This document shows positions 1 through 64,000 of a stretch of DNA of 64,000 bases, piece after piece. The translations under genes were made by a program, and so were the position numbers. The first letter of the stretch is position 1, and each line of letters begins with the position of its first letter. Source of the stretch: an uncultured Thermodesulfobacteriota bacterium (GTDB lineage: Bacteria > Desulfobacterota > WTBG01 > CAIYCZ01); NCBI GenBank assembly GCA_964594075.1, contig CAZQKW010000004.1, positions 38,171 to 102,170 of the forward strand. The letters run 5' to 3'. The notes beneath the pieces were generated by a model that was given only the letters and a program-made list of their open reading frames with translations, did no database searches and was not told the origin of the DNA.

Positions 1-270
1 CGGCATGGTAGCAATCTGGGCCAATCCGGCGCTGCTCCAGACCACCTCTGCACGCTGTTTATCTATGCGCGCTGCGAGCGCGGCAGCAGCGGTTTCACTG
101 GCAAGACACACCAGACGCGGCTGAAATTGCCGCACCTGTTCAGCAATCTTTTTTACGTTTTTCCCTGCCGCCAGACCGACGATGCGAAACTTTTCGGGAT
201 GCGCTGCGCAGACCTTTAATGCTGCAGTCCCGATGGATCCGGTAGAGCCGATAATTGCAACTGTTTTCAT
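1..270 (-). CDS. dxr: 1-deoxy-D-xylulose 5-phosphate reductoisomerase, N-terminal fragment (runs off window start)
   Basis: The reverse-complement translation starts MKTVAIIGSTGSIGTAALKV, a Rossmann NADPH motif typical of Dxr. It follows cdsA in the conserved uppS-cdsA-dxr order. Confidence 0.75.
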   Translation of the reverse strand, partial: MKTVAIIGSTGSIGTAALKVCAAHPEKFRIVGLAAGKNVKKIAEQVRQFQPRLVCLASETAAAALAARIDKQRAEVVWSSAGLAQIATMP

Positions 271-1106
271 TGCGGAAATGCCATGGTGACCCAAAAATAA
301 AAGAACGGCGCTGCAAAAAGCAGACTGTCAAGCCGATCAAGAGCGCCCCCATGGCCGGGGAAAACACTGCCTGAATCCTTGATGCCAAATGCCCGTTTCA
401 GCACCGATTCGCCGAGGTCACCGAATTGATTCATAATGTTTATACCCATGCCGGCGCACATGCTGCTTAACGGACTGGCGTTTTGCAGAAGCAGCACACT
501 GCACGCCAGCGCAGTTATTATCCCGCCGACCAGGCCGCCAAGTGCTCCTTCAATGGTTTTCTTCGGACTGATGCCCGGGCACAGCGGGTGTTTGCCTTTC
601 CATGAACCGACAAAAAATGATGCGGCATCGCCCGCCCAGGTTACAAAAAGGAGAAACAGGATGAGCACAGGTCCGCCGGGCTGGACATGGATCAGCAGCA
701 TAAAGGAAAAAAACAGACTGATGTAAAAAACCCCTAACACAGTAAGTGCGAGCCGGTTTATAGTTTGCGCCATATCCCGCGCCATAAAGATATGATACAC
801 GAACAGCGCCAGAATACTGCCGGCACAACCACAAAGTGTTAAAAAATAGGTGCTGCCGCCGGTTGCTGAATAGCCGCGCGATTCAACAAATACGCAGATC
901 ACGATGAATATGCCCAGTGTTATGCCGATAAATCGCTCCCGGTAATGTTCTGGTGGTATTGCTGCCCGAAAAAACTCATAGAGTCCCAGAGCCGTGAACA
1001 CCAGCACCAGGAATAAAAATACCAGCTCTCCGCCCCAGACGATGGCCGCGGTAACCAGTGGAATCGTAATCAGTGCCGTGATGATGCGTTGCAGAAGCAT
1101 GAACAA
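267..1106 (-). CDS. cdsA: phosphatidate cytidylyltransferase (CDP-diglyceride synthase)
   Basis: 279-aa multi-TM protein with a CdsA-like C-terminal signature (SxLKRxxGxKDSG, FPGHGGxLDRxDS) and conserved operon context. Confidence 0.85.
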   Translation of the reverse strand: MFMLLQRIITALITIPLVTAAIVWGGELVFLFLVLVFTALGLYEFFRAAIPPEHYRERFIGITLGIFIVICVFVESRGYSATGGSTYFLTLCGCAGSILALFVYHIFMARDMAQTINRLALTVLGVFYISLFFSFMLLIHVQPGGPVLILFLLFVTWAGDAASFFVGSWKGKHPLCPGISPKKTIEGALGGLVGGIITALACSVLLLQNASPLSSMCAGMGINIMNQFGDLGESVLKRAFGIKDSGSVFPGHGGALDRLDSLLFAAPFFYFWVTMAFPQ

Positions 1107-1121
1107 CTGTAGAGGATTTGT

Positions 1122-1859
1122 TTATCGTTCGCCGATCTGTTCACCGGTGAGGCCAAACCGCCGCTCCCGTTTCTGATAATCAATAAGTGCTTTGTATAGA
1201 TCCTGCTTTCTAAAATCCGGCCACAGCACATCGGTCACATATATCTCAGTATAGGCAAGCTGCCAGAGCAAAAAATTGCTGATGCGCATTTCGCCGCTGG
1301 TTCGTATGAGCAGGTCAGGATCGGGAAGTCCTGCAGTATAAAGTTCTTGCGAAAACACTTCCTCGTCAACATCGGCAGCAGTAAAGTTATTGGTTTGGGC
1401 TTTTTGCACAAGACGCGCGACGGCCCGCAGTATCTCATCCCTGCCGCCGTAGCTTAATGCGATATTCAAAATCATCCCGGTGTTGTTTTTGGTCTGCTCA
1501 ATGGCTTCATGAACAACCGCCTGCACATCTTCGGGAAGGCGTTCAATATGGCCAATAGTCTGCACCTTAATATTATTTTTATGCAGCTCGGCAAGCTCCA
1601 AGCGAATGAAGCGCTTAAGCAGCCTCATAAGCCCCCTGATTTCGGTTTTTGGTCGTTTCCAGTTTTCCTGCGAGAATGCGTAAAGAGTAAGCGCCTGAAT
1701 GCCCAGCTCCCGGCAACACTTCACCACTTCTTTAACCGACTCCATGCCTTTTTGGTGGCCTTTGAGCCGTGCTAAAGCGCGGCGTTTTGCCCATCGGCCA
1801 TTGCCATCCATAATGATTGCTATGTGCCGTGGTAATTTTTCTCTATTAAGTCTATCCAT
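1122..1859 (-). CDS. uppS: undecaprenyl diphosphate synthase (cis-prenyltransferase)
   Basis: HIAIIMDGNGRWA and YAFSxENWxRP motifs; 245 aa. Confidence 0.9.
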   Translation of the reverse strand: MDRLNREKLPRHIAIIMDGNGRWAKRRALARLKGHQKGMESVKEVVKCCRELGIQALTLYAFSQENWKRPKTEIRGLMRLLKRFIRLELAELHKNNIKVQTIGHIERLPEDVQAVVHEAIEQTKNNTGMILNIALSYGGRDEILRAVARLVQKAQTNNFTAADVDEEVFSQELYTAGLPDPDLLIRTSGEMRISNFLLWQLAYTEIYVTDVLWPDFRKQDLYKALIDYQKRERRFGLTGEQIGER

Positions 1860-2430
1860 ATGGGAAACAGCGCACTATCGCTGCCTTTATTACGTAAAAA
1901 TCATTCGACTCAAACCCGTTAATAATTTTAAAAAATATCATATAACCGTATCGGCCTCAAGCACTATAACACACCACAAACGTTACCCAAAATATTACCT
2001 TGTTGCGAGCGGAGGAACACCGAAGCGTTTTTTCTCCGCCGCACCACTATGCTCATGGGCCGGCAGCACACCCGGCGTGGACAGTTGTGTTGAAACAATG
2101 AAACAAACCTCCCGGTGCTCGTGTTTTGCTGTTTCTGTGTGCAACCCTCCCGGTTTCCTATCGTTTACAACATTTATCTGCATATTAGAAAGAATTTTTG
2201 GGGGAACATCCTGCTATGACACGATACGTCCCACCGCGTTATGACGGCCCGTGGAGAGGCAGGAAAACAATTCCCTGCCAATAACAATACCGGCTGACTG
2301 CTAATGATTTCATTGATGTGAGGAAATTAGGACTGAATGGGGCGGATGTATGACAGAATCGAAAAGGATCATTAAAAAATTTGCAAAGCAAGATGCGGGG
2401 CACCAGCGAACCGGTTACCCCGCGATCATG

Positions 2431-2604
2431 TTACTTTTCCTCGATAATTGCTTCTGTCGGGCACACATCTTTACAGGTGCCGCATTCTGTGCATTTTTCC
2501 TGATCGATGACATAGGTATCGGTTCCTTCAGAAATTGCATCAGAAGGACATTCCTCGGCACAGGTACCGCAGGAAACACAATCATTAGTAATCTTAAATG
2601 CCAT
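2431..2604 (-). CDS. small 4Fe-4S ferredoxin (57 aa), not in ORF track
   Basis: I translated the minus strand by hand: MAFKITNDCVSCGTCAEECPSDAISEGTDTYVIDQEKCTECGTCKDVCPTEAIIEEK. It has two CxxCxxCxxxCP clusters and a GGAGGTG Shine-Dalgarno 8 nt upstream. It sits between frr and uppS. Confidence 0.7.
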   Translation of the reverse strand: MAFKITNDCVSCGTCAEECPSDAISEGTDTYVIDQEKCTECGTCKDVCPTEAIIEEK

Positions 2605-2643
2605 GTAGTGTCACCTCCTTATTCTAATATAACAGGGAATGGT

Positions 2644-3201
2644 TTAGAACTCCAGAATTTCTTTTTCTTTTGCCAACGTCAGCTCATCACACTTTTTTAT
2701 ATACTCGTCCGTTATGTCCTGAACTTCTTTCTGTCCCTTAAAAAAATCATCCTCTGAAATTTCTTTGTCCTTTTTCATGCGTTTGAGCTCTTCATTAATA
2801 TCTCGCCGGTGGTTGCGCATGGATACTTTGCAGGTTTCGGCCATTTTTTTTACCACTTTTACCAGTTCCATTCTGCGCTGCTCGGTGAGTGGGGGGATAG
2901 CCACTCTGATTATTTTGCCGTCGTTAACCGGCGTCAGTCCCAGATCTGACTTCTGAATTGCTTTCTCAATCTCCTTGACCGCCGTAGCATCCCACGGCTG
3001 AATGGTTATGAGGCGCGGTTCCGGCACAGACAGTGTGGCCAACTGGTTCAGCGGGGTGAGCGTCCCGTAATAATCAATTTTAATGCCGTCAAGCAGCGCA
3101 ATTGACGCCCTTCCGGTGCGCACTCTGCTGAATTCCCGCTTCAGGGAATCAAGGCTTTTTTCCATCTCCATATTTAGCTTCTGGATATAGTCAGTTCCCA
3201 T
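2644..3201 (-). CDS. frr: ribosome recycling factor
   Basis: 185 aa with a typical Frr sequence and operon context after pyrH. Confidence 0.95.
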
Positions 3202-3204
3202 AAC

Positions 3205-3933
3205 TCAACTCCGAATATGAGTTCCGATCTTTTTTCCCAAAACTGCCTTGCAGATATTTCCCGAAATGGTCATATTAAACACGATGATCGGCAGATTATT
3301 GTCCATGCACAGCGTAATTGCAGTAAGATCCATCACTTTCAAGTTTTTTGCAATAACATCCTGATAGGAAATCACAGCGAATTTTCTGGCGCGCGGATCT
3401 TTAACCGGATCACGGTCATAAACCCCGTCAACCTTGGTTGCTTTTAATATGACGTCGGCATTTATTTCAATAGCGCGCAACGCCGCGGCCGTGTCCGAGG
3501 AAAAAAACGGATTGCCGGTGCCGGCGGCAAAGATAACCACCCGTCTTTTTTCCAGATGCCGTGTAGCCCGACGCCGGATGAACGGCTCTGCAATCTGACG
3601 CATCTCAATTGCCGAAAGCACGCGGGTCGGAACCTCTCGCTTTTCCAAGCAGTCCTGGAGCGCCAGACTATTCATCACCGTAGCCAGCATTCCCATATAA
3701 TCGGCGGCAACCCGATCCATGCCCCGGGCGCTTTCCGAATTCCCCCGAAAAATATTGCCCCCGCCAATAACAATACCGATCTCGGTTCCCAGATCGTAAA
3801 TCTGCTTGACCTCGCCGGCAATGCTGCCCATCACATCAGCACTGATGCCGTATTCCTTGCTGCCGCTCAACACTTCACCGCTCAATTTCAGCAAAATACG
3901 TTTATAGGTGAGGCTGCGGGGATTTTTTGCCAT
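3205..3933 (-). CDS. pyrH: UMP kinase
   Basis: LLKLSGE and GGGNIFRG motifs; 242 aa. Confidence 0.95.
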
Positions 3934-3950
3934 GGAAATATTCCAAACAG

Positions 3951-4556
3951 TCAGTTGGTTTCGCCGAGTTGAAAACGGCTGAAACGGCTCACGCTCACAT
4001 TCTCGCCAAACTTTGCAATGATCCCTTTGATAAGTTCCTGAACGGTGATTTTATCATCTTTTACAAACGGCTGATCCAGAAGACAGACCTCTGAATAAAA
4101 TTTTTCCAGCCGGCCTTCGACAATTTTTTCCATTACGTTTTCGGGCTTATTTAGATTCTGTGCCTGGGTGCGCAGTATCCGCCGCTCCTGTTCCAGAACT
4201 TCCGCGGGCACTTCTTCGCGGCGCACATAGCGGGGGCTTGCCGCGGCAATGTGCATGGCAAGATCTTTGGTGAACACTGCAAATTCAGGGCTCTTGGCAA
4301 CAAAATCCGTTTCGCAGTTCACTTCCAGCAGCACGCCAATTTTATCGCCCGGATGAACATAAGCAACGATCTTGCCTTCATTGGTGGCGCGGCTCATCTT
4401 TTTCTGCGCCGATGCAATCCCCTTCTCCCTGAGATATATGACCGCTTTGTCAATATCATTGCCGCTCGCGCGCAAAGCCTCCCTGCAATCAAGGATCGGG
4501 GCGCCGGTCAGCGATCTCAATTCTTTTACTCGCGACGCATCTATCTCCATTAACAA
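3951..4556 (-). CDS. tsf: translation elongation factor Ts (short form)
   Basis: N-terminal UBA-like LRxxTGAGxxDCKxAL and a TDFVA motif; 201 aa. Confidence 0.9.
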
Positions 4557-4595
4557 CCTCCCTTTCCAACAATCTCGATCACAATGCCTGTTTTG

Positions 4596-5381
4596 CTAAT
4601 CCTCAAACTCTGTATCGTCAAACTCGAGTTCCTCGCCCTTTTCTGCGGGTTCGGGTTCCATGAGATAGCCCTTGTCAGTCTGAATGCGCTCTTCTCTCCT
4701 GCGGTCGCCCTCAATGCACGCATCGGCGATCTTCGCCGTAAACAGCCTTATGGCCCGGATGGCATCATCATTGCCGGGTATTATGTAATCCAGATCATCC
4801 GGATCACAATTAGTGTCCACAAGTCCTATTACCGGGATGCGCAATTTGCGGGCTTCGGCTACTGCAATCTTTTCCTTCTTGGGGTCCACCACAAACAGCG
4901 CGCCGGGAAGCCGGTCCATGTCCCGGATGCCTTCTAAAAGAAAGTTCAATTTGACCAGTTCCCGCTCCAGACCAAGGGCTTCTTTCTTTTTGAAATTTGC
5001 AAAACTGCCGTCGTTTTTCATCGTCTCCAGCTTTTTAAGCCGGTCAATATTCTTTTTAATAGTTTGAAAGTTGGTCAGGGTGCCGCCCAGCCACCGGTTG
5101 GTAACATAGAACATATGACAGCGCTGCGCTTCTTCTCGGATGGCATCCTGGGCCTGCCGTTTAGTGCCAACAAACAGCACGCTGTGCCCCTGGGCAACGG
5201 TCTCAACAATAAAATCATAGGCCTCTTTAAAAAGCACCACGGTTTTTTGTAAATCAATAATATAAATACCGTTGCGGGCGCCATAAATATAGGGTTTCAT
5301 CTTTGGGTTCCAGCGCCGTGTCTGATGCCCAAAGTGAACCCCTGCCTCTAAAAGCTGTTTCATGTTAATCAATTGTGCCAA
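4596..5381 (-). CDS. rpsB: 30S ribosomal protein S2
   Basis: [23 protein letters not shown]-terminus; 261 aa with an acidic C-terminus. Confidence 0.95.
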
Positions 5382-5614
5382 TCATGCCTCCTTAAATGTT
5401 ATGAGTTTATTGTAGGGTTTTAATAAAGGGTTTTGAATAAGGCCCCAAAATTTGCGCACCACATTGCTATCTATTTAAAATTTGTTGTTAATAGCATATT
5501 ACCGGGTACATATCAAGCCATATTTGCGCACAATGGCCACAAAATTACTGTGGCGGGAGTTTACACCTTGAGAGTGCTTTTGTGCGATTTTTTTAAAAAA
5601 TTTTTACGAAGGCT

Positions 5615-6814
5615 TTATGTGGAATAGCTGGCATTGATTTTCACATAGTCATAACTCAGATCGCAGGTAAAAACCTCATAGCTCCGTGTTCCGTTGCATA
5701 AATCAATACTGATGTCAAGCCGCCGGTTTTTGAAGATGTTCTTCAGCTTCGAACGGTTGCGGGCAAACTCCCGTCCCTTGGTTACTGCCGCCAGATTGTT
5801 TATCCTGATACCAACCTTTTCCGGATCAAATGCTGCGCCAGAATTTCCCAAGGCCGCCATGATTCTTCCCCAGTTAAAATCTCCCCCAAAGCATGCGGTC
5901 TTGAATAAGGGCGAATTCGCCACCCGAAAGGCAGCCTTTCGCGCATCGTCAAGCGTCCGCGCATGCTGCACGGCGATGGCAATCAATTTGGTTGCGCCCT
6001 CACCGTCGCGGACAATGAGCAGTGCAAGTTCCTGCATTACTTCGCGCACCAGAAGCGCAAACTGTTTATATTCTGCGGAGTTTTTTTTCTGGATGGGTTT
6101 GCGGGCATCGCCGTTTGCCAGCAGCAGCACGGTATCGTTGGTGCTGGTTTCCCCGTCAACACTAATTCTGTTAAATGTTTCATCAACCGTGTTTTTCAAT
6201 AGCTCGGCGAGCAAACCTTGTTTGAGCGACGCATTGGTGATTATAAAAGCAAGCATCGTGGCCATCTGCGGCATGATCATGCCTGAGCCTTTGGCAATTC
6301 CGCATACCTTGATGATGTTTCCTTGAATGACCGCGCTGCGCGTTACCACCTTGGGGATGGTATCGGTGGTCATGATCGCTTGAGCAAAATCCTCAAACCC
6401 GTTTGCAGATGCGCTGTTAATCAATCGGGGAAGCGCTTTTGTGATGGCAGCAACCGGCAGCGGAACGCCGATAATGCCGGTTGAGCAGGGAACCACCAGA
6501 TGGTCTGCGATGCCAAGGACTCGGGCGGTTTCGCTGCAGGTCAGGCGCGCTGCATGTATGCCCTCCGGCCCGGTGCACGCATTGGCATTCCCGCTGTTTA
6601 CCAGCACTGCCTGTATTGTGCCCTTTTGGAGTCTTTTTTTGCCAATTAGAACCGGCGCAGCCTTTACCCGGTTCTTGGTAAAAACGCCCGCAGCGACGCA
6701 CGGTTTCGTGCTTATCAGAATACCAAGATCCTTGGCGCCGTTCTTCTTTATTCCGGCAGCAATGCCGGCAGCTAAAAACCCGGGAATTCCCTCTTTGATA
6801 TTGAAAGACTTCAT
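5615..6814 (-). CDS. argJ: bifunctional glutamate N-acetyltransferase / amino-acid acetyltransferase ArgJ
   Basis: 399 aa with the autoproteolytic ATML site (QMATMLAFI), characteristic of ArgJ. Confidence 0.9.
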   Translation of the reverse strand: MKSFNIKEGIPGFLAAGIAAGIKKNGAKDLGILISTKPCVAAGVFTKNRVKAAPVLIGKKRLQKGTIQAVLVNSGNANACTGPEGIHAARLTCSETARVLGIADHLVVPCSTGIIGVPLPVAAITKALPRLINSASANGFEDFAQAIMTTDTIPKVVTRSAVIQGNIIKVCGIAKGSGMIMPQMATMLAFIITNASLKQGLLAELLKNTVDETFNRISVDGETSTNDTVLLLANGDARKPIQKKNSAEYKQFALLVREVMQELALLIVRDGEGATKLIAIAVQHARTLDDARKAAFRVANSPLFKTACFGGDFNWGRIMAALGNSGAAFDPEKVGIRINNLAAVTKGREFARNRSKLKNIFKNRRLDISIDLCNGTRSYEVFTCDLSYDYVKINASYST

Positions 6815-6993
6815 AGCGCAGTCCTCGTATCCAGAATGGTCAGCTCTGTGGAATTCTGGTGATTATTAAGGCTCAGGTTACATAGCATACAAAGCAATAA
6901 ATTCCAAGCAATAATGTGCAATAACTGTTGTTAAAAACTTAATTTTATGCTATTTTATCAATGAACTACTTACCTTTTAACCTACCCAGGCAT

Positions 6994-7353
6994 GGGGGCG
7001 AAAAGGGTTCGACGGGGGTTGTTGAAGCTTTAACTGCATACCGAGGTTCCTATCGCGGCTCGTAAAAAAGGTAGGATTAAACATAATCGCAGACGATTAT
7101 AATTACGCTCTGGCTGCCTAATCGCAGCCGGCGTTCCGCGTGTTTTCTCCTGCCGGACACAAAGGGGCGTCACTTCAGACAGGATAGCTCTTTTTCCTCT
7201 CTCAAGGGAATCTGAGCGAAACGTTTTGAGATAGCCTTTAAAGAATCCTGCTTCTGGGAGGCTTAAAAGGCGAACCCTAAAACAGAAGCTATGTATGTAG
7301 ATGTTAAAGTGGAAAGCTCTCGGACGGGGGTTCGATTCCCCCCGCCTCCACCA
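6994..7353 (+). ncRNA. ssrA: tmRNA (SsrA)
   Basis: The 5' end GGGGGCGAAAAGGGTTCGACGGGGGTTG and the 3' tRNA-like end GGACGGGGGTTCGATTCCCCCCGCCTCCACCA are tmRNA-like. An internal tag frame reads gca gac gat tat aat tac gct ctg gct gcc taa, giving ADDYNYALAA-stop. Confidence 0.85.
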
Positions 7354-7696
7354 TACTGTTGAATTAATTTAAGTCCGTAGCAGTTTTTTGCCGTAAAAAA
7401 GTCTTTGAATCAGATTTGAGCTTATAAAAAATAATCCTTGCTATGGGGAAATAGGTATGCTATTTACTATAGCAACATAAACAGTACACCGTTTGTTGAG
7501 CTTTTGAAATCCTGCAACTGGTATTTGTTTCACTAACGTTTTTAAAACATAGCTGTAGACAAAACTGATCGCAACCATGGTATTTCGCTCACCCAGTGGT
7601 TGCGATTTTTGCATATAAGGGCACTGCATACAGGCTGTACAAGATTCAATCCGCTAATGAACGGATTGCTACCCATTTAAGAAAGGATTTTATACA

Positions 7697-7897
7697 ATGA
7701 AAAATGGAACGGTAAAATGGTTTAACGAATCAAAGGGCTTTGGCTTTATTGAACAGGCCGACGGCGAAGATGTGTTTGTGCACTACTCAGGTATCAACGG
7801 TACCGGCCACAAGAGTCTTAGCGAAGGCGACCAAGTTTCTTTTGACGTCCAGAAAGGCCCCAAAGGTCTTCAGGCGATAAATGTCAGTAAGCTTTAA
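7697..7897 (+). CDS. cold-shock protein (CspA family)
   Basis: 66 aa with [12 protein letters not shown] and VFVHYS RNP motifs. Confidence 0.9.
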
Positions 7898-7916
7898 TCT
7901 TACGTAGACTACTTGA

Positions 7917-7956
7917 AAATTCCAGTCTGCAGAGCGACAGATTGGAATTTTTTATT
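7917..7956 (+). terminator. putative intrinsic terminator after csp
   Basis: Hairpin AATTCCAGTCTG..CAGATTGGAATT followed by TTTTTT. Confidence 0.45.
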
Positions 7957-9164
7957 TAATATGGCCTCATGGATTCTAAGGTTGACACATCCGTATAACT
8001 ATGGTTTACTATTAAAACAGAAAAAACTTAATTAGAAGTTCTTGAAATTAGCAGAAAGCTCTCGGACTATCTAACTGTTCGTGAGCTTTTTTTATTTCCC
8101 GCTGCTGCGATTCACGGGTATTGCTGACGAAGATATTTTGGCACGGTCCTTAGGTTTCGCTGTCAGCTTACCGAGGTATCTTTTTTCTCACCATACCGGG
8201 AGGTGGATAAAAATGTAAAAAAATTATTGGCAGTGCACAGTCTATAGGATGAGCAACTTCTTAAACTCTTCATCGGTCCTGTCGCCGCATGATGGGCTTC
8301 CCAGAATTCGCAGTGAACTGCCGAGAAGTTGCTGAATTTGATATGTTGCACAATGGCCATATACGAGCAAGACAAATGGACATCCGAACATTACTGCCAC
8401 AGCGGTCTTGCTTCGCGAATGGCGCTTGTGAGAACCTAAACATTACAGGAAGGAGAAGTGCATAATGATAAAAATTGTCGTTGCCTATTTTGTCAACAAC
8501 ATTTCATTAGAAGATTGTTTGTATGCGCTGGGATTTTTAGCTATTGCCAGCCTATACCTAAAAACCATTTTGCAGCTAAACTGCGGATTCTAACGGCCGC
8601 ACCGTTAATTGAATACCGTTTTGCAAACAATGTTGTCCACAATACGAAATTGCCACGCCCCGCTTTGTAGCGGGGTCAAGCGGCAGGTATCGGAAACGAA
8701 GAATTAAGCTCCGGGAAGCCCCGCCGTGGAGGCGGGGAGCTTGACAACCTCCGGTACAATAATCATAGTATGGTCAGTGCGCGGAATCCCGCAGCGCAGG
8801 ATGACGAGGCACTCCCGTTTTAGAAACTATGCAACAACAAAATGGTAATGCCGTATGTGAGGCAGAAATGTTTTGCAAAATAAAGCTAAAGATTATTGAC
8901 TTGCAATTATTTACTGGAAAGGCTGGGACTGAAAGTGAATAGGGAATTTAAGCCTATTAACGGTGATCGCATAAAAGCGGCGGCAGGAATGCCGCCGCTT
9001 TTATTATTTAAGCCGAAAGGTGTGCGCTACGGTGTTCACACCCAATTATATGCGCTTTTAACAGGGATAAATTATTTTGCGGATAGCAAAAATATCGGGT
9101 AGAATATTTTATTAACGCTCAATCAAAAAGCCCCGACAGCAGCTCGGGATTTGGCTAAAGGAAG

Positions 9165-10085
9165 ATGTGCGGCATGGGATATATTATTGAAGCAGCCGGC
9201 TTAAAAAAAACCTTTGCAGATGTGGTTGCGGTTGACGGAATTTCCTTCGAGGTTACGCCGGGAGAATGTTTTGGCATCCTGGGGCCCAATGGCGCGGGGA
9301 AAACCACTACCGTACGGATGGTCTATGGGTTTTCACCCAAAACTGCAGGGACATTAAAAGTCTTTGGCCTTGATATTGACACCGAATGGCGCCGCATTAA
9401 AGCGCGCATCGGTGTCTGCACGCAGGAAAACAGTCTTGATCCGGACCTCACAGTAGAGCAGAACCTGCATGTGTTTGCGCGCTATTTTAATATTCCGCCT
9501 GCTGCCGCTCGCGAAAAAACCCGCAAACTTCTTGCGTTCATTGCTCTTGACCATCGCCGAACTGCGCGTGTTCCTGAGCTGTCCGGTGGCATGATGCGCC
9601 GGCTGGTGCTTGCGCGCGCGCTGCTTAATGACCCGGAATTGTTAATTCTTGACGAGCCGACCACCGGACTTGACCCGCAAGCGCGCCATCAGATATGGCA
9701 ACGGCTTGAAGAACTCAAAGCCGGCGGCCTCACCATTTTACTCACCACGCATTACATGGATGAAGCATCCCGGCTTTGCGACCGGCTGGTCATAATGGAT
9801 CACGGGCGCATTCTGGTTGCGGGGAAACCGGCGGATTTAATACGCGACCATGTGGGGCACAATGTTATTGAGGTTGATGGCCCGTGCGACGAACTGCGCG
9901 CATTCGTAAAAACGTTGCCCATAGAAAGCGAAGATCTCGGTCATCGCCTCATCATTTATGGCCAGGGCAGAGACGAGCTGTTTCACGAAATCGGCAATAA
10001 ATTCTGCACGGAGGGCTGCCTGCTGCGCATGGCCACGCTTGAAGATGTCTTTTTGCGGCTCACCGGAAGGGATTTGCGGGAATGA
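9165..10085 (+). CDS. ABC transporter ATP-binding protein (ABC-2 / NodI-DrrA-like exporter)
   Basis: Walker A GPNGAGKTT, signature LSGGMMRRL and Walker B LILDEPTTGLD. The true start may be the Met at 9174. Confidence 0.85.
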   Translation: MCGMGYIIEAAGLKKTFADVVAVDGISFEVTPGECFGILGPNGAGKTTTVRMVYGFSPKTAGTLKVFGLDIDTEWRRIKARIGVCTQENSLDPDLTVEQNLHVFARYFNIPPAAAREKTRKLLAFIALDHRRTARVPELSGGMMRRLVLARALLNDPELLILDEPTTGLDPQARHQIWQRLEELKAGGLTILLTTHYMDEASRLCDRLVIMDHGRILVAGKPADLIRDHVGHNVIEVDGPCDELRAFVKTLPIESEDLGHRLIIYGQGRDELFHEIGNKFCTEGCLLRMATLEDVFLRLTGRDLRE

Positions 10086-10873
10086 GCACGCCCTGGTATC
10101 GCAATATATCAAAACGGTTTGTGCGCGTATGGCAGCGCAACCTTACCGTGTATCAGAAAATATGGAAAATAAGTTTTGTGCCTCCGCTGTGTGAACCCCT
10201 GTTTTATCTGCTTGCTTTCGGTATCGGCTTTGGCGCTCTGGTCGGTAAAATCAAGTATCAGGGGTTTGAGCTGTCCTATCTCATATTCTTAGCACCGGCG
10301 CTGCTGGCTATAAACATCATGAATAACGCATTTTTTGAAAACACCTATGCGTCATTTGTCCGCATGTATCACCAAAAAACATTTGACGCCATGCTGACCA
10401 CGCCGCTCTCTATTGATGAAATTATCACCGGCGAAATCATGTGGGGCGCAACCAAATCACTGATTGCCACCGGCATTATGCAGGCGGTGCTGAGCATTTT
10501 TGGCCTGATTTCCTACCCGTCCGGTCTGTTCATATTGCCGCTGGCGTTCGTGGGGGGCATTGCCTTCGGTGCGATCGGCATGTTCTTCACAGCCATTACG
10601 CCGACTATAGATATGTTCAACCTGCCGGTATTTCTATTCATTACGCCTATGTTTCTCTTCAGCGGCACCTTCTTCCCCCTACAAAACCTTCCGGCATGGG
10701 CGCAGACTCTTTCCATTGTGTTTCCGCTTACCCATCTGGTCACCCTCGTGCGGTCACTGAGTTTAGGCATACTGCATGCAGATCTTCTGTGGAATATTGT
10801 TTATCTGGTCGTCTTCTGCGCGGTGTTCTTTCCGCTTGCCATCATCAAAATGCGCAACCGGCTTATAAAATAA
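10082..10873 (+). CDS. ABC-2 family transporter permease
   Basis: 263 aa with six predicted TM helices. The start overlaps the ATPase stop, suggesting translational coupling. Confidence 0.8.
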   Translation: MSTPWYRNISKRFVRVWQRNLTVYQKIWKISFVPPLCEPLFYLLAFGIGFGALVGKIKYQGFELSYLIFLAPALLAINIMNNAFFENTYASFVRMYHQKTFDAMLTTPLSIDEIITGEIMWGATKSLIATGIMQAVLSIFGLISYPSGLFILPLAFVGGIAFGAIGMFFTAITPTIDMFNLPVFLFITPMFLFSGTFFPLQNLPAWAQTLSIVFPLTHLVTLVRSLSLGILHADLLWNIVYLVVFCAVFFPLAIIKMRNRLIK

Positions 10874-11075
10874 CCCGCAACATTGCTGTGCTGTTTTTCT
10901 GCTTTTTCGATGAGCATTTTCAAACCTGAATACTTTCGCAATACCCACAAGGAAAAACTCCCTGCGCACTGCGGTTACAGCAAAGAACTATTTTAGGTAA
11001 TGTTCTGAACTGCTTTTAGATTGACACCATTGCCGGTTTTTTTTATAGTGTAACCTCATGTAACGGAGAGAACCT

Positions 11076-11564
11076 ATGGACGGCAAACGAGTCAAAGACA
11101 GTCGGGTAACCATTTCATATGTCATGATGCCTGAAGACGCAAACCCGGCTGGTAATGTGCACGGCGGGATTATTATGAAACACATTGATATGACCGGTGG
11201 CGTCGTCGCCATGCGCCACGCGCGCTGTAATGTGGTCACGGCATCCATTGACAGCCTGATATTCCACTACCCGGTATTTGTGGGTGACCTGGTTACCCTT
11301 AAGGCCAGTCTCAACATGGTGGCGCGTTCGTCAATGGAGGTGGGCGTGCGCGTGGAGACAGAAAATCTTTTCACCGGAGAGGTGCGGCATACCGCTTCCG
11401 CCTATCTCACCTTCGTAGCTCTGGACCGCAACGGCAGACCCACGCCGGTGCCGCAGCTCATTCTTGAAACTGAAGAAGAACAACGGCGTAACCGCCAGGC
11501 TATTGAACGCCGGGCCGTGCGCCTTGCGGAGAGAAATAAAAAAGCTGCCGAGAGTAAAAAATGA
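11076..11564 (+). CDS. acyl-CoA thioesterase (hotdog fold, YciA-like)
   Basis: MPEDANPAGNVHGGIIMKHID hotdog motif; 162 aa. Confidence 0.75.
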   Translation: MDGKRVKDSRVTISYVMMPEDANPAGNVHGGIIMKHIDMTGGVVAMRHARCNVVTASIDSLIFHYPVFVGDLVTLKASLNMVARSSMEVGVRVETENLFTGEVRHTASAYLTFVALDRNGRPTPVPQLILETEEEQRRNRQAIERRAVRLAERNKKAAESKK

Positions 11565-11712
11565 TTATTTCTGCAAGCCCTCCGGGCAGCGCTCAACACG
11601 AGCGACAACCCCGGGGCGCTCATTAACCACGGTTCATGCTGAATGGTGGCGGAATTAGTAACCCGCTTGCTTTTTTTATCCCCGGCAGCGTTTGAAAGAA
11701 AGTGGAGACAAT

Positions 11713-13752
11713 ATGGCCCAGACCGTAAAGACCTATTGCGGCATCTGTGAAAAATCCTGCGGCATGCAGGTAACCGTAGCAGATAATCGGGTGCTCAATG
11801 TTGAAGGGCTGAAAGAACATGTAAAAAGCCAGGGCGACCTTTGCGTGAAAGGCAGAGCTGCGCGGGACATTCTCTATGCGCCTGACCGGCTCAAATCGCC
11901 GCTGAAAAAGTTAAATGGCACATGGATTGAAACAGGCTGGGATGACGCCCTTTCGTTGATTGCTGATAATCTGCAGAAATTAAAAGCACGGCATGGCGCC
12001 GGCAGCCTTGCGGTATATCACGGGCAGACCTATCTGAAAAACAACGTTGCCATGTTTTCCATGAAGCGGTTTCTCTCATTGTGTGGCACCCCCAATCTGT
12101 GCTCGGCTGCCAGCGAGTGCTTTATCCCGCAGTTGCTCAATGGCATAGCCACCTTTGGCGGCCTTGCCATGCCGGACATTGAACGCAGCCGCTGCACCAT
12201 CATCTGGGGCGCAAACCCCTTTGCCAGCGGCAGTCTGTTAGGCTGCAACACCCGCAGCATGCGCATCGTGCACACCCTCAAACAACAGGGCGTTCAGTTT
12301 ATTGTGATAGACCCGCGCACCCCAGAGGTGGCGCGGCTCGCCGACATACATCTGCAGCCGCGGCCCGGCACCGACGGCGCTCTGGCGCTGGGCATGATGC
12401 GGGTCATGGTGGATGAGAATCTATATGACAAAGCGTATGTGGAGCAGCACACGTCAGGCTTTGACCAGCTCGCGCACCTGCTTACACAATATGACCTGAA
12501 AACCGTAGAACAGATAACCGGCGTGTCGAAAAGCGACATTGAGCGCGCTGCACGCCTGTTTGCTGCAACCAAACCTGCCAGCATTATGAACGGCAACGGC
12601 CTTGAACATCATACCAATACCGTGCAGACGCTGCGCGCCCTCTCGATCCTGCTTGCCATCACTGGAAATATTGATGTTCCGGGCGGAAACACCTTTTTAA
12701 CCCCGCTCTTTTTCAATCCGGAACAACCGGAGGGAATGCCGGCACCTGAGGGAAGTCCCATCGGCACGGAAGAGCACCCGCTGTTTGTCAGCATGATCAA
12801 TCAGGCCCAGGCGCTGGTAGTTATGGAAAAAATCCTTGAAGCCTCAGACAGCCCGGTAAAGGCTCTCATCGTTGCCGGCGGCGCGCCGCTGCCGCAGCTT
12901 GCCAACAGCGCTCAAGTAAAAGCCGCGCTGCAAAAACTTGATTTCATCGTTGTCATAGACCAGTTTATGACGGCCACGGCACAGTATGCAGATATCGTGT
13001 TGCCTGCCGCTTTTTTCCTTGAGCGCGATGAACTCTCAACCATGCCGTTGAACCTGCAAAATAAAGCAGTTGAGGGCGGTCAGTGCTGGCCGGACTGGAA
13101 AATATGGTGGGAACTGGGCACACGCATGGGATATGCGCAATTTTTCCCCTGGAAAACGTTTGCCGAGGCTGCTGATTGCCTTCTGCAATCTGCCGGCTAT
13201 ACCTACGAGGAGCTTAAAAAACATCCCGAGGGTATCATCCAAAAAGAAACGCCCGGAAAATTTCTTGAGCAGGGTTTTTATACATTCTCCGGTAAAATTG
13301 AACTGTATTCTCAATCCCTGAAATCAAACGGATACGACCCGCTCCCGGTTTATCGGGAGCCCGGCGAAAGTATTGCAGCCACGCCCGCCCTTGCCGCAGA
13401 GTATCCCCTCACCCTTACCACGGGCGCACGCGTGCCCATGTTTCTCCACTCGCAACACCGCACTATTGAGAGTCTGCGAAAATTGTGGCCGGAACCCTAT
13501 CTTGAAATACATCCGGAAACTGCCCGTTCCTGCGGCATAGGTGATGGGGAACTGGTCGTCGTGGAGTCCCCCCGGGGCAGCCTGAGTATTAAAGCAAAAC
13601 TCACGTCCGGCATACTCCCCCATGTCGTGCATCTGCCCCATGGTTGGGTGGATGCGGACTGCAATCTGCTCACCGACCACAAACAGCGGGACCCCATTTC
13701 AGGATTCCCGGGGCTGAAATCATCATTGTGCCGGATCAAGAAAGCATATTGA
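11713..13752 (+). CDS. molybdopterin (Mo/W-bisPGD) oxidoreductase catalytic subunit, cytoplasmic (no Tat signal)
   Basis: N-terminal CGICEKSCGM...C 4Fe-4S motif, MopB-like domain order and a C-terminal beta-barrel (LHSQHRT, GDGELVVVESPRG). The Shine-Dalgarno GGAG makes 11713 a better start than 11692. Confidence 0.8.
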   Translation: MAQTVKTYCGICEKSCGMQVTVADNRVLNVEGLKEHVKSQGDLCVKGRAARDILYAPDRLKSPLKKLNGTWIETGWDDALSLIADNLQKLKARHGAGSLAVYHGQTYLKNNVAMFSMKRFLSLCGTPNLCSAASECFIPQLLNGIATFGGLAMPDIERSRCTIIWGANPFASGSLLGCNTRSMRIVHTLKQQGVQFIVIDPRTPEVARLADIHLQPRPGTDGALALGMMRVMVDENLYDKAYVEQHTSGFDQLAHLLTQYDLKTVEQITGVSKSDIERAARLFAATKPASIMNGNGLEHHTNTVQTLRALSILLAITGNIDVPGGNTFLTPLFFNPEQPEGMPAPEGSPIGTEEHPLFVSMINQAQALVVMEKILEASDSPVKALIVAGGAPLPQLANSAQVKAALQKLDFIVVIDQFMTATAQYADIVLPAAFFLERDELSTMPLNLQNKAVEGGQCWPDWKIWWELGTRMGYAQFFPWKTFAEAADCLLQSAGYTYEELKKHPEGIIQKETPGKFLEQGFYTFSGKIELYSQSLKSNGYDPLPVYREPGESIAATPALAAEYPLTLTTGARVPMFLHSQHRTIESLRKLWPEPYLEIHPETARSCGIGDGELVVVESPRGSLSIKAKLTSGILPHVVHLPHGWVDADCNLLTDHKQRDPISGFPGLKSSLCRIKKAY

Positions 13753-13809
13753 TACATAAAATAATTCAGCACCGCCTTGACAAACCATCAATCGCCAAAA
13801 GGAAGCCTT

Positions 13810-15261
13810 ATGCACACAGTTCAGGTATCACCTAAGGCCGGCGTCCGCTATCTGCCGCTGTTAATTTGGGTTTTAAGTTTTTCCTTTGCCACGACTTTTA
13901 ACCGCGCGCCGGCGTATAGCGAGACCCTGAGGTATGCGCCGGCCGATTTTAAAGCGGCAATCGCCTGGGTTGCGGAAAAAAATATCCCCGCAGTGGTGCA
14001 CATTGACGTCATTGAGCGGCGCGAGGTTGTGGTGCCGTTTCAGCCGTTTGCGGACGACCCGTTTTTCCGCTACTTTTTTGACGTGCCGCAGATGCCGCGA
14101 AAATATAAACGCGAAATTCAGGGAATGGGCACCGGGATGATCATGGATGCCAGAGGCTACATTCTCACCAATAACCATGTGGTGGGCGGCGCCAGTAAAA
14201 TTCAGGTGCTGCTGGCAAACGGCCGCCGCTATCCGGCAACACTGGTGGGCGCCGATCCTAAAACCGACCTTGCAGTAATAAAAATATCGGCCAAGGAGCC
14301 GCTGCCCGCGGTAACCTTCGGCGATTCGGACAAAACCAAGGTGGGCGAGTGGGTGGTTGCGATTGGCCATCCGCGCGGCCTTGACCATACGGTCACCCAG
14401 GGCATCATCAGCGCCAAGCATCGCCAGGGCATTATGGATCCCAGTAGTTATCAGGACTTTCTGCAGACCGATGCCGCTATTAATCCCGGCAACAGCGGCG
14501 GACCGTTGCTGAACCTGCAGGGGGAAGTGATCGGCGTGAATGCGGCAATCGTTTCTCAGTCAGGAGGCTATGAAGGCATCGGCTTCGCCATACCGAGCAA
14601 CATGGCACAGTATGTGGCGCAGGCGATCATCGGCAGCGGCAAGGTGGAACGCGGGTGGCTGGGCATCAGCGTTCAGGACCTTACGCCGGAGTTGGCAAAA
14701 TCATTTAACGTGGATACCGCCACAGGCGCATTGATTGCGGATGTGGTAAAAAACAGCCCGGCGGATAAAGCCGGTTTGAAAAAGGGCGATGTGGTTACGG
14801 CGTTCAAGGGCGTTGAGGTTGCCGATGCCCGATCGTTGATCAATCGGGCTGCCAGCACGCCGATTGGCGAAACAGTGCCGTTAACCATCGTCCGCGACGG
14901 CAGAACTTCTGAAATTTCCGTTACCATCGGCAGCATGCAGCAGGCCGCCCGAGCGCTCGCGGCATCCCTCAAGGAACGCCTTGGCGCGGAATTCAGGGCC
15001 GTCGGCACGCGGGAAATAAAAAAATACGGGCTCGATTCATCCGCCGGCGTCGTGGTTGAATGGCTTGATCGTGACGGACCGCTGGCAGCAGCAGGATTTG
15101 AAGTTGGCGACATTATTTTTGAGATAAATGGACAGCCTATTGAAAACATTGAAGGTTTTATTACCCAGATACGCGCGCTGCCGCCGCAACAGCCGGTATC
15201 ACTGCTTGCTCTCGACCATAGAACTGGCAATACCGGTTATGTTAAAGTCATGCTTCGGTAG
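13810..15261 (+). CDS. htrA: periplasmic serine endoprotease HtrA/DegP family with two PDZ domains
   Basis: Signal peptide, TNNHVV (His), GNSGGPLLN (Ser) and two PDZ-like segments. The Shine-Dalgarno AGGAAG supports a start at 13810. Confidence 0.9.
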   Translation: MHTVQVSPKAGVRYLPLLIWVLSFSFATTFNRAPAYSETLRYAPADFKAAIAWVAEKNIPAVVHIDVIERREVVVPFQPFADDPFFRYFFDVPQMPRKYKREIQGMGTGMIMDARGYILTNNHVVGGASKIQVLLANGRRYPATLVGADPKTDLAVIKISAKEPLPAVTFGDSDKTKVGEWVVAIGHPRGLDHTVTQGIISAKHRQGIMDPSSYQDFLQTDAAINPGNSGGPLLNLQGEVIGVNAAIVSQSGGYEGIGFAIPSNMAQYVAQAIIGSGKVERGWLGISVQDLTPELAKSFNVDTATGALIADVVKNSPADKAGLKKGDVVTAFKGVEVADARSLINRAASTPIGETVPLTIVRDGRTSEISVTIGSMQQAARALAASLKERLGAEFRAVGTREIKKYGLDSSAGVVVEWLDRDGPLAAAGFEVGDIIFEINGQPIENIEGFITQIRALPPQQPVSLLALDHRTGNTGYVKVMLR

Positions 15262-15304
15262 TGTGCAAATACTCACGATCTGTTGAAAAAATGTCCAGCC
15301 CTGT

Positions 15305-15379
15305 GTCATTCTGAAGGAGCGTGGCGAGAGAAGAATCTATGGTAGAGGTGTTGAGATTCTTCGCGTTGCTCAGAACGAC
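15305..15379. repeat. REP-like 26-bp element, inverted pair
   Basis: GTCATTCTGAAGGAGCGTGGCGAGAGAAGAATCT ... GAGATTCTTCGCGTTGCTCAGAACGAC. Confidence 0.6.
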
Positions 15380-15507
15380 AGGTGCATATGGCCTTATGTT
15401 CTGCGCTGAAATAATCTTTCCCTGTTTTCCTTAAATGATGCCGCGCATCATACAGACGGTGGTTAATTATTGACAATACCTTGCGGCAGGAAAGGAGCAC
15501 CATAATA

Positions 15508-16647
15508 ATGTTTGGCAATCGTGTAACGCTGTTCAAGCTGTTTGGCTTTGCGGTGCGGGTGGACGCAAGCTGGGTAGTGCTTGCCGTTCTGATTACCTGG
15601 TCTCTTGCCAAAGGATGGTTTCCCTATACCCTGCGCGGCCCCTATTCCGCCAATGTGTACTGGTGGATGGGCATCGCCGGTGCCATTGGCCTGTTTGCAT
15701 CCATCATCTTTCATGAACTGTGTCATTCGCTGGTTGCACGCAGATTCGGTCTGCCCATCAGCGGCATCACCCTGTTTATTTTTGGCGGCGTCGCCGAGAT
15801 GGAGGATCAGCCGCAAAACGCCCGCGTAGAATTTTTCATGGCAGCTGCAGGGCCGGCATCAAGCTTTGTGCTGGGCGGCATCCTGTTCGGCATACATTCG
15901 TTTGGATATGCCCAGGGATGGCCGCTCCCAGTAACCGTTGTTTTAAACTATTTGGTTTATCTCAACCTGCTGCTGGCTGCCTTTAATCTGGTGCCCGCCT
16001 TTCCGCTTGATGGCGGGCGCATCTTGCGGGCCGCGCTGTGGGGCTGGAAGGGCAGCCTACGCTGGGCAACCCGCATTGCGTCACAGACCGGCTCCTTGTT
16101 CAGTATCATGCTGATTCTGTGGGGATTCTGGGCGATCCTGACCGGAAATTTTATCGGCGGCTTGTGGCGGGTCATGATCGGTATGTTCCTCAAACGCGCT
16201 GCGGACATGTCCTATCAGCAGGTTGTCGTGAGCCGGGCATTACAGGGCGAACCGGTGAGCAGATTTATGCGAGAGAATCCGGTCACGGTGCCGCCGCAGA
16301 TTACCATTGCGGAACTGATTGAGGACTTTGTGTATCGCTACCATTACAAGATGTTTCCCGTGGTGGACAACGGCAGACTGCTGGGCTGCATTGCCACGCG
16401 GCAATTTAAAAACCTGCCGCGGGAGGAGTGGCGGAGCGCCACCGTTGCGTCCCTTATGGAACACTGTTCCCCGGAGAACAGCATTGAGCCTGATGCAGAC
16501 GCCATACGGGCGCTGGCAAAGATGAATCAGACCGGGGCCTCGCGGCTGATGGTGGTGCGCGGCGAACGTTTGCTCGGCATCATTTCATTGAAAGACCTGC
16601 TGCAGTTTCTGTCTTTAAAAATGGAACTGGAAGGTGCTGACCGATGA
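15508..16647 (+). CDS. site-2 protease family (M50) zinc metalloprotease with tandem CBS domains
   Basis: HELCHSLVA (HExxH), FNLVPAFPLDGGRIL (LDG motif) and two C-terminal CBS-like repeats. Confidence 0.85.
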   Translation: MFGNRVTLFKLFGFAVRVDASWVVLAVLITWSLAKGWFPYTLRGPYSANVYWWMGIAGAIGLFASIIFHELCHSLVARRFGLPISGITLFIFGGVAEMEDQPQNARVEFFMAAAGPASSFVLGGILFGIHSFGYAQGWPLPVTVVLNYLVYLNLLLAAFNLVPAFPLDGGRILRAALWGWKGSLRWATRIASQTGSLFSIMLILWGFWAILTGNFIGGLWRVMIGMFLKRAADMSYQQVVVSRALQGEPVSRFMRENPVTVPPQITIAELIEDFVYRYHYKMFPVVDNGRLLGCIATRQFKNLPREEWRSATVASLMEHCSPENSIEPDADAIRALAKMNQTGASRLMVVRGERLLGIISLKDLLQFLSLKMELEGADR

Positions 16648-16650
16648 GTG

Positions 16651-17340
16651 TTAGCTGCTTTTTTCCTTGCGGTAGAGCAGCACTGCTTCTTCACCGACAA
16701 TTGTGATGATTAGGGTGAGGAGATAGCGCAGCCCGAGTTCTTTGCCCACCGTCCAGGCAATCTGCCGGCCGTAATACCAGGGATTGGTTACATTATATGC
16801 TCCCCAGGCAAGTTTGCGCGCAGTATTGACAAACCGGTTCCCCAACACCTGGGTAATTTTGCTGTCCTTAATTCGCTTATACCCGCGGTGAAGATACAGA
16901 ATTTCTGCCACCGTGCGGTCGCGCACTATGGTCAGGGGAACGCGGTTCAGATAACCCTCAACGCGCTCAACGACCCGCCGCACCAGATGCAACAAGCCGG
17001 CCACCGTTGCCTGATACAGGGGCTCATCCTTATCCGGAAAGTAAATGGATGCAATTTTTATCACCAGCTCCCGCGAAAGTTCAAACACAGACTCACCTGA
17101 CAGCTCGGTCTGACTGCTAAAATTCATCCAGATTCTGTTCCGCTCTTCCTCAATGATTTTATACGCAGCGTCATCCTCCAGAGTCATTTCTTTAATTCTC
17201 TGAAAGGGCACCTTGTTAAGCGAATCCATCTCTTCCTCAAGGTCCTTGATCTTTTTCTTCTCCCGCCAAATCAGAAACAGCAGCAGACAGGAAATTATTG
17301 CAAACAGCCCAATGATAATAATATACTGATACTCAGCCAT
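16651..17340 (-). CDS. hypothetical membrane-anchored protein
   Basis: N-terminal TM helix followed by a KKKIKDLEEE coiled segment. The Shine-Dalgarno GGAG supports a start at 17340. No family recognised. Confidence 0.45.
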   Translation of the reverse strand: MAEYQYIIIIGLFAIISCLLLFLIWREKKKIKDLEEEMDSLNKVPFQRIKEMTLEDDAAYKIIEEERNRIWMNFSSQTELSGESVFELSRELVIKIASIYFPDKDEPLYQATVAGLLHLVRRVVERVEGYLNRVPLTIVRDRTVAEILYLHRGYKRIKDSKITQVLGNRFVNTARKLAWGAYNVTNPWYYGRQIAWTVGKELGLRYLLTLIITIVGEEAVLLYRKEKSS

Positions 17341-17488
17341 GCCGACTCCGTGTGATTCTTTGTATGATAAACGCAACGAGAAAGATACGGTTTATTTTCG
17401 CGGTGAACAAAATTGCCGCAATTATTTTTTTAAACAATATGGTAAATGAGTTAAGTTTGCAATATAAACTCGGGGCGTAAACCATATC

Positions 17489-18151
17489 ATGCGTTTCATT
17501 ATTGATGCCTATAATGTTATCAGAACTAATCCTGAGGGCAAGCTGATTGAAAGCCGGCAGGGAAATCTCCCGGCACGCGCATGGCTTATAGATTTATGCC
17601 GTGCTGCGGTCAGGAACGGGGAAAAATGGATCGTGGTCTTTGATGGCGACGGCACGGCTACGGCAGAGCAGGTTCACGGCGGCACCCTTGAAGTGCGCTA
17701 CGCCACGCCGCAAACTGCAGACGAGGTTGTTCGCCAACTGGGGGAAGATGCAATAGCCCTGAAGATATCCGCGCGCATTGTTTCATCAGACGGCGAAGTG
17801 CGGGTTTCGGGATGCGAACACGTGGACAGCCAGTCATTTGTGGAATTTCTTAACCGGAGAAAAGTAAAAGGCGACCGGCCCAAGTCCCCCTCAAAGCAAG
17901 CCCTTTGTGAAAACATACTGAAAACCCTTGCAGAAAAAAGGCATATTCCTATGGACGCTATATCATACAAACTGAAAGATGAAGTAACTGAATGTATTTC
18001 CTATCTCTTCGCGCGAAATTTAGCGCCGCAAAAAATGGCGCGGGAAATTGAAAAATATTTAAGAGACCTCCTGCCGTTACAGCCAAACCCTGATCCCCAG
18101 AAAGAGGTCTTCCGGATAATAAAGAGCCGTATTGAATCCCTAAGCCGATAG
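17489..18151 (+). CDS. NYN/YacP-like (PIN-related) predicted RNA-binding protein
   Basis: MRFIIDAYNVI...VVFDGDG resembles the YacP/NYN N-terminus; 220 aa. Confidence 0.45.
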   Translation: MRFIIDAYNVIRTNPEGKLIESRQGNLPARAWLIDLCRAAVRNGEKWIVVFDGDGTATAEQVHGGTLEVRYATPQTADEVVRQLGEDAIALKISARIVSSDGEVRVSGCEHVDSQSFVEFLNRRKVKGDRPKSPSKQALCENILKTLAEKRHIPMDAISYKLKDEVTECISYLFARNLAPQKMAREIEKYLRDLLPLQPNPDPQKEVFRIIKSRIESLSR

Positions 18152-18448
18152 CCCCTTTTTTCACCCTCTTCATAACATCTAACCCCTTTTTTCCCAATTA
18201 ATATCCTCGCGGACATTTACTTTTATCAACAGCTGCAAGATTAAAAACAAAATACTTAAAATTAGTCTCATATAGGTTGCAAACTTCAACATAGCAATAA
18301 TAAACAATTATTTAGCAATAATATAATATTATATAGCATTATGCCTTATTGACTTTTAACGATATTTATTGATATAATTTACTCCAATTAAATAACAAAA
18401 ATTACTTAAATTAATATAAATTAACTCTTACAAGCTCATCCAGCACTT

Positions 18449-21310
18449 ATGCGCAAAAATTTTTATCTTCCATCCAGCTTTTTCCCCGGGCGTTCCTGCC
18501 TGTTTAAAATACTCTGCACAATAATTCACGGTATCTTAATAATCAGTTCTACACCGGTTGGCGCATCCTGGGAATGGCTGAATCCCTTGCCTCAGGGGAA
18601 TAATCTCTATGGTGTCTGGGTTAATACGTCAAGCGATGTTTTTGCGGTGGGCGCAGCAGGAACTATTCTGCATTATAACGGCAGCGAATGGACCAGTATG
18701 GCAAGCGGTACGTCGCTATCGTTATATGCGGTCTGGGGGACTTCGGGAGCCCATGTGATAGCCGTGGGGGACAAGGGAACTATCCTGCGCTATAACGGCA
18801 GCTCTTGGAGCAGCATGACCAGCGGCACAACCGCAGCTCTTAATGCCGTCTGGGGCAGCGCGCCTCATAACGTGCTTGCGGTAGGCGCTAATGGCGCCAT
18901 CCTGCGCTACGACGGCAGCTCCTGGAGCGCCATGAACAGCGGGACCAACAAATCGCTGTATGGCGTATGGTGCAGCTCCGCTACCAGCGCATGTGCCGTG
19001 GGAGATGACGGCACTATTCTATATTACAACGGCAGCAAGTGGAACGGCATGAGCAGCGGCACGACAACCTGGCTCAATGCCGTCTGGGGCAGTTCTGACA
19101 GTAACATATTTGCGGTTGGCGCCTCCGGCACGATCCTGCGTTACAACGGCAGCTCCTGGAGCAGCATGACCAGCGGCACTTTTGAGTGGCTCAGCGGCGT
19201 GTGGGGCAAGTCTGACAGCGATGTGTTTGCAGTGGGCGATAACGGAGATATTTTGCATTACGACGGTCTTTCCTGGAGCACCATGGCCAGCCCCTCAAAC
19301 GCCTGGCTAAATGCGGTCAATGGAAGCGCAGACGGCAATGTGTTTACGGTGGGGTTGTCCGGTGAAATCCTCGCCTTTGACGGCAGCACCTGGAGCAGCA
19401 TGACCAGCGGCACGACAACCTGGCTCAATGCCGTCTGGGGCAGTTCGGGCAACGATGTGTTTGCGGTGGGCGATAGCGGCACCATCCTCCACTACGACGG
19501 CAGCTCTTGGAGCAAAATGATCAGCACTACGCTTAAACCTTTATACGCGGTCTGGGGCAGTGCAAACAACAACGTGTTTGCGGTAGGCGATTCAGGAATT
19601 ATCCTGCGCTATAACGGCAGCACCTGGAGCAAAATGACCAGCGGCACCAGCAAATCGCTGTATGGCGTGTGGGGCAGTTCGGGCAACAACATATTCGCAG
19701 TGGGTAATGGCGGCACGATCCTGCGTTATGACGGCAGCACCTGGGTCAGCATGAGCAGCGGCACAACTATCTGGCTCACTGCCGTCTGGGGCAGTTCGGG
19801 CAGCGACGTGTTTGCGGTGGGCGACAGCGGTACCATCCTCCACTATGACGGCAGTGCCTGGAGCAGCATGATCAGCAACTCATTAGCATTGCTGAGTGGT
19901 ATCTGGGGCAGTTCGGCCAGCGACGTGTTCGCAGTGGGCGATAGCGGCGCCATTCTGCACTATGATGGCAGTATCTGGAGCGCCATGGCAAGCGGCACCA
20001 CCGCATGGCTTAAAGCAGCCTGGGGAGTTTCCGGCACTGATGTCTATGCCGTGGGAACCTCGGGCATTATTCTTCGCTTTGACGGCGGCACCTGGGTCAG
20101 CATGTCCTCACCCACAGCAAAGTCCCTTATGGGTATCTGGGGCATGGCTCAAGCAGATCTGTTTGCTGTGGGTGAAGGAGGCACCATTCTTCACACTATA
20201 GACAGCGGCGGCAGTAATACCACCACAGCCCCGTCAACCACTACCAGTATCGCAGATACCACCACCACAGAGCCAACCACGACGACCAGCATAGAATCCG
20301 GCCCATCAACAACAACGACCGAGCCGTCAACCACCTCCAGCAGCGTCGAACCATCCACTACGACAACAACCGCTATTTCCGGGGTGAGCATTGTCAATAT
20401 TACGCAGGACTGGTCAGGGGCAAGTGATGTAACCCTCACCTGGGAAAGCAGCGTGGGGCAGAGCTATTCCATCTTGCTGAAAGATGAATTCAGCGGCTCA
20501 TTCATCGCCGTGGATACGGTTGCCGGAAATCAGGGCACCACCTCCTGGACTGATAATGGCGTTTGGCCTGGCGGAACGCACCCTTCAACCGTTTCGCAGC
20601 GTTACTACAAAGTTTCCGCAAGCGGCATAGAGTCGCACAACACGGTCGGCATCTACCGCATCACCGTGCAGGAAGGCATGAATCTCATATCCCTACCGCT
20701 CATACCGTTCCGATCAGACCTGGTGAATGTGATAGGAAGCCAATTGACGGGCGCGCCAAATGAAGGGGACGCCGACCGCCTCTGGGTATGGAATGGAAAC
20801 AATTACGAATTTGCCTGGCTGGTGGAAGGCGTGGGACCACCCTATGACGGAACGTGGTACACCGGTAATGCCGAAACCGCGGTTACACTGGGCGCCGACC
20901 GCGGCGCATGGGTGCAGGTGCGGCCAGGACACGGGACGCAAACGGTCTATATCGCAGGTGAAGTTGCCGCAGCAGCACGTATTATTCCGCTGGCAACCGG
21001 CATGAATCTGGTGGGAAGCAGTTACCCAGTTGCGGTGCCGCTGGGCGACCAACAGAGCGATGACAGCAATCTGTGGGAAAGCGGGGCAACCGGTGCAGAT
21101 AATGAAGGAGATGCAGACCGGGTGTGGAGCTGGAACGGATCACATTATCAGTTCCACTGGCTGGTGGACCACGTCAATGCAACGCTTAACGGAACGTGGT
21201 ATTCGGGAAACAGCCCCAGCCCGCTCGCTCTTGAACCGGGGAAAGGATACTGGGTGCAAATCCGCGCCAATCATGCGGGTTTTACCTGGACCTATCCCAA
21301 ACCATATTGA
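18449..21310 (+). CDS. large secreted repeat protein: ~14 x 40-aa Asp-box/BNR-like beta-propeller repeats, Thr/Pro-rich linker, FN3-like segment, duplicated C-terminal ~90-aa domain
   Basis: The repeat unit is L.AVWGSS..DVFAVGD.GTILHYDGS.WS.M.SGT; the DGSxWS part resembles the sialidase Asp-box SxDxGxTW. The linker reads TTTAPSTTTSIADTTTTEPTTTT. The C-terminal duplication is NEGDADRxWxWNGxxYxFxWLV...GTWYxGN...WVQxR. Confidence 0.8.
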   Translation: MRKNFYLPSSFFPGRSCLFKILCTIIHGILIISSTPVGASWEWLNPLPQGNNLYGVWVNTSSDVFAVGAAGTILHYNGSEWTSMASGTSLSLYAVWGTSGAHVIAVGDKGTILRYNGSSWSSMTSGTTAALNAVWGSAPHNVLAVGANGAILRYDGSSWSAMNSGTNKSLYGVWCSSATSACAVGDDGTILYYNGSKWNGMSSGTTTWLNAVWGSSDSNIFAVGASGTILRYNGSSWSSMTSGTFEWLSGVWGKSDSDVFAVGDNGDILHYDGLSWSTMASPSNAWLNAVNGSADGNVFTVGLSGEILAFDGSTWSSMTSGTTTWLNAVWGSSGNDVFAVGDSGTILHYDGSSWSKMISTTLKPLYAVWGSANNNVFAVGDSGIILRYNGSTWSKMTSGTSKSLYGVWGSSGNNIFAVGNGGTILRYDGSTWVSMSSGTTIWLTAVWGSSGSDVFAVGDSGTILHYDGSAWSSMISNSLALLSGIWGSSASDVFAVGDSGAILHYDGSIWSAMASGTTAWLKAAWGVSGTDVYAVGTSGIILRFDGGTWVSMSSPTAKSLMGIWGMAQADLFAVGEGGTILHTIDSGGSNTTTAPSTTTSIADTTTTEPTTTTSIESGPSTTTTEPSTTSSSVEPSTTTTTAISGVSIVNITQDWSGASDVTLTWESSVGQSYSILLKDEFSGSFIAVDTVAGNQGTTSWTDNGVWPGGTHPSTVSQRYYKVSASGIESHNTVGIYRITVQEGMNLISLPLIPFRSDLVNVIGSQLTGAPNEGDADRLWVWNGNNYEFAWLVEGVGPPYDGTWYTGNAETAVTLGADRGAWVQVRPGHGTQTVYIAGEVAAAARIIPLATGMNLVGSSYPVAVPLGDQQSDDSNLWESGATGADNEGDADRVWSWNGSHYQFHWLVDHVNATLNGTWYSGNSPSPLALEPGKGYWVQIRANHAGFTWTYPKPY

Positions 21311-21383
21311 TTGTTAATGGGTGCTCTGTATGAGCCAGCACTGGGGAAATTCTATCCAAACATCACAAACAAGGGGCATTTAA

Positions 21384-23132
21384 ATGCAAAAGAGCAACCA
21401 TGTGTCCTCTCATAGTATTTTTGCAGTCCTGATAGCCCTGCTGATTGGTTTGTTGCAACCTGCAGCCGCTGTCGCAGGTGTCATCGGGGTGCGCTCAAGC
21501 ACTGGCATAAAAAATAGTGACGGCAATTATTTGGTGGGCGATGGATTTCTCAATGCAGGACCAGATTGTCTGGTGCAGTGCATTTATGCGGGCGCAGACG
21601 GGGTCATTAATCCGCCGAATCCACTTGACGGCAGCCCGACCGGTGACGACCAGGCGCTGGAGATGGAAGAAATTGCCGGCCGTTATTATACTGTGATTGG
21701 AGAAGGGTATCCGTTTTCACCTGACACCGGAAAATTCGCCGAGGATTTCAGGCATGCTTTAAATGCCGGCAGTAAAATTTATTGCCGCGCATGGAACAGT
21801 TATGATTTTGCATCAGCAACCTGCTATGGGGATTCGCCATTATATCCAATAGCAAATGTGGTGGGGGAATACCATGATTTCGGCACCTGGCTAACCGATA
21901 CCTGCACGCCGTCTTCCAGCACGACAACCGTTGAGTCAACCACCACATCGGTAGAAAACACCACAACGGTTGAATCAACCACCACTACTACGGAACCTAT
22001 TACCACTTCAATAGTTTCAACTTCGACAACTTCTGAAGCGAGCACTACCTCCATTGAGCCGACCACGTCAACGATAGAATTGACCACTACAACGACTGCC
22101 GAAAGCACCACAACGGTTGACCTCGCAACCACAACCGTGGAAATGACAACCAGTTCCGTAGAATCTACCACGACATCAATAATGCCGACAACCACCACGA
22201 CAGAAGAGAACACCACGACCGTGCAGCCGACCATCACGACCAGCACCCCGGAAATTACCACTACCAGTGATCCATCAACCAGCTCTGTGGAGCCTTCTAC
22301 AACTTCTGTGGCATACACGACCACGTTCTTGCCGGTTACTACGACAATACGGCCGCCCACTACCTCAATCGGCCCGATCATTACCACTTCTCTACCTAAG
22401 ACAACAACCTCTATCGGACCGGTTACAACCACAACGTCGTCCCAAAAAACTTCAACTTCTTCCGCGGTTGCGAGCAGCACCACAACGACCGCAGAACCGT
22501 TTACGGTACGTTTCACAGCCGATGTCCGGACTGCGCGCATATTCCGTCCCGTGCAGTTCAGCAGCACCAGCAATGGCATTGTCCGCGAATATCGGTGGCG
22601 CTTTGGCGATGGCGCAGAAAGCAACGAGGCGCATCCGCAGCATATCTATAAAAAGAAAGGCATTTATGATGTAACGTTAACGGTAACCGGAGATGACGGC
22701 TCCACGGCAACAGAAAAAAAAGAAAAGTATATAACCGTCCACGGATTCTGCCCACTTACCACATCGCTAAACAACGAGAGTCACATAGAGGTGTTATATA
22801 AAGTAAGAGACCGGCTGCTCCCCAGCCTGCCCGGAATGATGCTGATATCGCTTTACTATCGCAATGCCGTTGAGCTGACGCGGCTGCTGGAAAACAATCC
22901 GTATCTGCAGAATCGGCTCAGGGAGATGGTAACAAATAACATCGGGATTGCAGAGCAGTGGGTTGCAGGTAAACCTGCAGTGATCTCGGCAGAACAGGTT
23001 GAAGAGATTGTGCAGTTTCTGGAAGCGGTAAGCGCATCGAGCAGCGTGCGGCTGCGCAACGATATTGATATGTTCATAGCGGGGCTGAACGACGGGTATT
23101 TACTCCAGGAATTTTATATTCAGGTGGAGTAG
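21384..23132 (+). CDS. secreted protein: N-terminal domain, ~190-aa Thr-rich imperfect repeat linker (TTTVESTTTS), PKD domain, conserved C-terminal domain shared with downstream gene
   Basis: Signal peptide MQKSNHVSSHSIFAVLIALLIGLLQPAAA. PKD motif WRFGDGAESNEAHPQHIYKKKGIYDVTLTVTGDDG. C-terminal domain LYYRNAVELTRLLENNPYLQNRLREMV. Confidence 0.8.
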   Translation: MQKSNHVSSHSIFAVLIALLIGLLQPAAAVAGVIGVRSSTGIKNSDGNYLVGDGFLNAGPDCLVQCIYAGADGVINPPNPLDGSPTGDDQALEMEEIAGRYYTVIGEGYPFSPDTGKFAEDFRHALNAGSKIYCRAWNSYDFASATCYGDSPLYPIANVVGEYHDFGTWLTDTCTPSSSTTTVESTTTSVENTTTVESTTTTTEPITTSIVSTSTTSEASTTSIEPTTSTIELTTTTTAESTTTVDLATTTVEMTTSSVESTTTSIMPTTTTTEENTTTVQPTITTSTPEITTTSDPSTSSVEPSTTSVAYTTTFLPVTTTIRPPTTSIGPIITTSLPKTTTSIGPVTTTTSSQKTSTSSAVASSTTTTAEPFTVRFTADVRTARIFRPVQFSSTSNGIVREYRWRFGDGAESNEAHPQHIYKKKGIYDVTLTVTGDDGSTATEKKEKYITVHGFCPLTTSLNNESHIEVLYKVRDRLLPSLPGMMLISLYYRNAVELTRLLENNPYLQNRLREMVTNNIGIAEQWVAGKPAVISAEQVEEIVQFLEAVSASSSVRLRNDIDMFIAGLNDGYLLQEFYIQVE

Positions 23133-23154
23133 ATACCGCTCATGAGCGCGCGTT

Positions 23155-23224
23155 AGATTCCTCTGTCGCCACCGCTCCTCAGAATGACACCATGGTGGGA
23201 ATTCTTCGCTTCGTTCAGAATGAG
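23155..23224. repeat. REP-like element, two tandem copies
   Basis: AGATTCctctgtcgccaccgctcCTCAGAATGAC ... GGAATTCTTCGCTTCGTTCAGAATGAG. Confidence 0.55.
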
Positions 23225-23414
23225 ACTTTTTCACCAGCCGGTTAGAAGCACAAATGCCAGAAAAGAAAGGCAGGGTCAATAATGGCCCTGCCTTTATCAT
23301 TTGAATTTCGTTTACCAGTCCATGCCGATTTAGAACCTCTTGCAGCGGGTTGAATAGGCACGAAATGAAATATCAATCACAACTGCCGAAATGCCCCTTC
23401 GCTGTGCATGGGGA

Positions 23415-26021
23415 TCACTGGTGCACCTTTATTCCGAACGTGCTAAAGATTGTCTTATTCTGCATATCGCGTTTGAGCCTGCTGAGGTCCTCCTTGAGGG
23501 CAGGACTTGCCTGATTCTTCAGAGCGTCTATCAACGCAACAGTTTCTTGTATGGTGCCTTTTGATATTACGGTCTTTCGCTTTGTAAGAAAAGCTTCTGC
23601 AACCGGCATAATTTTCCGGATAAGGCTTTGTGCCCTGTTTTTCATTCCCTGATCAGCAGCAAGAATGGCACTCAGTTCAGAAGCATTTTTATAATACAGC
23701 CCGACATAATAACCCCCCAATCCATTCTTTCCGGCCAGACGGTTTCTCACCCCGCGTAATTTTGTTAAATCTTTGCTGTTTTGCCCAAGAACGGTTTCGG
23801 CAGGGCAAATCGAAGGTATCGTCGTAGTTGTCGTGGGGGTTTTTGATAACTCTACCGATGAGCAAAAAACATAATCCAATACGATTCCAGGATCATTGGT
23901 AGTGAGTTCAATAGCGTATGTTCCTGCTCCTAAATACCTATTCATAGTGGCAATAAATGGATACGAATCATCGCATTTGGAGGCAGTCAGTGCTGCTTCA
24001 GCGGGAGTGTTTCCTTCGTACAGATAAAGACATAGCCCTTCCTGTTCAGACGTGGCGTCTAAAACAATGATCGTCGGATTGATTAAGGTAAAATAGAAAC
24101 GATCAGCATAGTGTGCATCTTCATAATGAACACTTGCCCAGTCAGACTTTCTCAGGCCGCCTTCATAAGCGTAGGAAGAACATTCAGCCTGAGTTAATGG
24201 CACTGATGAAATGATACTGTAATCTGTTGCTACTTTGCGGTCCTCGGTTGTCAGCTCAATAGTATAGGTTCCCGCTCCCAAATACTTGTTAATCTTGGCA
24301 ATGTATGGATATGCGTCTTTGCAGTTTGAGGTTATTAATTCGGCATTAGAGGGGTCACTCCCGTTATAAAGATACAAGCACAAGCCATCCTGCTCAGATG
24401 CAGCATCAACAACAAGAACCGTGGGACTGGTTAATGTAATCGTATAGAGGTCGGTATAGTGCGCCTCAGCATAATGGACGCTGAGACAATCAGGTTCCTG
24501 AAGTGTTCCCGGATAGGTATATACCGTGCTTTCAACCTGACTCAATTCCACCGACGAACGAAACGTATATTCCAATGAGATCTTTGGATCGTCGGTGGTG
24601 AGTTCAATAGAGTAGGTCCCCGCGCCTAAAAATTTGTTCACCTTTGCTACAAAAGGATAGGTGTCGTCACAGCTTGAGGCGATGAGCTCCGCACCGGACG
24701 GCTTGCTCCAGTCATACACATAGAGGCAGACACCCTCCTGTTCGGACGTGGCGTCTAAAACAATGTTGGTGGGGGTAGTGAGAGTAAACGTATAGAGGTC
24801 GGTATAGTGCGCATCATCATAATGGACGCTGGGCCAATCGGACTCTTCAAGATTACCCTGATACGTGTAGGAAGAACAACCAACAGGGCTTAACTCAATT
24901 GATGAGCGAAACACATAATCCAATGAGATTTTGGGATCATCGGTGGTAAGTTCAATGGTGTAGGTCCCGGCGCCCAGAAATTTGTTCGTCTTGGCTATAA
25001 ACGGATACGTATCTTTACAATCAGAACCAATAAGCTCTGCACCGGACGGCTTGCTCCAGTCATACATATACAGGCACACGCCATCCTGTTCAGAGGTTGC
25101 ATCTAAAACGACGTTGGTCGGGCTGGTCAAGGTAAAAGTATACAGATCGGTATAGTGTGCATCGGTGTATTGAATACTCAAACAATCAGCATCTTGAAGT
25201 TTTCCCGGGTAGGTGTAGGATGCACATTCAACCTGGCTAAGCGGCACTGACGAGACAAATACATAATCTGGGGAAACCTTTGGATCATCAGTGGTGAGTT
25301 CTATGGAATACGTGCCTGCCCCTAAAAACTTGTTTATCTTGGCAATAAAGGGATAGTTGTCATTACAGTTTGAGGCAATTAATTCTGATCCTGACGGCTT
25401 GCTCCAGTCATACACATACAGGCACAGGCCTTCCTGTTCTGATGCAGCGTCTAAAACAACAACCGTGGGAGTCGTCAAGGTGAAAGTGTAGAGATCGGTA
25501 TAGTGTGCATCGGAGTAGCGGATACCCAGACAATCAGACTCTTCAAGTTTTCCCGGATAAGAATAGGAAGTGCACGCAACCTGAGTCAGTTCTACCGGGG
25601 CGTCAAGAATATACGACAATGACACCTTGCGGTCATTGGTGGTGAGTTCAACAGAATAGGTTCCCGCGCCTAAGGGTATGGTATCTCTCAGTGGTATCCG
25701 TGGCGCAAAAGGATATACATCATCACAGGTATTGTAAATTAACTCAGCACCCGACGGGTTGCTCAGGTCATACAAATACAGGCACATGCCCTCCTGTTCA
25801 GACGTAGCGCTTAAATAAATATTCGCAGGAGCAGTCAGGGTGAATGTAAAAAGATCTGTATAATGCGCGTCAGCGTAGCGGATACTGAGGCAATCAGGCT
25901 CTTCAAGGGTGCCATTTATAGTGTTACTCTGGGCAGGGATAATGAATAAAGATAGGCTCAGAATAATAAATAGAACGGAAAACTGAATGAGTTGTAATAT
26001 TTTTTTCAATGCTTTTTTCAT
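23415..26021 (-). CDS. secreted protein with 7 tandem ~123-aa PPC-like (pre-peptidase C-terminal) domains, Thr-rich linker, shared C-terminal domain
   Basis: Repeat unit DCLSIRYxDAHYTDLYTFTLTxP...DATSEQEGxCLYxYDWSKPSGAELIAS.C.D.YPFIAK.NKFLGAGTYSIELTTDDPK. Linker TPTTTTTIPS. C-terminal domain LYYKNASELSAILAADQGMKNRAQSLI. Has a signal peptide. Confidence 0.8.
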   Translation of the reverse strand: MKKALKKILQLIQFSVLFIILSLSLFIIPAQSNTINGTLEEPDCLSIRYADAHYTDLFTFTLTAPANIYLSATSEQEGMCLYLYDLSNPSGAELIYNTCDDVYPFAPRIPLRDTIPLGAGTYSVELTTNDRKVSLSYILDAPVELTQVACTSYSYPGKLEESDCLGIRYSDAHYTDLYTFTLTTPTVVVLDAASEQEGLCLYVYDWSKPSGSELIASNCNDNYPFIAKINKFLGAGTYSIELTTDDPKVSPDYVFVSSVPLSQVECASYTYPGKLQDADCLSIQYTDAHYTDLYTFTLTSPTNVVLDATSEQDGVCLYMYDWSKPSGAELIGSDCKDTYPFIAKTNKFLGAGTYTIELTTDDPKISLDYVFRSSIELSPVGCSSYTYQGNLEESDWPSVHYDDAHYTDLYTFTLTTPTNIVLDATSEQEGVCLYVYDWSKPSGAELIASSCDDTYPFVAKVNKFLGAGTYSIELTTDDPKISLEYTFRSSVELSQVESTVYTYPGTLQEPDCLSVHYAEAHYTDLYTITLTSPTVLVVDAASEQDGLCLYLYNGSDPSNAELITSNCKDAYPYIAKINKYLGAGTYTIELTTEDRKVATDYSIISSVPLTQAECSSYAYEGGLRKSDWASVHYEDAHYADRFYFTLINPTIIVLDATSEQEGLCLYLYEGNTPAEAALTASKCDDSYPFIATMNRYLGAGTYAIELTTNDPGIVLDYVFCSSVELSKTPTTTTTIPSICPAETVLGQNSKDLTKLRGVRNRLAGKNGLGGYYVGLYYKNASELSAILAADQGMKNRAQSLIRKIMPVAEAFLTKRKTVISKGTIQETVALIDALKNQASPALKEDLSRLKRDMQNKTIFSTFGIKVHQ

Positions 26022-26219
26022 GGTTTCCTCCTCGGTAGTTTAAAATTTTTTCTTCGTTTATTAAATAAAACTTAAAATTATATAATCTAATTGTTAAACA
26101 GAAGTCAATTGAAATGTTGGCAACAATAGATGAAAATAGTATAAAATTTAATAAGGATAATGAGTAACAATTCGCTACTCCACAGGGATTCACATTTTCA
26201 AACACTTTAAGGTGTGATT

Positions 26220-26858
26220 TTATTGATCACTTTGTTTTAACTCTTTCTCAATATCTTCCACCAGGTGCGCGCCAAGCCGGAACGCTTCCTCAAGACGTTC
26301 AGCAAACCGTTCTTCGGTTATATTTTCTATGCCGCCCACATACATTTCGTGCGAGGTATCAACCTGCTCAAGCATCAGGCTTGATTCAATCGCCTCGAAG
26401 CAGGGATCAGCCATAACTTCCTTGTATTCATCTGCTGCAGCGCCGGTAACAATAAACGCCGCCTTCCGCTTGAAGTTTGCCGGGCAGCGCGACTCCGGCA
26501 GCTTGCCATAGGCATCGGGGGCTTTGTAGGTGAGCATGATTTTTCGCTCAAGAAACGTTTTCATAAGCGCGGTAACCGTTCCATCATATACCGGCGATGC
26601 GAAGATGTAGCCATCAGCCTTCACATAGTCTTCCAGTATGGAGGCAACATCATCTTTAATGGGGCATTTGCCTATGGTCAGTTCCGGGTTGTTTCGATAA
26701 CAGGTATTGCAGCCCAGGCAGTATTTGATATTCAGTTTGATTAAATCAAAGCGTTTGGTGGCGGCACCTTTGCTTTCAGCCCCTTCCAGAGCTCTCTTTA
26801 ACAGTTTTGCGCAGTGCCCGTTAACCTTCGGACTTCCCAAAAACCCAAGTATCAGCAT
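26220..26858 (-). CDS. iron-sulfur flavoprotein / NADPH-dependent FMN reductase-like (flavodoxin fold)
   Basis: Flavodoxin-like MLILGFLGSP N-terminus and a compact Cys motif CLGCNTC...C as in Isf. The Shine-Dalgarno AGGAGC supports a start at 26858. Confidence 0.65.
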   Translation of the reverse strand: MLILGFLGSPKVNGHCAKLLKRALEGAESKGAATKRFDLIKLNIKYCLGCNTCYRNNPELTIGKCPIKDDVASILEDYVKADGYIFASPVYDGTVTALMKTFLERKIMLTYKAPDAYGKLPESRCPANFKRKAAFIVTGAAADEYKEVMADPCFEAIESSLMLEQVDTSHEMYVGGIENITEERFAERLEEAFRLGAHLVEDIEKELKQSDQ

Positions 26859-27072
26859 ATCGCAGCTCCTCTTATAAGCAATTCTAACCTCCGTAAAAAA
26901 ATAAACAACGCTGTGCACAGTCCGCTGCGTGTGCAATCCGTTTATTTCCGGCTATTTCCTTAAACAATTGTATACAAAAAAGGGCTCGTTGTCACTCTCC
27001 GAGCCCTGATTTTTACACCATATTGCATTGTTGTGATAAATTCCCCTGTTTCTTACCCCATCGACTCAAAAA

Positions 27073-27663
27073 TTAAAATATACAGAAAATGGGATATAGG
27101 ACCACCGCAATAAGCGCAATGATAAAGTTTATATTCGCCAGGACTAAACTTATCAGCACAAGGTTGGGCGCCAGCCCGATGACATTCAGCGCCCCAACCG
27201 CAAATAGAAAATACAGGCCCAAGGCAAGGCATGCCGTCGCCACGCTTACCAGATCGCTGCAGATGCTGTCCGATGCCAGCAATTCCAGTTTCTCATCCGT
27301 GCTGATGTCAAGTTTTGCAATGTCAACAATGTTTTTTACGGTTTCCGAAACACGCTGCGGCAGCAAGCCTGAATTGTTTAGAAGATAGTTAAGGTAAAAT
27401 TCATTTTCCGGTTTTTTTATCTCCTCAAAAGCTGCATCAAGATATGAGAGATACTGCTCCTTGATCGCGGCACGCTGGTCTTGTGTCAGAGCCGTTTCGC
27501 CGTTATTAAACGCCTTTAAAGTTTCGTTGGTCTTCTGCACTTCAAGAATTTTGGCGATAGCGTTGCCGACGGGTGTTTGCGGTGTTTTGGCTAATGCCGT
27601 TGTTCCCACTGCCGCAAGCAAAAACATGACTGCTAATAGCAATGAAAAATATTTCTTATTCAT
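27073..27663 (-). CDS. hypothetical exported/membrane protein
   Basis: Signal peptide, strong Shine-Dalgarno GAGGAGG, and a C-terminal pair of TM helices. No family recognised. Confidence 0.45.
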   Translation of the reverse strand: MNKKYFSLLLAVMFLLAAVGTTALAKTPQTPVGNAIAKILEVQKTNETLKAFNNGETALTQDQRAAIKEQYLSYLDAAFEEIKKPENEFYLNYLLNNSGLLPQRVSETVKNIVDIAKLDISTDEKLELLASDSICSDLVSVATACLALGLYFLFAVGALNVIGLAPNLVLISLVLANINFIIALIAVVLYPIFCIF

Positions 27664-27740
27664 TTAAACGCCTCCTCTCGTATGGTTTTAATGCCGTTAA
27701 TAATCTGCCTGTTTAATTAATGTTGGCCGGATGTCGCGTT

Positions 27741-28226
27741 TTACTGGGTTGCAGAACACCCCAGCACATCGGTAACAAATGCGATAAGATTTTCAAATAC
27801 GCATATCGTATCGCCTTGCTCACATCCCTGAATTGCCTGAATCAAATCAAGAATTGCCTGAAAAATGCAGAGGAAGCCCGAAGGATCGCCCTCCTGTTGC
27901 GCCTTAAGTATCAATGTTCCGTTTTTTGAAATCGTTGCCAGTGTATCTTCACCATTGACTGAAAACAACAGGGTGTTTTTCTCGGCTGCTGTCTCATTGA
28001 TTGCCACAATGAGCGGCGCCCGTCCGGGTACTGAAATGACCATGCCCTTGTAAATGCCATCTGCGCGCTCAAAGACAACCACATCAAAATCTATATGCGC
28101 TCTCTTTAAAACATACTTTATCAGCGCATAATTGTTGATACTCTTGCCTGCAGCCGCTGCATCAGCAAGCGAAATGCCGCAGATGATACACACCATGAGT
28201 CCTATTACTGCAATTCGTTTTTTCAT
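27741..28226 (-). CDS. hypothetical exported protein
   Basis: Signal peptide MKKRIAVIGLMVCIICGISLADA and a strong Shine-Dalgarno AAGGAGGG. Confidence 0.45.
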   Translation of the reverse strand: MKKRIAVIGLMVCIICGISLADAAAAGKSINNYALIKYVLKRAHIDFDVVVFERADGIYKGMVISVPGRAPLIVAINETAAEKNTLLFSVNGEDTLATISKNGTLILKAQQEGDPSGFLCIFQAILDLIQAIQGCEQGDTICVFENLIAFVTDVLGCSATQ

Positions 28227-28327
28227 ACGTGCCCTCCTTAAAAACAGTTTTTAAAAATAGATAAATGCCTAACCTATTGAATGACCTGTCGGTTGCAGCA
28301 TTACGCGTGTTAACCGGGTGTCCCCTT

Positions 28328-28393
28328 GTCATTCTGAACGTCGCGAAGAATCTCAACACCTTTGCCATAGATTCTTCAGCCGCTACCGCTCAC
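28328..28393. repeat. REP-like element, inverted pair
   Basis: GTCATTCTGAACGTCGCGAAGAATCT ... AGATTCTTCAGCCGCTACCGCTCAC. Confidence 0.55.
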
Positions 28394-28430
28394 ACTGTGT
28401 TACACGGCGAACTGTGCGGCTTCGTCTCGT

Positions 28431-31121
28431 TTAATGTATCCGTATCTTTGAGCCAACTTTCAGGACTGATTCCTCATATAAGCCGTTCAGTTTTCTCAAG
28501 GTATTAACATCAACATTATATTTTCTGGATAGCGACATCAGGGTATCGCCCTGCGCAACACTATGATATTGAGGCGCCCGCGCCTTCGGCGCTGCTGCTT
28601 TAGCAATTTGTTTAATGTTCTCTTTTTTTGCCGGCGCGGGTTTTCTTACTATCTTGGGGGCCGGCGGCTTTACCGTCTTCTTCGTATCCGGCTCTACTGC
28701 CACGGGCTTTTCACCTTCCTGTTTCTCAGTCGGTTTAACCTCTTGAGCCGGTGTTTTTTCCGCTGTAACATTTTTTTCTGGCGCAGATGGGGCGATTTCC
28801 GTTGCTGCTGTCTCTTTTTTCTCTGTTTCAGATTCTGTTCCGGTTGCTTCTTTTTTCTGCTCAGTTTCTGGCTGGGGGGGAGTGTCCATCACCGGCGCTA
28901 TCTGCGCAGTCGGTTCCGGCGCACCTTCTGCCTTTGTTTCCGGCGCTGGCGCAGAAAGTATATTTGACGAAGAGCCGGTTTCGGCAACGGGCTCGCTGCC
29001 TGCGGGCGCATCAGCCTGAAGCGTATTTGCAGCAGCCTTTAATTCCTCTCCAGATGGCGCGTTCGCACCTGCCTGCCCAGCCTCTGGCAACGGCGCCGGT
29101 TTCTGCATTGCCGCAGGTCCCTCAGACACTTGGTTTGTAACTTCCGGCGCACCTGTTTCGCTCTTCGCTGTTTCCTGCTTCTCTTCTGGTTTGGCTGCAG
29201 CAGCACCAGGTTCGGTCAGCGTTTCTGCTGCGGGCTGCACAGCAGGAACAGCATCCTGAGGTGCAGGAGCTGCCTTTGCTGCCGTCGCCTGTTCTCCTGG
29301 TTGAGCCGGTTCAGCGGGTTTATCAGCGGGAGAGCTTTTGGATTCTTGCTGCACAGAACCCTGCGCCGGCTGCGCCTGTTCGGTTATAGGCGCCGGTTGC
29401 GGCGCGTCACTATGAGCCGGTGCTGCTTCACCGGCTGCACTGGGCGTATTAGCGTCTGCCGCCTGCACGGCAGGGGAAGCAGTTTCCGGAGGCTTTTCTG
29501 CTGTTTCTTGCTTTATCACAGCCTCGCCGGGAACTTCCTGCGCTGGTGCGGGCGCTGCCGCGTGCGTATTCTCCGGTGCGGGTGCTTCGGTTTTAACTGC
29601 GGCGACCAATTCGCTGCCGGTTGCGATTTTATCCGCTGCCGGGGAAGGTGCCGGCGGCCCTTCTGCTGCTGGTTGAACTGGAGGCGGTGAAACCGGAATC
29701 GGCGGCTCTTGTACCGCTTGCGCCGGAGTAGCGTCCGCTGCAGATGGTTTGGTCTCCGCCTTTTCTGCCGCCGGGGCGGCAGTTGCAATCCGGGCAGGTT
29801 GCTGGTTCTTTTCCGTACTGACGGCCACCGGTGCATGAGCGCGCGGTTGCACATCAGACTTTGATTTCAGAACAGGTTTTTTTAGGGGTTCAGTCTTTTT
29901 AGCGGTTACGGCGGACGCAACTTTTTTTACTGGAGGAGAAACTTCAGGTTTAAGAGTTACCCGCGTTTTTTCCTGCATCGCTGGTTTCTCTGTCTTATCC
30001 TCAGCAATACTTTGCACTTTAACCTTGGGCGGTTCCTTGATAACCGTCACCGGCTCCGGTGTCTGCTGTTTTGGCGGCGGCAATTCCTCAAGGTTAAAAT
30101 CTTCGGCTTTGACGATCTCAGCCTGCGGCTTATCGGTCAAAAAGTCTAATTTTGAAGACCCGCTGGCACCGGTTCTGGATTTTTTTAAGTTTTCGTTTGC
30201 TATAGTGTAAAAAGAGGGCTTCAGTTTTATTGCTTTTTCAAACGCCTGGTTCGCCCTCTCATAATCGCCTTTCATCAACAGCACACATCCCAGGTTATTA
30301 TAGGCAGTTGCCTCGTCGCTCACTTTCTTAAAAGTCTCCAGCGCTTCCTGATACCTGCCGGACAGTCCCAACGCAAGTCCCATGTTATTGTAAACCTTGT
30401 TCGGCACCGATCGGAAACCCATCGCCGTGTCAAACGCTTTTATGGCGCTGTCATAATTGCCGGAAAATAAATATGACAGCCCGAGATTGTTATACAGCAG
30501 CGCATTGTCCTGCTTGAGTGCGATTGCCTTCTGATAGGCGGCTATTGCCCGCGGGTAGTCCTTGCGCTTATCGTAAATAATCCCCAGACAGTTATGGCTC
30601 TTCCACAGGTTCTGATTCAGCTCCAGGGCTTTAATGAAATACCGCTCTGCCTCAGCAATCTTTTGCTGCTGAAAGAGCGCCAGCCCCATGCCTTCGTGTG
30701 CCAGGGCGTTTTGCGGCTCTTTTCTCATGACCTCCTGAAACTCCAGCATCGCATCGCTGAACATTTTGTTTAACAAAAACAGCAGGCCAATTTTATATCT
30801 GATTCGCAGGTTTTCCGGTTCAAGCCGCACTGATTTATCATACTGGAGAAACGCCTGTTGCAGGTTGCCGCTGTTGAAATAGTCGTCCCCTGACCGCTCA
30901 TACTCGGCAGCCGTCATTTCAGGGGGTTCTTTGAGGGGAACATCTCGTTGTGCGGGATTGGTGGCTTGGCGGGGCAAATTTTTTACCGGATATTTGTTGG
31001 CAAAGGGGTCTTTCAGGGTGTCCTTCCCGGCAATGGTGCTATTCTGCGAACAGCCGGATAAAAAAAAGATGCTAACCGCAAGAGCTAAGAAAGTTAGCAA
31101 GACCCCCTTTGATAGCACCAT
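28431..31121 (-). CDS. TPR-repeat lipoprotein with ~550-aa Pro/Ala/Glu-rich low-complexity region and C-terminal LysM domain (TadD-like / FimV-like)
   Basis: Lipobox FLSGC. N-terminal TPR repeats (AxxYYxxG, LGxxYxxxxxYxxA). C-terminal LysM YHSVAQGDTLMSLSRKYNVDVNTLRKLNG. Last gene of the tad locus. Confidence 0.8.
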   Translation of the reverse strand: MVLSKGVLLTFLALAVSIFFLSGCSQNSTIAGKDTLKDPFANKYPVKNLPRQATNPAQRDVPLKEPPEMTAAEYERSGDDYFNSGNLQQAFLQYDKSVRLEPENLRIRYKIGLLFLLNKMFSDAMLEFQEVMRKEPQNALAHEGMGLALFQQQKIAEAERYFIKALELNQNLWKSHNCLGIIYDKRKDYPRAIAAYQKAIALKQDNALLYNNLGLSYLFSGNYDSAIKAFDTAMGFRSVPNKVYNNMGLALGLSGRYQEALETFKKVSDEATAYNNLGCVLLMKGDYERANQAFEKAIKLKPSFYTIANENLKKSRTGASGSSKLDFLTDKPQAEIVKAEDFNLEELPPPKQQTPEPVTVIKEPPKVKVQSIAEDKTEKPAMQEKTRVTLKPEVSPPVKKVASAVTAKKTEPLKKPVLKSKSDVQPRAHAPVAVSTEKNQQPARIATAAPAAEKAETKPSAADATPAQAVQEPPIPVSPPPVQPAAEGPPAPSPAADKIATGSELVAAVKTEAPAPENTHAAAPAPAQEVPGEAVIKQETAEKPPETASPAVQAADANTPSAAGEAAPAHSDAPQPAPITEQAQPAQGSVQQESKSSPADKPAEPAQPGEQATAAKAAPAPQDAVPAVQPAAETLTEPGAAAAKPEEKQETAKSETGAPEVTNQVSEGPAAMQKPAPLPEAGQAGANAPSGEELKAAANTLQADAPAGSEPVAETGSSSNILSAPAPETKAEGAPEPTAQIAPVMDTPPQPETEQKKEATGTESETEKKETAATEIAPSAPEKNVTAEKTPAQEVKPTEKQEGEKPVAVEPDTKKTVKPPAPKIVRKPAPAKKENIKQIAKAAAPKARAPQYHSVAQGDTLMSLSRKYNVDVNTLRKLNGLYEESVLKVGSKIRIH

Positions 31122-31158
31122 ATAATGTTCCTGAAGTTGTCAAGCGTTTTGCGAAAAA

Positions 31159-32106
31159 TTATGGTTTTATAAGTGTATGAAATATGCGAATGGCTGCCGG
31201 CCCCATTAATATAACAAAGAGCGCAGGGAAAATGCAAAAAATAAGCGGCACCATTAACTTGACCGGCAGTTTTGCAGCAATTTCTTCAGCTTTCATATAC
31301 CTCTTAGTCCTGAAGGTGTCAGAATAAGTGCGCAACGCCTGCGCTATGCTGGTGCCGAATTTATCAGTCTGTATGAGCAAGGTGGCAAAATTTTTAATGT
31401 CCTCTATGTCAATACGCAGACCTAAATTGCGTAGCGCATCCGGCCGCGATTTTCCCGCTCGCAATTCTAAATTATACAGTTTAAGCTCATCGCTCAACGG
31501 CGGACTCGTCAATTTTATTTCATCCGCTACCCGGTTCATCGCCGCATCCAGCCCCATGCCCGCTTCAACGCAGACCACCAAAATATCCAGCGCATCAGGT
31601 ATTCCCCGTGATATTTTTTCTTTTCGGATGTTGGTTTTTATCTGCAACAAAAGATCAGGCAAATAAAATCCGGCAACCGCAAGAACGACGCAGATTATCA
31701 TCGTAATATTTGGTTGAACAATTTTAAAAACAGTTACCCGAAGAAGAAAAAATACTACCGGCAATAATAAGGAAAGGAAAAACTTTGCCCCCCAATAAAC
31801 GGAAATCAAATCTTCATTATTTAATCCTGCCCGTAAAAAATTAAGTTTTATTCGCGAATAATCTTCAGACCTTTCATTAACAAATAATTTACCCAGCGGT
31901 TTCAGCCAGGCCGCAAATGAAAGGAAGGACATATCCTTTCTGCTTCGCACACTCTCTTTTAAATCTTCAAACGTTCCTACATATTCCTCAAATTGTACTT
32001 TTTTAATTAACTTTTTCTTAGCCTGAACAAAATTTAAATACTGCAGGGTGCCAAAAATAATTAAAAAGATGAAAATAAATGTTATGGCTGAAATAATAAG
32101 CAGCAT
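31159..32106 (-). CDS. tadC: Flp pilus assembly inner-membrane protein TadC (T2SS F-domain)
   Basis: GspF-like domain with GMGLDAAMNRVADE. Confidence 0.85.
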   Translation of the reverse strand: MLLIISAITFIFIFLIIFGTLQYLNFVQAKKKLIKKVQFEEYVGTFEDLKESVRSRKDMSFLSFAAWLKPLGKLFVNERSEDYSRIKLNFLRAGLNNEDLISVYWGAKFFLSLLLPVVFFLLRVTVFKIVQPNITMIICVVLAVAGFYLPDLLLQIKTNIRKEKISRGIPDALDILVVCVEAGMGLDAAMNRVADEIKLTSPPLSDELKLYNLELRAGKSRPDALRNLGLRIDIEDIKNFATLLIQTDKFGTSIAQALRTYSDTFRTKRYMKAEEIAAKLPVKLMVPLIFCIFPALFVILMGPAAIRIFHTLIKP

Positions 32107-32127
32107 GACCGTATTGTTTTAACTTGT

Positions 32128-33105
32128 TTAAATTCTTATTGAAACCATGCGGTTCATTATATAAATACCCACCGCTATTAACACCAGTGCCCCGACGATC
32201 ATTTTTTTGCCGATGGGATCTTGTATGAGAGAATTTACATAATCAGGGTTTAAGATCCGAATGACGAAAAAGATCAAAAATGGAAGAACCGTTAGTATAA
32301 TAGCAGATATTTTTCCTTCCGCAGATAAAACCCGCAGTTTGTCATTAAATTTAAATCTTTCGCGAATAATATGCGCTATATTGTCAATAATCTCGGCAAG
32401 ATTCCCGCCGGTCTCACGCTGAAGAATGACCGAAACTACAAAAAATTTAACTTCAGCGCAGTCAACACGATAAGCAAGATTTCTCAATGCATCAGCAACC
32501 GGGACGCCAAAATTGATTTCATCCAGCACTTGGGCAAATTCGGGGCCAAGCGGTTCGCCAAAATTATCAACCACCACCTTCATGCCGCTGGTGAACGCAT
32601 GCCCCGCACGCAGCGATCGGGCAATCAGCTCAAGCGCCTCCGGCAATTGTTTTTCAAACTCCTGCAATCGGTTTCTTTTTTTAAGGGAAAGATACAAAAA
32701 AGGAATTATGGCAAACAAAAAAGCTGTAATATAGGATATTCCCAATACTCTGACCGGCAAAATGACACTGCCCATTAAAAAGCCAACCTGCATTAACAAC
32801 AACGAGAGCAAGATAAACACACCGACTGGATACTGCGCATTCGCTTGCTGGATTAATCTATCAAGCCGTTCAATACCGGGAATTTTAAAAAAAATTTTAT
32901 TTAAGAACGGAACATTGCTAAGAAGTCTTTTGCGTAAGATATCCGGCGTATCAATGGAATACTGGGAGAAAGAGAATTTTTTCAGGCGATTCTGAATTTG
33001 TCTGCTCTTAAGCCCACTAATAGACCTGATGCCATATAACACCAGCTCAATAAAAATGATGGTTATTATTGCAAAGAAAATAATTAATCTAAACGGAAGA
33101 TCCAT
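32128..33105 (-). CDS. tadB: Flp pilus assembly inner-membrane protein TadB (T2SS F-domain)
   Basis: GspF-like domain with LRAGHAFTSGMKVV...GVPVADALRNL. Confidence 0.85.
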   Translation of the reverse strand: MDLPFRLIIFFAIITIIFIELVLYGIRSISGLKSRQIQNRLKKFSFSQYSIDTPDILRKRLLSNVPFLNKIFFKIPGIERLDRLIQQANAQYPVGVFILLSLLLMQVGFLMGSVILPVRVLGISYITAFLFAIIPFLYLSLKKRNRLQEFEKQLPEALELIARSLRAGHAFTSGMKVVVDNFGEPLGPEFAQVLDEINFGVPVADALRNLAYRVDCAEVKFFVVSVILQRETGGNLAEIIDNIAHIIRERFKFNDKLRVLSAEGKISAIILTVLPFLIFFVIRILNPDYVNSLIQDPIGKKMIVGALVLIAVGIYIMNRMVSIRI

Positions 33106-33131
33106 AAATTTCCTTAATATGAGACGACACC

Positions 33132-34472
33132 CTATACTTCCAGCACCGTAGTCGGCTCAAACATTTCCCTGGGCAGCGTTATGCCGAATGCCTTGAATTT
33201 CTCTATGAATTTTGGCCGCACCCCGTGAAATACGAATTTTCCGCGCACCCTGCCTTCCGAATCAATGGTCGTCCGCTGGAATGAATAAATTTCCTGCATG
33301 GTTATAATGTCGCCCTCCATGCCGGTGATTTCCTGAAAGCTAATCAGTTTTCGGGTCCCGTCCTGCAAACGGGCAATGTGGATAATAACATTGAGCGCTG
33401 AACTGATGTAGCGGCGCAGGTGGTCAATGGGAATGTCAACATTCGCCATGGCAACCATGGATTCAATGCGCATTAAGGCGTCCCGCGGCGAATTGGCGTG
33501 AATGGTGGTCAACGAGCCTTCGTGGCCGGTGTTCATTGCCTGCAGCATATCAAATGCTTCCCTGCCTCTGACCTCGCCGACAATAATGCGATCGGGCCGC
33601 ATGCGCAGGCTGTTGCGCACCAGATCCCGCTGAGTCACTTCACCCTTGCCTTCAATATTAGGCGGCCTGGTTTCCAGCCGCACCACGTGTTCCTGTTTTA
33701 ATTGCAGTTCTGATGCATCTTCTATGGTGATAATCCGCTCGTCATGGGGAATAAAACGCGATAGAACATTCAGCGTGGTGGTCTTGCCACTGCCGGTGCC
33801 ACCGGAAATCACAATATTCAATTTTGCTTTGACAATGGCCTTAAGTATCTCGCCAATTTCCGGCGTCAAAGTCTGAAGATTAATAAGGTCTTCAAGTTCC
33901 AGCGGGTCCCGGGCAAAGCGCCTGATGGACAAAATGGGACCGTCAATCGCCAGCGGCGGTATGATGGCATTAACGCGTGAACCGTCCGGCAAGCGCGCGT
34001 CAACCATCGGCGATGATTCATCAATACGGCGCCCCACCTGAGAGACAATTTTATCAATAATCCTCATTAAATGTGCGTCGTCTTTAAACCGTGCGTCGGT
34101 GCTTTCCAGCTTGCCAAACCGCTCCACATAGATGTTTTTGTAGGTATTGACCAGAATGTCTGATACCGTCGGGTCCTGCATGAACGGCTCCAGAGGACCA
34201 TACCCCATCACTTCGTCCTGAATTTCAGTAACCAGCAATTCACGCTCAAGTGAATTGAGGGGATAGCTGCTGCGGTCTTCATTAAGGATGCGTTCTACCA
34301 GCGCCCGAATTTGAGATTTGAGCATATCCGCTTCAAGAGTCTCGATTACCGTGAGGTCTATGATATCCAACAGACGGTCATGTATCTGAGTCTTAAGCTC
34401 AAAATACTCCTCAGGTATTTCTCGGCGCGCTGCACGCTTGTCTCTCGCTGCTACCTGTGCGTATGGTTGCAT
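33132..34472 (-). CDS. cpaF: Tad pilus ATPase CpaF/TadA (T2SS/T4SS E-family)
   Basis: Walker [10 protein letters not shown] and [16 protein letters not shown]. Start set at 34472 (MQPYAQ) on the strength of an AGGAG Shine-Dalgarno. Confidence 0.9.
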
Positions 34473-34504
34473 AAAAACTCCTATGCTATTATGTATGTAT
34501 AATG

Positions 34505-35677
34505 TTATGTTGCCGCTTCCCTGCTGTTGAACCACCTGAACAGCTTACTCCGCGATTCTTTCTCAGTTTCCTTTTTTCCTATGATGTTTTCAGCAAGGTC
34601 TTTAAGGTTTTTGGCAATGGGCGAATTAGAGGCAACGCTTGACAGCGGAAGCCCTTGGTTAATAGCGTTCATGGTTGCCCGGTAGTCATTGGGTATCGTC
34701 CAGTAGATATCTTTCTTTATGCCTTCTGCTGCATCTTTCAAAGTAAGATCAGACTGTTTGATATACCGATTGATGATAACCCGAATCCGTTCCGGTTGTG
34801 GATAGCCTATCTCTTTTAAGGAGGAGAGAAGTTTTGAGGTGTTTGACAGGCACGGCAGGCTTAACACCGAAATAATAAAAATCAGATCAGACATTTCAAA
34901 TGCCTTTACCGTGGTGTCGTCTATGGAGGTGCCGGCGTCAATCACTATGAAGTCAAACATTCTCTTTAACAGCGAAAGAATGCGTTCCATTATCTTGGGC
35001 GTGGTTTTTTCCCCTTCCTTCCAATAACTTTCGGAAGGCAACACATAGACCCCGGTGTGATGTTTGGACAGGATGTCCATCAAAAAGGTGGGGTCAAGGC
35101 GGTTTATATGTTTGGTAATTTCGCTCAGGTTATATTTAGGCTTGATTTCCAGAAACAGCGGAATTTCGCCATATAGCCGGTTCATGTCCACCAGCACCAC
35201 CGAGTTTCTGCGTTTCTCCTCGGCAAGTTCCACTGCCAGATTTACCGCAAGCGTGGTGGTTCCCACGCCCCCTTTGCTGCCCAGCAAGGTCAGTATTCTG
35301 CCGAATTTGACCACATCCTTGGGTTTGGCATCTTCCGCCTTCTTTTTAAATGCATCAAATGCCTGTTTTATCTGGCTGGGGTCAATCGGCTGCGCCAGAA
35401 ATTCCTTTGCGCCGATTTTTATGGCGCGCATGAGAATTTCCGGGGCAGGGTTCTTTGCTGTTAGGAATACATCCCCCACCAGGTTCACGTTTTTCAGGGA
35501 TTCTATAAGCTGAAAATCGTTCTCCACCTGGTCACCCAGTTCATAAATCAGCAGGTCCGCTCTTCGCGTGTCATCAGGTCTGAGAATGGCAACGCCCTGA
35601 AATGAGGTAATAACTGCCTCCAGCTCGTTTCTGACCGACGAATTCTTGATTTCAAATTTGACTAAAATATCATTCAT
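34505..35677 (-). CDS. cpaE: CpaE/TadZ: receiver-like N-domain + ParA/MinD-type ATPase
   Basis: Deviant Walker [17 protein letters not shown]. Confidence 0.85.
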
Positions 35678-35696
35678 GGTATCTCTGCTTAATGAA

Positions 35697-36950
35697 TTAA
35701 TTTACCAGAACGGGAATTTTTGCCAGAACGCCAAAGTTATCTCCTCCCGTATTTCCGGTCGGCTCATGCGGCGTGCAATCAGGCAAAAAGTAAATGGTCT
35801 TTTTTTCGCATTCTACCGGACAGCCGGGGGCCGCATTCTGAATGTGAAAATGCGAAAAAAAACTTGCCCAGCTTGCTGCAGCATCCTCGGGGTTTGGCGA
35901 TGTCCATGCGCCATAGTTACCGACTCCGGCCATAGTTACGGGATAATTGGGATCCCTGGGATTATTATTGGGCCGTGTGCAATCATTCTTATTATCTCGG
36001 TGCACCCACAGAACGTTAACTTCAACGACACCAATAATCGGTGCACAATGATCAACGGGGCCTGGATAAGCGTCGCAGCGGATAACGGGCAATTTAATTG
36101 GCCATGGTCTAGTGCCAAACTCGCTATGCTGCAGCCAGCATTCGCGAAAATCTTGGAAAACGTTATCCGTCATGCCATTGATACCACCCATATCCTTACC
36201 CAAAAATAGTGTTTGGGGGTTCCCGTCTCCGCAAACAAGTGGCCTAACAGTTGGTGGGGTCGCCGTTTCGCACGGCTGGGTAAAATTGGTCCACGCGCCG
36301 GTATTGCTGTCGCATGCATTATTGTTACTGTTTATCATTCTGCCCATATTACAGGTATATTTATCATCCTGCGTAATTGCCTCTTTGCAAAGCGAAATGG
36401 GCTGATCCACCCCAAACGGTTCTATGGTGCCGGCAAAACCAATATAGGCGATTGCCTTTGCCTGCATCTGCTGGCTTTCCTTGCCAAATATTCTGGCAAA
36501 ATATAACGTTGCCGGTATACTCGCCCTCTGGGTGTAAACCCTTACCGCGTTAATAAATGCTGGGTTTGCGTCAAGCTCAGCAAAACTGACATCCCACAGT
36601 GCCGTCTGCTCGAGCGCATTGTTTGGCGTGAATGTTTTTGTTGCAAAGCTCCAGTGGCCCCGCTCAACTGATGCTACTTCAACATCTTCTTTTTCACTTT
36701 TGTTATCTATTGCCGCATTCCGCGCTATTTCATTTGCACCGGGGTTTATGCTTCCGTCCTCATTAAAAAGTTTTAAAGCGCCTGCCAATGCCCCCGCATC
36801 AGCTGCGTTCTGCAACTCATTACGCACCACATAAAGATGACCTATATCCACCGCAAGAGCGGTAAACCCGACAAAAATCACCAGGCACAATGCAACCAAT
36901 GCAGCAACCGCTCCCCTCTCATCAGTTACGATGTGCTTAAATTGTTTCAT
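35697..36950 (-). CDS. TadG-like pseudopilin/pilus assembly protein
   Basis: N-terminus RGAVAALVALCLVIFVGFTALAVDIGHLYVVRNELQNAADAGALAG is typical of TadG. Confidence 0.7.
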   Translation of the reverse strand: MKQFKHIVTDERGAVAALVALCLVIFVGFTALAVDIGHLYVVRNELQNAADAGALAGALKLFNEDGSINPGANEIARNAAIDNKSEKEDVEVASVERGHWSFATKTFTPNNALEQTALWDVSFAELDANPAFINAVRVYTQRASIPATLYFARIFGKESQQMQAKAIAYIGFAGTIEPFGVDQPISLCKEAITQDDKYTCNMGRMINSNNNACDSNTGAWTNFTQPCETATPPTVRPLVCGDGNPQTLFLGKDMGGINGMTDNVFQDFRECWLQHSEFGTRPWPIKLPVIRCDAYPGPVDHCAPIIGVVEVNVLWVHRDNKNDCTRPNNNPRDPNYPVTMAGVGNYGAWTSPNPEDAAASWASFFSHFHIQNAAPGCPVECEKKTIYFLPDCTPHEPTGNTGGDNFGVLAKIPVLVN

Positions 36951-36986
36951 TTACATCACCTCGTTTCTAAACTTGAACGGTTTTTA

Positions 36987-37529
36987 TTATTCTTCCGGCT
37001 GACATTCTGTTCTCATTTGTGTTACCGCAGAAAGTGTTATGGGCCCTGACAAAGAACCGCCAAAGAATGCTCCCAGAATATTTGGCAGCAGAAGAAAATT
37101 ATAATCAAATGTCACGGTCACTCTTCTATAATACTGACCATCTGCAGTTGGCACCATACCCGTAGTGGTAACCGACGGAGTTTTGGAGCCGGAAAAGTTA
37201 ATTAAATAATTTGCGCAGTAGCTGCGCACTACTGTTTCGACATCCGATGGGGAAATCATACGACAAGTACCCACTCCCGCTACACCATTAGGGGGATGGG
37301 TATATAGTATCGCTGTTCTGGCGCCTTCACGGCTGGCATTGGTAATGACCGCTTTGTTATAAAACAGTATCCCAAACTCAATAATGCCGAAAATAAAAAG
37401 CAACAACAGCGGCAGCACAATCGCAAACTCAACCGCTGATGCGCCCTTCTGGCATTTTAAACCTGTCTTATCTTTCACGTCATACCTCACGTATTCAAAA
37501 TTATTGTTATTGCTGGCCATAGATGCCAA
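36987..37529 (-). CDS. TadE/TadF-like pseudopilin
   Basis: QKGASAVEFAIVLPLLLLFIFGIIEFG TadE motif. Confidence 0.75.
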   Translation of the reverse strand: MASMASNNNNFEYVRYDVKDKTGLKCQKGASAVEFAIVLPLLLLFIFGIIEFGILFYNKAVITNASREGARTAILYTHPPNGVAGVGTCRMISPSDVETVVRSYCANYLINFSGSKTPSVTTTGMVPTADGQYYRRVTVTFDYNFLLLPNILGAFFGGSLSGPITLSAVTQMRTECQPEE

Positions 37530-37806
37530 ATCCCAATGTCCCCATGCGTTGAGCGCCGCTCGTCTGGCCTGCTTTTCCCGTAAAGCTTTTCACATATTGC
37601 CCCAACGCCGCTTCTGCAGCCTGACCGTGAAGCCCTTTGACCGGCTCAAGATTTTTGGAAGCATCGGGGTTGAATGTCTGCCCCTGTTTTTGTGCATAGT
37701 ATGCAGTGCCCCAGTTATCCGCCACCTTTGACGGGGTTGCACACGCGCCGCACACCAATGCTGCTATGGTTAACAAAATCACCGACAAAACAATGCGTGA
37801 TGTATT
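37507..37806 (-). CDS. small exported protein in tad locus
   Basis: Signal peptide MNTSRIVLSVILLTIAALVCGACA. No recognisable family. Confidence 0.4.
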   Translation of the reverse strand, partial: NTSRIVLSVILLTIAALVCGACATPSKVADNWGTAYYAQKQGQTFNPDASKNLEPVKGLHGQAAEAALGQYVKSFTGKAGQTSGAQRMGTLGFGIYGQQ

Positions 37807-37890
37807 CATGGCTGCCACTCCTTATATTTTTATTATTATATTTATTATTGAGGTAATTGCAAAAGTATTCAAAAATGGGATTACAGAGTT

Positions 37891-37956
37891 TCGCTCGCAA
37901 TGACAAATGGCGTCTGTGCGGTCATTGCGAGGAGAATAGCGACGAAGCAATCTCAA
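37891..37956. repeat. REP-like element, degenerate inverted pair (within tad locus intergenic)
   Basis: TCGCTCGCAATGAC ... GTCATTGCGAGGAGAATAGCGACGAAGCAATCTCAA. Confidence 0.45.
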
Positions 37957-38058
37957 TAAATGAAACTTTTGCAATTGGCTCTCATTGTATAAGTATTATC
38001 GTTTAATTCAAGCGTTTCTTTACCTGTCTCTCTTGCCGCTGTCTCGTGACTCATCCTT

Positions 38059-39486
38059 TTAGTTCATCGGCACAGCGTGCCCGAACTCACCGTCAAGCCT
38101 GCCTTTGGTATTTGAAGAAGGCGGGCAGGCTCTTCCTTCCAGCATCCCCAGCACATAGAATTCAAAATCATCCGGCTCCACAAAAAAATCTGTCGGCAAC
38201 GGCTGTTTGGCAGTGTCAAGTGGCTTTACCAGGCGCGGGGTAACAATAATTACCAACTCAGTTTCATTGCGTCTGAAATTTTGGCTGCGGAACAGTTGCC
38301 CGAGAATCGGTATGTCTCCCAACGCAGGGTATTTTGCAGCGTTTTCCCGCATATTTTCAGACAAAAGTCCGGCTATCGCAAAGCTCTGACCGTCGGCAAG
38401 TTCAACATTTGTTGAAGCGCTGCGGGTAGTTAGCCCTGGAACCACAAACCCCTGAATTGCCACTGCAGTTGAGTAATCCAGCTCAGACACCGACGGGGTT
38501 ACTTTAATATTTATTTTATTTTCGCTTAATACCGTCGGCGTGAACGCAAGCTCTACACCGTATTTCTTATATTCAATACCCACGGTTCCCAGTCCCTGTG
38601 GAATCGGCACCGGGTATTCGCCGCCGGCTAAAAACTGGGCATTTTGCCCGCTCAAAGCGATGAGCGTCGGCTCTGCCAGAACCTTTATCATTCCGTCGTC
38701 CCGCAAGGCATCAATGAGGGTAGTCCAAGAGGAACTGCCCCGGTTGAAACGGAATAACAGATTCGATGCAGGGGACGCAAAAAAACTGAGTAAACCGCTT
38801 CTCGCATCTGGCAGATTCCCTTCGCCTTCCTGAGCTAAGGTGCCGATCTGATTAAGCAATCCGATACCAAACTCTTCCTTATTGCGGTAGATGATATTGA
38901 AACCAAGTTCACGGGTGAGCCGTTTTGACATTTCCGCGACCCGCACCTCAAGCATAACCTCCTGCACACCCGAAACTTCCACCTGATTTCTGATCTTTCC
39001 TTTTGGGGCATACGCCTCGGCAACCGATAAAATCTGCGCAAGATTTGCCGCGCTGGAAACTCTGCCGGCAAGTATGATGGAATCATCGCCGGAGATGATC
39101 CGCAGCTCCTGTTCCTCGGGAAGTACCTGATTGAGCTTTTGTTTTAGCTTGGTGATGTCATAGCCCACGTGCAGGTCATAAATTTCGGTAATTTTGTTCC
39201 CTTCCCAGATGGTGAGATTACTGGTGCCGGGCGATTTGCCAGTGAGGTAAATCTCGCGCGGCGAAATCATCAAAAAGTCGGCGATTTTAGGTTCTGCAAT
39301 GGAAATACGGCTTATCGCCCGCGTGCTGCGAATGGTTACCGAACTGCCCACTGCCACTTCCAGCGTTTTATGCTGACGCGTGTCAACGGTGATTGCAGCG
39401 TCTAACAGCGCGGGCATACACAAGGCAAGTATAATCAAAACACAAAGCGTCCATTTCTTTATGGCAGATACAGGTATTGTGCTCAT
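38059..39486 (-). CDS. cpaC: Tad secretin CpaC/RcpA (BON + secretin domains)
   Basis: Signal peptide and C-terminal secretin signature GQSFAIAGLL...PILGQLFRS...ELVIIVTPRLV. Confidence 0.9.
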   Translation of the reverse strand: MSTIPVSAIKKWTLCVLIILALCMPALLDAAITVDTRQHKTLEVAVGSSVTIRSTRAISRISIAEPKIADFLMISPREIYLTGKSPGTSNLTIWEGNKITEIYDLHVGYDITKLKQKLNQVLPEEQELRIISGDDSIILAGRVSSAANLAQILSVAEAYAPKGKIRNQVEVSGVQEVMLEVRVAEMSKRLTRELGFNIIYRNKEEFGIGLLNQIGTLAQEGEGNLPDARSGLLSFFASPASNLLFRFNRGSSSWTTLIDALRDDGMIKVLAEPTLIALSGQNAQFLAGGEYPVPIPQGLGTVGIEYKKYGVELAFTPTVLSENKINIKVTPSVSELDYSTAVAIQGFVVPGLTTRSASTNVELADGQSFAIAGLLSENMRENAAKYPALGDIPILGQLFRSQNFRRNETELVIIVTPRLVKPLDTAKQPLPTDFFVEPDDFEFYVLGMLEGRACPPSSNTKGRLDGEFGHAVPMN

Positions 39487-39503
39487 GCAAACCCCTCCTT
39501 ATT

Positions 39504-40346
39504 TTAGAATCCCTGAGTGGTTACTTTGGTGCCTCTTATTTCTTTGACGGTTATTGGCTCGCGGCGGCTGAGTACCTGAGCCTGTTTTTCCTGACCTTTT
39601 ATTTTTACGGTTTTACCGGTATATGATTCAAGAGTTTCCGGAACCGTAGCTCCGTCGGTCAAGACAATCTCCGTATCCATGGCATTGCGCAACGCCAACT
39701 GCAGTTTGCCCTCGGTGGCGGCAAGGGCAAGTTTCTCGCCTTCTTCCGGGGTTACCTCAAGGGTAAAGACATCCACCGGTGAGGGCTCGCCTTTTTCATT
39801 CTTTTGAATTTCAGCACCGGTTGCCAGCACCAGGATATTTTCAAGAATTACTTTGGTAACCTGCTTCTTGTCGCGCGGATCTTCTATGCTGACCAGCACA
39901 TCAACGATATTTCCGGGCCTGATGAGACCAGCAAGCCCGATAACTTTATCACCCTTGACCGCGATTGCCCGTTTGCCGGTTTTTACCACCGCCGCCATGC
40001 CGCCGGCAGTAACGGTGGCAGGGGCAAGCTTGGTCTCCAGCACCGGTTCGTTGGCTTTTAACGGCTGAATGGTAACTCTGCCTTCAAGTTGATTGAGGTC
40101 GCTGAAATAACCGGGAGGAAGCGTTTCCTTGAGGTAGGGCACAAGGCGCAACTGCTCTTTAGTTATCTTGGTGCCCCAGGGCAAATCAATTGCTGCCGAA
40201 GCGATCATGACCGTTTCTTTCTCCGGGGCAACCTTGGGAGGCCCGATTTGCCGTTTTACCCAGTTGTAGGTAAAAACGCCTCCGATGAAGGCTATAAACA
40301 CAGCGAGAATGATTGGTAAAATTGCTTTCCAGATTCCCATAATCAA
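39504..40346 (-). CDS. cpaB: Flp pilus assembly protein CpaB/RcpC (SAF domain)
   Basis: N-terminal TM helix, SAF-like domain, 280 aa. Confidence 0.85.
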   Translation of the reverse strand: MIMGIWKAILPIILAVFIAFIGGVFTYNWVKRQIGPPKVAPEKETVMIASAAIDLPWGTKITKEQLRLVPYLKETLPPGYFSDLNQLEGRVTIQPLKANEPVLETKLAPATVTAGGMAAVVKTGKRAIAVKGDKVIGLAGLIRPGNIVDVLVSIEDPRDKKQVTKVILENILVLATGAEIQKNEKGEPSPVDVFTLEVTPEEGEKLALAATEGKLQLALRNAMDTEIVLTDGATVPETLESYTGKTVKIKGQEKQAQVLSRREPITVKEIRGTKVTTQGF

Positions 40347-40448
40347 CCCCCTTTGCTAAAGTTGATAATGTTACAAAACGCAACTCTACAAAACGCAACC
40401 CTAATTTATGTTATGTTAAAAACATATCTGTTAAACGCTTCGCCCCCT

Positions 40449-40474
40449 AGATTCTTCGCTGCGCTCAGAATGAC
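40449..40474. repeat. REP-like 26-bp element
   Basis: AGATTCTTCGCTGCGCTCAGAATGAC. Confidence 0.65.
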
Positions 40475-40495
40475 AGCGAGAGGCATGCTTCACCA

Positions 40496-41053
40496 TTAAA
40501 TGGGCAACTTATACTGTGCCGCTTTAAGCCCCATCGTTAGCAACGCGCCCAGCGCAATGGCAACCCCGTAACACAGCTTGGGCGGCTTTTCGTCTTCCGC
40601 TGCCGGTATCGGAATGAAGTTGCCGGTCCATACCAGTGTTTTTACGGTTGCGGTAATCCGTTTAAGCACCTTTTTACTTGCTTGAAAACGCACCAGTATA
40701 ATGAAGACGGCATAGATGCCACCGATAATTCCAGTAAACAAGAAGGCGTTGAGGACATTTTTGGGTCCGAGCACCGCGCCTACTGCTCCCATGAGCTTGA
40801 CATCTCCAGCACCCATAGCTCCAAACACATAAAAAATACCCAAGGTTATCAAACCCGTTAGCAAACCGACGACGCTAAAAAACAAACCATGTATTCCGTT
40901 ATAAAAAAAATTGTAGGTGAATGCAATAATAATGGTAGGATATGTAATAAGGTTGGGTATTTTTCTAATAAAGAGATCTATGATTGCGGCAACTATTAAG
41001 ATACCGGCCAAAGCATACATTAAATAACAATCCATTGCAGACTGTTCAGCCAT
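40496..41053 (-). CDS. tadV: prepilin peptidase TadV/CpaA (A24 family)
   Basis: IIDLFIRKIPN Asp motif, GAMGAGDVKLMG motif, multi-TM. Confidence 0.8.
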   Translation of the reverse strand: MAEQSAMDCYLMYALAGILIVAAIIDLFIRKIPNLITYPTIIIAFTYNFFYNGIHGLFFSVVGLLTGLITLGIFYVFGAMGAGDVKLMGAVGAVLGPKNVLNAFLFTGIIGGIYAVFIILVRFQASKKVLKRITATVKTLVWTGNFIPIPAAEDEKPPKLCYGVAIALGALLTMGLKAAQYKLPI

Positions 41054-41239
41054 TTTACCCCCGCTTTTGCCTTTTGTGCTAATCGGCCGGATTTGATATT
41101 TTGTTGATTATCTTGGATATTATGTTAATTAAATTAAAACTCTGCTTGAACAATTGAAAAGTATTAAAACTTAACCTGTCTTCGAGTATCATAATTTTTT
41201 AAAAAATACAGGAAAAGTTTTCGCAGAATTTTTTTGTGC

Positions 41240-41413
41240 TTAACTCCCGGCGTTCATTACCTCTGTTGCCGTAGAATCAAATAAGGTGCTCAAGTTTTGT
41301 CCAAGGAGAGTAACAGCTGCAAGAATAATGACCGCAATAAGCGCTAACATAAGACCATACTCTACTGCAGTCGCTCCATCTTCGGCACGATAGAATTTTT
41401 TGAGGCTATCCAT
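41240..41413 (-). CDS. flp: Flp-family type IVb pilin (57 aa), not in ORF track
   Basis: Hand translation: MDSLKKFYRAEDGATAVEYGLMLALIAVIILAAVTLLGQNLSTLFDSTATEVMNAGS. It carries the Flp motif G/ATAVEYGLM. Confidence 0.85.
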   Translation of the reverse strand: MDSLKKFYRAEDGATAVEYGLMLALIAVIILAAVTLLGQNLSTLFDSTATEVMNAGS

Positions 41414-41427
41414 ATGGATTCCTTTTT

Positions 41428-41458
41428 ATATAAACTTCCCCTATCACTTTTAATGATA
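41428..41458 (-). terminator. inter-pilin hairpin (putative attenuator/terminator after flp2)
   Basis: CTTCCCCTATCA-CTTTTA-TGATAGGGGAAG perfect 12-bp stem, followed on the minus strand by a U-rich run. Confidence 0.4.
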
Positions 41459-41488
41459 GGGGAAGTTTTGTGTATGGGTTAATTGCTA

Positions 41489-41662
41489 TTACTGACCTGC
41501 CTGTCCTACCTCGGTTGCAACTGAATCAAATTTTGTGCTTAAGTTCTGACCGAGCAAGGTGACAGCTGCGATGATCACGATCGCAATTAAGGCTACCATA
41601 AGCCCATATTCAACTGCGGTAGCTCCTTCTTCATCACGAAAGAATTTTTTTAAGCGTTCCAT
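41489..41662 (-). CDS. flp: Flp-family type IVb pilin (57 aa), not in ORF track
   Basis: Hand translation: MERLKKFFRDEEGATAVEYGLMVALIAIVIIAAVTLLGQNLSTKFDSVATEVGQAGQ. Shine-Dalgarno GGGAGAA. First gene of the tad operon. Confidence 0.85.
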   Translation of the reverse strand: MERLKKFFRDEEGATAVEYGLMVALIAIVIIAAVTLLGQNLSTKFDSVATEVGQAGQ

Positions 41663-42058
41663 AATTTTCTCCCTTTTAAAAATTGTTTGTGTTTAAATAA
41701 TAGAAAACCAAAAAACCATTTGTCAACTAATTTTTTCACCTCCTTTCTAAAATTATTTCCAATAAATCATTAAAAAATGTTTCTTGCCATATATTATCGT
41801 AAAAAAAATTTTTAATGTCAATTGAAATCTTTGCAGGCATTTTTTACATTTTTTAAAAAAATAAACTTATTTACCAGGTAAAAAATGGCTTTGTATTGAC
41901 CCAAAACCATTTAATCATACCTTTGTAACCTGACTCTCTAAAGCTACTATCTCATTCAACAATGAACTGCAGTGATTATTAAAACATAAAGTGCTGTAGA
42001 TCTGGTGGCGCAATGGCAATCTTTTAAAACTTAAATGCGCACAGGCTGTTGAAAAGGT

Positions 42059-42084
42059 GTCATTCTGAACGAAGTGAAGAATCT
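42059..42084. repeat. REP-like 26-bp element (reverse orientation)
   Basis: GTCATTCTGAACGAAGTGAAGAATCT. Confidence 0.6.
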
Positions 42085-42364
42085 CAACTTTAGCACGGCT
42101 TGGCAATTCAAAAAGGTAAGACTGAATCCCGCATCACACCCTTAGTCCTATCACGTTTTTCAACAAGCCGATAAACGGTAACAGGTTTAATATGGTCGCA
42201 TAAAAAAATTCAATGTTTTTAATTATAGGTTTAACTTTATTAAATGCAAGGGCAAAATTTTTATTTTGTTTGTAATAAGAAGAAGAAAAATGGCCATAGA
42301 AAAAAATATATGTATTAAATCATCTTTTAGGAATTTTCCTGATTTCATCAATTCAAGGAAAGTG

Positions 42365-43855
42365 TTAATCAAAGGAACGGCTAAAAAGGGCGGCACCAGA
42401 ATCACTATATATTTGTTTCCAGCCAAATTCTTTATTCAAGGCGCCGGACAGTTTAGACCCATTTTTTATAAGTATCAAGTTGGGCGGATACCTGGTTAGA
42501 AAGTCCTTCCAGCCTCGCCGGCAAAAAATGAAATCAAAGTATTCTCTGGTTATGCGTTCCGGGTAAACCTGTTCATATCGACCATCAAGAGAAACACGAC
42601 AAAGGGGGTGCAGTTCCCAAATTAGATATTCTCCCCAATGAAACTCAGTTAATATGTTTCCGGACAACTCCTGTTCTTTGATATAATTAACTGCACCTGA
42701 TGGATAAAAAACGCTAAATTTTTTATCTTTATTTGGCTGCGAAGGAAGTGTCAGGCTCATGGGGTTCTGATTTATAATTTTTACCGTCAAAATGAGCGCC
42801 AACACTACAGCGCAAGCTGTGGGGGTTTTCCAGCCGATGCGATCCTGAATCCCTCTAATTAACACATCCGATTTCATTGCATTTAAAAAGTCTGACAGCC
42901 AGACCGGCATATAGGCACCGGCAAGCAACAGAAAAAAACAAATATGCCGTTGCTGTTTCAGCCCTAAAAAGAGGGTTAAACCTAAAACCAGATAGACTGT
43001 CAGTTCGCGCGGTTTACGCCATAATAATAGCAGGACTAAAAAAATAATTATGAACAGTATATAAATAATCGCGAAATTGTTTAATACGCCGTATTTGTAT
43101 CCCGCGTAAACAGAGAACCATTCGATTAGCTCTGGACGGGGCATTGGCAAAGATCGAGCAAAAAAACGCCAGTACTCAATGCCGTATGGATTTATAAGCG
43201 TTGCAAGAGATGAAAAGACGAGAACCATGACATACGGGACAAACGGTTTGCGGGCTATTGCTTCCCCTGCTGCATATAAAGCAAGCAGTCCAAGCCCAAC
43301 CAAGAAGCCGCCGTGCAGGTTACACCACAATATCTGAGTGGGAATTATCCACCATAAAATCTGCCATCGTCTTGTTGTTCGGGTAGTTTCCAACAAATAA
43401 AGCGTCACGGCAAAGAAAAAAAAAGTAAAAATCTGTGCTCTGACTGGACTGTACCCAAAATCAAGTATGCCGCCGATTGCAATTAAAATAAGTACGGCTG
43501 AATAGTAGTTGGCACCGCGTCTTACCGCAGTTAAAAATATAAACCCCATGGTTGCCAGCCCAATGCTGTATTTAAGCAACTGCAAGGCGGCAGCCCCAAA
43601 TTTCTGATACAGCGGGAAAAAAAGCACCCCGGTAAGCCACTCATGAAAAACCCACGTATCATGCGTCGGAAGGTAGGCAAAAATATCTTTATATGGGAAC
43701 TTGCCGGTTTCCCAGAACAGCCTTCCAAACGTCAGGTAGCCCCACAAGTCTACATCTGCGACTGTGTAAGTCAGAACATAGGCAGCAAACACCAGATACA
43801 ATAACGAGAGAACGGTTTTTTTAACTAAATCTATGAAGTTATTTCCAACCTGCAT
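42365..43855 (-). CDS. polytopic membrane protein, putative GT-C-type glycosyltransferase (family uncertain)
   Basis: About 12 TM helices, then a roughly 150-aa C-terminal soluble domain. Confidence 0.45.
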   Translation of the reverse strand: MQVGNNFIDLVKKTVLSLLYLVFAAYVLTYTVADVDLWGYLTFGRLFWETGKFPYKDIFAYLPTHDTWVFHEWLTGVLFFPLYQKFGAAALQLLKYSIGLATMGFIFLTAVRRGANYYSAVLILIAIGGILDFGYSPVRAQIFTFFFFAVTLYLLETTRTTRRWQILWWIIPTQILWCNLHGGFLVGLGLLALYAAGEAIARKPFVPYVMVLVFSSLATLINPYGIEYWRFFARSLPMPRPELIEWFSVYAGYKYGVLNNFAIIYILFIIIFLVLLLLWRKPRELTVYLVLGLTLFLGLKQQRHICFFLLLAGAYMPVWLSDFLNAMKSDVLIRGIQDRIGWKTPTACAVVLALILTVKIINQNPMSLTLPSQPNKDKKFSVFYPSGAVNYIKEQELSGNILTEFHWGEYLIWELHPLCRVSLDGRYEQVYPERITREYFDFIFCRRGWKDFLTRYPPNLILIKNGSKLSGALNKEFGWKQIYSDSGAALFSRSFD

Positions 43856-43903
43856 TTTCCTAAATTACCGGAAGAGTTTTACTGCGCATCAAAACAGACC
43901 GTG

Positions 43904-45559
43904 TTATGTCTCTATCTTATAAAGGAAGACTGCCATATACCAAATTCCCTGGCCAAACCTGTTACTACTCCCCCGAAAGGTGAAAGGCCAGCTCTTTTCT
44001 AGTCGCAGATAATTGGCAGTGCCACTGCCAAATAGCTTGTCCGCAAGCTGTTTCAGTTCTTTGTCCTCGCCATTCTCAATAAGGCCATGATTTACCAAAT
44101 AGGCAATACCCTGCTTTTTCAGCAGCTCTCCGGCGGTTCCATGTTTTAGGGCATTCGCATAAACTATGGAGTTTACCACCCCATCAATATTGATTATTTT
44201 CTGGGAGGTAAAATAGCCAATGACGCCTGCATCCCAGGATCCAAGAATGGCATTTGGGGACAGATTTTTTGAAATCCACTCGCCGGCTTTTTGATTAGTA
44301 ATGCACATGGAAAGGAATCGTGGATCAACCACACTCGAATTCATTGCAATCACACACAGAGCTAATGGCGCTGAGATGACCAATTTAACTTTTATCAGCG
44401 AAGATTTATGTGGTTGATACCGCAAATCATCCTTTCTGGCAGTGTTAAAGATATCAATGACAGCACATAAAAAGATGAGAAAAACATAGAGCACAAGGGG
44501 GCCAAAATACCAAAGCTGCGGAAAGACTTGCATAATGGTGTAATACACAATAATCAGACAGCAAAACACTGCAAACCACCACGTGCGATTGATAAATTGT
44601 CTTAGACAGGGGAAGTTCGTTTTATTCTTCTTTGCCGGCAGATTAAACCTTGAAGCATGTTGTGTAGGCAATTTGCCCCAGTTTTTAAAAAGCCTTCCGA
44701 TTATGCCGGAAAGGAGCAGGCCGACTGCAAGAACACCTGTCCTGCTGAGCGTTAAAGGAATGCGTTTTATTTCACCGCTAACCTGCCACGGACTTCCAAA
44801 GGTATTATAATTAAACAGAATAAATAGAACAACAGCAGCCACAGGCAGGATAAAAAGCTCTGCAAGGCGACCCAATGATTTGAACCCTAATGAGACTGCC
44901 TCAAGCAGACAACAGATTCCTAAACAAATTAATAATAATACGGCATCGGTCCGCGATAGAAAGCAAAGCATCCCTATTCCGCCCACTAGTATCCGCCAGC
45001 GTGGAGAAGTATCAGACAAAAACCTACTCTGTCTTATTATTGATTGGAATAGCAGAAAAGTATAACAGAGGGCATAAGCCGCTGATTCCAACCCATTTAC
45101 AAATGTTCTTAAAAATAAAGGGCTGGCAGCTAACATTGCAAACAAAACCCAGATTGTTCTAAATGCATTTTTTGAGCGCGATGCATATGCTGACGGATCT
45201 ATTTCAGGTTGGCTCTGTGAAATTATGATATTAATGATATGCCCCATTATCAAACAGACGCATAGCCACAGAATAATTTGGCCGGACAACAAAATGCGTA
45301 CTGCGGTCAGCCCATCGAAACCGAACCAGTAAACAGGAATACATATAAGCAACCAGAGAGGATGAAATCCATTGGTCGGATTTATTCTATCAAAAGTAAA
45401 GCCATATCCCTGCGCTACATTGCGGGCAATTTCAAAATAATAAAAAGCATCATCAAAACAGAGAACATACGGTGTATATTCCCAGAGCCAGATCGCCAAT
45501 AGCCATCCACAATAAAGTGAAAGTAAAATTAAATAAAATTTCTTAGTAAAGACTGTCAT
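43904..45559 (-). CDS. polytopic membrane protein, putative GT-C-type glycosyltransferase (paralogous architecture to upstream gene)
   Basis: N-terminal DDAFYYFEIARNVAQGYGFTFD-like first-loop motif as in the ArnT/PMT/PglL class, many TM helices, and a C-terminal soluble domain. Confidence 0.5.
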   Translation of the reverse strand: MTVFTKKFYLILLSLYCGWLLAIWLWEYTPYVLCFDDAFYYFEIARNVAQGYGFTFDRINPTNGFHPLWLLICIPVYWFGFDGLTAVRILLSGQIILWLCVCLIMGHIINIIISQSQPEIDPSAYASRSKNAFRTIWVLFAMLAASPLFLRTFVNGLESAAYALCYTFLLFQSIIRQSRFLSDTSPRWRILVGGIGMLCFLSRTDAVLLLICLGICCLLEAVSLGFKSLGRLAELFILPVAAVVLFILFNYNTFGSPWQVSGEIKRIPLTLSRTGVLAVGLLLSGIIGRLFKNWGKLPTQHASRFNLPAKKNKTNFPCLRQFINRTWWFAVFCCLIIVYYTIMQVFPQLWYFGPLVLYVFLIFLCAVIDIFNTARKDDLRYQPHKSSLIKVKLVISAPLALCVIAMNSSVVDPRFLSMCITNQKAGEWISKNLSPNAILGSWDAGVIGYFTSQKIINIDGVVNSIVYANALKHGTAGELLKKQGIAYLVNHGLIENGEDKELKQLADKLFGSGTANYLRLEKSWPFTFRGSSNRFGQGIWYMAVFLYKIET

Positions 45560-45713
45560 AAATTATAGTGAACTATTTATTTAATCATCCAGAAATAAAA
45601 GGCAGAACCATTGCTGACTCTGCCTCGTTCTTTTTTTGTCCTACCTCTTTACCTTTTAATCAATCCACATTTTTCGACCTACCTTACCAAAGCACGCATA
45701 ACGATTACCCTGT

Positions 45714-47105
45714 TTAACACTCCGGTTCACACTGGGGCTGGCCGCAGCCGCCGCAACCGGGGTCAACGTCGCACACATCGCCAACGCCGTCGTTATCCGC
45801 ATCCATTTGTTGCGCATTGCAGTTATCCGGGCAATTGTCGCAGCTATCGGGCACGCCGTCACCGTCCCGGTCTGGAAACACACAGTCACCCAGAGCAAAC
45901 GGGGTGGCAGGAGGAATAATAACATCCACCGGAAGGGAACTGTCAATTATTGTATTATTGCCAAGCTGCCCTTCAGAATTATCGCCCCAGGTTTTCATGG
46001 TGCAGCCCGCAGGAATCGCCGCAGTATGAAAATTTCCGGCGCCAATGCTGATGGCAGCGCCGATGTTCAAAACCGCTACCGGCACTTTTCTCAAGGTCTG
46101 GGTGCCGTCGCCAAGCTGGCCATCGGAATTCAGACCCCAGGCCCATACCGTGCAGTCGCTCCTGAGCGCTGCTGAATGATACTTTCCCGCAGCGACCGCC
46201 TCGACATTACTTAACGTGCTGACTTTTACTGGCATGGTTTTATTGGTGAGGGAATTGATGCCAAGCTGCCCGCTTTCATTGAGCCCCCATGCCCAGACGG
46301 TTTTGTCAGCCTTGATAGCCAGATTATGCCACCCGCCGGCTGCAAGCGCCACAACGCCGGTAAAGCCACCGCCGCCGGCATCAAGGACCTGCACCGGAGC
46401 TAATCGGGTAGTGGTGGTATTGTCTCCAAGCTGTCCGTATTTATTAACACCCCATGCCCAGACCGTGCCGTCGCTTTTAAGCGCAATGCTGTGAAATGTG
46501 CCGGCACCTATTGCTACGACCCCGCTCAGCCCGCTCACCTGAGTTGCTTTGGTTTTGTCTCGGGTTGACCCGATGCCAAGCTGCCCATAATTATTGCGTC
46601 CCCACGCCCAAACCGTGCCGTCACTCTTTAATGCCAGCGAGTGATATTCGCCGCCTGCGATCGCAACCACCCCGCTCAAACTGCTTACGACCACCGGTGT
46701 TGTTTTGTCTTTTGTGGTGCCGTCGCCAAGCTGCCCATAAAGATTTGATCCCCATGCGCGGACGGTGCCATCGCTTTTAAGCGCCAGCGTGTGAAATGAA
46801 CCGGCAGCAACTGCGACAACACTGGTCAAACCGCTCACCTGCACGGGTGTCAGTTTGTCTATGACTGTCCCGTCGCCAAGCTGGCCGGAGGCATTTGCAC
46901 CCCACGCCCAGACCGTGCCGTCGCTTTTAATGCTTACTGTGTGCCATTCCCCGCCTTCCATCATGGGCTCTGACTGCGCCCATGCCGGGCCGGCTGCAAA
47001 AATGCCCAGCACGAAATAAAAGGACATGATTATGCAGCACATTGTTTTTAGTTGAATGGACCTGCTATGTTTCATAAACGGTGCCCTCCTTTGAAAGGGG
47101 TACAT
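45714..47105 (-). CDS. secreted RCC1-repeat beta-propeller protein with C-terminal thrombospondin type-3 Ca-binding repeats
   Basis: Seven units of AWGxNxYGQLGDGT (RCC1). C-terminus DRDGDGVPDSCDNCPDNCNAQQMDADNDGVGDVCD (TSP3-like). Has a signal peptide. Confidence 0.8.
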   Translation of the reverse strand: MYPFQRRAPFMKHSRSIQLKTMCCIIMSFYFVLGIFAAGPAWAQSEPMMEGGEWHTVSIKSDGTVWAWGANASGQLGDGTVIDKLTPVQVSGLTSVVAVAAGSFHTLALKSDGTVRAWGSNLYGQLGDGTTKDKTTPVVVSSLSGVVAIAGGEYHSLALKSDGTVWAWGRNNYGQLGIGSTRDKTKATQVSGLSGVVAIGAGTFHSIALKSDGTVWAWGVNKYGQLGDNTTTTRLAPVQVLDAGGGGFTGVVALAAGGWHNLAIKADKTVWAWGLNESGQLGINSLTNKTMPVKVSTLSNVEAVAAGKYHSAALRSDCTVWAWGLNSDGQLGDGTQTLRKVPVAVLNIGAAISIGAGNFHTAAIPAGCTMKTWGDNSEGQLGNNTIIDSSLPVDVIIPPATPFALGDCVFPDRDGDGVPDSCDNCPDNCNAQQMDADNDGVGDVCDVDPGCGGCGQPQCEPEC

Positions 47106-47156
47106 AAAGATTGCGGTATTGTTGAGGTGTTGAGTTCTCCATTGGTTGCTAACTCA

Positions 47157-47222
47157 AGATTCTTCGCTGCGCTCAGAATGATAAGTATTATCCCGGAGAT
47201 TCTTCGCTGCGCTCAGAATGAC
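47157..47222. repeat. REP-like element, two direct copies 15 bp apart
   Basis: AGATTCTTCGCTGCGCTCAGAATGA occurs twice. Confidence 0.7.
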
Positions 47223-47361
47223 CAAAAGGCAATGAAGGGAAAGCAATTTTGGGTTTTGTTCATTATACGCCTGTTGCTTTACTATGGTCAAATGTAATCT
47301 TGGCAGGTCTTTGCCACTATCAGCATCAAATAACAGGTTTTGAGAGGCTCATGCGGGCACT

Positions 47362-49422
47362 CTATCCCGCCGACCCCAGGGAAAACATGCTCTGCTTTTG
47401 CTCCATGATTTTTTTAACTTCCTGCAGGAGCGAATTCAAACTGAACGGTTTGAAGAGAATGCCGTCAGCAGTTGCCTTTAACATATCCGTTCCATCAGTA
47501 TGGCCCGTGGTAATGAGAATGCGCACACACGGATCAATGCCGCGCAGACACTTCATACATGATTTACCGTCCATGACCGGCATGGACATGTCAAGCATCA
47601 CCAGATCAATCCCGTTGCCGTTTTCCCGAAGTTTTTTATACAGCTCTATCGCTTCCTGACCATTGGCAGCCTCGCTCACCTGATACCCTGCTGTGGACAG
47701 CAATTCCTTTGCTATTTCGCGCAATTGCGGCTCGTCATCAACCACCAGTATGTGTTCGCCGGCCCCGACCGCGTTAAAACTTTCAATTTCCGGGGCGACT
47801 TCTTCTTCATACACTTCTTCCTCAACCGGCAGATATATTTTAAAACAGGTTCCCCTGTGGAGTTCGCTTTCGACCGCAATATGCCCGCCATAATTCTTGA
47901 TTATGGAATATACAATGGCCAGTCCCAGGCCGGTTCCTTTTCCCGGTTCTTTAGTGGTGAAAAACGGATCAAAGATATGTTCCATGACATACTCCGACAT
48001 GCCTTTCCCCGTATCCACGACTTCGATGAGGACATAGTGCCCGGGGTGCTGCAGGGAGTTGGCCATGCAGTAGGATTCATCAAGCTCTGTGCGCCTGGTT
48101 CTAATGGTCAGTGCGCCGCCGTCAGGCATGGCATCGCGGGCATTGACCGCAAGATTGAGCAGCACCTGTTCAAGCTGATTGCTTTCCGCCCGGATAAACG
48201 GCAGATGGGGCTGGAGGTCTATGTTCAGTTCAATCTGCGGAGGAAGCGTCTGCCGGAGGAGGCGATGCATGCCGTCCACCAAATGTTTTATTTTCACCAG
48301 CTTCATTTCCCCGGTTTCGGAGCGGGAGAAGGCAAGCATTTTGCGGGTCAGACCGGCTGCCCGTTGACAGCTTACGTCAATGTCATCAATATAGACCGAG
48401 AGCGGATTATCCGTTTCAATCTTCATTTTCATAAGCTGCACATAACCCTGAATGGCTGCCAGGATGTTGTTAAACTCATGCGCCATGCCGGCTGCCAGCG
48501 TTCCGACTGCTTCCAGCTTCTGGGAGCGTTGCAGTTGGATCTGCAGTTGCTCTTTTTCGGTTATGTCCTGCAGGGTTTCAATGGCGCCGATGACGTTGCC
48601 CTTTTCATCACGCAGCCGCGCAGCCAGAAAGTAGATATTTTTCTTGACTACCCCGCCGATGGTCAACTGGTCTGCGGCTTCATACGCCTCTGCTATGGCA
48701 TGGCTGCGAAACAGCTTTTTTTCGCGGTAAAATTGCTGCAGGGCATTTTCGTCCATATCAAGAACCAGATCGGCAAGCGCCGGCATGTTTTCATTCTGAT
48801 AAAATATCTGACGGTTCAGGGGCCTGCCCAGTGCCACCTGTTTGATGATACCGGTCAGGTTTTCGCAGGCGCGATTCCAGACCACGACATTATGGTCCAA
48901 GTCAATAACAAAGGTAGGAATCGGGCTTCCATCAAGAATAATTTCCAGTCGCTGCCGCTCCTTGATAACCGCTGCCTCGGCGCTACGGCGCTCGGCGATT
49001 TCCTGCTGCAGTTTATCCGTTAACTCCAGCAGTTCCATGGTGCGCTCCTGAACCCGGCTCTCCAATACCTGATTCACGCGTTTAATTTCCTGATCTTTCT
49101 GCCAGGTGGCGCCAATGGTAGAAGCAAACTCATGGGCAAGAATGCCCAGTTCGTCACGCCGTTTGACCGAGATAATGGCGTCAATGGCTTCCCGTTTGCC
49201 TAAGCGTGATTGGATGGAAAATTTAGTGATGAGATTGGTCAGGGTGATAATGGGACTGATGATAACATGATAAAATATTAAAAAAAGCGCTGCCGAGAGA
49301 AACAGCCCGACGCCCAAAACCGGACCAGCGAGATATAATTTTTTATATAAGAAGCCAATACCAGCTAAATATAATATAAAATTAATGCAAATTATTATGA
49401 TAAGTTTTTGTCTCAGTTTCAA
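47362..49422 (-). CDS. hybrid sensor histidine kinase (TM/HAMP, PAS, HisKA, HATPase_c, C-terminal receiver)
   Basis: H-box [14 protein letters not shown]-box GTGLGLAIV and a C-terminal REC domain (VVDDEP...[11 protein letters not shown]). Confidence 0.85.
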
Positions 49423-49514
49423 AACATTAAACCTTTTAAAATGGCCATAATTTGTTAAGATAATTTGAATAAATTTCTTGTCTAACTTTCGGTTTTTATT
49501 TAGAATTCTTTAGA

Positions 49515-51056
49515 ATGAAGGCTTTTGCTCACTTCACCATCAGACAAAAACTTGCCGCCGGCTATGCGGTGATGTTTCTGTCGGTGCTTACCATAAGTGT
49601 TTATGCGGTCATTCAGCTCAACCGTTTTGATCGTTTGATAAACACTGCCCTGAGCGTTGATTCGGAAATACTAAAGAATGCAGAGTATCTCATGAACTCG
49701 CTGCTCACGCAGGCGAGCAATAATCAAAAATACATGATAACCGGCGACGCTGCCTTCAAGCGGCTGTTTGGCGAAAATGCTGAAGAATTCCTGAAGCGGC
49801 TGGATGCACTGGAGGGGCGGGCGCAGACTGATCAGCAAAGAGAGGCGATCGCTGCCATACGGACATCATACCAGCGGTATGCCGCGCTGGTAAACAAGGA
49901 GTTCCAGACCGAGGGCTTTCTCAACAGAACACCCGACAGCACCAAGCAGGAATTAATTGCCGAGATCAGCACTGCCATTGGGAAGCTGAATGAAATCACC
50001 CAGCGCGTGCTTGACCGCAAAATGCTCTACTCGCAGCAGGTGACCAAGACCGGCACCAGAATCGCCCTGCTGTTCACTATTATTGCGGTTGCCGCCGGCA
50101 TCGGGTTCGGCATCATTATCATTCAGTCGCTGTATAATCCGCTGCGCAGATTAAAAGAAGGCACACAGGACATATCTCGCGGAAATTTCAATGCCAGGAT
50201 TCCGATTGAAAGCCGCGATGAACTGGGAGAACTGTCTGCGGCATTTAATCAGATGTGCGACCGTCTGCGCGAGCTTGATCAATTGAAGTCGGATTTCATT
50301 GCCAATATTACCCATGATCTGAAAACCCCGCTTGCCTCAATCACCGAGGCTACCCAACTGCTGCGTGAGGGCGTGGGGGGCGCAGTTTCTCCTGAGCAGC
50401 AGCACCTGCTGCAGATCATACAGGAAGATGCTGCTCGGCTGATACGGCTGATTGAAGGCATGATAGATTTAACCAAAATGGAATCAGGGCTGGTGCAGTA
50501 TAATTTCATACGTGCCGACATAGCGCCGGTTATTGCTGAGGCAGTTGAAGCCATGCAGCTTCTTGCGGAAAGCAAACGCATTACACTTACTGCAACGGTT
50601 GCGCCGGGCGTACCAAAGTTGCTGATTGACCGGGAGAAGCTGGGCCAAGCCTTGATTAACCTGTTGAGTAATGCTATAAAATTCACGCCCGCGGGAGGCA
50701 CAGTCTGCATAAAAGCACAGAGAGTGAACGGTGAAGAAAAATCAGTGAACAGTGAGCAGTATGCAGTGAATAGTAACGGTGCTGATGCTCAGGACGAGGA
50801 TTTTGTGGAAATTTCTGTGGCGGATACCGGCATGGGCATCGCGGCCGAGGATTTGCCGAAAATTTTTGACAAATTTTTTCAGGGACGCGGCGGCACACAG
50901 CAGAAAGGCTCCGGCTTGGGACTGGCAATCGCCCAGCATATCATTCAGGCGCATGGGGGCAGCATCCGCGCCGCAAGTGAACACGCCCAGGGCGCCACAT
51001 TCTATATTTTACTGCCGGTTCCCAAACCGCCGGCAGACATGAGCGCCGCTGCCTGA
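49515..51056 (+). CDS. sensor histidine kinase (TM, HAMP, HisKA, HATPase_c)
   Basis: H-box FIANITHDLKTPL and G-box GSGLGLAIAQHII. Confidence 0.85.
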   Translation: MKAFAHFTIRQKLAAGYAVMFLSVLTISVYAVIQLNRFDRLINTALSVDSEILKNAEYLMNSLLTQASNNQKYMITGDAAFKRLFGENAEEFLKRLDALEGRAQTDQQREAIAAIRTSYQRYAALVNKEFQTEGFLNRTPDSTKQELIAEISTAIGKLNEITQRVLDRKMLYSQQVTKTGTRIALLFTIIAVAAGIGFGIIIIQSLYNPLRRLKEGTQDISRGNFNARIPIESRDELGELSAAFNQMCDRLRELDQLKSDFIANITHDLKTPLASITEATQLLREGVGGAVSPEQQHLLQIIQEDAARLIRLIEGMIDLTKMESGLVQYNFIRADIAPVIAEAVEAMQLLAESKRITLTATVAPGVPKLLIDREKLGQALINLLSNAIKFTPAGGTVCIKAQRVNGEEKSVNSEQYAVNSNGADAQDEDFVEISVADTGMGIAAEDLPKIFDKFFQGRGGTQQKGSGLGLAIAQHIIQAHGGSIRAASEHAQGATFYILLPVPKPPADMSAAA

Positions 51057-51086
51057 GCACGGCGGCGGATAAGAGGAATCACATTA

Positions 51087-51668
51087 ATGACCAGATTCAC
51101 CGGGCGATGCGTTTACCGTCTGTGCCGGGTGGTTATACCCGGGCTTTTTATCTGCCTCATGAGCGGCTGCAGTTCTGTTGCCTATCTTGCTGCGCCCCGC
51201 GATCAGCAGCTTTCCGCAGATATTGAGCACACCTACCGTCAGGGAGCGTATCAGCAGTCCCTTGCGCACTGTGAAGCGCTCATCCACGATTTTCCGGGCA
51301 GCCCCTTTTATGCCCAGGCGCTGCTGTATGCAGGCCTTAACAGCCTGCAACTGCATTACCTTGACGACGACTACCGCAGCGCGCTGCGCTATTTTGAACA
51401 GGTTAAAGAGAAGGTTCCCGACAGCCCGCAGGCTGACCAGGCACAAGCGTGGATTGCAGTGCTGTCGCGCGCGCTTCAGGTTAAGCAGGACCTGCTGAAC
51501 GCAGAGGCGTTGAATGCCCGCTTCCGGCAGTCGCTCGATGAGAAAGACCGGCGCCTGGTGAAACTGAAAACCGAAAGCGAAAAGCTTAAAAAAGAAATCG
51601 AGCTGCTGAAAAAAGTTGACCTGCAAATGCACCAGCAAAAAAGGGACATGAGCAATGCCGGAAGATAG
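51087..51668 (+). CDS. TPR-like lipoprotein between the kinase and the regulator
   Basis: Lipobox LMSGC, TPR-like helices and a C-terminal coiled coil. The stop overlaps the response regulator start by 14 nt. Confidence 0.55.
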   Translation: MTRFTGRCVYRLCRVVIPGLFICLMSGCSSVAYLAAPRDQQLSADIEHTYRQGAYQQSLAHCEALIHDFPGSPFYAQALLYAGLNSLQLHYLDDDYRSALRYFEQVKEKVPDSPQADQAQAWIAVLSRALQVKQDLLNAEALNARFRQSLDEKDRRLVKLKTESEKLKKEIELLKKVDLQMHQQKRDMSNAGR

Positions 51669-53046
51669 TAACGACAATCGGGCAAAAATTCTGGTGGTGG
51701 ATGATGAGCCCAATATCCGGGACCTGATAAAAATACGGCTGACGTCCCTGGGCTATGATGTCATTGAGGCAGCGACCGGTGCGGAAGCCCGTGCCGCAGC
51801 CGCACAGGCGGTTCTGGATTTGGCAATCATAGATTTGAAGCTGGGAGAGACAGAAGACGGGCTGCAGGTCATGGAACAGCTTTTCCTGATAAATCCGCAG
51901 ATCCCGGTTATCATACTTACCGCGCACGGCAGCATTGAAAATGCTGTGGCGGCGATTAAAAAAGGGGCCTACAGCTACCTCACCAAGCCTTACAAGCCGG
52001 AGGAATTGACGCTGCAGGTAAAAAACGCCCTGGAAAAGCAGCGCCTGACCAAAGAAATCACCATTCTGAAAGGCATGCTGCAGGAGCGCTTTGCGGTAAA
52101 AAATATCATCGGCAAAAGCCCCCAGATGCAGGAAATTTTAAGCCAGGTGGAGCGCGCCGCCCAAACCGATGCAACCATCATGCTGTATGGGGAGAGCGGC
52201 ACCGGCAAAGAACTGATTGCCCAGATTATTCATCTTCAGAGCCGCCGCTCGCGCGGCCCGTTTGTTGCCATCAATTGCGGCGCAATTCCCGAAGGCCTGT
52301 TGGAAAATGAGCTGTTTGGGCATACCCGGGGAGCCTATACCGATGCCCGCGAAACCAAGATAGGCCTCTTCACGCAGGCTGACAAGGGCACCCTGCTGCT
52401 GGATGAAATCGGTGACACCAGCCCGGCGCTGCAGATAAAACTGCTCCGGGTGCTGCAGGAAAAGGAATTTAAACCATTGGGCGGGGAACGGCCGGTTAAG
52501 GTTGATGTGCGCATCATTGCCGCATCAAATAAAAATCTGCAGGAGGCGGTGGCGCGGGGAACATTCCGCGAAGATCTTTTCTACCGAATTCACGTTGTGC
52601 CGATCTACCTGCCCCCTCTGCGCGACCGTAAGGAGGACATCCCGCCGCTGGTAGAACATTTTATTAAACAATACAGCAAGGAACTGGGCAAAGAAGTCAA
52701 GGGACTGACCCCTGCCGCCATGCAGAAACTGATGCTTTATCACTGGCCGGGCAATATTCGCGAGCTTAAAAATGTGCTCGAACGGGCGGTCATTCTGACC
52801 AGCCACAACCTTATTGATGAACAAGATTTGCAGCATATGACACACCCTGCAGGCGGAACGGCTGACCGGGCGATATATCGGTCGTTTAAACAGGCAAAAG
52901 AGGAATTTGAGAAGGGTTATGTGATTCAGCTCTTAACCCAGACGCGGGGTAATGTGGTGCAGGCGGCGAAACTGGCGCAGCGCTATCGGGGAGATTTATA
53001 CCGGCTCATGAAAAAATACGGTTTGAAAGCAGAGGATTTTAAATAA
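51655..53046 (+). CDS. sigma-54-dependent response regulator (NtrC family: REC + AAA+ + Fis-type HTH)
   Basis: REC domain VVDDEP...D, Walker A GESGTGKE, GAFTGA-region ELFGHTRGAYTDA and a C-terminal HTH. Confidence 0.9.
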   Translation: MPEDSNDNRAKILVVDDEPNIRDLIKIRLTSLGYDVIEAATGAEARAAAAQAVLDLAIIDLKLGETEDGLQVMEQLFLINPQIPVIILTAHGSIENAVAAIKKGAYSYLTKPYKPEELTLQVKNALEKQRLTKEITILKGMLQERFAVKNIIGKSPQMQEILSQVERAAQTDATIMLYGESGTGKELIAQIIHLQSRRSRGPFVAINCGAIPEGLLENELFGHTRGAYTDARETKIGLFTQADKGTLLLDEIGDTSPALQIKLLRVLQEKEFKPLGGERPVKVDVRIIAASNKNLQEAVARGTFREDLFYRIHVVPIYLPPLRDRKEDIPPLVEHFIKQYSKELGKEVKGLTPAAMQKLMLYHWPGNIRELKNVLERAVILTSHNLIDEQDLQHMTHPAGGTADRAIYRSFKQAKEEFEKGYVIQLLTQTRGNVVQAAKLAQRYRGDLYRLMKKYGLKAEDFK

Positions 53047-53247
53047 GTGCGTCTCCGGGCCGGGGACCGATTGTATCGCCCCCGAGCCTTGACAAATGGT
53101 TTAACCGGACAATGGCGCTCTACCAAACGCCGCCATTGACCTGAATTGAGCTTTGGTCGTGCCGTGCGCCGCAATCAGTCATGACCCCGGGCGGAGTTTG
53201 ATGAGAAATAGCCGCCGTTTGCCGACGGCCGGCAACTGAGCGCGACA

Positions 53248-53619
53248 CTATTTTATGCGGACAATGCGAACCTTGAGCGTTGAGCAGCCCACCAGATCTA
53301 TAGAATATACCTTGTATAACGCATAGAGCGCAGCGGTACCGATCAGCCCCATCCCCACAAAGGTCTCAATGATGACCAACCCGACCGCAAGCGAGGTGAG
53401 GGCTGCGGCCAACAATGCCGGAACCTCCCCGAAAAAAAATGACAGGACGATGCCCAACACTGCAAGAACTGCAACCACCACTAAGCCGCGTTTGGTTATG
53501 ATTTTCATGCGCTTGAACTGCAACAGCCTGCGAGCCAGTTGTTCATCATCAATTAATATTTCATTCTCGTTGTGTTCAATGGCCTTTCTGAGCTCTTCCG
53601 TGGTTTTTACCGCGATCAT
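53248..53619 (-). CDS. small hypothetical membrane protein
   Basis: 123 aa with two TM helices. No family recognised. Confidence 0.45.
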   Translation of the reverse strand: MIAVKTTEELRKAIEHNENEILIDDEQLARRLLQFKRMKIITKRGLVVVAVLAVLGIVLSFFFGEVPALLAAALTSLAVGLVIIETFVGMGLIGTAALYALYKVYSIDLVGCSTLKVRIVRIK

Positions 53620-53738
53620 GAAAATCCTCTCCGCACCGGTTCAAAAATACGCTACCCTGATTTAGAAGAAAAATGTTTAACTATTTTCTCTGATAGTCCG
53701 ATACCTGATGTCGGCTGGCAGTTATCAAACCCCATTAC

Positions 53739-53773
53739 CCCCCTGAAGGCTTGGTCTTTCAGGGGGCTTTTTT
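53739..53773 (+). terminator. intrinsic terminator
   Basis: CCCCCTGAA-(loop)-TTCAGGGGG followed by CTTTTTT. Confidence 0.5.
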
Positions 53774-53788
53774 ATATGTGGTGATGAT

Positions 53789-53816
53789 TTGACAAATTAA
53801 AAAAATATGTTATAAA
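53789..53816 (+). promoter_or_regulatory. near-consensus sigma70 promoter (TTGACA-N16-TATAAA)
   Basis: TTGACAaattaaaaaaatatgtTATAAAat. Confidence 0.45.
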
Positions 53817-53822
53817 ATAGTT

Positions 53823-53896
53823 GAGGGTGTGAAACCCCTCATGTTCCCCTCTTTTTTTACCCCTGGAACGAGTAACATCGTCCAGGGGTTTTTTTA
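53823..53896 (+). ncRNA. candidate small RNA (~75 nt) bounded by promoter and terminator
   Basis: After the promoter: 5' hairpin GAGGGTGTGAAACCCCTC, a U-run, then a terminator hairpin CCCCTGGAACGAGTAACATCGTCCAGGGG followed by TTTTTTT. No ORF. Confidence 0.35.
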
Positions 53897-54002
53897 TGAC
53901 CCACAACCATGGGCACCGTGATATTCTCCACACCCGCAAAGGTTATACACCCGACCTCCCCTAACCTGTCCTCAGAGGGCCTGTGTCGTAATGGCATTAG
54001 AT

Positions 54003-54028
54003 GTCATTCTGCACAAGGTGAAGAATCT
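54003..54028. repeat. REP-like 26-bp element (reverse orientation)
   Basis: GTCATTCTGCACAAGGTGAAGAATCT. Confidence 0.55.
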
Positions 54029-54247
54029 TAATTGCGACTCAGCCTCCTATCAAGGAGGGGAAAAGTTATCACGTCGGCGCATGGTGCCCCGGGCAGACAG
54101 TGCACCATGCAACGGAACCTGCCGCTGCGCAGGTGCTGAGCGGTGGGGTTATGGCTCAGGAAAACCACCGTGCGCTGATAGTTCACGATGCTTTTTTAAT
54201 TAAAAACGCACGGGGAACATAGATGAAGTCGTCTTGCCGCAAAATTT

Positions 54248-54388
54248 TCAATTGTTTTTTTGCTCAGAGAGTCTGGAAAGGACCTCAATATTTTCACGCA
54301 TGCGCTTTTGTGTCGCTTTAAAGTTAGCCTTGTTTTTGCTCCGTTTTCGTTTGCGGATAGATTCAGTCTTTGCAGTATTTGATGCCAC
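54248..54388 (-). CDS. possible small basic protein (46 aa, GTG start)
   Basis: GGAGG Shine-Dalgarno 9 nt upstream of a GTG start. Translation VASNTAKTESIRKRKRSKNKANFKATQKRMRENIEVLSRLSEQKNN is Lys/Arg-rich and ribosomal-protein-like. Not validated. Confidence 0.2.
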   Translation of the reverse strand: MASNTAKTESIRKRKRSKNKANFKATQKRMRENIEVLSRLSEQKNN

Positions 54389-54470
54389 TACCTATTTCCT
54401 CCTTTTTCCCTTCAGTATTCTCAATAATTAATCAAGATGCAGAAAAAATTGTTATTTCAAAAGTAATGTT

Positions 54471-54497
54471 GCGATTCTTCGCTGCGTTCAGAATGAC
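54471..54497. repeat. REP-like 26-bp element
   Basis: GCGATTCTTCGCTGCGTTCAGAATGAC. Confidence 0.6.
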
Positions 54498-54952
54498 GCA
54501 TTTTTTTACCGCAGACGGTCAATATTTCCATTGTATCTGTTGATAAATTTTAGCAGCTTACCGCTCTTATGTCACGATAAATTTTAGCTCTGCAGCATGA
54601 GACTGCGCGGTAGCAGGGCAGACTCGGCAGCGGCGTTTTTTACCGTCATTGCGATCAAAAACCCGAAATGTTTTTCAGTAAAAAATTTATTTACATTTAT
54701 TATATAAAAGGCTATGGTTACCAGCAACAGGGTATGGTGCTGCATTCTCAGGTTTTAAACGTCGCCTGAGTTGCAGCAAAAATCTGGTGAAAAACAGTCT
54801 GTGTTTAGTATTTTTTCACTACGCGAGTTGGGTTCGGTATTTTGGAGCCCATGCCATTTCGGCCTTGCGCCTGAGCTGTGCAGCTCCACGGCAGCTCTCA
54901 AAGTAATGTCCCGACGAGCGGTATTTTATGAGGAAAGGAGGGATTTGAGAGT

Positions 54953-55156
54953 ATGGCAAAAGGCCGGGTGAAATGGTTTGACAAAAAAAAGGGCTACGGC
55001 TTTATTGAGGCCGACGGCCAGGGCGATGTATTTGTCCACTACAGCAACATTGAAGGCGACGGGTTCCGTTTGCTGAAAGACGGAGAGCAGGTGAGTTTCG
55101 AAGTGGAGAACAGCCCGAAAGGACCGCACGCAATAAAGGTCAAAAAAGTGGAATAG
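54953..55156 (+). CDS. cold-shock protein (CspA family), second copy
   Basis: KWFDKKKGYGFI and VFVHYS motifs; 67 aa. Confidence 0.9.
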   Translation: MAKGRVKWFDKKKGYGFIEADGQGDVFVHYSNIEGDGFRLLKDGEQVSFEVENSPKGPHAIKVKKVE

Positions 55157-55184
55157 CCGCACCATTTATGAAAGCACGACACAT

Positions 55185-55217
55185 GCGCCCGAATGCACGT
55201 TTGGGCGCTTTTTTATT
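55185..55217 (+). terminator. intrinsic terminator after csp
   Basis: GCGCCCGAATGCACGTTTGGGCGC followed by TTTTTTATT. Confidence 0.6.
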
Positions 55218-55352
55218 CTTCGCACGTCCCCCCACAACCTGGTGCCACCGCTATTGTGTTGTTAATAATCCACCGCATAGAATTAAGGCCCGTTAAACCT
55301 TGCCAAAAAAACCGGACTTTCCCCATAATATTTTATCGCTGGCGATGAAGAA

Positions 55353-55559
55353 GCGCCTGGGGGTTTTTCTCTGCCGCACCAATCTGCTCATCCGCCGGCA
55401 TCACGACCCCGGCACCGTGCGTATTCTGCCCCGGGCAGGCAGCCGGTAGAGCCTTCGTCACCGGCAATGCAGAGGGTCTGGGGACTGCATAATATACCAG
55501 CACCTGCCGTGTTCCTGGCACAGACGGTTGTGTTGTGGCAATGAAAAACCCCCAGACGC
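55353..55559. mobile_element. ~205-bp MITE-like element with 17-bp terminal inverted repeats (copy 1, complete)
   Basis: Ends GCGCCTGGGGGTTTTTC ... GAAAAACCCCCAGACGC. The interior is about 90 percent identical to the reverse complement of 62956..63124. Confidence 0.6.
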
Positions 55560-55803
55560 TTCTGTTTTGATCTTCCCCATTATTCCCCGTGCGTTTCGGT
55601 GTTTTCGTGCAGGTTACCCGAATTGCAGGGCTAATTTTTGCGGAACGTCCCGCCCAAAAAAATTCCTTGACAGAATTATTTAAAAAAATTAATATTCCGT
55701 TATCGGAATTTCCGTAATTGAAAATATTGCGTTCCAGGACGTTTCGGCAAACAGTATTTTTGTTTAGCATCACTCCCAAAATTTTTCCTTAACGGGCTGT
55801 GCC

Positions 55804-56256
55804 ATGACCAAAAAAGTTGACGCGCTTGACACCAAGCTGTTGATTGTCAGAGATTTCATTGATGAGTTTTACAATAAAACCATATTTCAAAAAGGGAGCA
55901 GCAATGCCGCATCGGATTTGACGCCTTCTGTCATAAAAGCCCTGTTTGCCTTTTCTGATGAAAACCAAGCCTATCCCATCGGCGAGCTGGGAAGATATGC
56001 GCGGGTCAAAAGTTCTACCATTACCGATATGGTTGACCGTCTGGAACGTGACGGGATTGCGGAACGGTTTAAGGAAGACGGCGACCGGCGCGTGATCAAG
56101 GTGCGGCTCACTGCAAAAGGCAAAAAGCTGCGCCGAGAATTCAGCCAGAAACGGCGGCAGGAGTTCGCAGCGCTCTTTGCAAAATTGGACCCAAGCGAAC
56201 AGGAGCAGCTTCTCCATCATCTGGAAGGCGCGTATCAGATATTAAAAAAGATTTAA
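55804..56256 (+). CDS. MarR-family transcriptional regulator
   Basis: Winged-helix segment ITDMVDRLERDGIAERFKEDGDRRVIKVRLTAKGKKL. Confidence 0.8.
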   Translation: MTKKVDALDTKLLIVRDFIDEFYNKTIFQKGSSNAASDLTPSVIKALFAFSDENQAYPIGELGRYARVKSSTITDMVDRLERDGIAERFKEDGDRRVIKVRLTAKGKKLRREFSQKRRQEFAALFAKLDPSEQEQLLHHLEGAYQILKKI

Positions 56257-56289
56257 CGTGATACTGCTGGATAAAAGGAAAGGTAAACA

Positions 56290-57312
56290 ATGGACATAGA
56301 TTTGACACAGACCGGATTCTGGGCGCTCATGGTGGCGACCTTTACCCTTGCCGCAACGCATACCGTTTCTCCCGATCACTGGTTCCCCTTCATTATGGTC
56401 GGCAGGGCAAACAAATGGAAACTGTCCTGGGTGCTGCTGCTGGCACTTCTGGCCGGAATAGGGCATGTGGGAACCTCGGTTGCTATTGGCTTGATAGGCG
56501 TATTTGCTGAAAAGGGCATGTCAAAAAGTGTCGCGGAATTTCTTGAAAATGCCACCCCGCTGCTGCTGATAATTTTTGGGTTTGGGTATGCCGGATACGC
56601 GTTTTACAAGCAACGGGTTGGTGCCCACGGCCATGCGCACGGCATACCGATTCTAAACAAATGGCTGGGCATTGATCCCCATGCCTATGCTCTGCCGCAT
56701 CATGAACACGGCACCCACGATCACAGCCAGGATCAAGTGGCGGGCATTCACATCGGCAGGGTCAATTTATATATCCACAATATGGAGTTGCACATAACGG
56801 TAGCCCATGATGATCATATCCATGGCTATGATGCGACTACTGAAGAAGACCACAACCATAAGCATTATCACGCAGATATTTTGCATGAACATAAGCATGT
56901 GCATACCCTCAAGGGACTGGTTCATGACCATGGCGCTGAGCACGCTCATCCGCAAGGGGAGCATCAGCCTCACGTCCATACGCAAGACCTGCACCATACC
57001 CGCCATGAAACTGCAGAACAACAGCTTAAGCATAAACGGGCGGGCTGGGGGCTGGTGGCGATCCTGGGATTAACACCCTGCATTGCATTGCTTCCCCTCA
57101 CGTTTGCCGCGGTGAAATACGGGTCTCTGGCTGTCATTCTGGTAAACATATCGTTTGCCGTGGGCACGTTGGGCACTATCCTGCTGTTTACCTGGCTCGG
57201 GTATCTGGGATTGTCCTGGATTAAACTTGAATTTTTTGAAGAATACGGCGATGTGATTGCCGGCGTCATTATCGGCCTGCTGGGAGTTGCAACAAAAGTT
57301 TTTGAGTTGTGA
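56290..57312 (+). CDS. nickel/cobalt transporter, NicO/NiCoT-RcnA family with His-rich loop
   Basis: N-terminal HTVSPDH (HX4DH signature), a central loop with more than 30 His, and 6-8 TM helices. Confidence 0.7.
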   Translation: MDIDLTQTGFWALMVATFTLAATHTVSPDHWFPFIMVGRANKWKLSWVLLLALLAGIGHVGTSVAIGLIGVFAEKGMSKSVAEFLENATPLLLIIFGFGYAGYAFYKQRVGAHGHAHGIPILNKWLGIDPHAYALPHHEHGTHDHSQDQVAGIHIGRVNLYIHNMELHITVAHDDHIHGYDATTEEDHNHKHYHADILHEHKHVHTLKGLVHDHGAEHAHPQGEHQPHVHTQDLHHTRHETAEQQLKHKRAGWGLVAILGLTPCIALLPLTFAAVKYGSLAVILVNISFAVGTLGTILLFTWLGYLGLSWIKLEFFEEYGDVIAGVIIGLLGVATKVFEL

Positions 57313-57355
57313 ACTGACAGGCGTATCACCCTATTAAAACAGAGAGGAAGATGGT

Positions 57356-58111
57356 ATGAGCGACATAGTTACCGATCTTGGCTTTGACTCCAAAAGCCTG
57401 TGGCAGCCAAAGGGATTTGATCCCCATCCCTTTCCTGAACGCACCTGGCCGCTGCTCAAGGAATTAAACCTGAAACGGCTGACCGAGGTGGAGGGCGAGG
57501 ATTTAACCCCCATCCAGGGAATGATCAAGCAGCCCATGGCAGAGGGCACCTTTAGAAATTTTTGCAACGAGAAGATTGAAAAGCTTGCCCTCATGTGGCT
57601 CCTGATCTCAAAGAGCATTGCCGGCGGGAGCTGGGTGGGCTGGCCCAATGATGGGTATGACTTCCCGGCGCTAATTATTGCCTGGGAAGAATCAAAAAAA
57701 CGGCTGCACATTATTATTGACGTCATGCCGATTGTGGACTGCGTGGAATATGAGTGGTACCGGGAGAAATACCTTGACGGCATTGAACCGGTCTATAACG
57801 AATATAAGGATTTAATCGGCCCCAATTCCACCTATCGCTGGTTCCGCGCCATGCAGGGTCCCTATCATATTTTTGACAGCCCGAATGAAAAGCGGGAGCG
57901 CGCCCTGCAGTGCGAAATAGAGTATATTAAATACTGGGTTGATGTGGTAAAAAAAGCCGAATCCGTCGCCGATGCCGCCTATCGAGAATACGCGATAAGG
58001 CGCAAGCGGATTTTAATGACGCAGTTGCGGCAGCGCGACCCGCTGGGTTCGGTTCTGATGCGAACTCTGGGACCGGAACTGGGCAAGAAGAGCGTGGTGG
58101 GATATACATAA
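57356..58111 (+). CDS. ferredoxin-dependent bilin reductase (FDBR)-like protein, divergent paralog A
   Basis: EKIEKLALMW (compare the FDBR FRKxHLE motif) and GWPNDGYDFPALII (compare PcyA FPEPLYGLPLFGCD). About 250 aa. The canonical catalytic His/Glu/Asp are not conserved. Confidence 0.5.
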   Translation: MSDIVTDLGFDSKSLWQPKGFDPHPFPERTWPLLKELNLKRLTEVEGEDLTPIQGMIKQPMAEGTFRNFCNEKIEKLALMWLLISKSIAGGSWVGWPNDGYDFPALIIAWEESKKRLHIIIDVMPIVDCVEYEWYREKYLDGIEPVYNEYKDLIGPNSTYRWFRAMQGPYHIFDSPNEKRERALQCEIEYIKYWVDVVKKAESVADAAYREYAIRRKRILMTQLRQRDPLGSVLMRTLGPELGKKSVVGYT

Positions 58112-58165
58112 AAAGAGGAAAAAGTTAAAGGAAAAAAGGTTAAAAGGAAAAAAGGAGTTATAGCA

Positions 58166-58582
58166 ATGCCATCCATGATAGAGATTATGCGAAAAGGGGC
58201 TGATCTGGTCAACAATGACGAAGAGTTCAAAGCCCAGATGGTTGAATTAGACGGCGACATCATTTTCTGGCGGTTTGAAGACGATCAGCCGGCGGTAACC
58301 ACCCGGCTTGACAAAGGCGTCCTGGTAGTGGAAGAGGGAGAACATCCTGGTTCACAGGTCGGCATGAAGCTCAAGGCCAAAGTGCTTCTGGATGTGATAG
58401 ATAATTCTCTTGAGGCAAAAATGATGTACACCTTTACCGAACTGGTTAAGGGCGACGTTGAACGTGCCCGCCATCATGTGTTTGCCCTCGTGCCATACAT
58501 CTACGGGATGCAGGATTACTACGACAGCGATGAAGGATTCAGAAGCATGGTGGTGGATAAAAAGCGGCAGCTCGGAGGATAA
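58166..58582 (+). CDS. hypothetical protein (138 aa), possibly small-ligand-binding (SCP2-like?)
   Basis: No clear motif. It sits inside the FDBR-like/ferredoxin cluster and its stop overlaps the ferredoxin start. Confidence 0.4.
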   Translation: MPSMIEIMRKGADLVNNDEEFKAQMVELDGDIIFWRFEDDQPAVTTRLDKGVLVVEEGEHPGSQVGMKLKAKVLLDVIDNSLEAKMMYTFTELVKGDVERARHHVFALVPYIYGMQDYYDSDEGFRSMVVDKKRQLGG

Positions 58583-58815
58583 TGGCTGTGGATGTTCATG
58601 AGCACAGCATTGTTATTGATGAAGATAAATGCGTCGGCTGCGGAATCTGTATCGAGTATTGTCATGTAGATGCGATCCGCATCAATGAAGAACGCAACGT
58701 GGTAGAAGTGGTTGACCTTGAGAGCTGCATTGAATGCCATAGCTGTCAGCAGCGGTGCCCGCAAAAAGCCATTATGGTCTACCCGCAGATTGAAGAAGTC
58801 CTGCCGGAACTTTAA
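58582..58815 (+). CDS. 2[4Fe-4S] ferredoxin
   Basis: CVGCGICIEYC and CIECHSCQQRCP. Confidence 0.8.
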   Translation: MAVDVHEHSIVIDEDKCVGCGICIEYCHVDAIRINEERNVVEVVDLESCIECHSCQQRCPQKAIMVYPQIEEVLPEL

Positions 58816-58827
58816 GGACAGGGGCGC

Positions 58828-59067
58828 GTGCACATGGAGATTAAATTCATCGTAGATACAGAGCGCTGTCTGGGAGCAGATGCCTGCGGCAACCTTTGCG
58901 CCCGCATCTGTCCGCCGGATATTATTGACTATGCTGATGAAAACGGAAAGAAAGTCCCCCGGGTAAATGATATGGAGCTGTGCATGAAAGATCACGGATG
59001 CCAGAACAACTGTCCGGTGAAAGCGATTACCATTCTTCCGCCGCAGGAAGAAGGACGGAATTTTTAA
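58828..59067 (+). CDS. ferredoxin-like Fe-S protein with atypical Cys spacing
   Basis: CLGADACGNLCARICPP and CMKDHGCQNNCP. Confidence 0.6.
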   Translation: MHMEIKFIVDTERCLGADACGNLCARICPPDIIDYADENGKKVPRVNDMELCMKDHGCQNNCPVKAITILPPQEEGRNF

Positions 59068-59099
59068 CAACTTATCCCATTTAAAACAGGAGGCACACC

Positions 59100-59879
59100 A
59101 TGAAGGAATATCATCTGGAGAAAGAGGTGGGGTTCAGGTGCGACACCTGGCCTGCCAAGAATGTTCCCGAGATTAGGCCGTTTCCCGAGGAATGCTGGGA
59201 AATCCTGCGCACTCTTGAGGTAAAGCCGTTGCGCGGTATGTATCAGGGCTATAATATGGATTTGCTGCTGGAGAATCTTGATTCGCCGATGGCAAAAGGC
59301 GCGGTGCGGGTGTTTGAGTCGGAAAAAATAGAAAAAGTCTGCCTCTGGTGGCAGGTGCTTTCAGGGCGTTCTATCTCCGGCGCGGTCATTGGATTCCCCC
59401 GCGATGATTACGACTTTCCGGTAATGCTTATTGACTGGGATGAAGGACGCGGCCCGGGCCACGGCATGGTTGACCATATGCCCCTGTGCGATCTGGTGCT
59501 CCATGAGGACTACCGCATCAAGTACCTTGATAAACTGGATAATACGTTCCGGGAATATTATGATATAATCGGTCCGCCGTCGCTGCACGTCTGGTTTAGA
59601 ACGCTCACCGGACCGTATTACAGTTTTTTCAGAACTCAGGCGGGCGGCACGCCGGAGTATCGCCAGCGCATTTTGAATCTGCCGCTCCGCTACCTTCAGA
59701 TGTGGGCGGATACGGTTAAGGAAGCGCAGCCGGTCACCGATCCGGCGCACCGTGAATACTGCATCAAGCGCAAACGCGTGCTTCAGGAATGGCTGTTTGT
59801 CCGTGACCCGGTAACCTCGGTGATGCTGCGCTGTTATGGAAAGGAAATCGGCTCGCTGGTAATGAAGGGTCTGTCATAG
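59100..59879 (+). CDS. ferredoxin-dependent bilin reductase (FDBR)-like protein, divergent paralog B
   Basis: VRVFESEKIEKVCLWW and GFPRDDYDFPVMLIDWDEG. Co-linear with paralog A (EYxDxIGP, WFR, GPY, REY.IxRKR). Confidence 0.5.
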   Translation: MKEYHLEKEVGFRCDTWPAKNVPEIRPFPEECWEILRTLEVKPLRGMYQGYNMDLLLENLDSPMAKGAVRVFESEKIEKVCLWWQVLSGRSISGAVIGFPRDDYDFPVMLIDWDEGRGPGHGMVDHMPLCDLVLHEDYRIKYLDKLDNTFREYYDIIGPPSLHVWFRTLTGPYYSFFRTQAGGTPEYRQRILNLPLRYLQMWADTVKEAQPVTDPAHREYCIKRKRVLQEWLFVRDPVTSVMLRCYGKEIGSLVMKGLS

Positions 59880-59938
59880 AAAACGCGCTTACAGGTGAAC
59901 ACTATGAGCGCGCAGCGTGCCTTTTCCAGGAGAACCCC

Positions 59939-60217
59939 ATGCCCAAAATAACCGAAGACCAAATTGTTCAGATTGAAATTAAAATTGATGAAGAAAAATG
60001 TGTCGGCTGCGGAACCTGCATCTCGGTGTGCCCGGTTAATCTGCTTGAATTAAAGGTGGTGGGCACCAAGAAAAAAAGTTGTGCGCCGGATCAGAGTTTC
60101 TGCCTGAAATGCCATATGTGCGAATTCCACTGTGGATATGAAGCCATTAAAGTGTTTCCGCCGTTTGAAGGGCAGCAGCCCACCGATCAGGCAAAAGTGC
60201 CGATGCGCCATCGCTAA
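59939..60217 (+). CDS. 2[4Fe-4S] ferredoxin
   Basis: CVGCGTCISVCP and CLKCHMCEFHC. Confidence 0.8.
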   Translation: MPKITEDQIVQIEIKIDEEKCVGCGTCISVCPVNLLELKVVGTKKKSCAPDQSFCLKCHMCEFHCGYEAIKVFPPFEGQQPTDQAKVPMRHR

Positions 60218-60295
60218 CCGAACCCGTGACCTCCTTGACCGCTGATTACAACCCGCCATGTTTCCGCAGCGTGCGCCGAGGATAAAAGGATAGCG

Positions 60296-61729
60296 ATGCG
60301 CGTTCTGCTCATTCAGCCGCCGATGTTTCATCAGCAGGTGCAGCTTTCCCCCAATCTGGGGCTTGCCTCCATTGCTGCGGTGCTTGAACAGGACGGTGTG
60401 CAGGTAAGGGTAGTGGATGCGGCGGCAGAAGGGCTATCGTATGACCGTATTCTGGAAAAGATTCGCGCGTTCCAACCGCACATCATTGGCGCCGGCGGGC
60501 AGACGCCGGTCAGCCACCGCGCGCGCATCATTTTTCAGCGAACCAAACGGGAAATCAGCCGCGACATCATAACAATTGCCGGCGGGCCGCACTTCAGCTT
60601 CACCGACCGGGAATCGTTACAGGAATGCCAAGACCTTGATATTGTGGTGCGCGGCGAAGGCGAAGCGACCATCAGCCATCTCTGTAAAACGCTTGAGTCC
60701 GGCGCCCCCCTTGCCACGGTTCAGGGCATAACCTTTCGGGACGAAACCGGCTCAATAGTGCGCAATCCCGACCGCGAGCCAATTGCCGATATTGACTCCC
60801 TGCCCTTCCCTGCCTGGCATCTGTTCCCCGTAGAAAAATACCACTGGGTGGGAAACCGGCTGCTGGCAACCTCTTCCTCGCGGGGTTGCCCGTTCAACTG
60901 CCCCTACTGCATCACTTGGAAAGTGCATAAGGGCGTGCGGCAGAGGAAACCGGCGCGGATTGTTGAAGAAATGGTCTGGGTAAAAAAGAACTTTCAACAC
61001 GACACGTTTTTCTTTCAGGACGATGCCTCATTTCTGTCCCGCGAGCAGATGGAAGGATTTCTGGACGAGCTGGAAAAATGCGGAGAGAAGCTCTATTGGT
61101 ATTATGAGACCAGGGAAGATGTTTTTCTGGGCTATCGCGATCTGTGGCAACGCATGAAGCGCAACGGCCTGTTCAAAATTGTTTTCGGCCTGGAGACGCC
61201 AGACCCGGAGATGCGGAAAAAATTCGGCAAACAGCCGTTTGACAGCCGGGCCGTCGTGCAGATGCTTGATATTCTGGAACATGAGCTTGATATTATGGTT
61301 TCCGTGTATCTGCTCTTTGGTCTTCCGGAGGATACCGCGGAGTCCTTGAACGCAATTCTTGAATATGGCAAATATCTGTATCCGGACCATTGTTCTTTTA
61401 TCGTCGGGTCCATGGCTACGCCGTTTCCGGGAACCGATATGTATGAAGAACTCAAAGCCCGGGATATGCTGACCAGCTATAACTGGAAAGACTACGGGTT
61501 TGGCAGGTCGGTCATCAAAACGGCGGTTTCGCCGGAAAAGCTCCAGGCGGTTTTTAAGGGTTTCTGGATAAAAACCTATGTGCGGCCGAAAGCATTTTTA
61601 AAACAGTTCCAGTTTTTCATCTCCGGCAACCGCTTCCGCAGGGCGATGGCCAAGCAGTATATTAAAATGGCGATAGAGATGGCTTCCGATGTCAAGAAAA
61701 TGAGCGGCGAAGCCGATGAGGAATTTTAA
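60296..61729 (+). CDS. B12-binding domain radical SAM enzyme (class B; BchE/methyltransferase-like)
   Basis: N-terminal cobalamin-binding Rossmann segment (RVLLIQPP...VVDAA) and radical SAM motif SSRGCPFNCPYC (CxxxCxxC). Confidence 0.85.
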   Translation: MRVLLIQPPMFHQQVQLSPNLGLASIAAVLEQDGVQVRVVDAAAEGLSYDRILEKIRAFQPHIIGAGGQTPVSHRARIIFQRTKREISRDIITIAGGPHFSFTDRESLQECQDLDIVVRGEGEATISHLCKTLESGAPLATVQGITFRDETGSIVRNPDREPIADIDSLPFPAWHLFPVEKYHWVGNRLLATSSSRGCPFNCPYCITWKVHKGVRQRKPARIVEEMVWVKKNFQHDTFFFQDDASFLSREQMEGFLDELEKCGEKLYWYYETREDVFLGYRDLWQRMKRNGLFKIVFGLETPDPEMRKKFGKQPFDSRAVVQMLDILEHELDIMVSVYLLFGLPEDTAESLNAILEYGKYLYPDHCSFIVGSMATPFPGTDMYEELKARDMLTSYNWKDYGFGRSVIKTAVSPEKLQAVFKGFWIKTYVRPKAFLKQFQFFISGNRFRRAMAKQYIKMAIEMASDVKKMSGEADEEF

Positions 61730-61817
61730 AAAAATCATACCTCATGATTCAGAATCAGAATAATCAGATCAGACGGAAAAAAATCTTCGCCGCTGAACAC
61801 GCGGCAGAAAGGATTCC

Positions 61818-62828
61818 ATGCCATTAGATGTTTATGCCTTTGGCAGCGCGCTGGTGGACATTCAGCTTGCTGTTGATGACACCCTGCTGGCAGAACTTGA
61901 GCTGCAGCGCGGGAATATGTATCTGACCGATCGGGTTCGCCAGGAACAGGTCTTGGAAAAAATTCTTGGCGGCCGCATAACCGACCTCGGCGCTCTGGGT
62001 GATCGGGTGAACCTTGCAGCCGGCGGCAGTGCCGCAAATACGGTTTACGGCATTGCCCAGCTTGGCGGGACAGCGGCGCTCTGCGGCAAGGTAGCGTCTG
62101 ATCCCTTTGGCCATTTCTACATTAGAGATATTCAGCAGGGCGGCGTGCTGTTCAATCAAAAAATGGTGGACGGCATGACCGGCACCTGTATCGTTCTCAT
62201 TTCCGACGACGCGCAGCGCACCATGCTTACCTGTCTTGCGGTATCCAGCGAGATAACGTACGAGGATCTCAATGAGGATTATTTAAAAAACAGCACCTAC
62301 CTGTATATTGAAGGCTATCTTTTTGACAGCGCGGTTGCAACCGAGACGCTGCTGCGCGCGATTGCCACGGCTAAAAAACACCAGGTAAACGTTGCGCTCT
62401 CAGCTTCAGATTCATTTTGTATAGAGCGGCACAAGGACCAGTTTCTGCACCTGGTAAAAAATGATGTTGACCTTTTATTTGCCAACGCCCAGGAAGCGCA
62501 GGCGCTTACCGACACCGACAGCCTTGAGGAAGCATGCCGCGTGCTGCCCCGCTGGTGCCGGCAGTGCGCCATCACTGATGGAGCCCGCGGCTCAACCCTC
62601 CTGTTTAACGGCGTGCGCCTTAAAATCAATCCCTACCCGGTCATCGCCATAGATACCACCGGCGCCGGAGACGCCTATGCTGCCGGACTGCTCTTTGGCC
62701 TTACCAATGGCTATTCACTGGAACAGAGCGGCAAAATCGCCAGCTTCTTTTCCTCGCGGGTGGTATTCCAGTTGGGCCCGCGGTTTGCCGGCGATATAAG
62801 ACAAGAAATAAAAGAACTGGAGCTCTAA
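61818..62828 (+). CDS. PfkB-family carbohydrate/nucleoside kinase
   Basis: GGSAANT and C-terminal DTTGAGDAYAAG anion-hole motif. Confidence 0.8.
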   Translation: MPLDVYAFGSALVDIQLAVDDTLLAELELQRGNMYLTDRVRQEQVLEKILGGRITDLGALGDRVNLAAGGSAANTVYGIAQLGGTAALCGKVASDPFGHFYIRDIQQGGVLFNQKMVDGMTGTCIVLISDDAQRTMLTCLAVSSEITYEDLNEDYLKNSTYLYIEGYLFDSAVATETLLRAIATAKKHQVNVALSASDSFCIERHKDQFLHLVKNDVDLLFANAQEAQALTDTDSLEEACRVLPRWCRQCAITDGARGSTLLFNGVRLKINPYPVIAIDTTGAGDAYAAGLLFGLTNGYSLEQSGKIASFFSSRVVFQLGPRFAGDIRQEIKELEL

Positions 62829-62955
62829 TCAAAGATATTTGAAATGTATTTACCGGCCAGGTTTCATGACCTTCTCCCCATATAGCCCTGATTTCAGAAA
62901 ACCCGCATGAGAACAGCAATACGGAATGGGTAACAACGGGGAATTGAAAACTCCA

Positions 62956-63124
62956 GCGCCTGGGGGTTTTTCGTCGCCAGCAACACACCCGTCCGTGCCG
63001 CGAACACAGCAGCTGCCGTTATAGACTGCAGTCCCGAGCCCCCGGCATCAACAGTGGCGAAGGCTCTACCGGCTGCCTGCCCGGGGCAGAACAGGCACGG
63101 TGCCGGGGTCGTGATGCCACCGGG
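62956..63124. mobile_element. MITE-like element copy 2 (opposite orientation, truncated at one end)
   Basis: Starts with the same 17-mer GCGCCTGGGGGTTTTTC and is homologous to the reverse complement of copy 1. The distal TIR is missing. Confidence 0.55.
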
Positions 63125-63168
63125 AGGTGCAAGCTCTCTTGGGTAATAATGAATCAAGACCCGATGTG

Positions 63169-64000
63169 CTATTCATGCCCACTGCTCATAAGGCACAGCT
63201 TCATATCCTCCGCCGCATCGTCAAGCCCCAGTTCTTTCAGGGTTTCCGGATTCGGAATGCCGGTCTCCTTATCCCAGCCGCGCACTGCATAGTAATCTTC
63301 AAGCATGGTTTTAAATTTTTGCTTGTCCAGCACCGCCCCATTAAATGCTCCGCCGCGTGTCGCCTCCTCTGCCCATTTGCCCTGCAGAAAGTCATCGTGC
63401 GTGCGTATGCCCTCGCGCACCAGAAAACATCGCTCAAGGGTATAAATTCTGTTTGCTATGGTGCGCAGCATCGGTTCATCAGCTTCCACCCCGGTTACCG
63501 CGGTATAGAGATCAGCCATGTCCTGAATGTTTATGCCGTGCCCATTATGGGACGTGTTGAACTTGCAGATTTGCAAAGCATCTGCCAGCGTATAGATGTC
63601 CTGAAAATAAACGGTTGAGGCAGCTTTGTCATAGGAATCATGCTGGAGAACAGCGGCGGTGCCGAAGCGCCGCCGCGCTTCTTCTTCTGAAAGCAGTGCT
63701 TTCCCGCCCAACGGGATTTCTATCATATTACTGCCGCGCAGATGGTCGCATCCCCGCGTCGCCGTAGCGAACGTCAAGGCAGTTCCCTTAAGCCCTCTGA
63801 TATCAACCCCGCCCAGCACCATGCCTTTGCAGTAATTGAGCGATTGTTCCGCGCCTCTGCCGATGCGCTGCGCCGCCGTTACGGCTCCATCAGCCAGCAC
63901 GGCGCCAAAGCCCTCGCGCCGCGCGATCAGCGGCACCATCGCAATCATGGACTCATAGTTTCCCCATTCAAAGGATCTGCCGCCGGTATCTTCCAAGGAG
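63169..64000 (-). CDS. aldehyde:ferredoxin oxidoreductase (tungsten AOR family), C-terminal part; N-terminus beyond window
   Basis: AOR C-terminal domain with ...YYAVRGWDKETGIPNPETLKELGLD; the ORF is open at the window edge. Confidence 0.8.
   Translation of the reverse strand, partial: SLEDTGGRSFEWGNYESMIAMVPLIARREGFGAVLADGAVTAAQRIGRGAEQSLNYCKGMVLGGVDIRGLKGTALTFATATRGCDHLRGSNMIEIPLGGKALLSEEEARRRFGTAAVLQHDSYDKAASTVYFQDIYTLADALQICKFNTSHNGHGINIQDMADLYTAVTGVEADEPMLRTIANRIYTLERCFLVREGIRTHDDFLQGKWAEEATRGGAFNGAVLDKQKFKTMLEDYYAVRGWDKETGIPNPETLKELGLDDAAEDMKLCLMSSGHE

Follow-up and report, generated by a model that had tools for sequence, protein, structure and literature searches.

The window, a stretch of 64,000 nucleotides from an uncultured Thermodesulfobacteriota bacterium, contains a compact block of plus-strand genes that includes two paralogs, A and B, which by sequence comparison fall in an uncharacterised, divergent clade within the family of ferredoxin-dependent bilin reductases (FDBRs). 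The best reading of this block, for and against which the case is about evenly balanced, is an operon-encoded module for the oxygen-independent, ferredoxin-driven reduction and methylation of a tetrapyrrole. All open reading frames listed here were verified in the window sequence, and the two paralogs, the three ferredoxin genes and the B12 radical SAM gene with its CPFNCPYC motif are all present where the original prediction had placed them. That gene set was incomplete, as it had overlooked p138 (58166-58582) and, in relatives, heavy-metal exporters and SAM-cycle genes. The features are as follows.

55667..55695, + strand: promoter-like site TTGACA-17-TAATAT, weak, from a consensus scan, about 110 nt 5' of the MarR gene
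55804..56256, + strand: regulator of the MarR family, with which the block begins (Pfam MarR, E = 1.3e-8)
56290..57312, + strand: 340-aa membrane protein carrying the motif HX4DH (HTVSPDH) and an extended loop rich in His
57356..58111, + strand: FDBR-like paralog A, 251 aa (PF05996, E = 3.5e-7, 30.6 bits)
58166..58582, + strand: p138, orphan partner of 138 aa located 3' of A and 5' of the first ferredoxin gene, its stop overlapping the next start
58582-58815, + strand: ferredoxin of the 2x[4Fe-4S] type, 77 aa, two CxxCxxCxxxC motifs (Fer4, E = 2.8e-14)
58828-59067, + strand: atypical ferredoxin-like protein, 79 aa (weak Fer4_7 and Fer4 matches)
59100..59879, + strand: FDBR-like paralog B, 259 aa (PF05996, 31.9 bits); D112 and D236 are its two catalytic-type Asp residues
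59939-60217, + strand: ferredoxin of the 2x[4Fe-4S] type, 92 aa, two CxxCxxCxxxC motifs (Fer4, E = 3e-13)
60296..61729, + strand: class-B (cobalamin-binding) radical SAM enzyme, 477 aa (B12-binding, E = 2.4e-19; Radical_SAM, E = 3.7e-16)
61818..62828, + strand: PfkB-family kinase, adjacent and co-directional (PfkB, E = 3.5e-47)

A and B are 40% identical (E = 1e-61). The predicted family assignment has held up: both match the Pfam model Fe_bilin_red (PF05996), with B above and A just below its gathering score of 31, and a profile of the clade aligns with the solved structures of PebB (2e-26) and HY2 (2e-22) and, at about 1e-11, with those of PcyA, PebA and RCCR. Foldseek also supports an FDBR fold for the paralogs, and the identity of the clade to solved FDBRs is only 15–19%. 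A and B are very probably members of this family. The diagnostic motif strings of the original prediction are present, but their genes had been interchanged: VFESEKIEKVCLWW and GFPRDDYDFPVMLID are found in the second gene (59100), and FCNEKIEKLALMW and GWPNDGYDFPALIIA in the first (57356).

Members of the FDBR family are cofactor-less enzymes that reduce bound substrates, and every solved protein of this fold binds a tetrapyrrole. Both active sites had been described as non-canonical, which is correct for A, where the position of PcyA Asp105 is occupied by an Ala that is invariant across all type I orthologues, but not for B, which has Asp at the positions of both PcyA Asp105 and HY2 Asp256, the two catalytic Asp residues of A-ring-reducing FDBRs. 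The second Asp is present in both paralogs, in A within a conserved R-D-P motif. The loss of His88 and Glu76, which had been taken as a further departure, carries no such meaning because these residues are specific to PcyA and are not family-wide. The clade has an invariant Glu of its own, Glu115, three residues past the first Asp position and retained in A, and the alignment also shows invariant Lys and Arg residues, among them K76, K79, R139 and R167. Some relatives have Glu at the Asp105 position.

These features bear on the proposal that A and B synthesize a pigment, reducing biliverdin IXalpha stepwise in the manner of PebA/PebB and supplying a phytobilin to a photoreceptor or bilin-binding protein, as pre-PcyA enzymes do in heterotrophic bacteria. 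PebA/PebB, the cyanobacterial two-enzyme pathway to phycoerythrobilin, and the PebB/HY2 lineage are among the closest known systems, and the Asp pair of B, the proximity of the family profile to PebB and HY2 and the presence of two paralogs per operon, reminiscent of pebAB, all fit such a pathway. The present system differs from PebA/PebB in its low identity to solved FDBRs, in the missing first Asp of one paralog and the clade-specific Glu, in its operon-encoded bacterial 2x[4Fe-4S] ferredoxins, in the obligatory 138-aa partner, in the accompanying B12 radical SAM enzyme and metal exporters, and in its anaerobic, non-phototrophic hosts. Neither the window nor any of about 25 distinct related loci was found to contain a gene for heme oxygenase, phytochrome/GAF, a BBAG globin or V4R, and heme oxygenase requires O2, whereas the hosts are anaerobes. 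The electron donors are moreover 4Fe-4S ferredoxins and not plant-type 2Fe-2S ones, and pigment synthesis leaves the radical SAM enzyme, the metal exporters and p138 without a role; we consider it highly improbable.

The pre-PcyA clusters Pre-1 to Pre-3 of heterotrophic bacteria encode heme oxygenase along with V4R proteins and BBAG globins or, for Pre-2, a B12-binding protein with a globin (Rockwell et al. 2023, PMC10151467; Frascogna et al. 2026, PMC13446030). Asp at both catalytic positions, as in B, occurs also in PebS, Pre-2 and algal HY2 (Table 2, PMC13446030), and Pre-1 enzymes that have Glu in place of Asp105 reduce biliverdin (PMC13446030), a further point for pigment synthesis; some relatives here share this Glu. 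The window cluster resembles the pre-PcyA clusters in having FDBR-family proteins outside phototrophs, residues unlike those of PcyA at the His88 and Glu76 positions and an iron-sulfur protein encoded nearby. In contrast, it has no heme oxygenase, V4R protein or BBAG globin and no counterpart of the Pre-2 B12-binding protein and globin, its clade scores higher against PebB/HY2 than against PcyA, and the pre-PcyA clusters are without paired paralogs, p138, radical SAM enzyme or metal exporters. Further published lineages, including Schekmanbacteria sequences, are unplaced, and the papers that present them, among them Frascogna 2026 (PMC13193486), give no gene-context or functional description; neither window paralog matches Pfam RCC_reductase.

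The FDBR-like, ferredoxin and B12 radical SAM genes do occur together elsewhere: the arrangement A-p138-Fd-Fd-B-Fd-rSAM is found again in 12 or more species-level genome bins of Thermodesulfobacteriota, and this lineage supports the anaerobic, non-phototrophic character proposed for the host. The cluster usually lies behind MarR and heavy-metal exporter genes and often beside SAM-recycling genes. A and B are always paired in the related loci, together with p138 and bacterial 2x[4Fe-4S] ferredoxins, and this core of two paralogs, p138 and ferredoxin is kept in distant loci, including L028 from Dehalococcoidia. Homologues of p138 (25–30% identity) follow the FDBR-like pair in L007, L010, L012, L037 and L038, and that of L028 sits between the two paralogs; judged from these loci, p138 is a conserved core component of the cluster. 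The ferredoxins had been predicted to be dedicated to the paralogs, and their genes do adjoin FDBR-like genes in every related locus; natural fusions with an N-terminal ferredoxin occur in P0035 and P0049. The atypical 79-aa protein (motifs CX5CX3CX3CP and CxxDxxCxxxCP, seven Cys) is kept in all type I loci at 63–80% identity, and the 92-aa ferredoxin, which has an insertion of about 23 residues, is 72–95% identical across orthologous loci. A ferredoxin-driven reductase is thus a likely reading.

In all type I loci whose sequence extends far enough, the B12 radical SAM gene accompanies the cluster, and it still does so in L019, where the block is inverted, in agreement with its predicted membership. 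The suggested closeness to BchE is relative only: BchE is the best-scoring curated (NCBIfam) model, aligns over the full length and has the same domain architecture, but its score of 202 bits lies far short of the cut-off, 481, and the hosts are not phototrophs. The HpnJ and HpnR models score lower (138–145 bits), the ChuW/HutW model gives 19.5 bits (cut-off 400), and among solved proteins the methylases CysS and TokK are its nearest relatives. Tetrapyrrole C-methylation by this class has a precedent in BchQ and BchR, which belong to the cobalamin radical SAM enzymes and work on precursors of (bacterio)chlorophyll. In L001-4, L014, L019 and L021 the gene is followed by MetK and AhcY, which suggests methyl transfer over a BchE cyclase reaction, although these are housekeeping genes and their adjacency may therefore be incidental. 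The enzyme is probably a methyltransferase, and there is about an even chance that it methylates the substrate of the reductase module. Being far under the BchE cut-off, it could have another target.

A similar logic is found in anaerobic heme degradation by ChuW/ChuY, in which a radical SAM methyltransferase opens the ring and a reductase then acts on anaerobilin, so that a methyl-transferring radical SAM enzyme and a reductase process a tetrapyrrole without O2. Metal release from the macrocycle, as in that system, would fit the exporters found here. The proteins themselves differ, in that ChuW is a class-C (HemN-like) enzyme whereas the window enzyme is class B with a cobalamin domain, and ChuY has a Rossmann fold, depends on NAD(P)H and does not belong to the FDBRs. 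Neither a ChuX nor a HutX homologue was found.

In the best reading, the genes from MarR through the metal transporter, A, p138, the ferredoxins and B to the B12 radical SAM gene form one operon. The competing description is of separate units held in synteny, namely a MarR-controlled metal-resistance cassette, an FDBR-like/p138/ferredoxin reductase module, and an unrelated B12 radical SAM gene with housekeeping SAM-cycle genes. It draws on the window strain, which has lost a His-rich protein and a P-type ATPase while the remainder is 96–98% identical to L035 and L036, on type II and III loci, in which the core is present without radical SAM or metal genes, and on L019, which has no metal genes. 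Spacing in the block, however, ranges from a 1-base overlap to 89 nt, a tight operon-like arrangement; a strong terminator-like hairpin (55185-55208) ends the cold-shock gene preceding it, and a scan of the block found no convincing plus-strand terminator-like site before 62951, two weak 5-pair matches both being intragenic. Together with the persistence of the radical SAM gene after the L019 inversion and the constancy of the exporter, these features make separate units distinctly unlikely. A metal exporter, either a CPC-type P-type ATPase, an HX4DH His-rich protein or both, lies directly before A in nearly all type I loci, even in L031 and L032, which have no MarR or no HX4DH protein. Orthologues of the 340-aa protein, with a hypervariable His-rich loop, are directly 5' of A in L001, L014-L017, L021, L022, L033, L035 and L036. 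No Pfam or NCBIfam model matches this protein at E <= 1, so that the NiCoT assignment made earlier has no profile behind it, and it is a putative divalent-metal (Ni/Co/Zn-type) transporter. The predicted MarR regulator is confirmed by Pfam, and its orthologues precede the cluster in most related genome bins (52–78% identity), by tblastn in nine of the 12 loci L014-L025 (L019 at only 35%), and also in L001, L031, L033, L035 and L036. Only in L034 and L035, contigs of the same species, does the PfkB kinase gene follow the radical SAM gene; other related loci do not have it, and it is not a conserved member of the unit. The metal genes could be a separate resistance unit, partly deleted in the window strain.

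The FDBR fold could instead have been recruited for a lipophilic conjugated compound outside the tetrapyrroles, for example an isoprenoid quinone, a carotenoid or polyene, or a lipid of the hopanoid type; p138 would then be a lipid carrier resembling SCP2, and the B12 radical SAM enzyme would C-methylate lipids as HpnR does. A profile search with p138 leads to 428 unnamed 90% clusters; SCP2 matches recur in four p138 homologues (all sub-threshold, E 0.004–0.13) and in the C-terminal extension of P0029, window p138 has a weak Alkyl_sulf_C match only, and by hhalign the similarity of p138 to SCP2 is not significant. An SCP2-like ligand carrier is possibly what p138 represents. Type II loci have geranylgeranyl-reductase-like and VAO-type flavoenzymes, a U32 protein similar to UbiU and genes of the MMPL/DUF1302/DUF1329 kind that serve to transport hydrophobic compounds, a context that fits a lipophilic substrate, not necessarily a tetrapyrrole, and is equally compatible with phytol-tailed chlorophyll derivatives. 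The HpnJ and HpnR matches point in the same direction, but BchE outscores these lipid methylases, the invariant K76, K79, R139 and R167 are as expected for carboxylate binding, and the tetrapyrrole binding of all solved proteins of the fold also argues against a lipid; we regard this substrate class as unlikely.

Because the fold is found only in tetrapyrrole enzymes, heme oxygenase is absent and the hosts are anaerobic, a tetrapyrrole not made by heme oxygenase is the most likely substrate, and we lean slightly towards this assignment. That divalent-metal exporters so constantly accompany the cluster speaks more for the salvage or degradation of a metallo-tetrapyrrole than for the making of a pigment. 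In such reduction and methylation of a tetrapyrrole, the ferredoxins would pass single electrons to the conjugated substrate in the FDBR-like pocket, and B, the paralog with the Asp pair, would donate protons, like PebB, HY2 and PebS. A may catalyse a different step, or may hold and channel the substrate in the way that PebA and PebB serve one another. p138 would carry or present the poorly soluble ligand, and the radical SAM enzyme would C-methylate the same molecule, which fits MetK and AhcY beside it in several relatives.

No other tetrapyrrole gene was found within the window. In L014, L022 and L033, a nitrogenase-like pair resembling protochlorophyllide reductase adjoins the cluster on either side; the PCP_red domain of the BchB C terminus is present in its second subunit, which matches BchB (166 bits) and BchZ (133 bits) best. 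NifH/CfbC-like genes are present in L001, and nitrogenase-like genes are adjacent in only three to four of about 15 type I loci. A HemG-like Flavodoxin_5 protein and PNPOx-like proteins are encoded in L038, L010, L027 and L028.

The FDBR-like genes lie in a block of nine closely packed genes (window 55804-61729), all on the forward strand:

55804-56256 (+), MarR regulator
56290-57312 (+), 340-aa membrane protein with an HX4DH motif and a long His-rich loop
57356-58111 (+), FDBR-like paralog A
58166-58582 (+), p138, a 138-aa ORF
58582-58815 (+), ferredoxin
58828-59067 (+), ferredoxin-like protein
59100-59879 (+), FDBR-like paralog B
59939-60217 (+), ferredoxin
60296-61729 (+), B12-binding radical SAM enzyme (rSAM)

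The intergenic distances range from a one-base overlap to 79 nt; a promoter-like site lies upstream of the MarR gene, and no convincing terminator-like site was found on the forward strand before 62951. The next gene after the rSAM encodes a PfkB kinase (61818-62828) and is kept only in contigs of the same species. The three ferredoxin genes that had been placed beside the paralogs are confirmed here, and the gene for p138, which the original prediction omitted from its inventory, is part of the conserved core. A 124-kb JGI metagenome contig is 99.9% identical to the window, and the nearest genomes are bins of uncultured Thermodesulfobacteriota ("delta proteobacterium") recovered from lake and soil sediments. 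In the region of the block, Rfam identified neither a cobalamin riboswitch nor any other RNA element; the sole Rfam match in the window is a full-length tmRNA gene (6994-7353, +; RF00023, 215 bits).

A and B are paralogs (40% identity, E = 1e-61) and belong to a divergent clade of FDBRs. Their predicted likeness to bilin reductases is borne out at the threshold of PF05996 (Fe_bilin_red, gathering score 31), which B passes with 31.9 bits and A narrowly misses with 30.6 bits; a related protein from a locus with a different gene arrangement (type II; L007:8219-8986) scores 58 bits. As a lone query, B matches the sequences of the solved structures of PebB (6e-5) and HY2 (1.5e-3), and a profile of 29 family members matches PebB (2e-26), HY2 (2e-22), and PcyA, PebA, and RCCR (each about 1e-11). 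The AlphaFold model of B from the single sequence had a pLDDT of 41 and was discarded in favor of a confident model based on an alignment of 44 sequences (pLDDT 84, pTM 0.86), which has the α/β/α sandwich with a central antiparallel sheet that characterizes the FDBR fold. When this model was used as a Foldseek query, the top matches were almost only FDBR and RCCR chains, the best being GtPEBB (E = 3.5e-11, TM 0.73), in keeping with the fold originally proposed; the exception was a PcyA-related subunit of the algal FtsHi motor complex. Judged from this predicted structure, the strong structural neighbors of B are all tetrapyrrole enzymes. The Pfam, profile, AlphaFold, and Foldseek results together indicate that the homology to FDBRs is real.

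The active sites were compared in a family-profile alignment of 46 ORFs of the family, drawn from the window and from 33 related loci. In every locus with the gene order of the window (type I), the position of PcyA-Asp105 is Asp in B (Asp112) and Ala in A. The Arg-Asp-Pro sequence at the position of HY2-Asp256, PebS-Asp206, and GtPEBB-Asp219 is kept in A and B and in all type I orthologues. B thus shares its Asp pair with PebS, Pre-2, and algal HY2. The Glu76-His88-Asp105 triad of PcyA is absent: the His88 position is Val in B and Leu in A, and the Glu76 position is not acidic in either, as in most non-PcyA FDBRs, which likewise lack these PcyA-specific residues. The prediction of non-canonical active sites thus holds only in part: His88 and Glu76 are replaced, but B retains the canonical Asp pair, A having Ala at the first position. 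The two motif segments by which the pair was recognized also exist, but their sequences had been swapped between A and B. Near-invariant residues of the clade are Lys76, Lys79, Glu115, Asp125, Asp131, Tyr138, Arg139, Tyr142, Trp165, Arg167, and Tyr198. Glu115, three residues past the first Asp, is kept even in paralogs that have neither Asp, and it would therefore be premature to call those paralogs inactive.

Ferredoxin genes are adjacent to the FDBR-like genes in all loci, and in two of the 65 relatives (P0035 and P0049) found in an exhaustive search an N-terminal 2x[4Fe-4S] ferredoxin domain is fused to the FDBR-like protein. By analogy with known enzymes of this family, we infer that reduced ferredoxin is the direct electron donor of the pair. 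The middle ferredoxin (58828-59067) is atypical in having seven Cys, with Asp replacing one of them; its first motif is CX5CX3CX3CP and its second CxxDxxCxxxCP, in which Asp takes the place of the second Cys, and both are conserved in orthologues. We take this arrangement to be reminiscent of Asp-ligated or 3Fe-4S ferredoxins.

A search with the p138 profile returned 428 unnamed clusters, mostly of type I and from sediment and groundwater metagenomes, so that the module is common in sediment metagenomes. p138 has no significant match among PDB sequences of solved structures. Four of its homologues have sub-threshold matches to SCP2 (PF02036) in the same register (E 0.004-0.13), and an hhalign comparison of p138 with an approximate sequence of human SCP2 was not significant (E = 0.1, probability 0.6%). 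From these sequence matches, a role of p138 as an SCP2-like carrier is offered as a lead, not as a finding. The C-terminal extension of P0029 was considered as a fused p138 and rejected, having no HMM match and only a weaker match to SCP2 (E 0.16).

The rSAM was correctly assigned to class B: an N-terminal B12-binding domain (PF02310, E = 2.4e-19) is followed by a radical SAM core (PF04055, E = 3.7e-16) with the CxxxCxxC motif as CPFNCPYC. TIGR02026 represents BchE, the anaerobic Mg-protoporphyrin monomethyl ester cyclase; the rSAM aligns with it over its full length (1-458 of 497) and scores 202.4 bits, below the cut-off of 481.35, and it scores 19.5 bits against ChuW/HutW (TIGR04107, cut-off 400). 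Its closest solved relatives are the methylases CysS and TokK. Methylation of a metal(loid), suggested by HgcB-like ferredoxin matches and by the metal exporters of related loci, was rejected since the matches are generic (34-47 bits, cut-off 99) and the FDBR-like pair would be left unexplained.

Among 1.84 billion representative proteins, the exhaustive search found only 65 relatives at E ≤ 1e-3; a word-indexed search with B alone had returned five proteins, an underestimate that the exhaustive and profile searches superseded. One candidate, P0015 (1567 aa with 24 "stretches"), was dismissed as a fusion because it is a low-complexity repeat artefact. The conserved core, which occurs in at least three arrangements, consists of two paralogous FDBR-like genes, a gene for a p138 homologue (25-30% identity), and one for a small ferredoxin. 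A and B are thus an obligate pair with a dedicated partner protein and dedicated ferredoxins. The co-occurrence of FDBR-like, ferredoxin, and B12-rSAM genes is also seen, the type I order recurring in at least 12 species-level bins of Thermodesulfobacteriota, and the operon is conserved together with the rSAM.

Nearly always, the type I cluster is preceded by genes for a CPC-type heavy-metal P-type ATPase and a separate His-rich N-terminal protein, for the HX4DH membrane protein, or for both, with MarR usually farther upstream. The 340-aa HX4DH protein of the window had been called a NiCoT transporter, a label that gains no support from Pfam or NCBIfam (no match at E ≤ 1 or E ≤ 0.01); only the HX4DH-like motif and the His-rich loop are visible in its sequence. 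The near-identical strains represented by L035 and L036 (96-98% nucleotide identity) have an extra ~2.7 kb between MarR and this protein (L035:2762-5501, compared with window 56184-56290), encoding a 223-aa His-rich protein and a 645-aa CPC-type heavy-metal P-type ATPase, which the window strain lacks. The His-rich loop is hypervariable: window 56672-57028 cannot be aligned with L035 at the nucleotide level, whereas the flanks are 97-98% identical, and the protein has 340 aa in the window and 317 aa in L035. MarR was also compared with the bilirubin regulator BilQ, an identity rejected at 34.8 bits (cut-off 125), no better than with other MarR models.

Genes for MetK and AhcY follow the rSAM gene in L001-4, L014, and L021, and in L019 the rSAM-MetK-AhcY block has been moved by inversion to the opposite side of the cluster, where it is still adjacent. 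These SAM-recycling neighbors, with CysS and TokK as closest solved relatives, suggest that the rSAM would methylate the same molecule on which the reductase pair acts. A different reading is that the core is only accompanied by the metal genes and the rSAM, as units separate from it. Upstream of the cluster in L014 (659-3653), and downstream of it in L022 (12781-15778) and L033 (14028-17025), is a nitrogenase-like pair; its second subunit has the C-terminal PCP_red domain of BchB, and its highest-scoring models, BchB (166 bits) and BchZ (133 bits), stay far below the cut-offs. The pair is a DPOR/COR-like enzyme in non-phototrophic anaerobes. Two NifH/CfbC-like genes precede the cluster in L001 (1-1704). 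Searches of the window for the nitrogenase-like, MetK, AhcY, P-type ATPase, and His-rich genes of the relatives found none. The core idea of the original prediction is largely right and needs correction as to the Asp pair, p138, the NiCoT label, and the exporter and SAM-cycle genes.

In type II loci (L007, L010, L012, L037, and L038), the order is a 255-aa paralog, in which the two catalytic positions are Glu and Asp-Pro, a 242-aa paralog, in which the first of them is Arg and Asp-Pro is missing, p135, and ferredoxin. Most of them also encode a flavoenzyme of the geranylgeranyl reductase family, several VAO-type FAD oxidases, and BNR, MMPL, DUF1302, and DUF1329 transport proteins. L038 (1-8318) has in addition a third FDBR-like gene, whose product has 269 aa, together with genes for several PNPOx-like proteins, an FMN reductase, and a 364-aa HemG-like protein of the Flavodoxin_5 family; a TetR regulator is encoded on the opposite strand. 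A substrate other than a tetrapyrrole is a live alternative for which this lipophilic context speaks, but the context would fit chlorophyll derivatives with a phytol tail equally well. As a separate observation, up to eight VAO-type FAD_binding_4 paralogs are interleaved with ORFs of ~140 aa in L012 (1-18726) and L037 (14480-20729), and in L012 CCG-domain proteins and a UbiU-like U32 protein are encoded as well; from their sequences, these arrays look like a large anaerobic oxidative or hydroxylating pathway. In type III loci (L026-L028, which include a Dehalococcoidia bin), elements of the core and of the other types are mixed with MFS transporters, PNPOx-like proteins, and a DUF4198 protein. 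L026, the second FDBR-like locus in the genome bin of L019, has (4455-5405, 6683-7606) the DUF4198 protein between its two FDBR-like genes and a 307-aa protein similar to sulfite reductase subunit C (siroheme/Fe-S type). The DUF4198 protein presumably resembles a periplasmic Ni/Co-uptake component.

The known function of FDBRs is to make bilins for light harvesting and light sensing, downstream of the O2-requiring heme oxygenase. Heme oxygenase, as a source of a bilin substrate, was not found among the Pfam matches in the scanned parts of the window or among the Pfam-annotated genes of the related loci, and no related locus has globin, V4R, or phytochrome domains. Ordinary biliverdin-based pigment synthesis is argued against by this lack of heme oxygenase at the loci and by the anaerobic hosts; the pair represents a known kind of enzyme in an unexpected physiological setting. 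Pre-PcyA enzymes occur in heterotrophs with heme oxygenase, V4R, Fe-S, and globin partners (Rockwell et al. 2023, PMC10151467; Frascogna et al. 2026, PMC13446030), the cluster comprising heme oxygenase, an Fe-S protein, two V4R proteins, and a BBAG globin, or a B12-binding protein and a globin (PMC10151467). The present loci differ from these clusters in that none contains globin, V4R, or heme oxygenase domains. Unplaced, uncharacterized metagenome lineages related to FDBRs and RCCR have been mentioned (Rockwell et al. 2023; Frascogna 2026, PMC13193486), and the clade itself may correspond to one of them. The gene context of A and B is in neither Rockwell et al. 2023 nor Frascogna et al. 2026, and full-text literature searches found no description of a cluster of FDBR-like, ferredoxin, and B12-rSAM genes.

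A tetrapyrrole substrate is favored because the fold is known only from tetrapyrrole enzymes, the basic residues that are invariant fit propionate groups, BchE is closest to the rSAM, and DPOR-like genes are found repeatedly in the neighborhood; the constant presence of metal exporters suggests a metal leaving a macrocycle. In the mechanism that we propose, ferredoxin would supply single electrons one by one, as in FDBRs and RCCR, and the Asp pair of B would supply protons, while A might catalyze a second step or channel the substrate, as in PebA/PebB, and p138 might carry the ligand. A more specific and rather unlikely reading is an O2-independent route in anoxic sediments for the breakdown or salvage of a metallo-tetrapyrrole (heme, a corrinoid, F430, or a chlorophyll derivative). 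The rSAM would methylate and destabilize or open the macrocycle, a step with a parallel in ChuW, but by another class of enzyme; the dedicated ferredoxins would feed electrons to the FDBR-like pair for reduction of the resulting linear product, p138 would shuttle the pigment, and the co-encoded exporters would pump out the freed metal. Beyond ChuW/ChuY, to our knowledge almost nothing is known of the fate of heme, chlorophyll, corrinoids, and F430 in anoxic sediments.

The loci thus represent a distinct, widespread FDBR clade in strictly anaerobic lineages, without heme oxygenase at the loci and always paired, with a 138-aa partner and 4Fe-4S ferredoxins, one large group being tied to the B12-rSAM and exporters. 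If the substrate is a tetrapyrrole, the clade would expose a missing piece of anaerobic tetrapyrrole turnover, would bear on the origin of the FDBR family, and would provide a clonable, seven-gene system for testing; under the breakdown reading, it would be an old anaerobic branch of FDBRs, either older than the heme oxygenase route to bilins or unconnected with it. With a substrate of another kind, the loci would provide the first case of the fold acting on a class of molecule other than tetrapyrroles.

Elsewhere in the window, on the reverse strand, a 463-aa RCC1-repeat protein adjoins two large ORFs (496 and 551 aa) without a match in Pfam (42365-47105), and a Tad/Flp pilus assembly cluster extends from about 31159 to 41053. 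The latter includes a prepilin peptidase, RcpC/CpaB, a secretin, TadE and Tad-like proteins, a ParA-like ATPase, a T2SSE ATPase, and two T2SSF proteins, and is followed by an 896-aa TPR-LysM protein.
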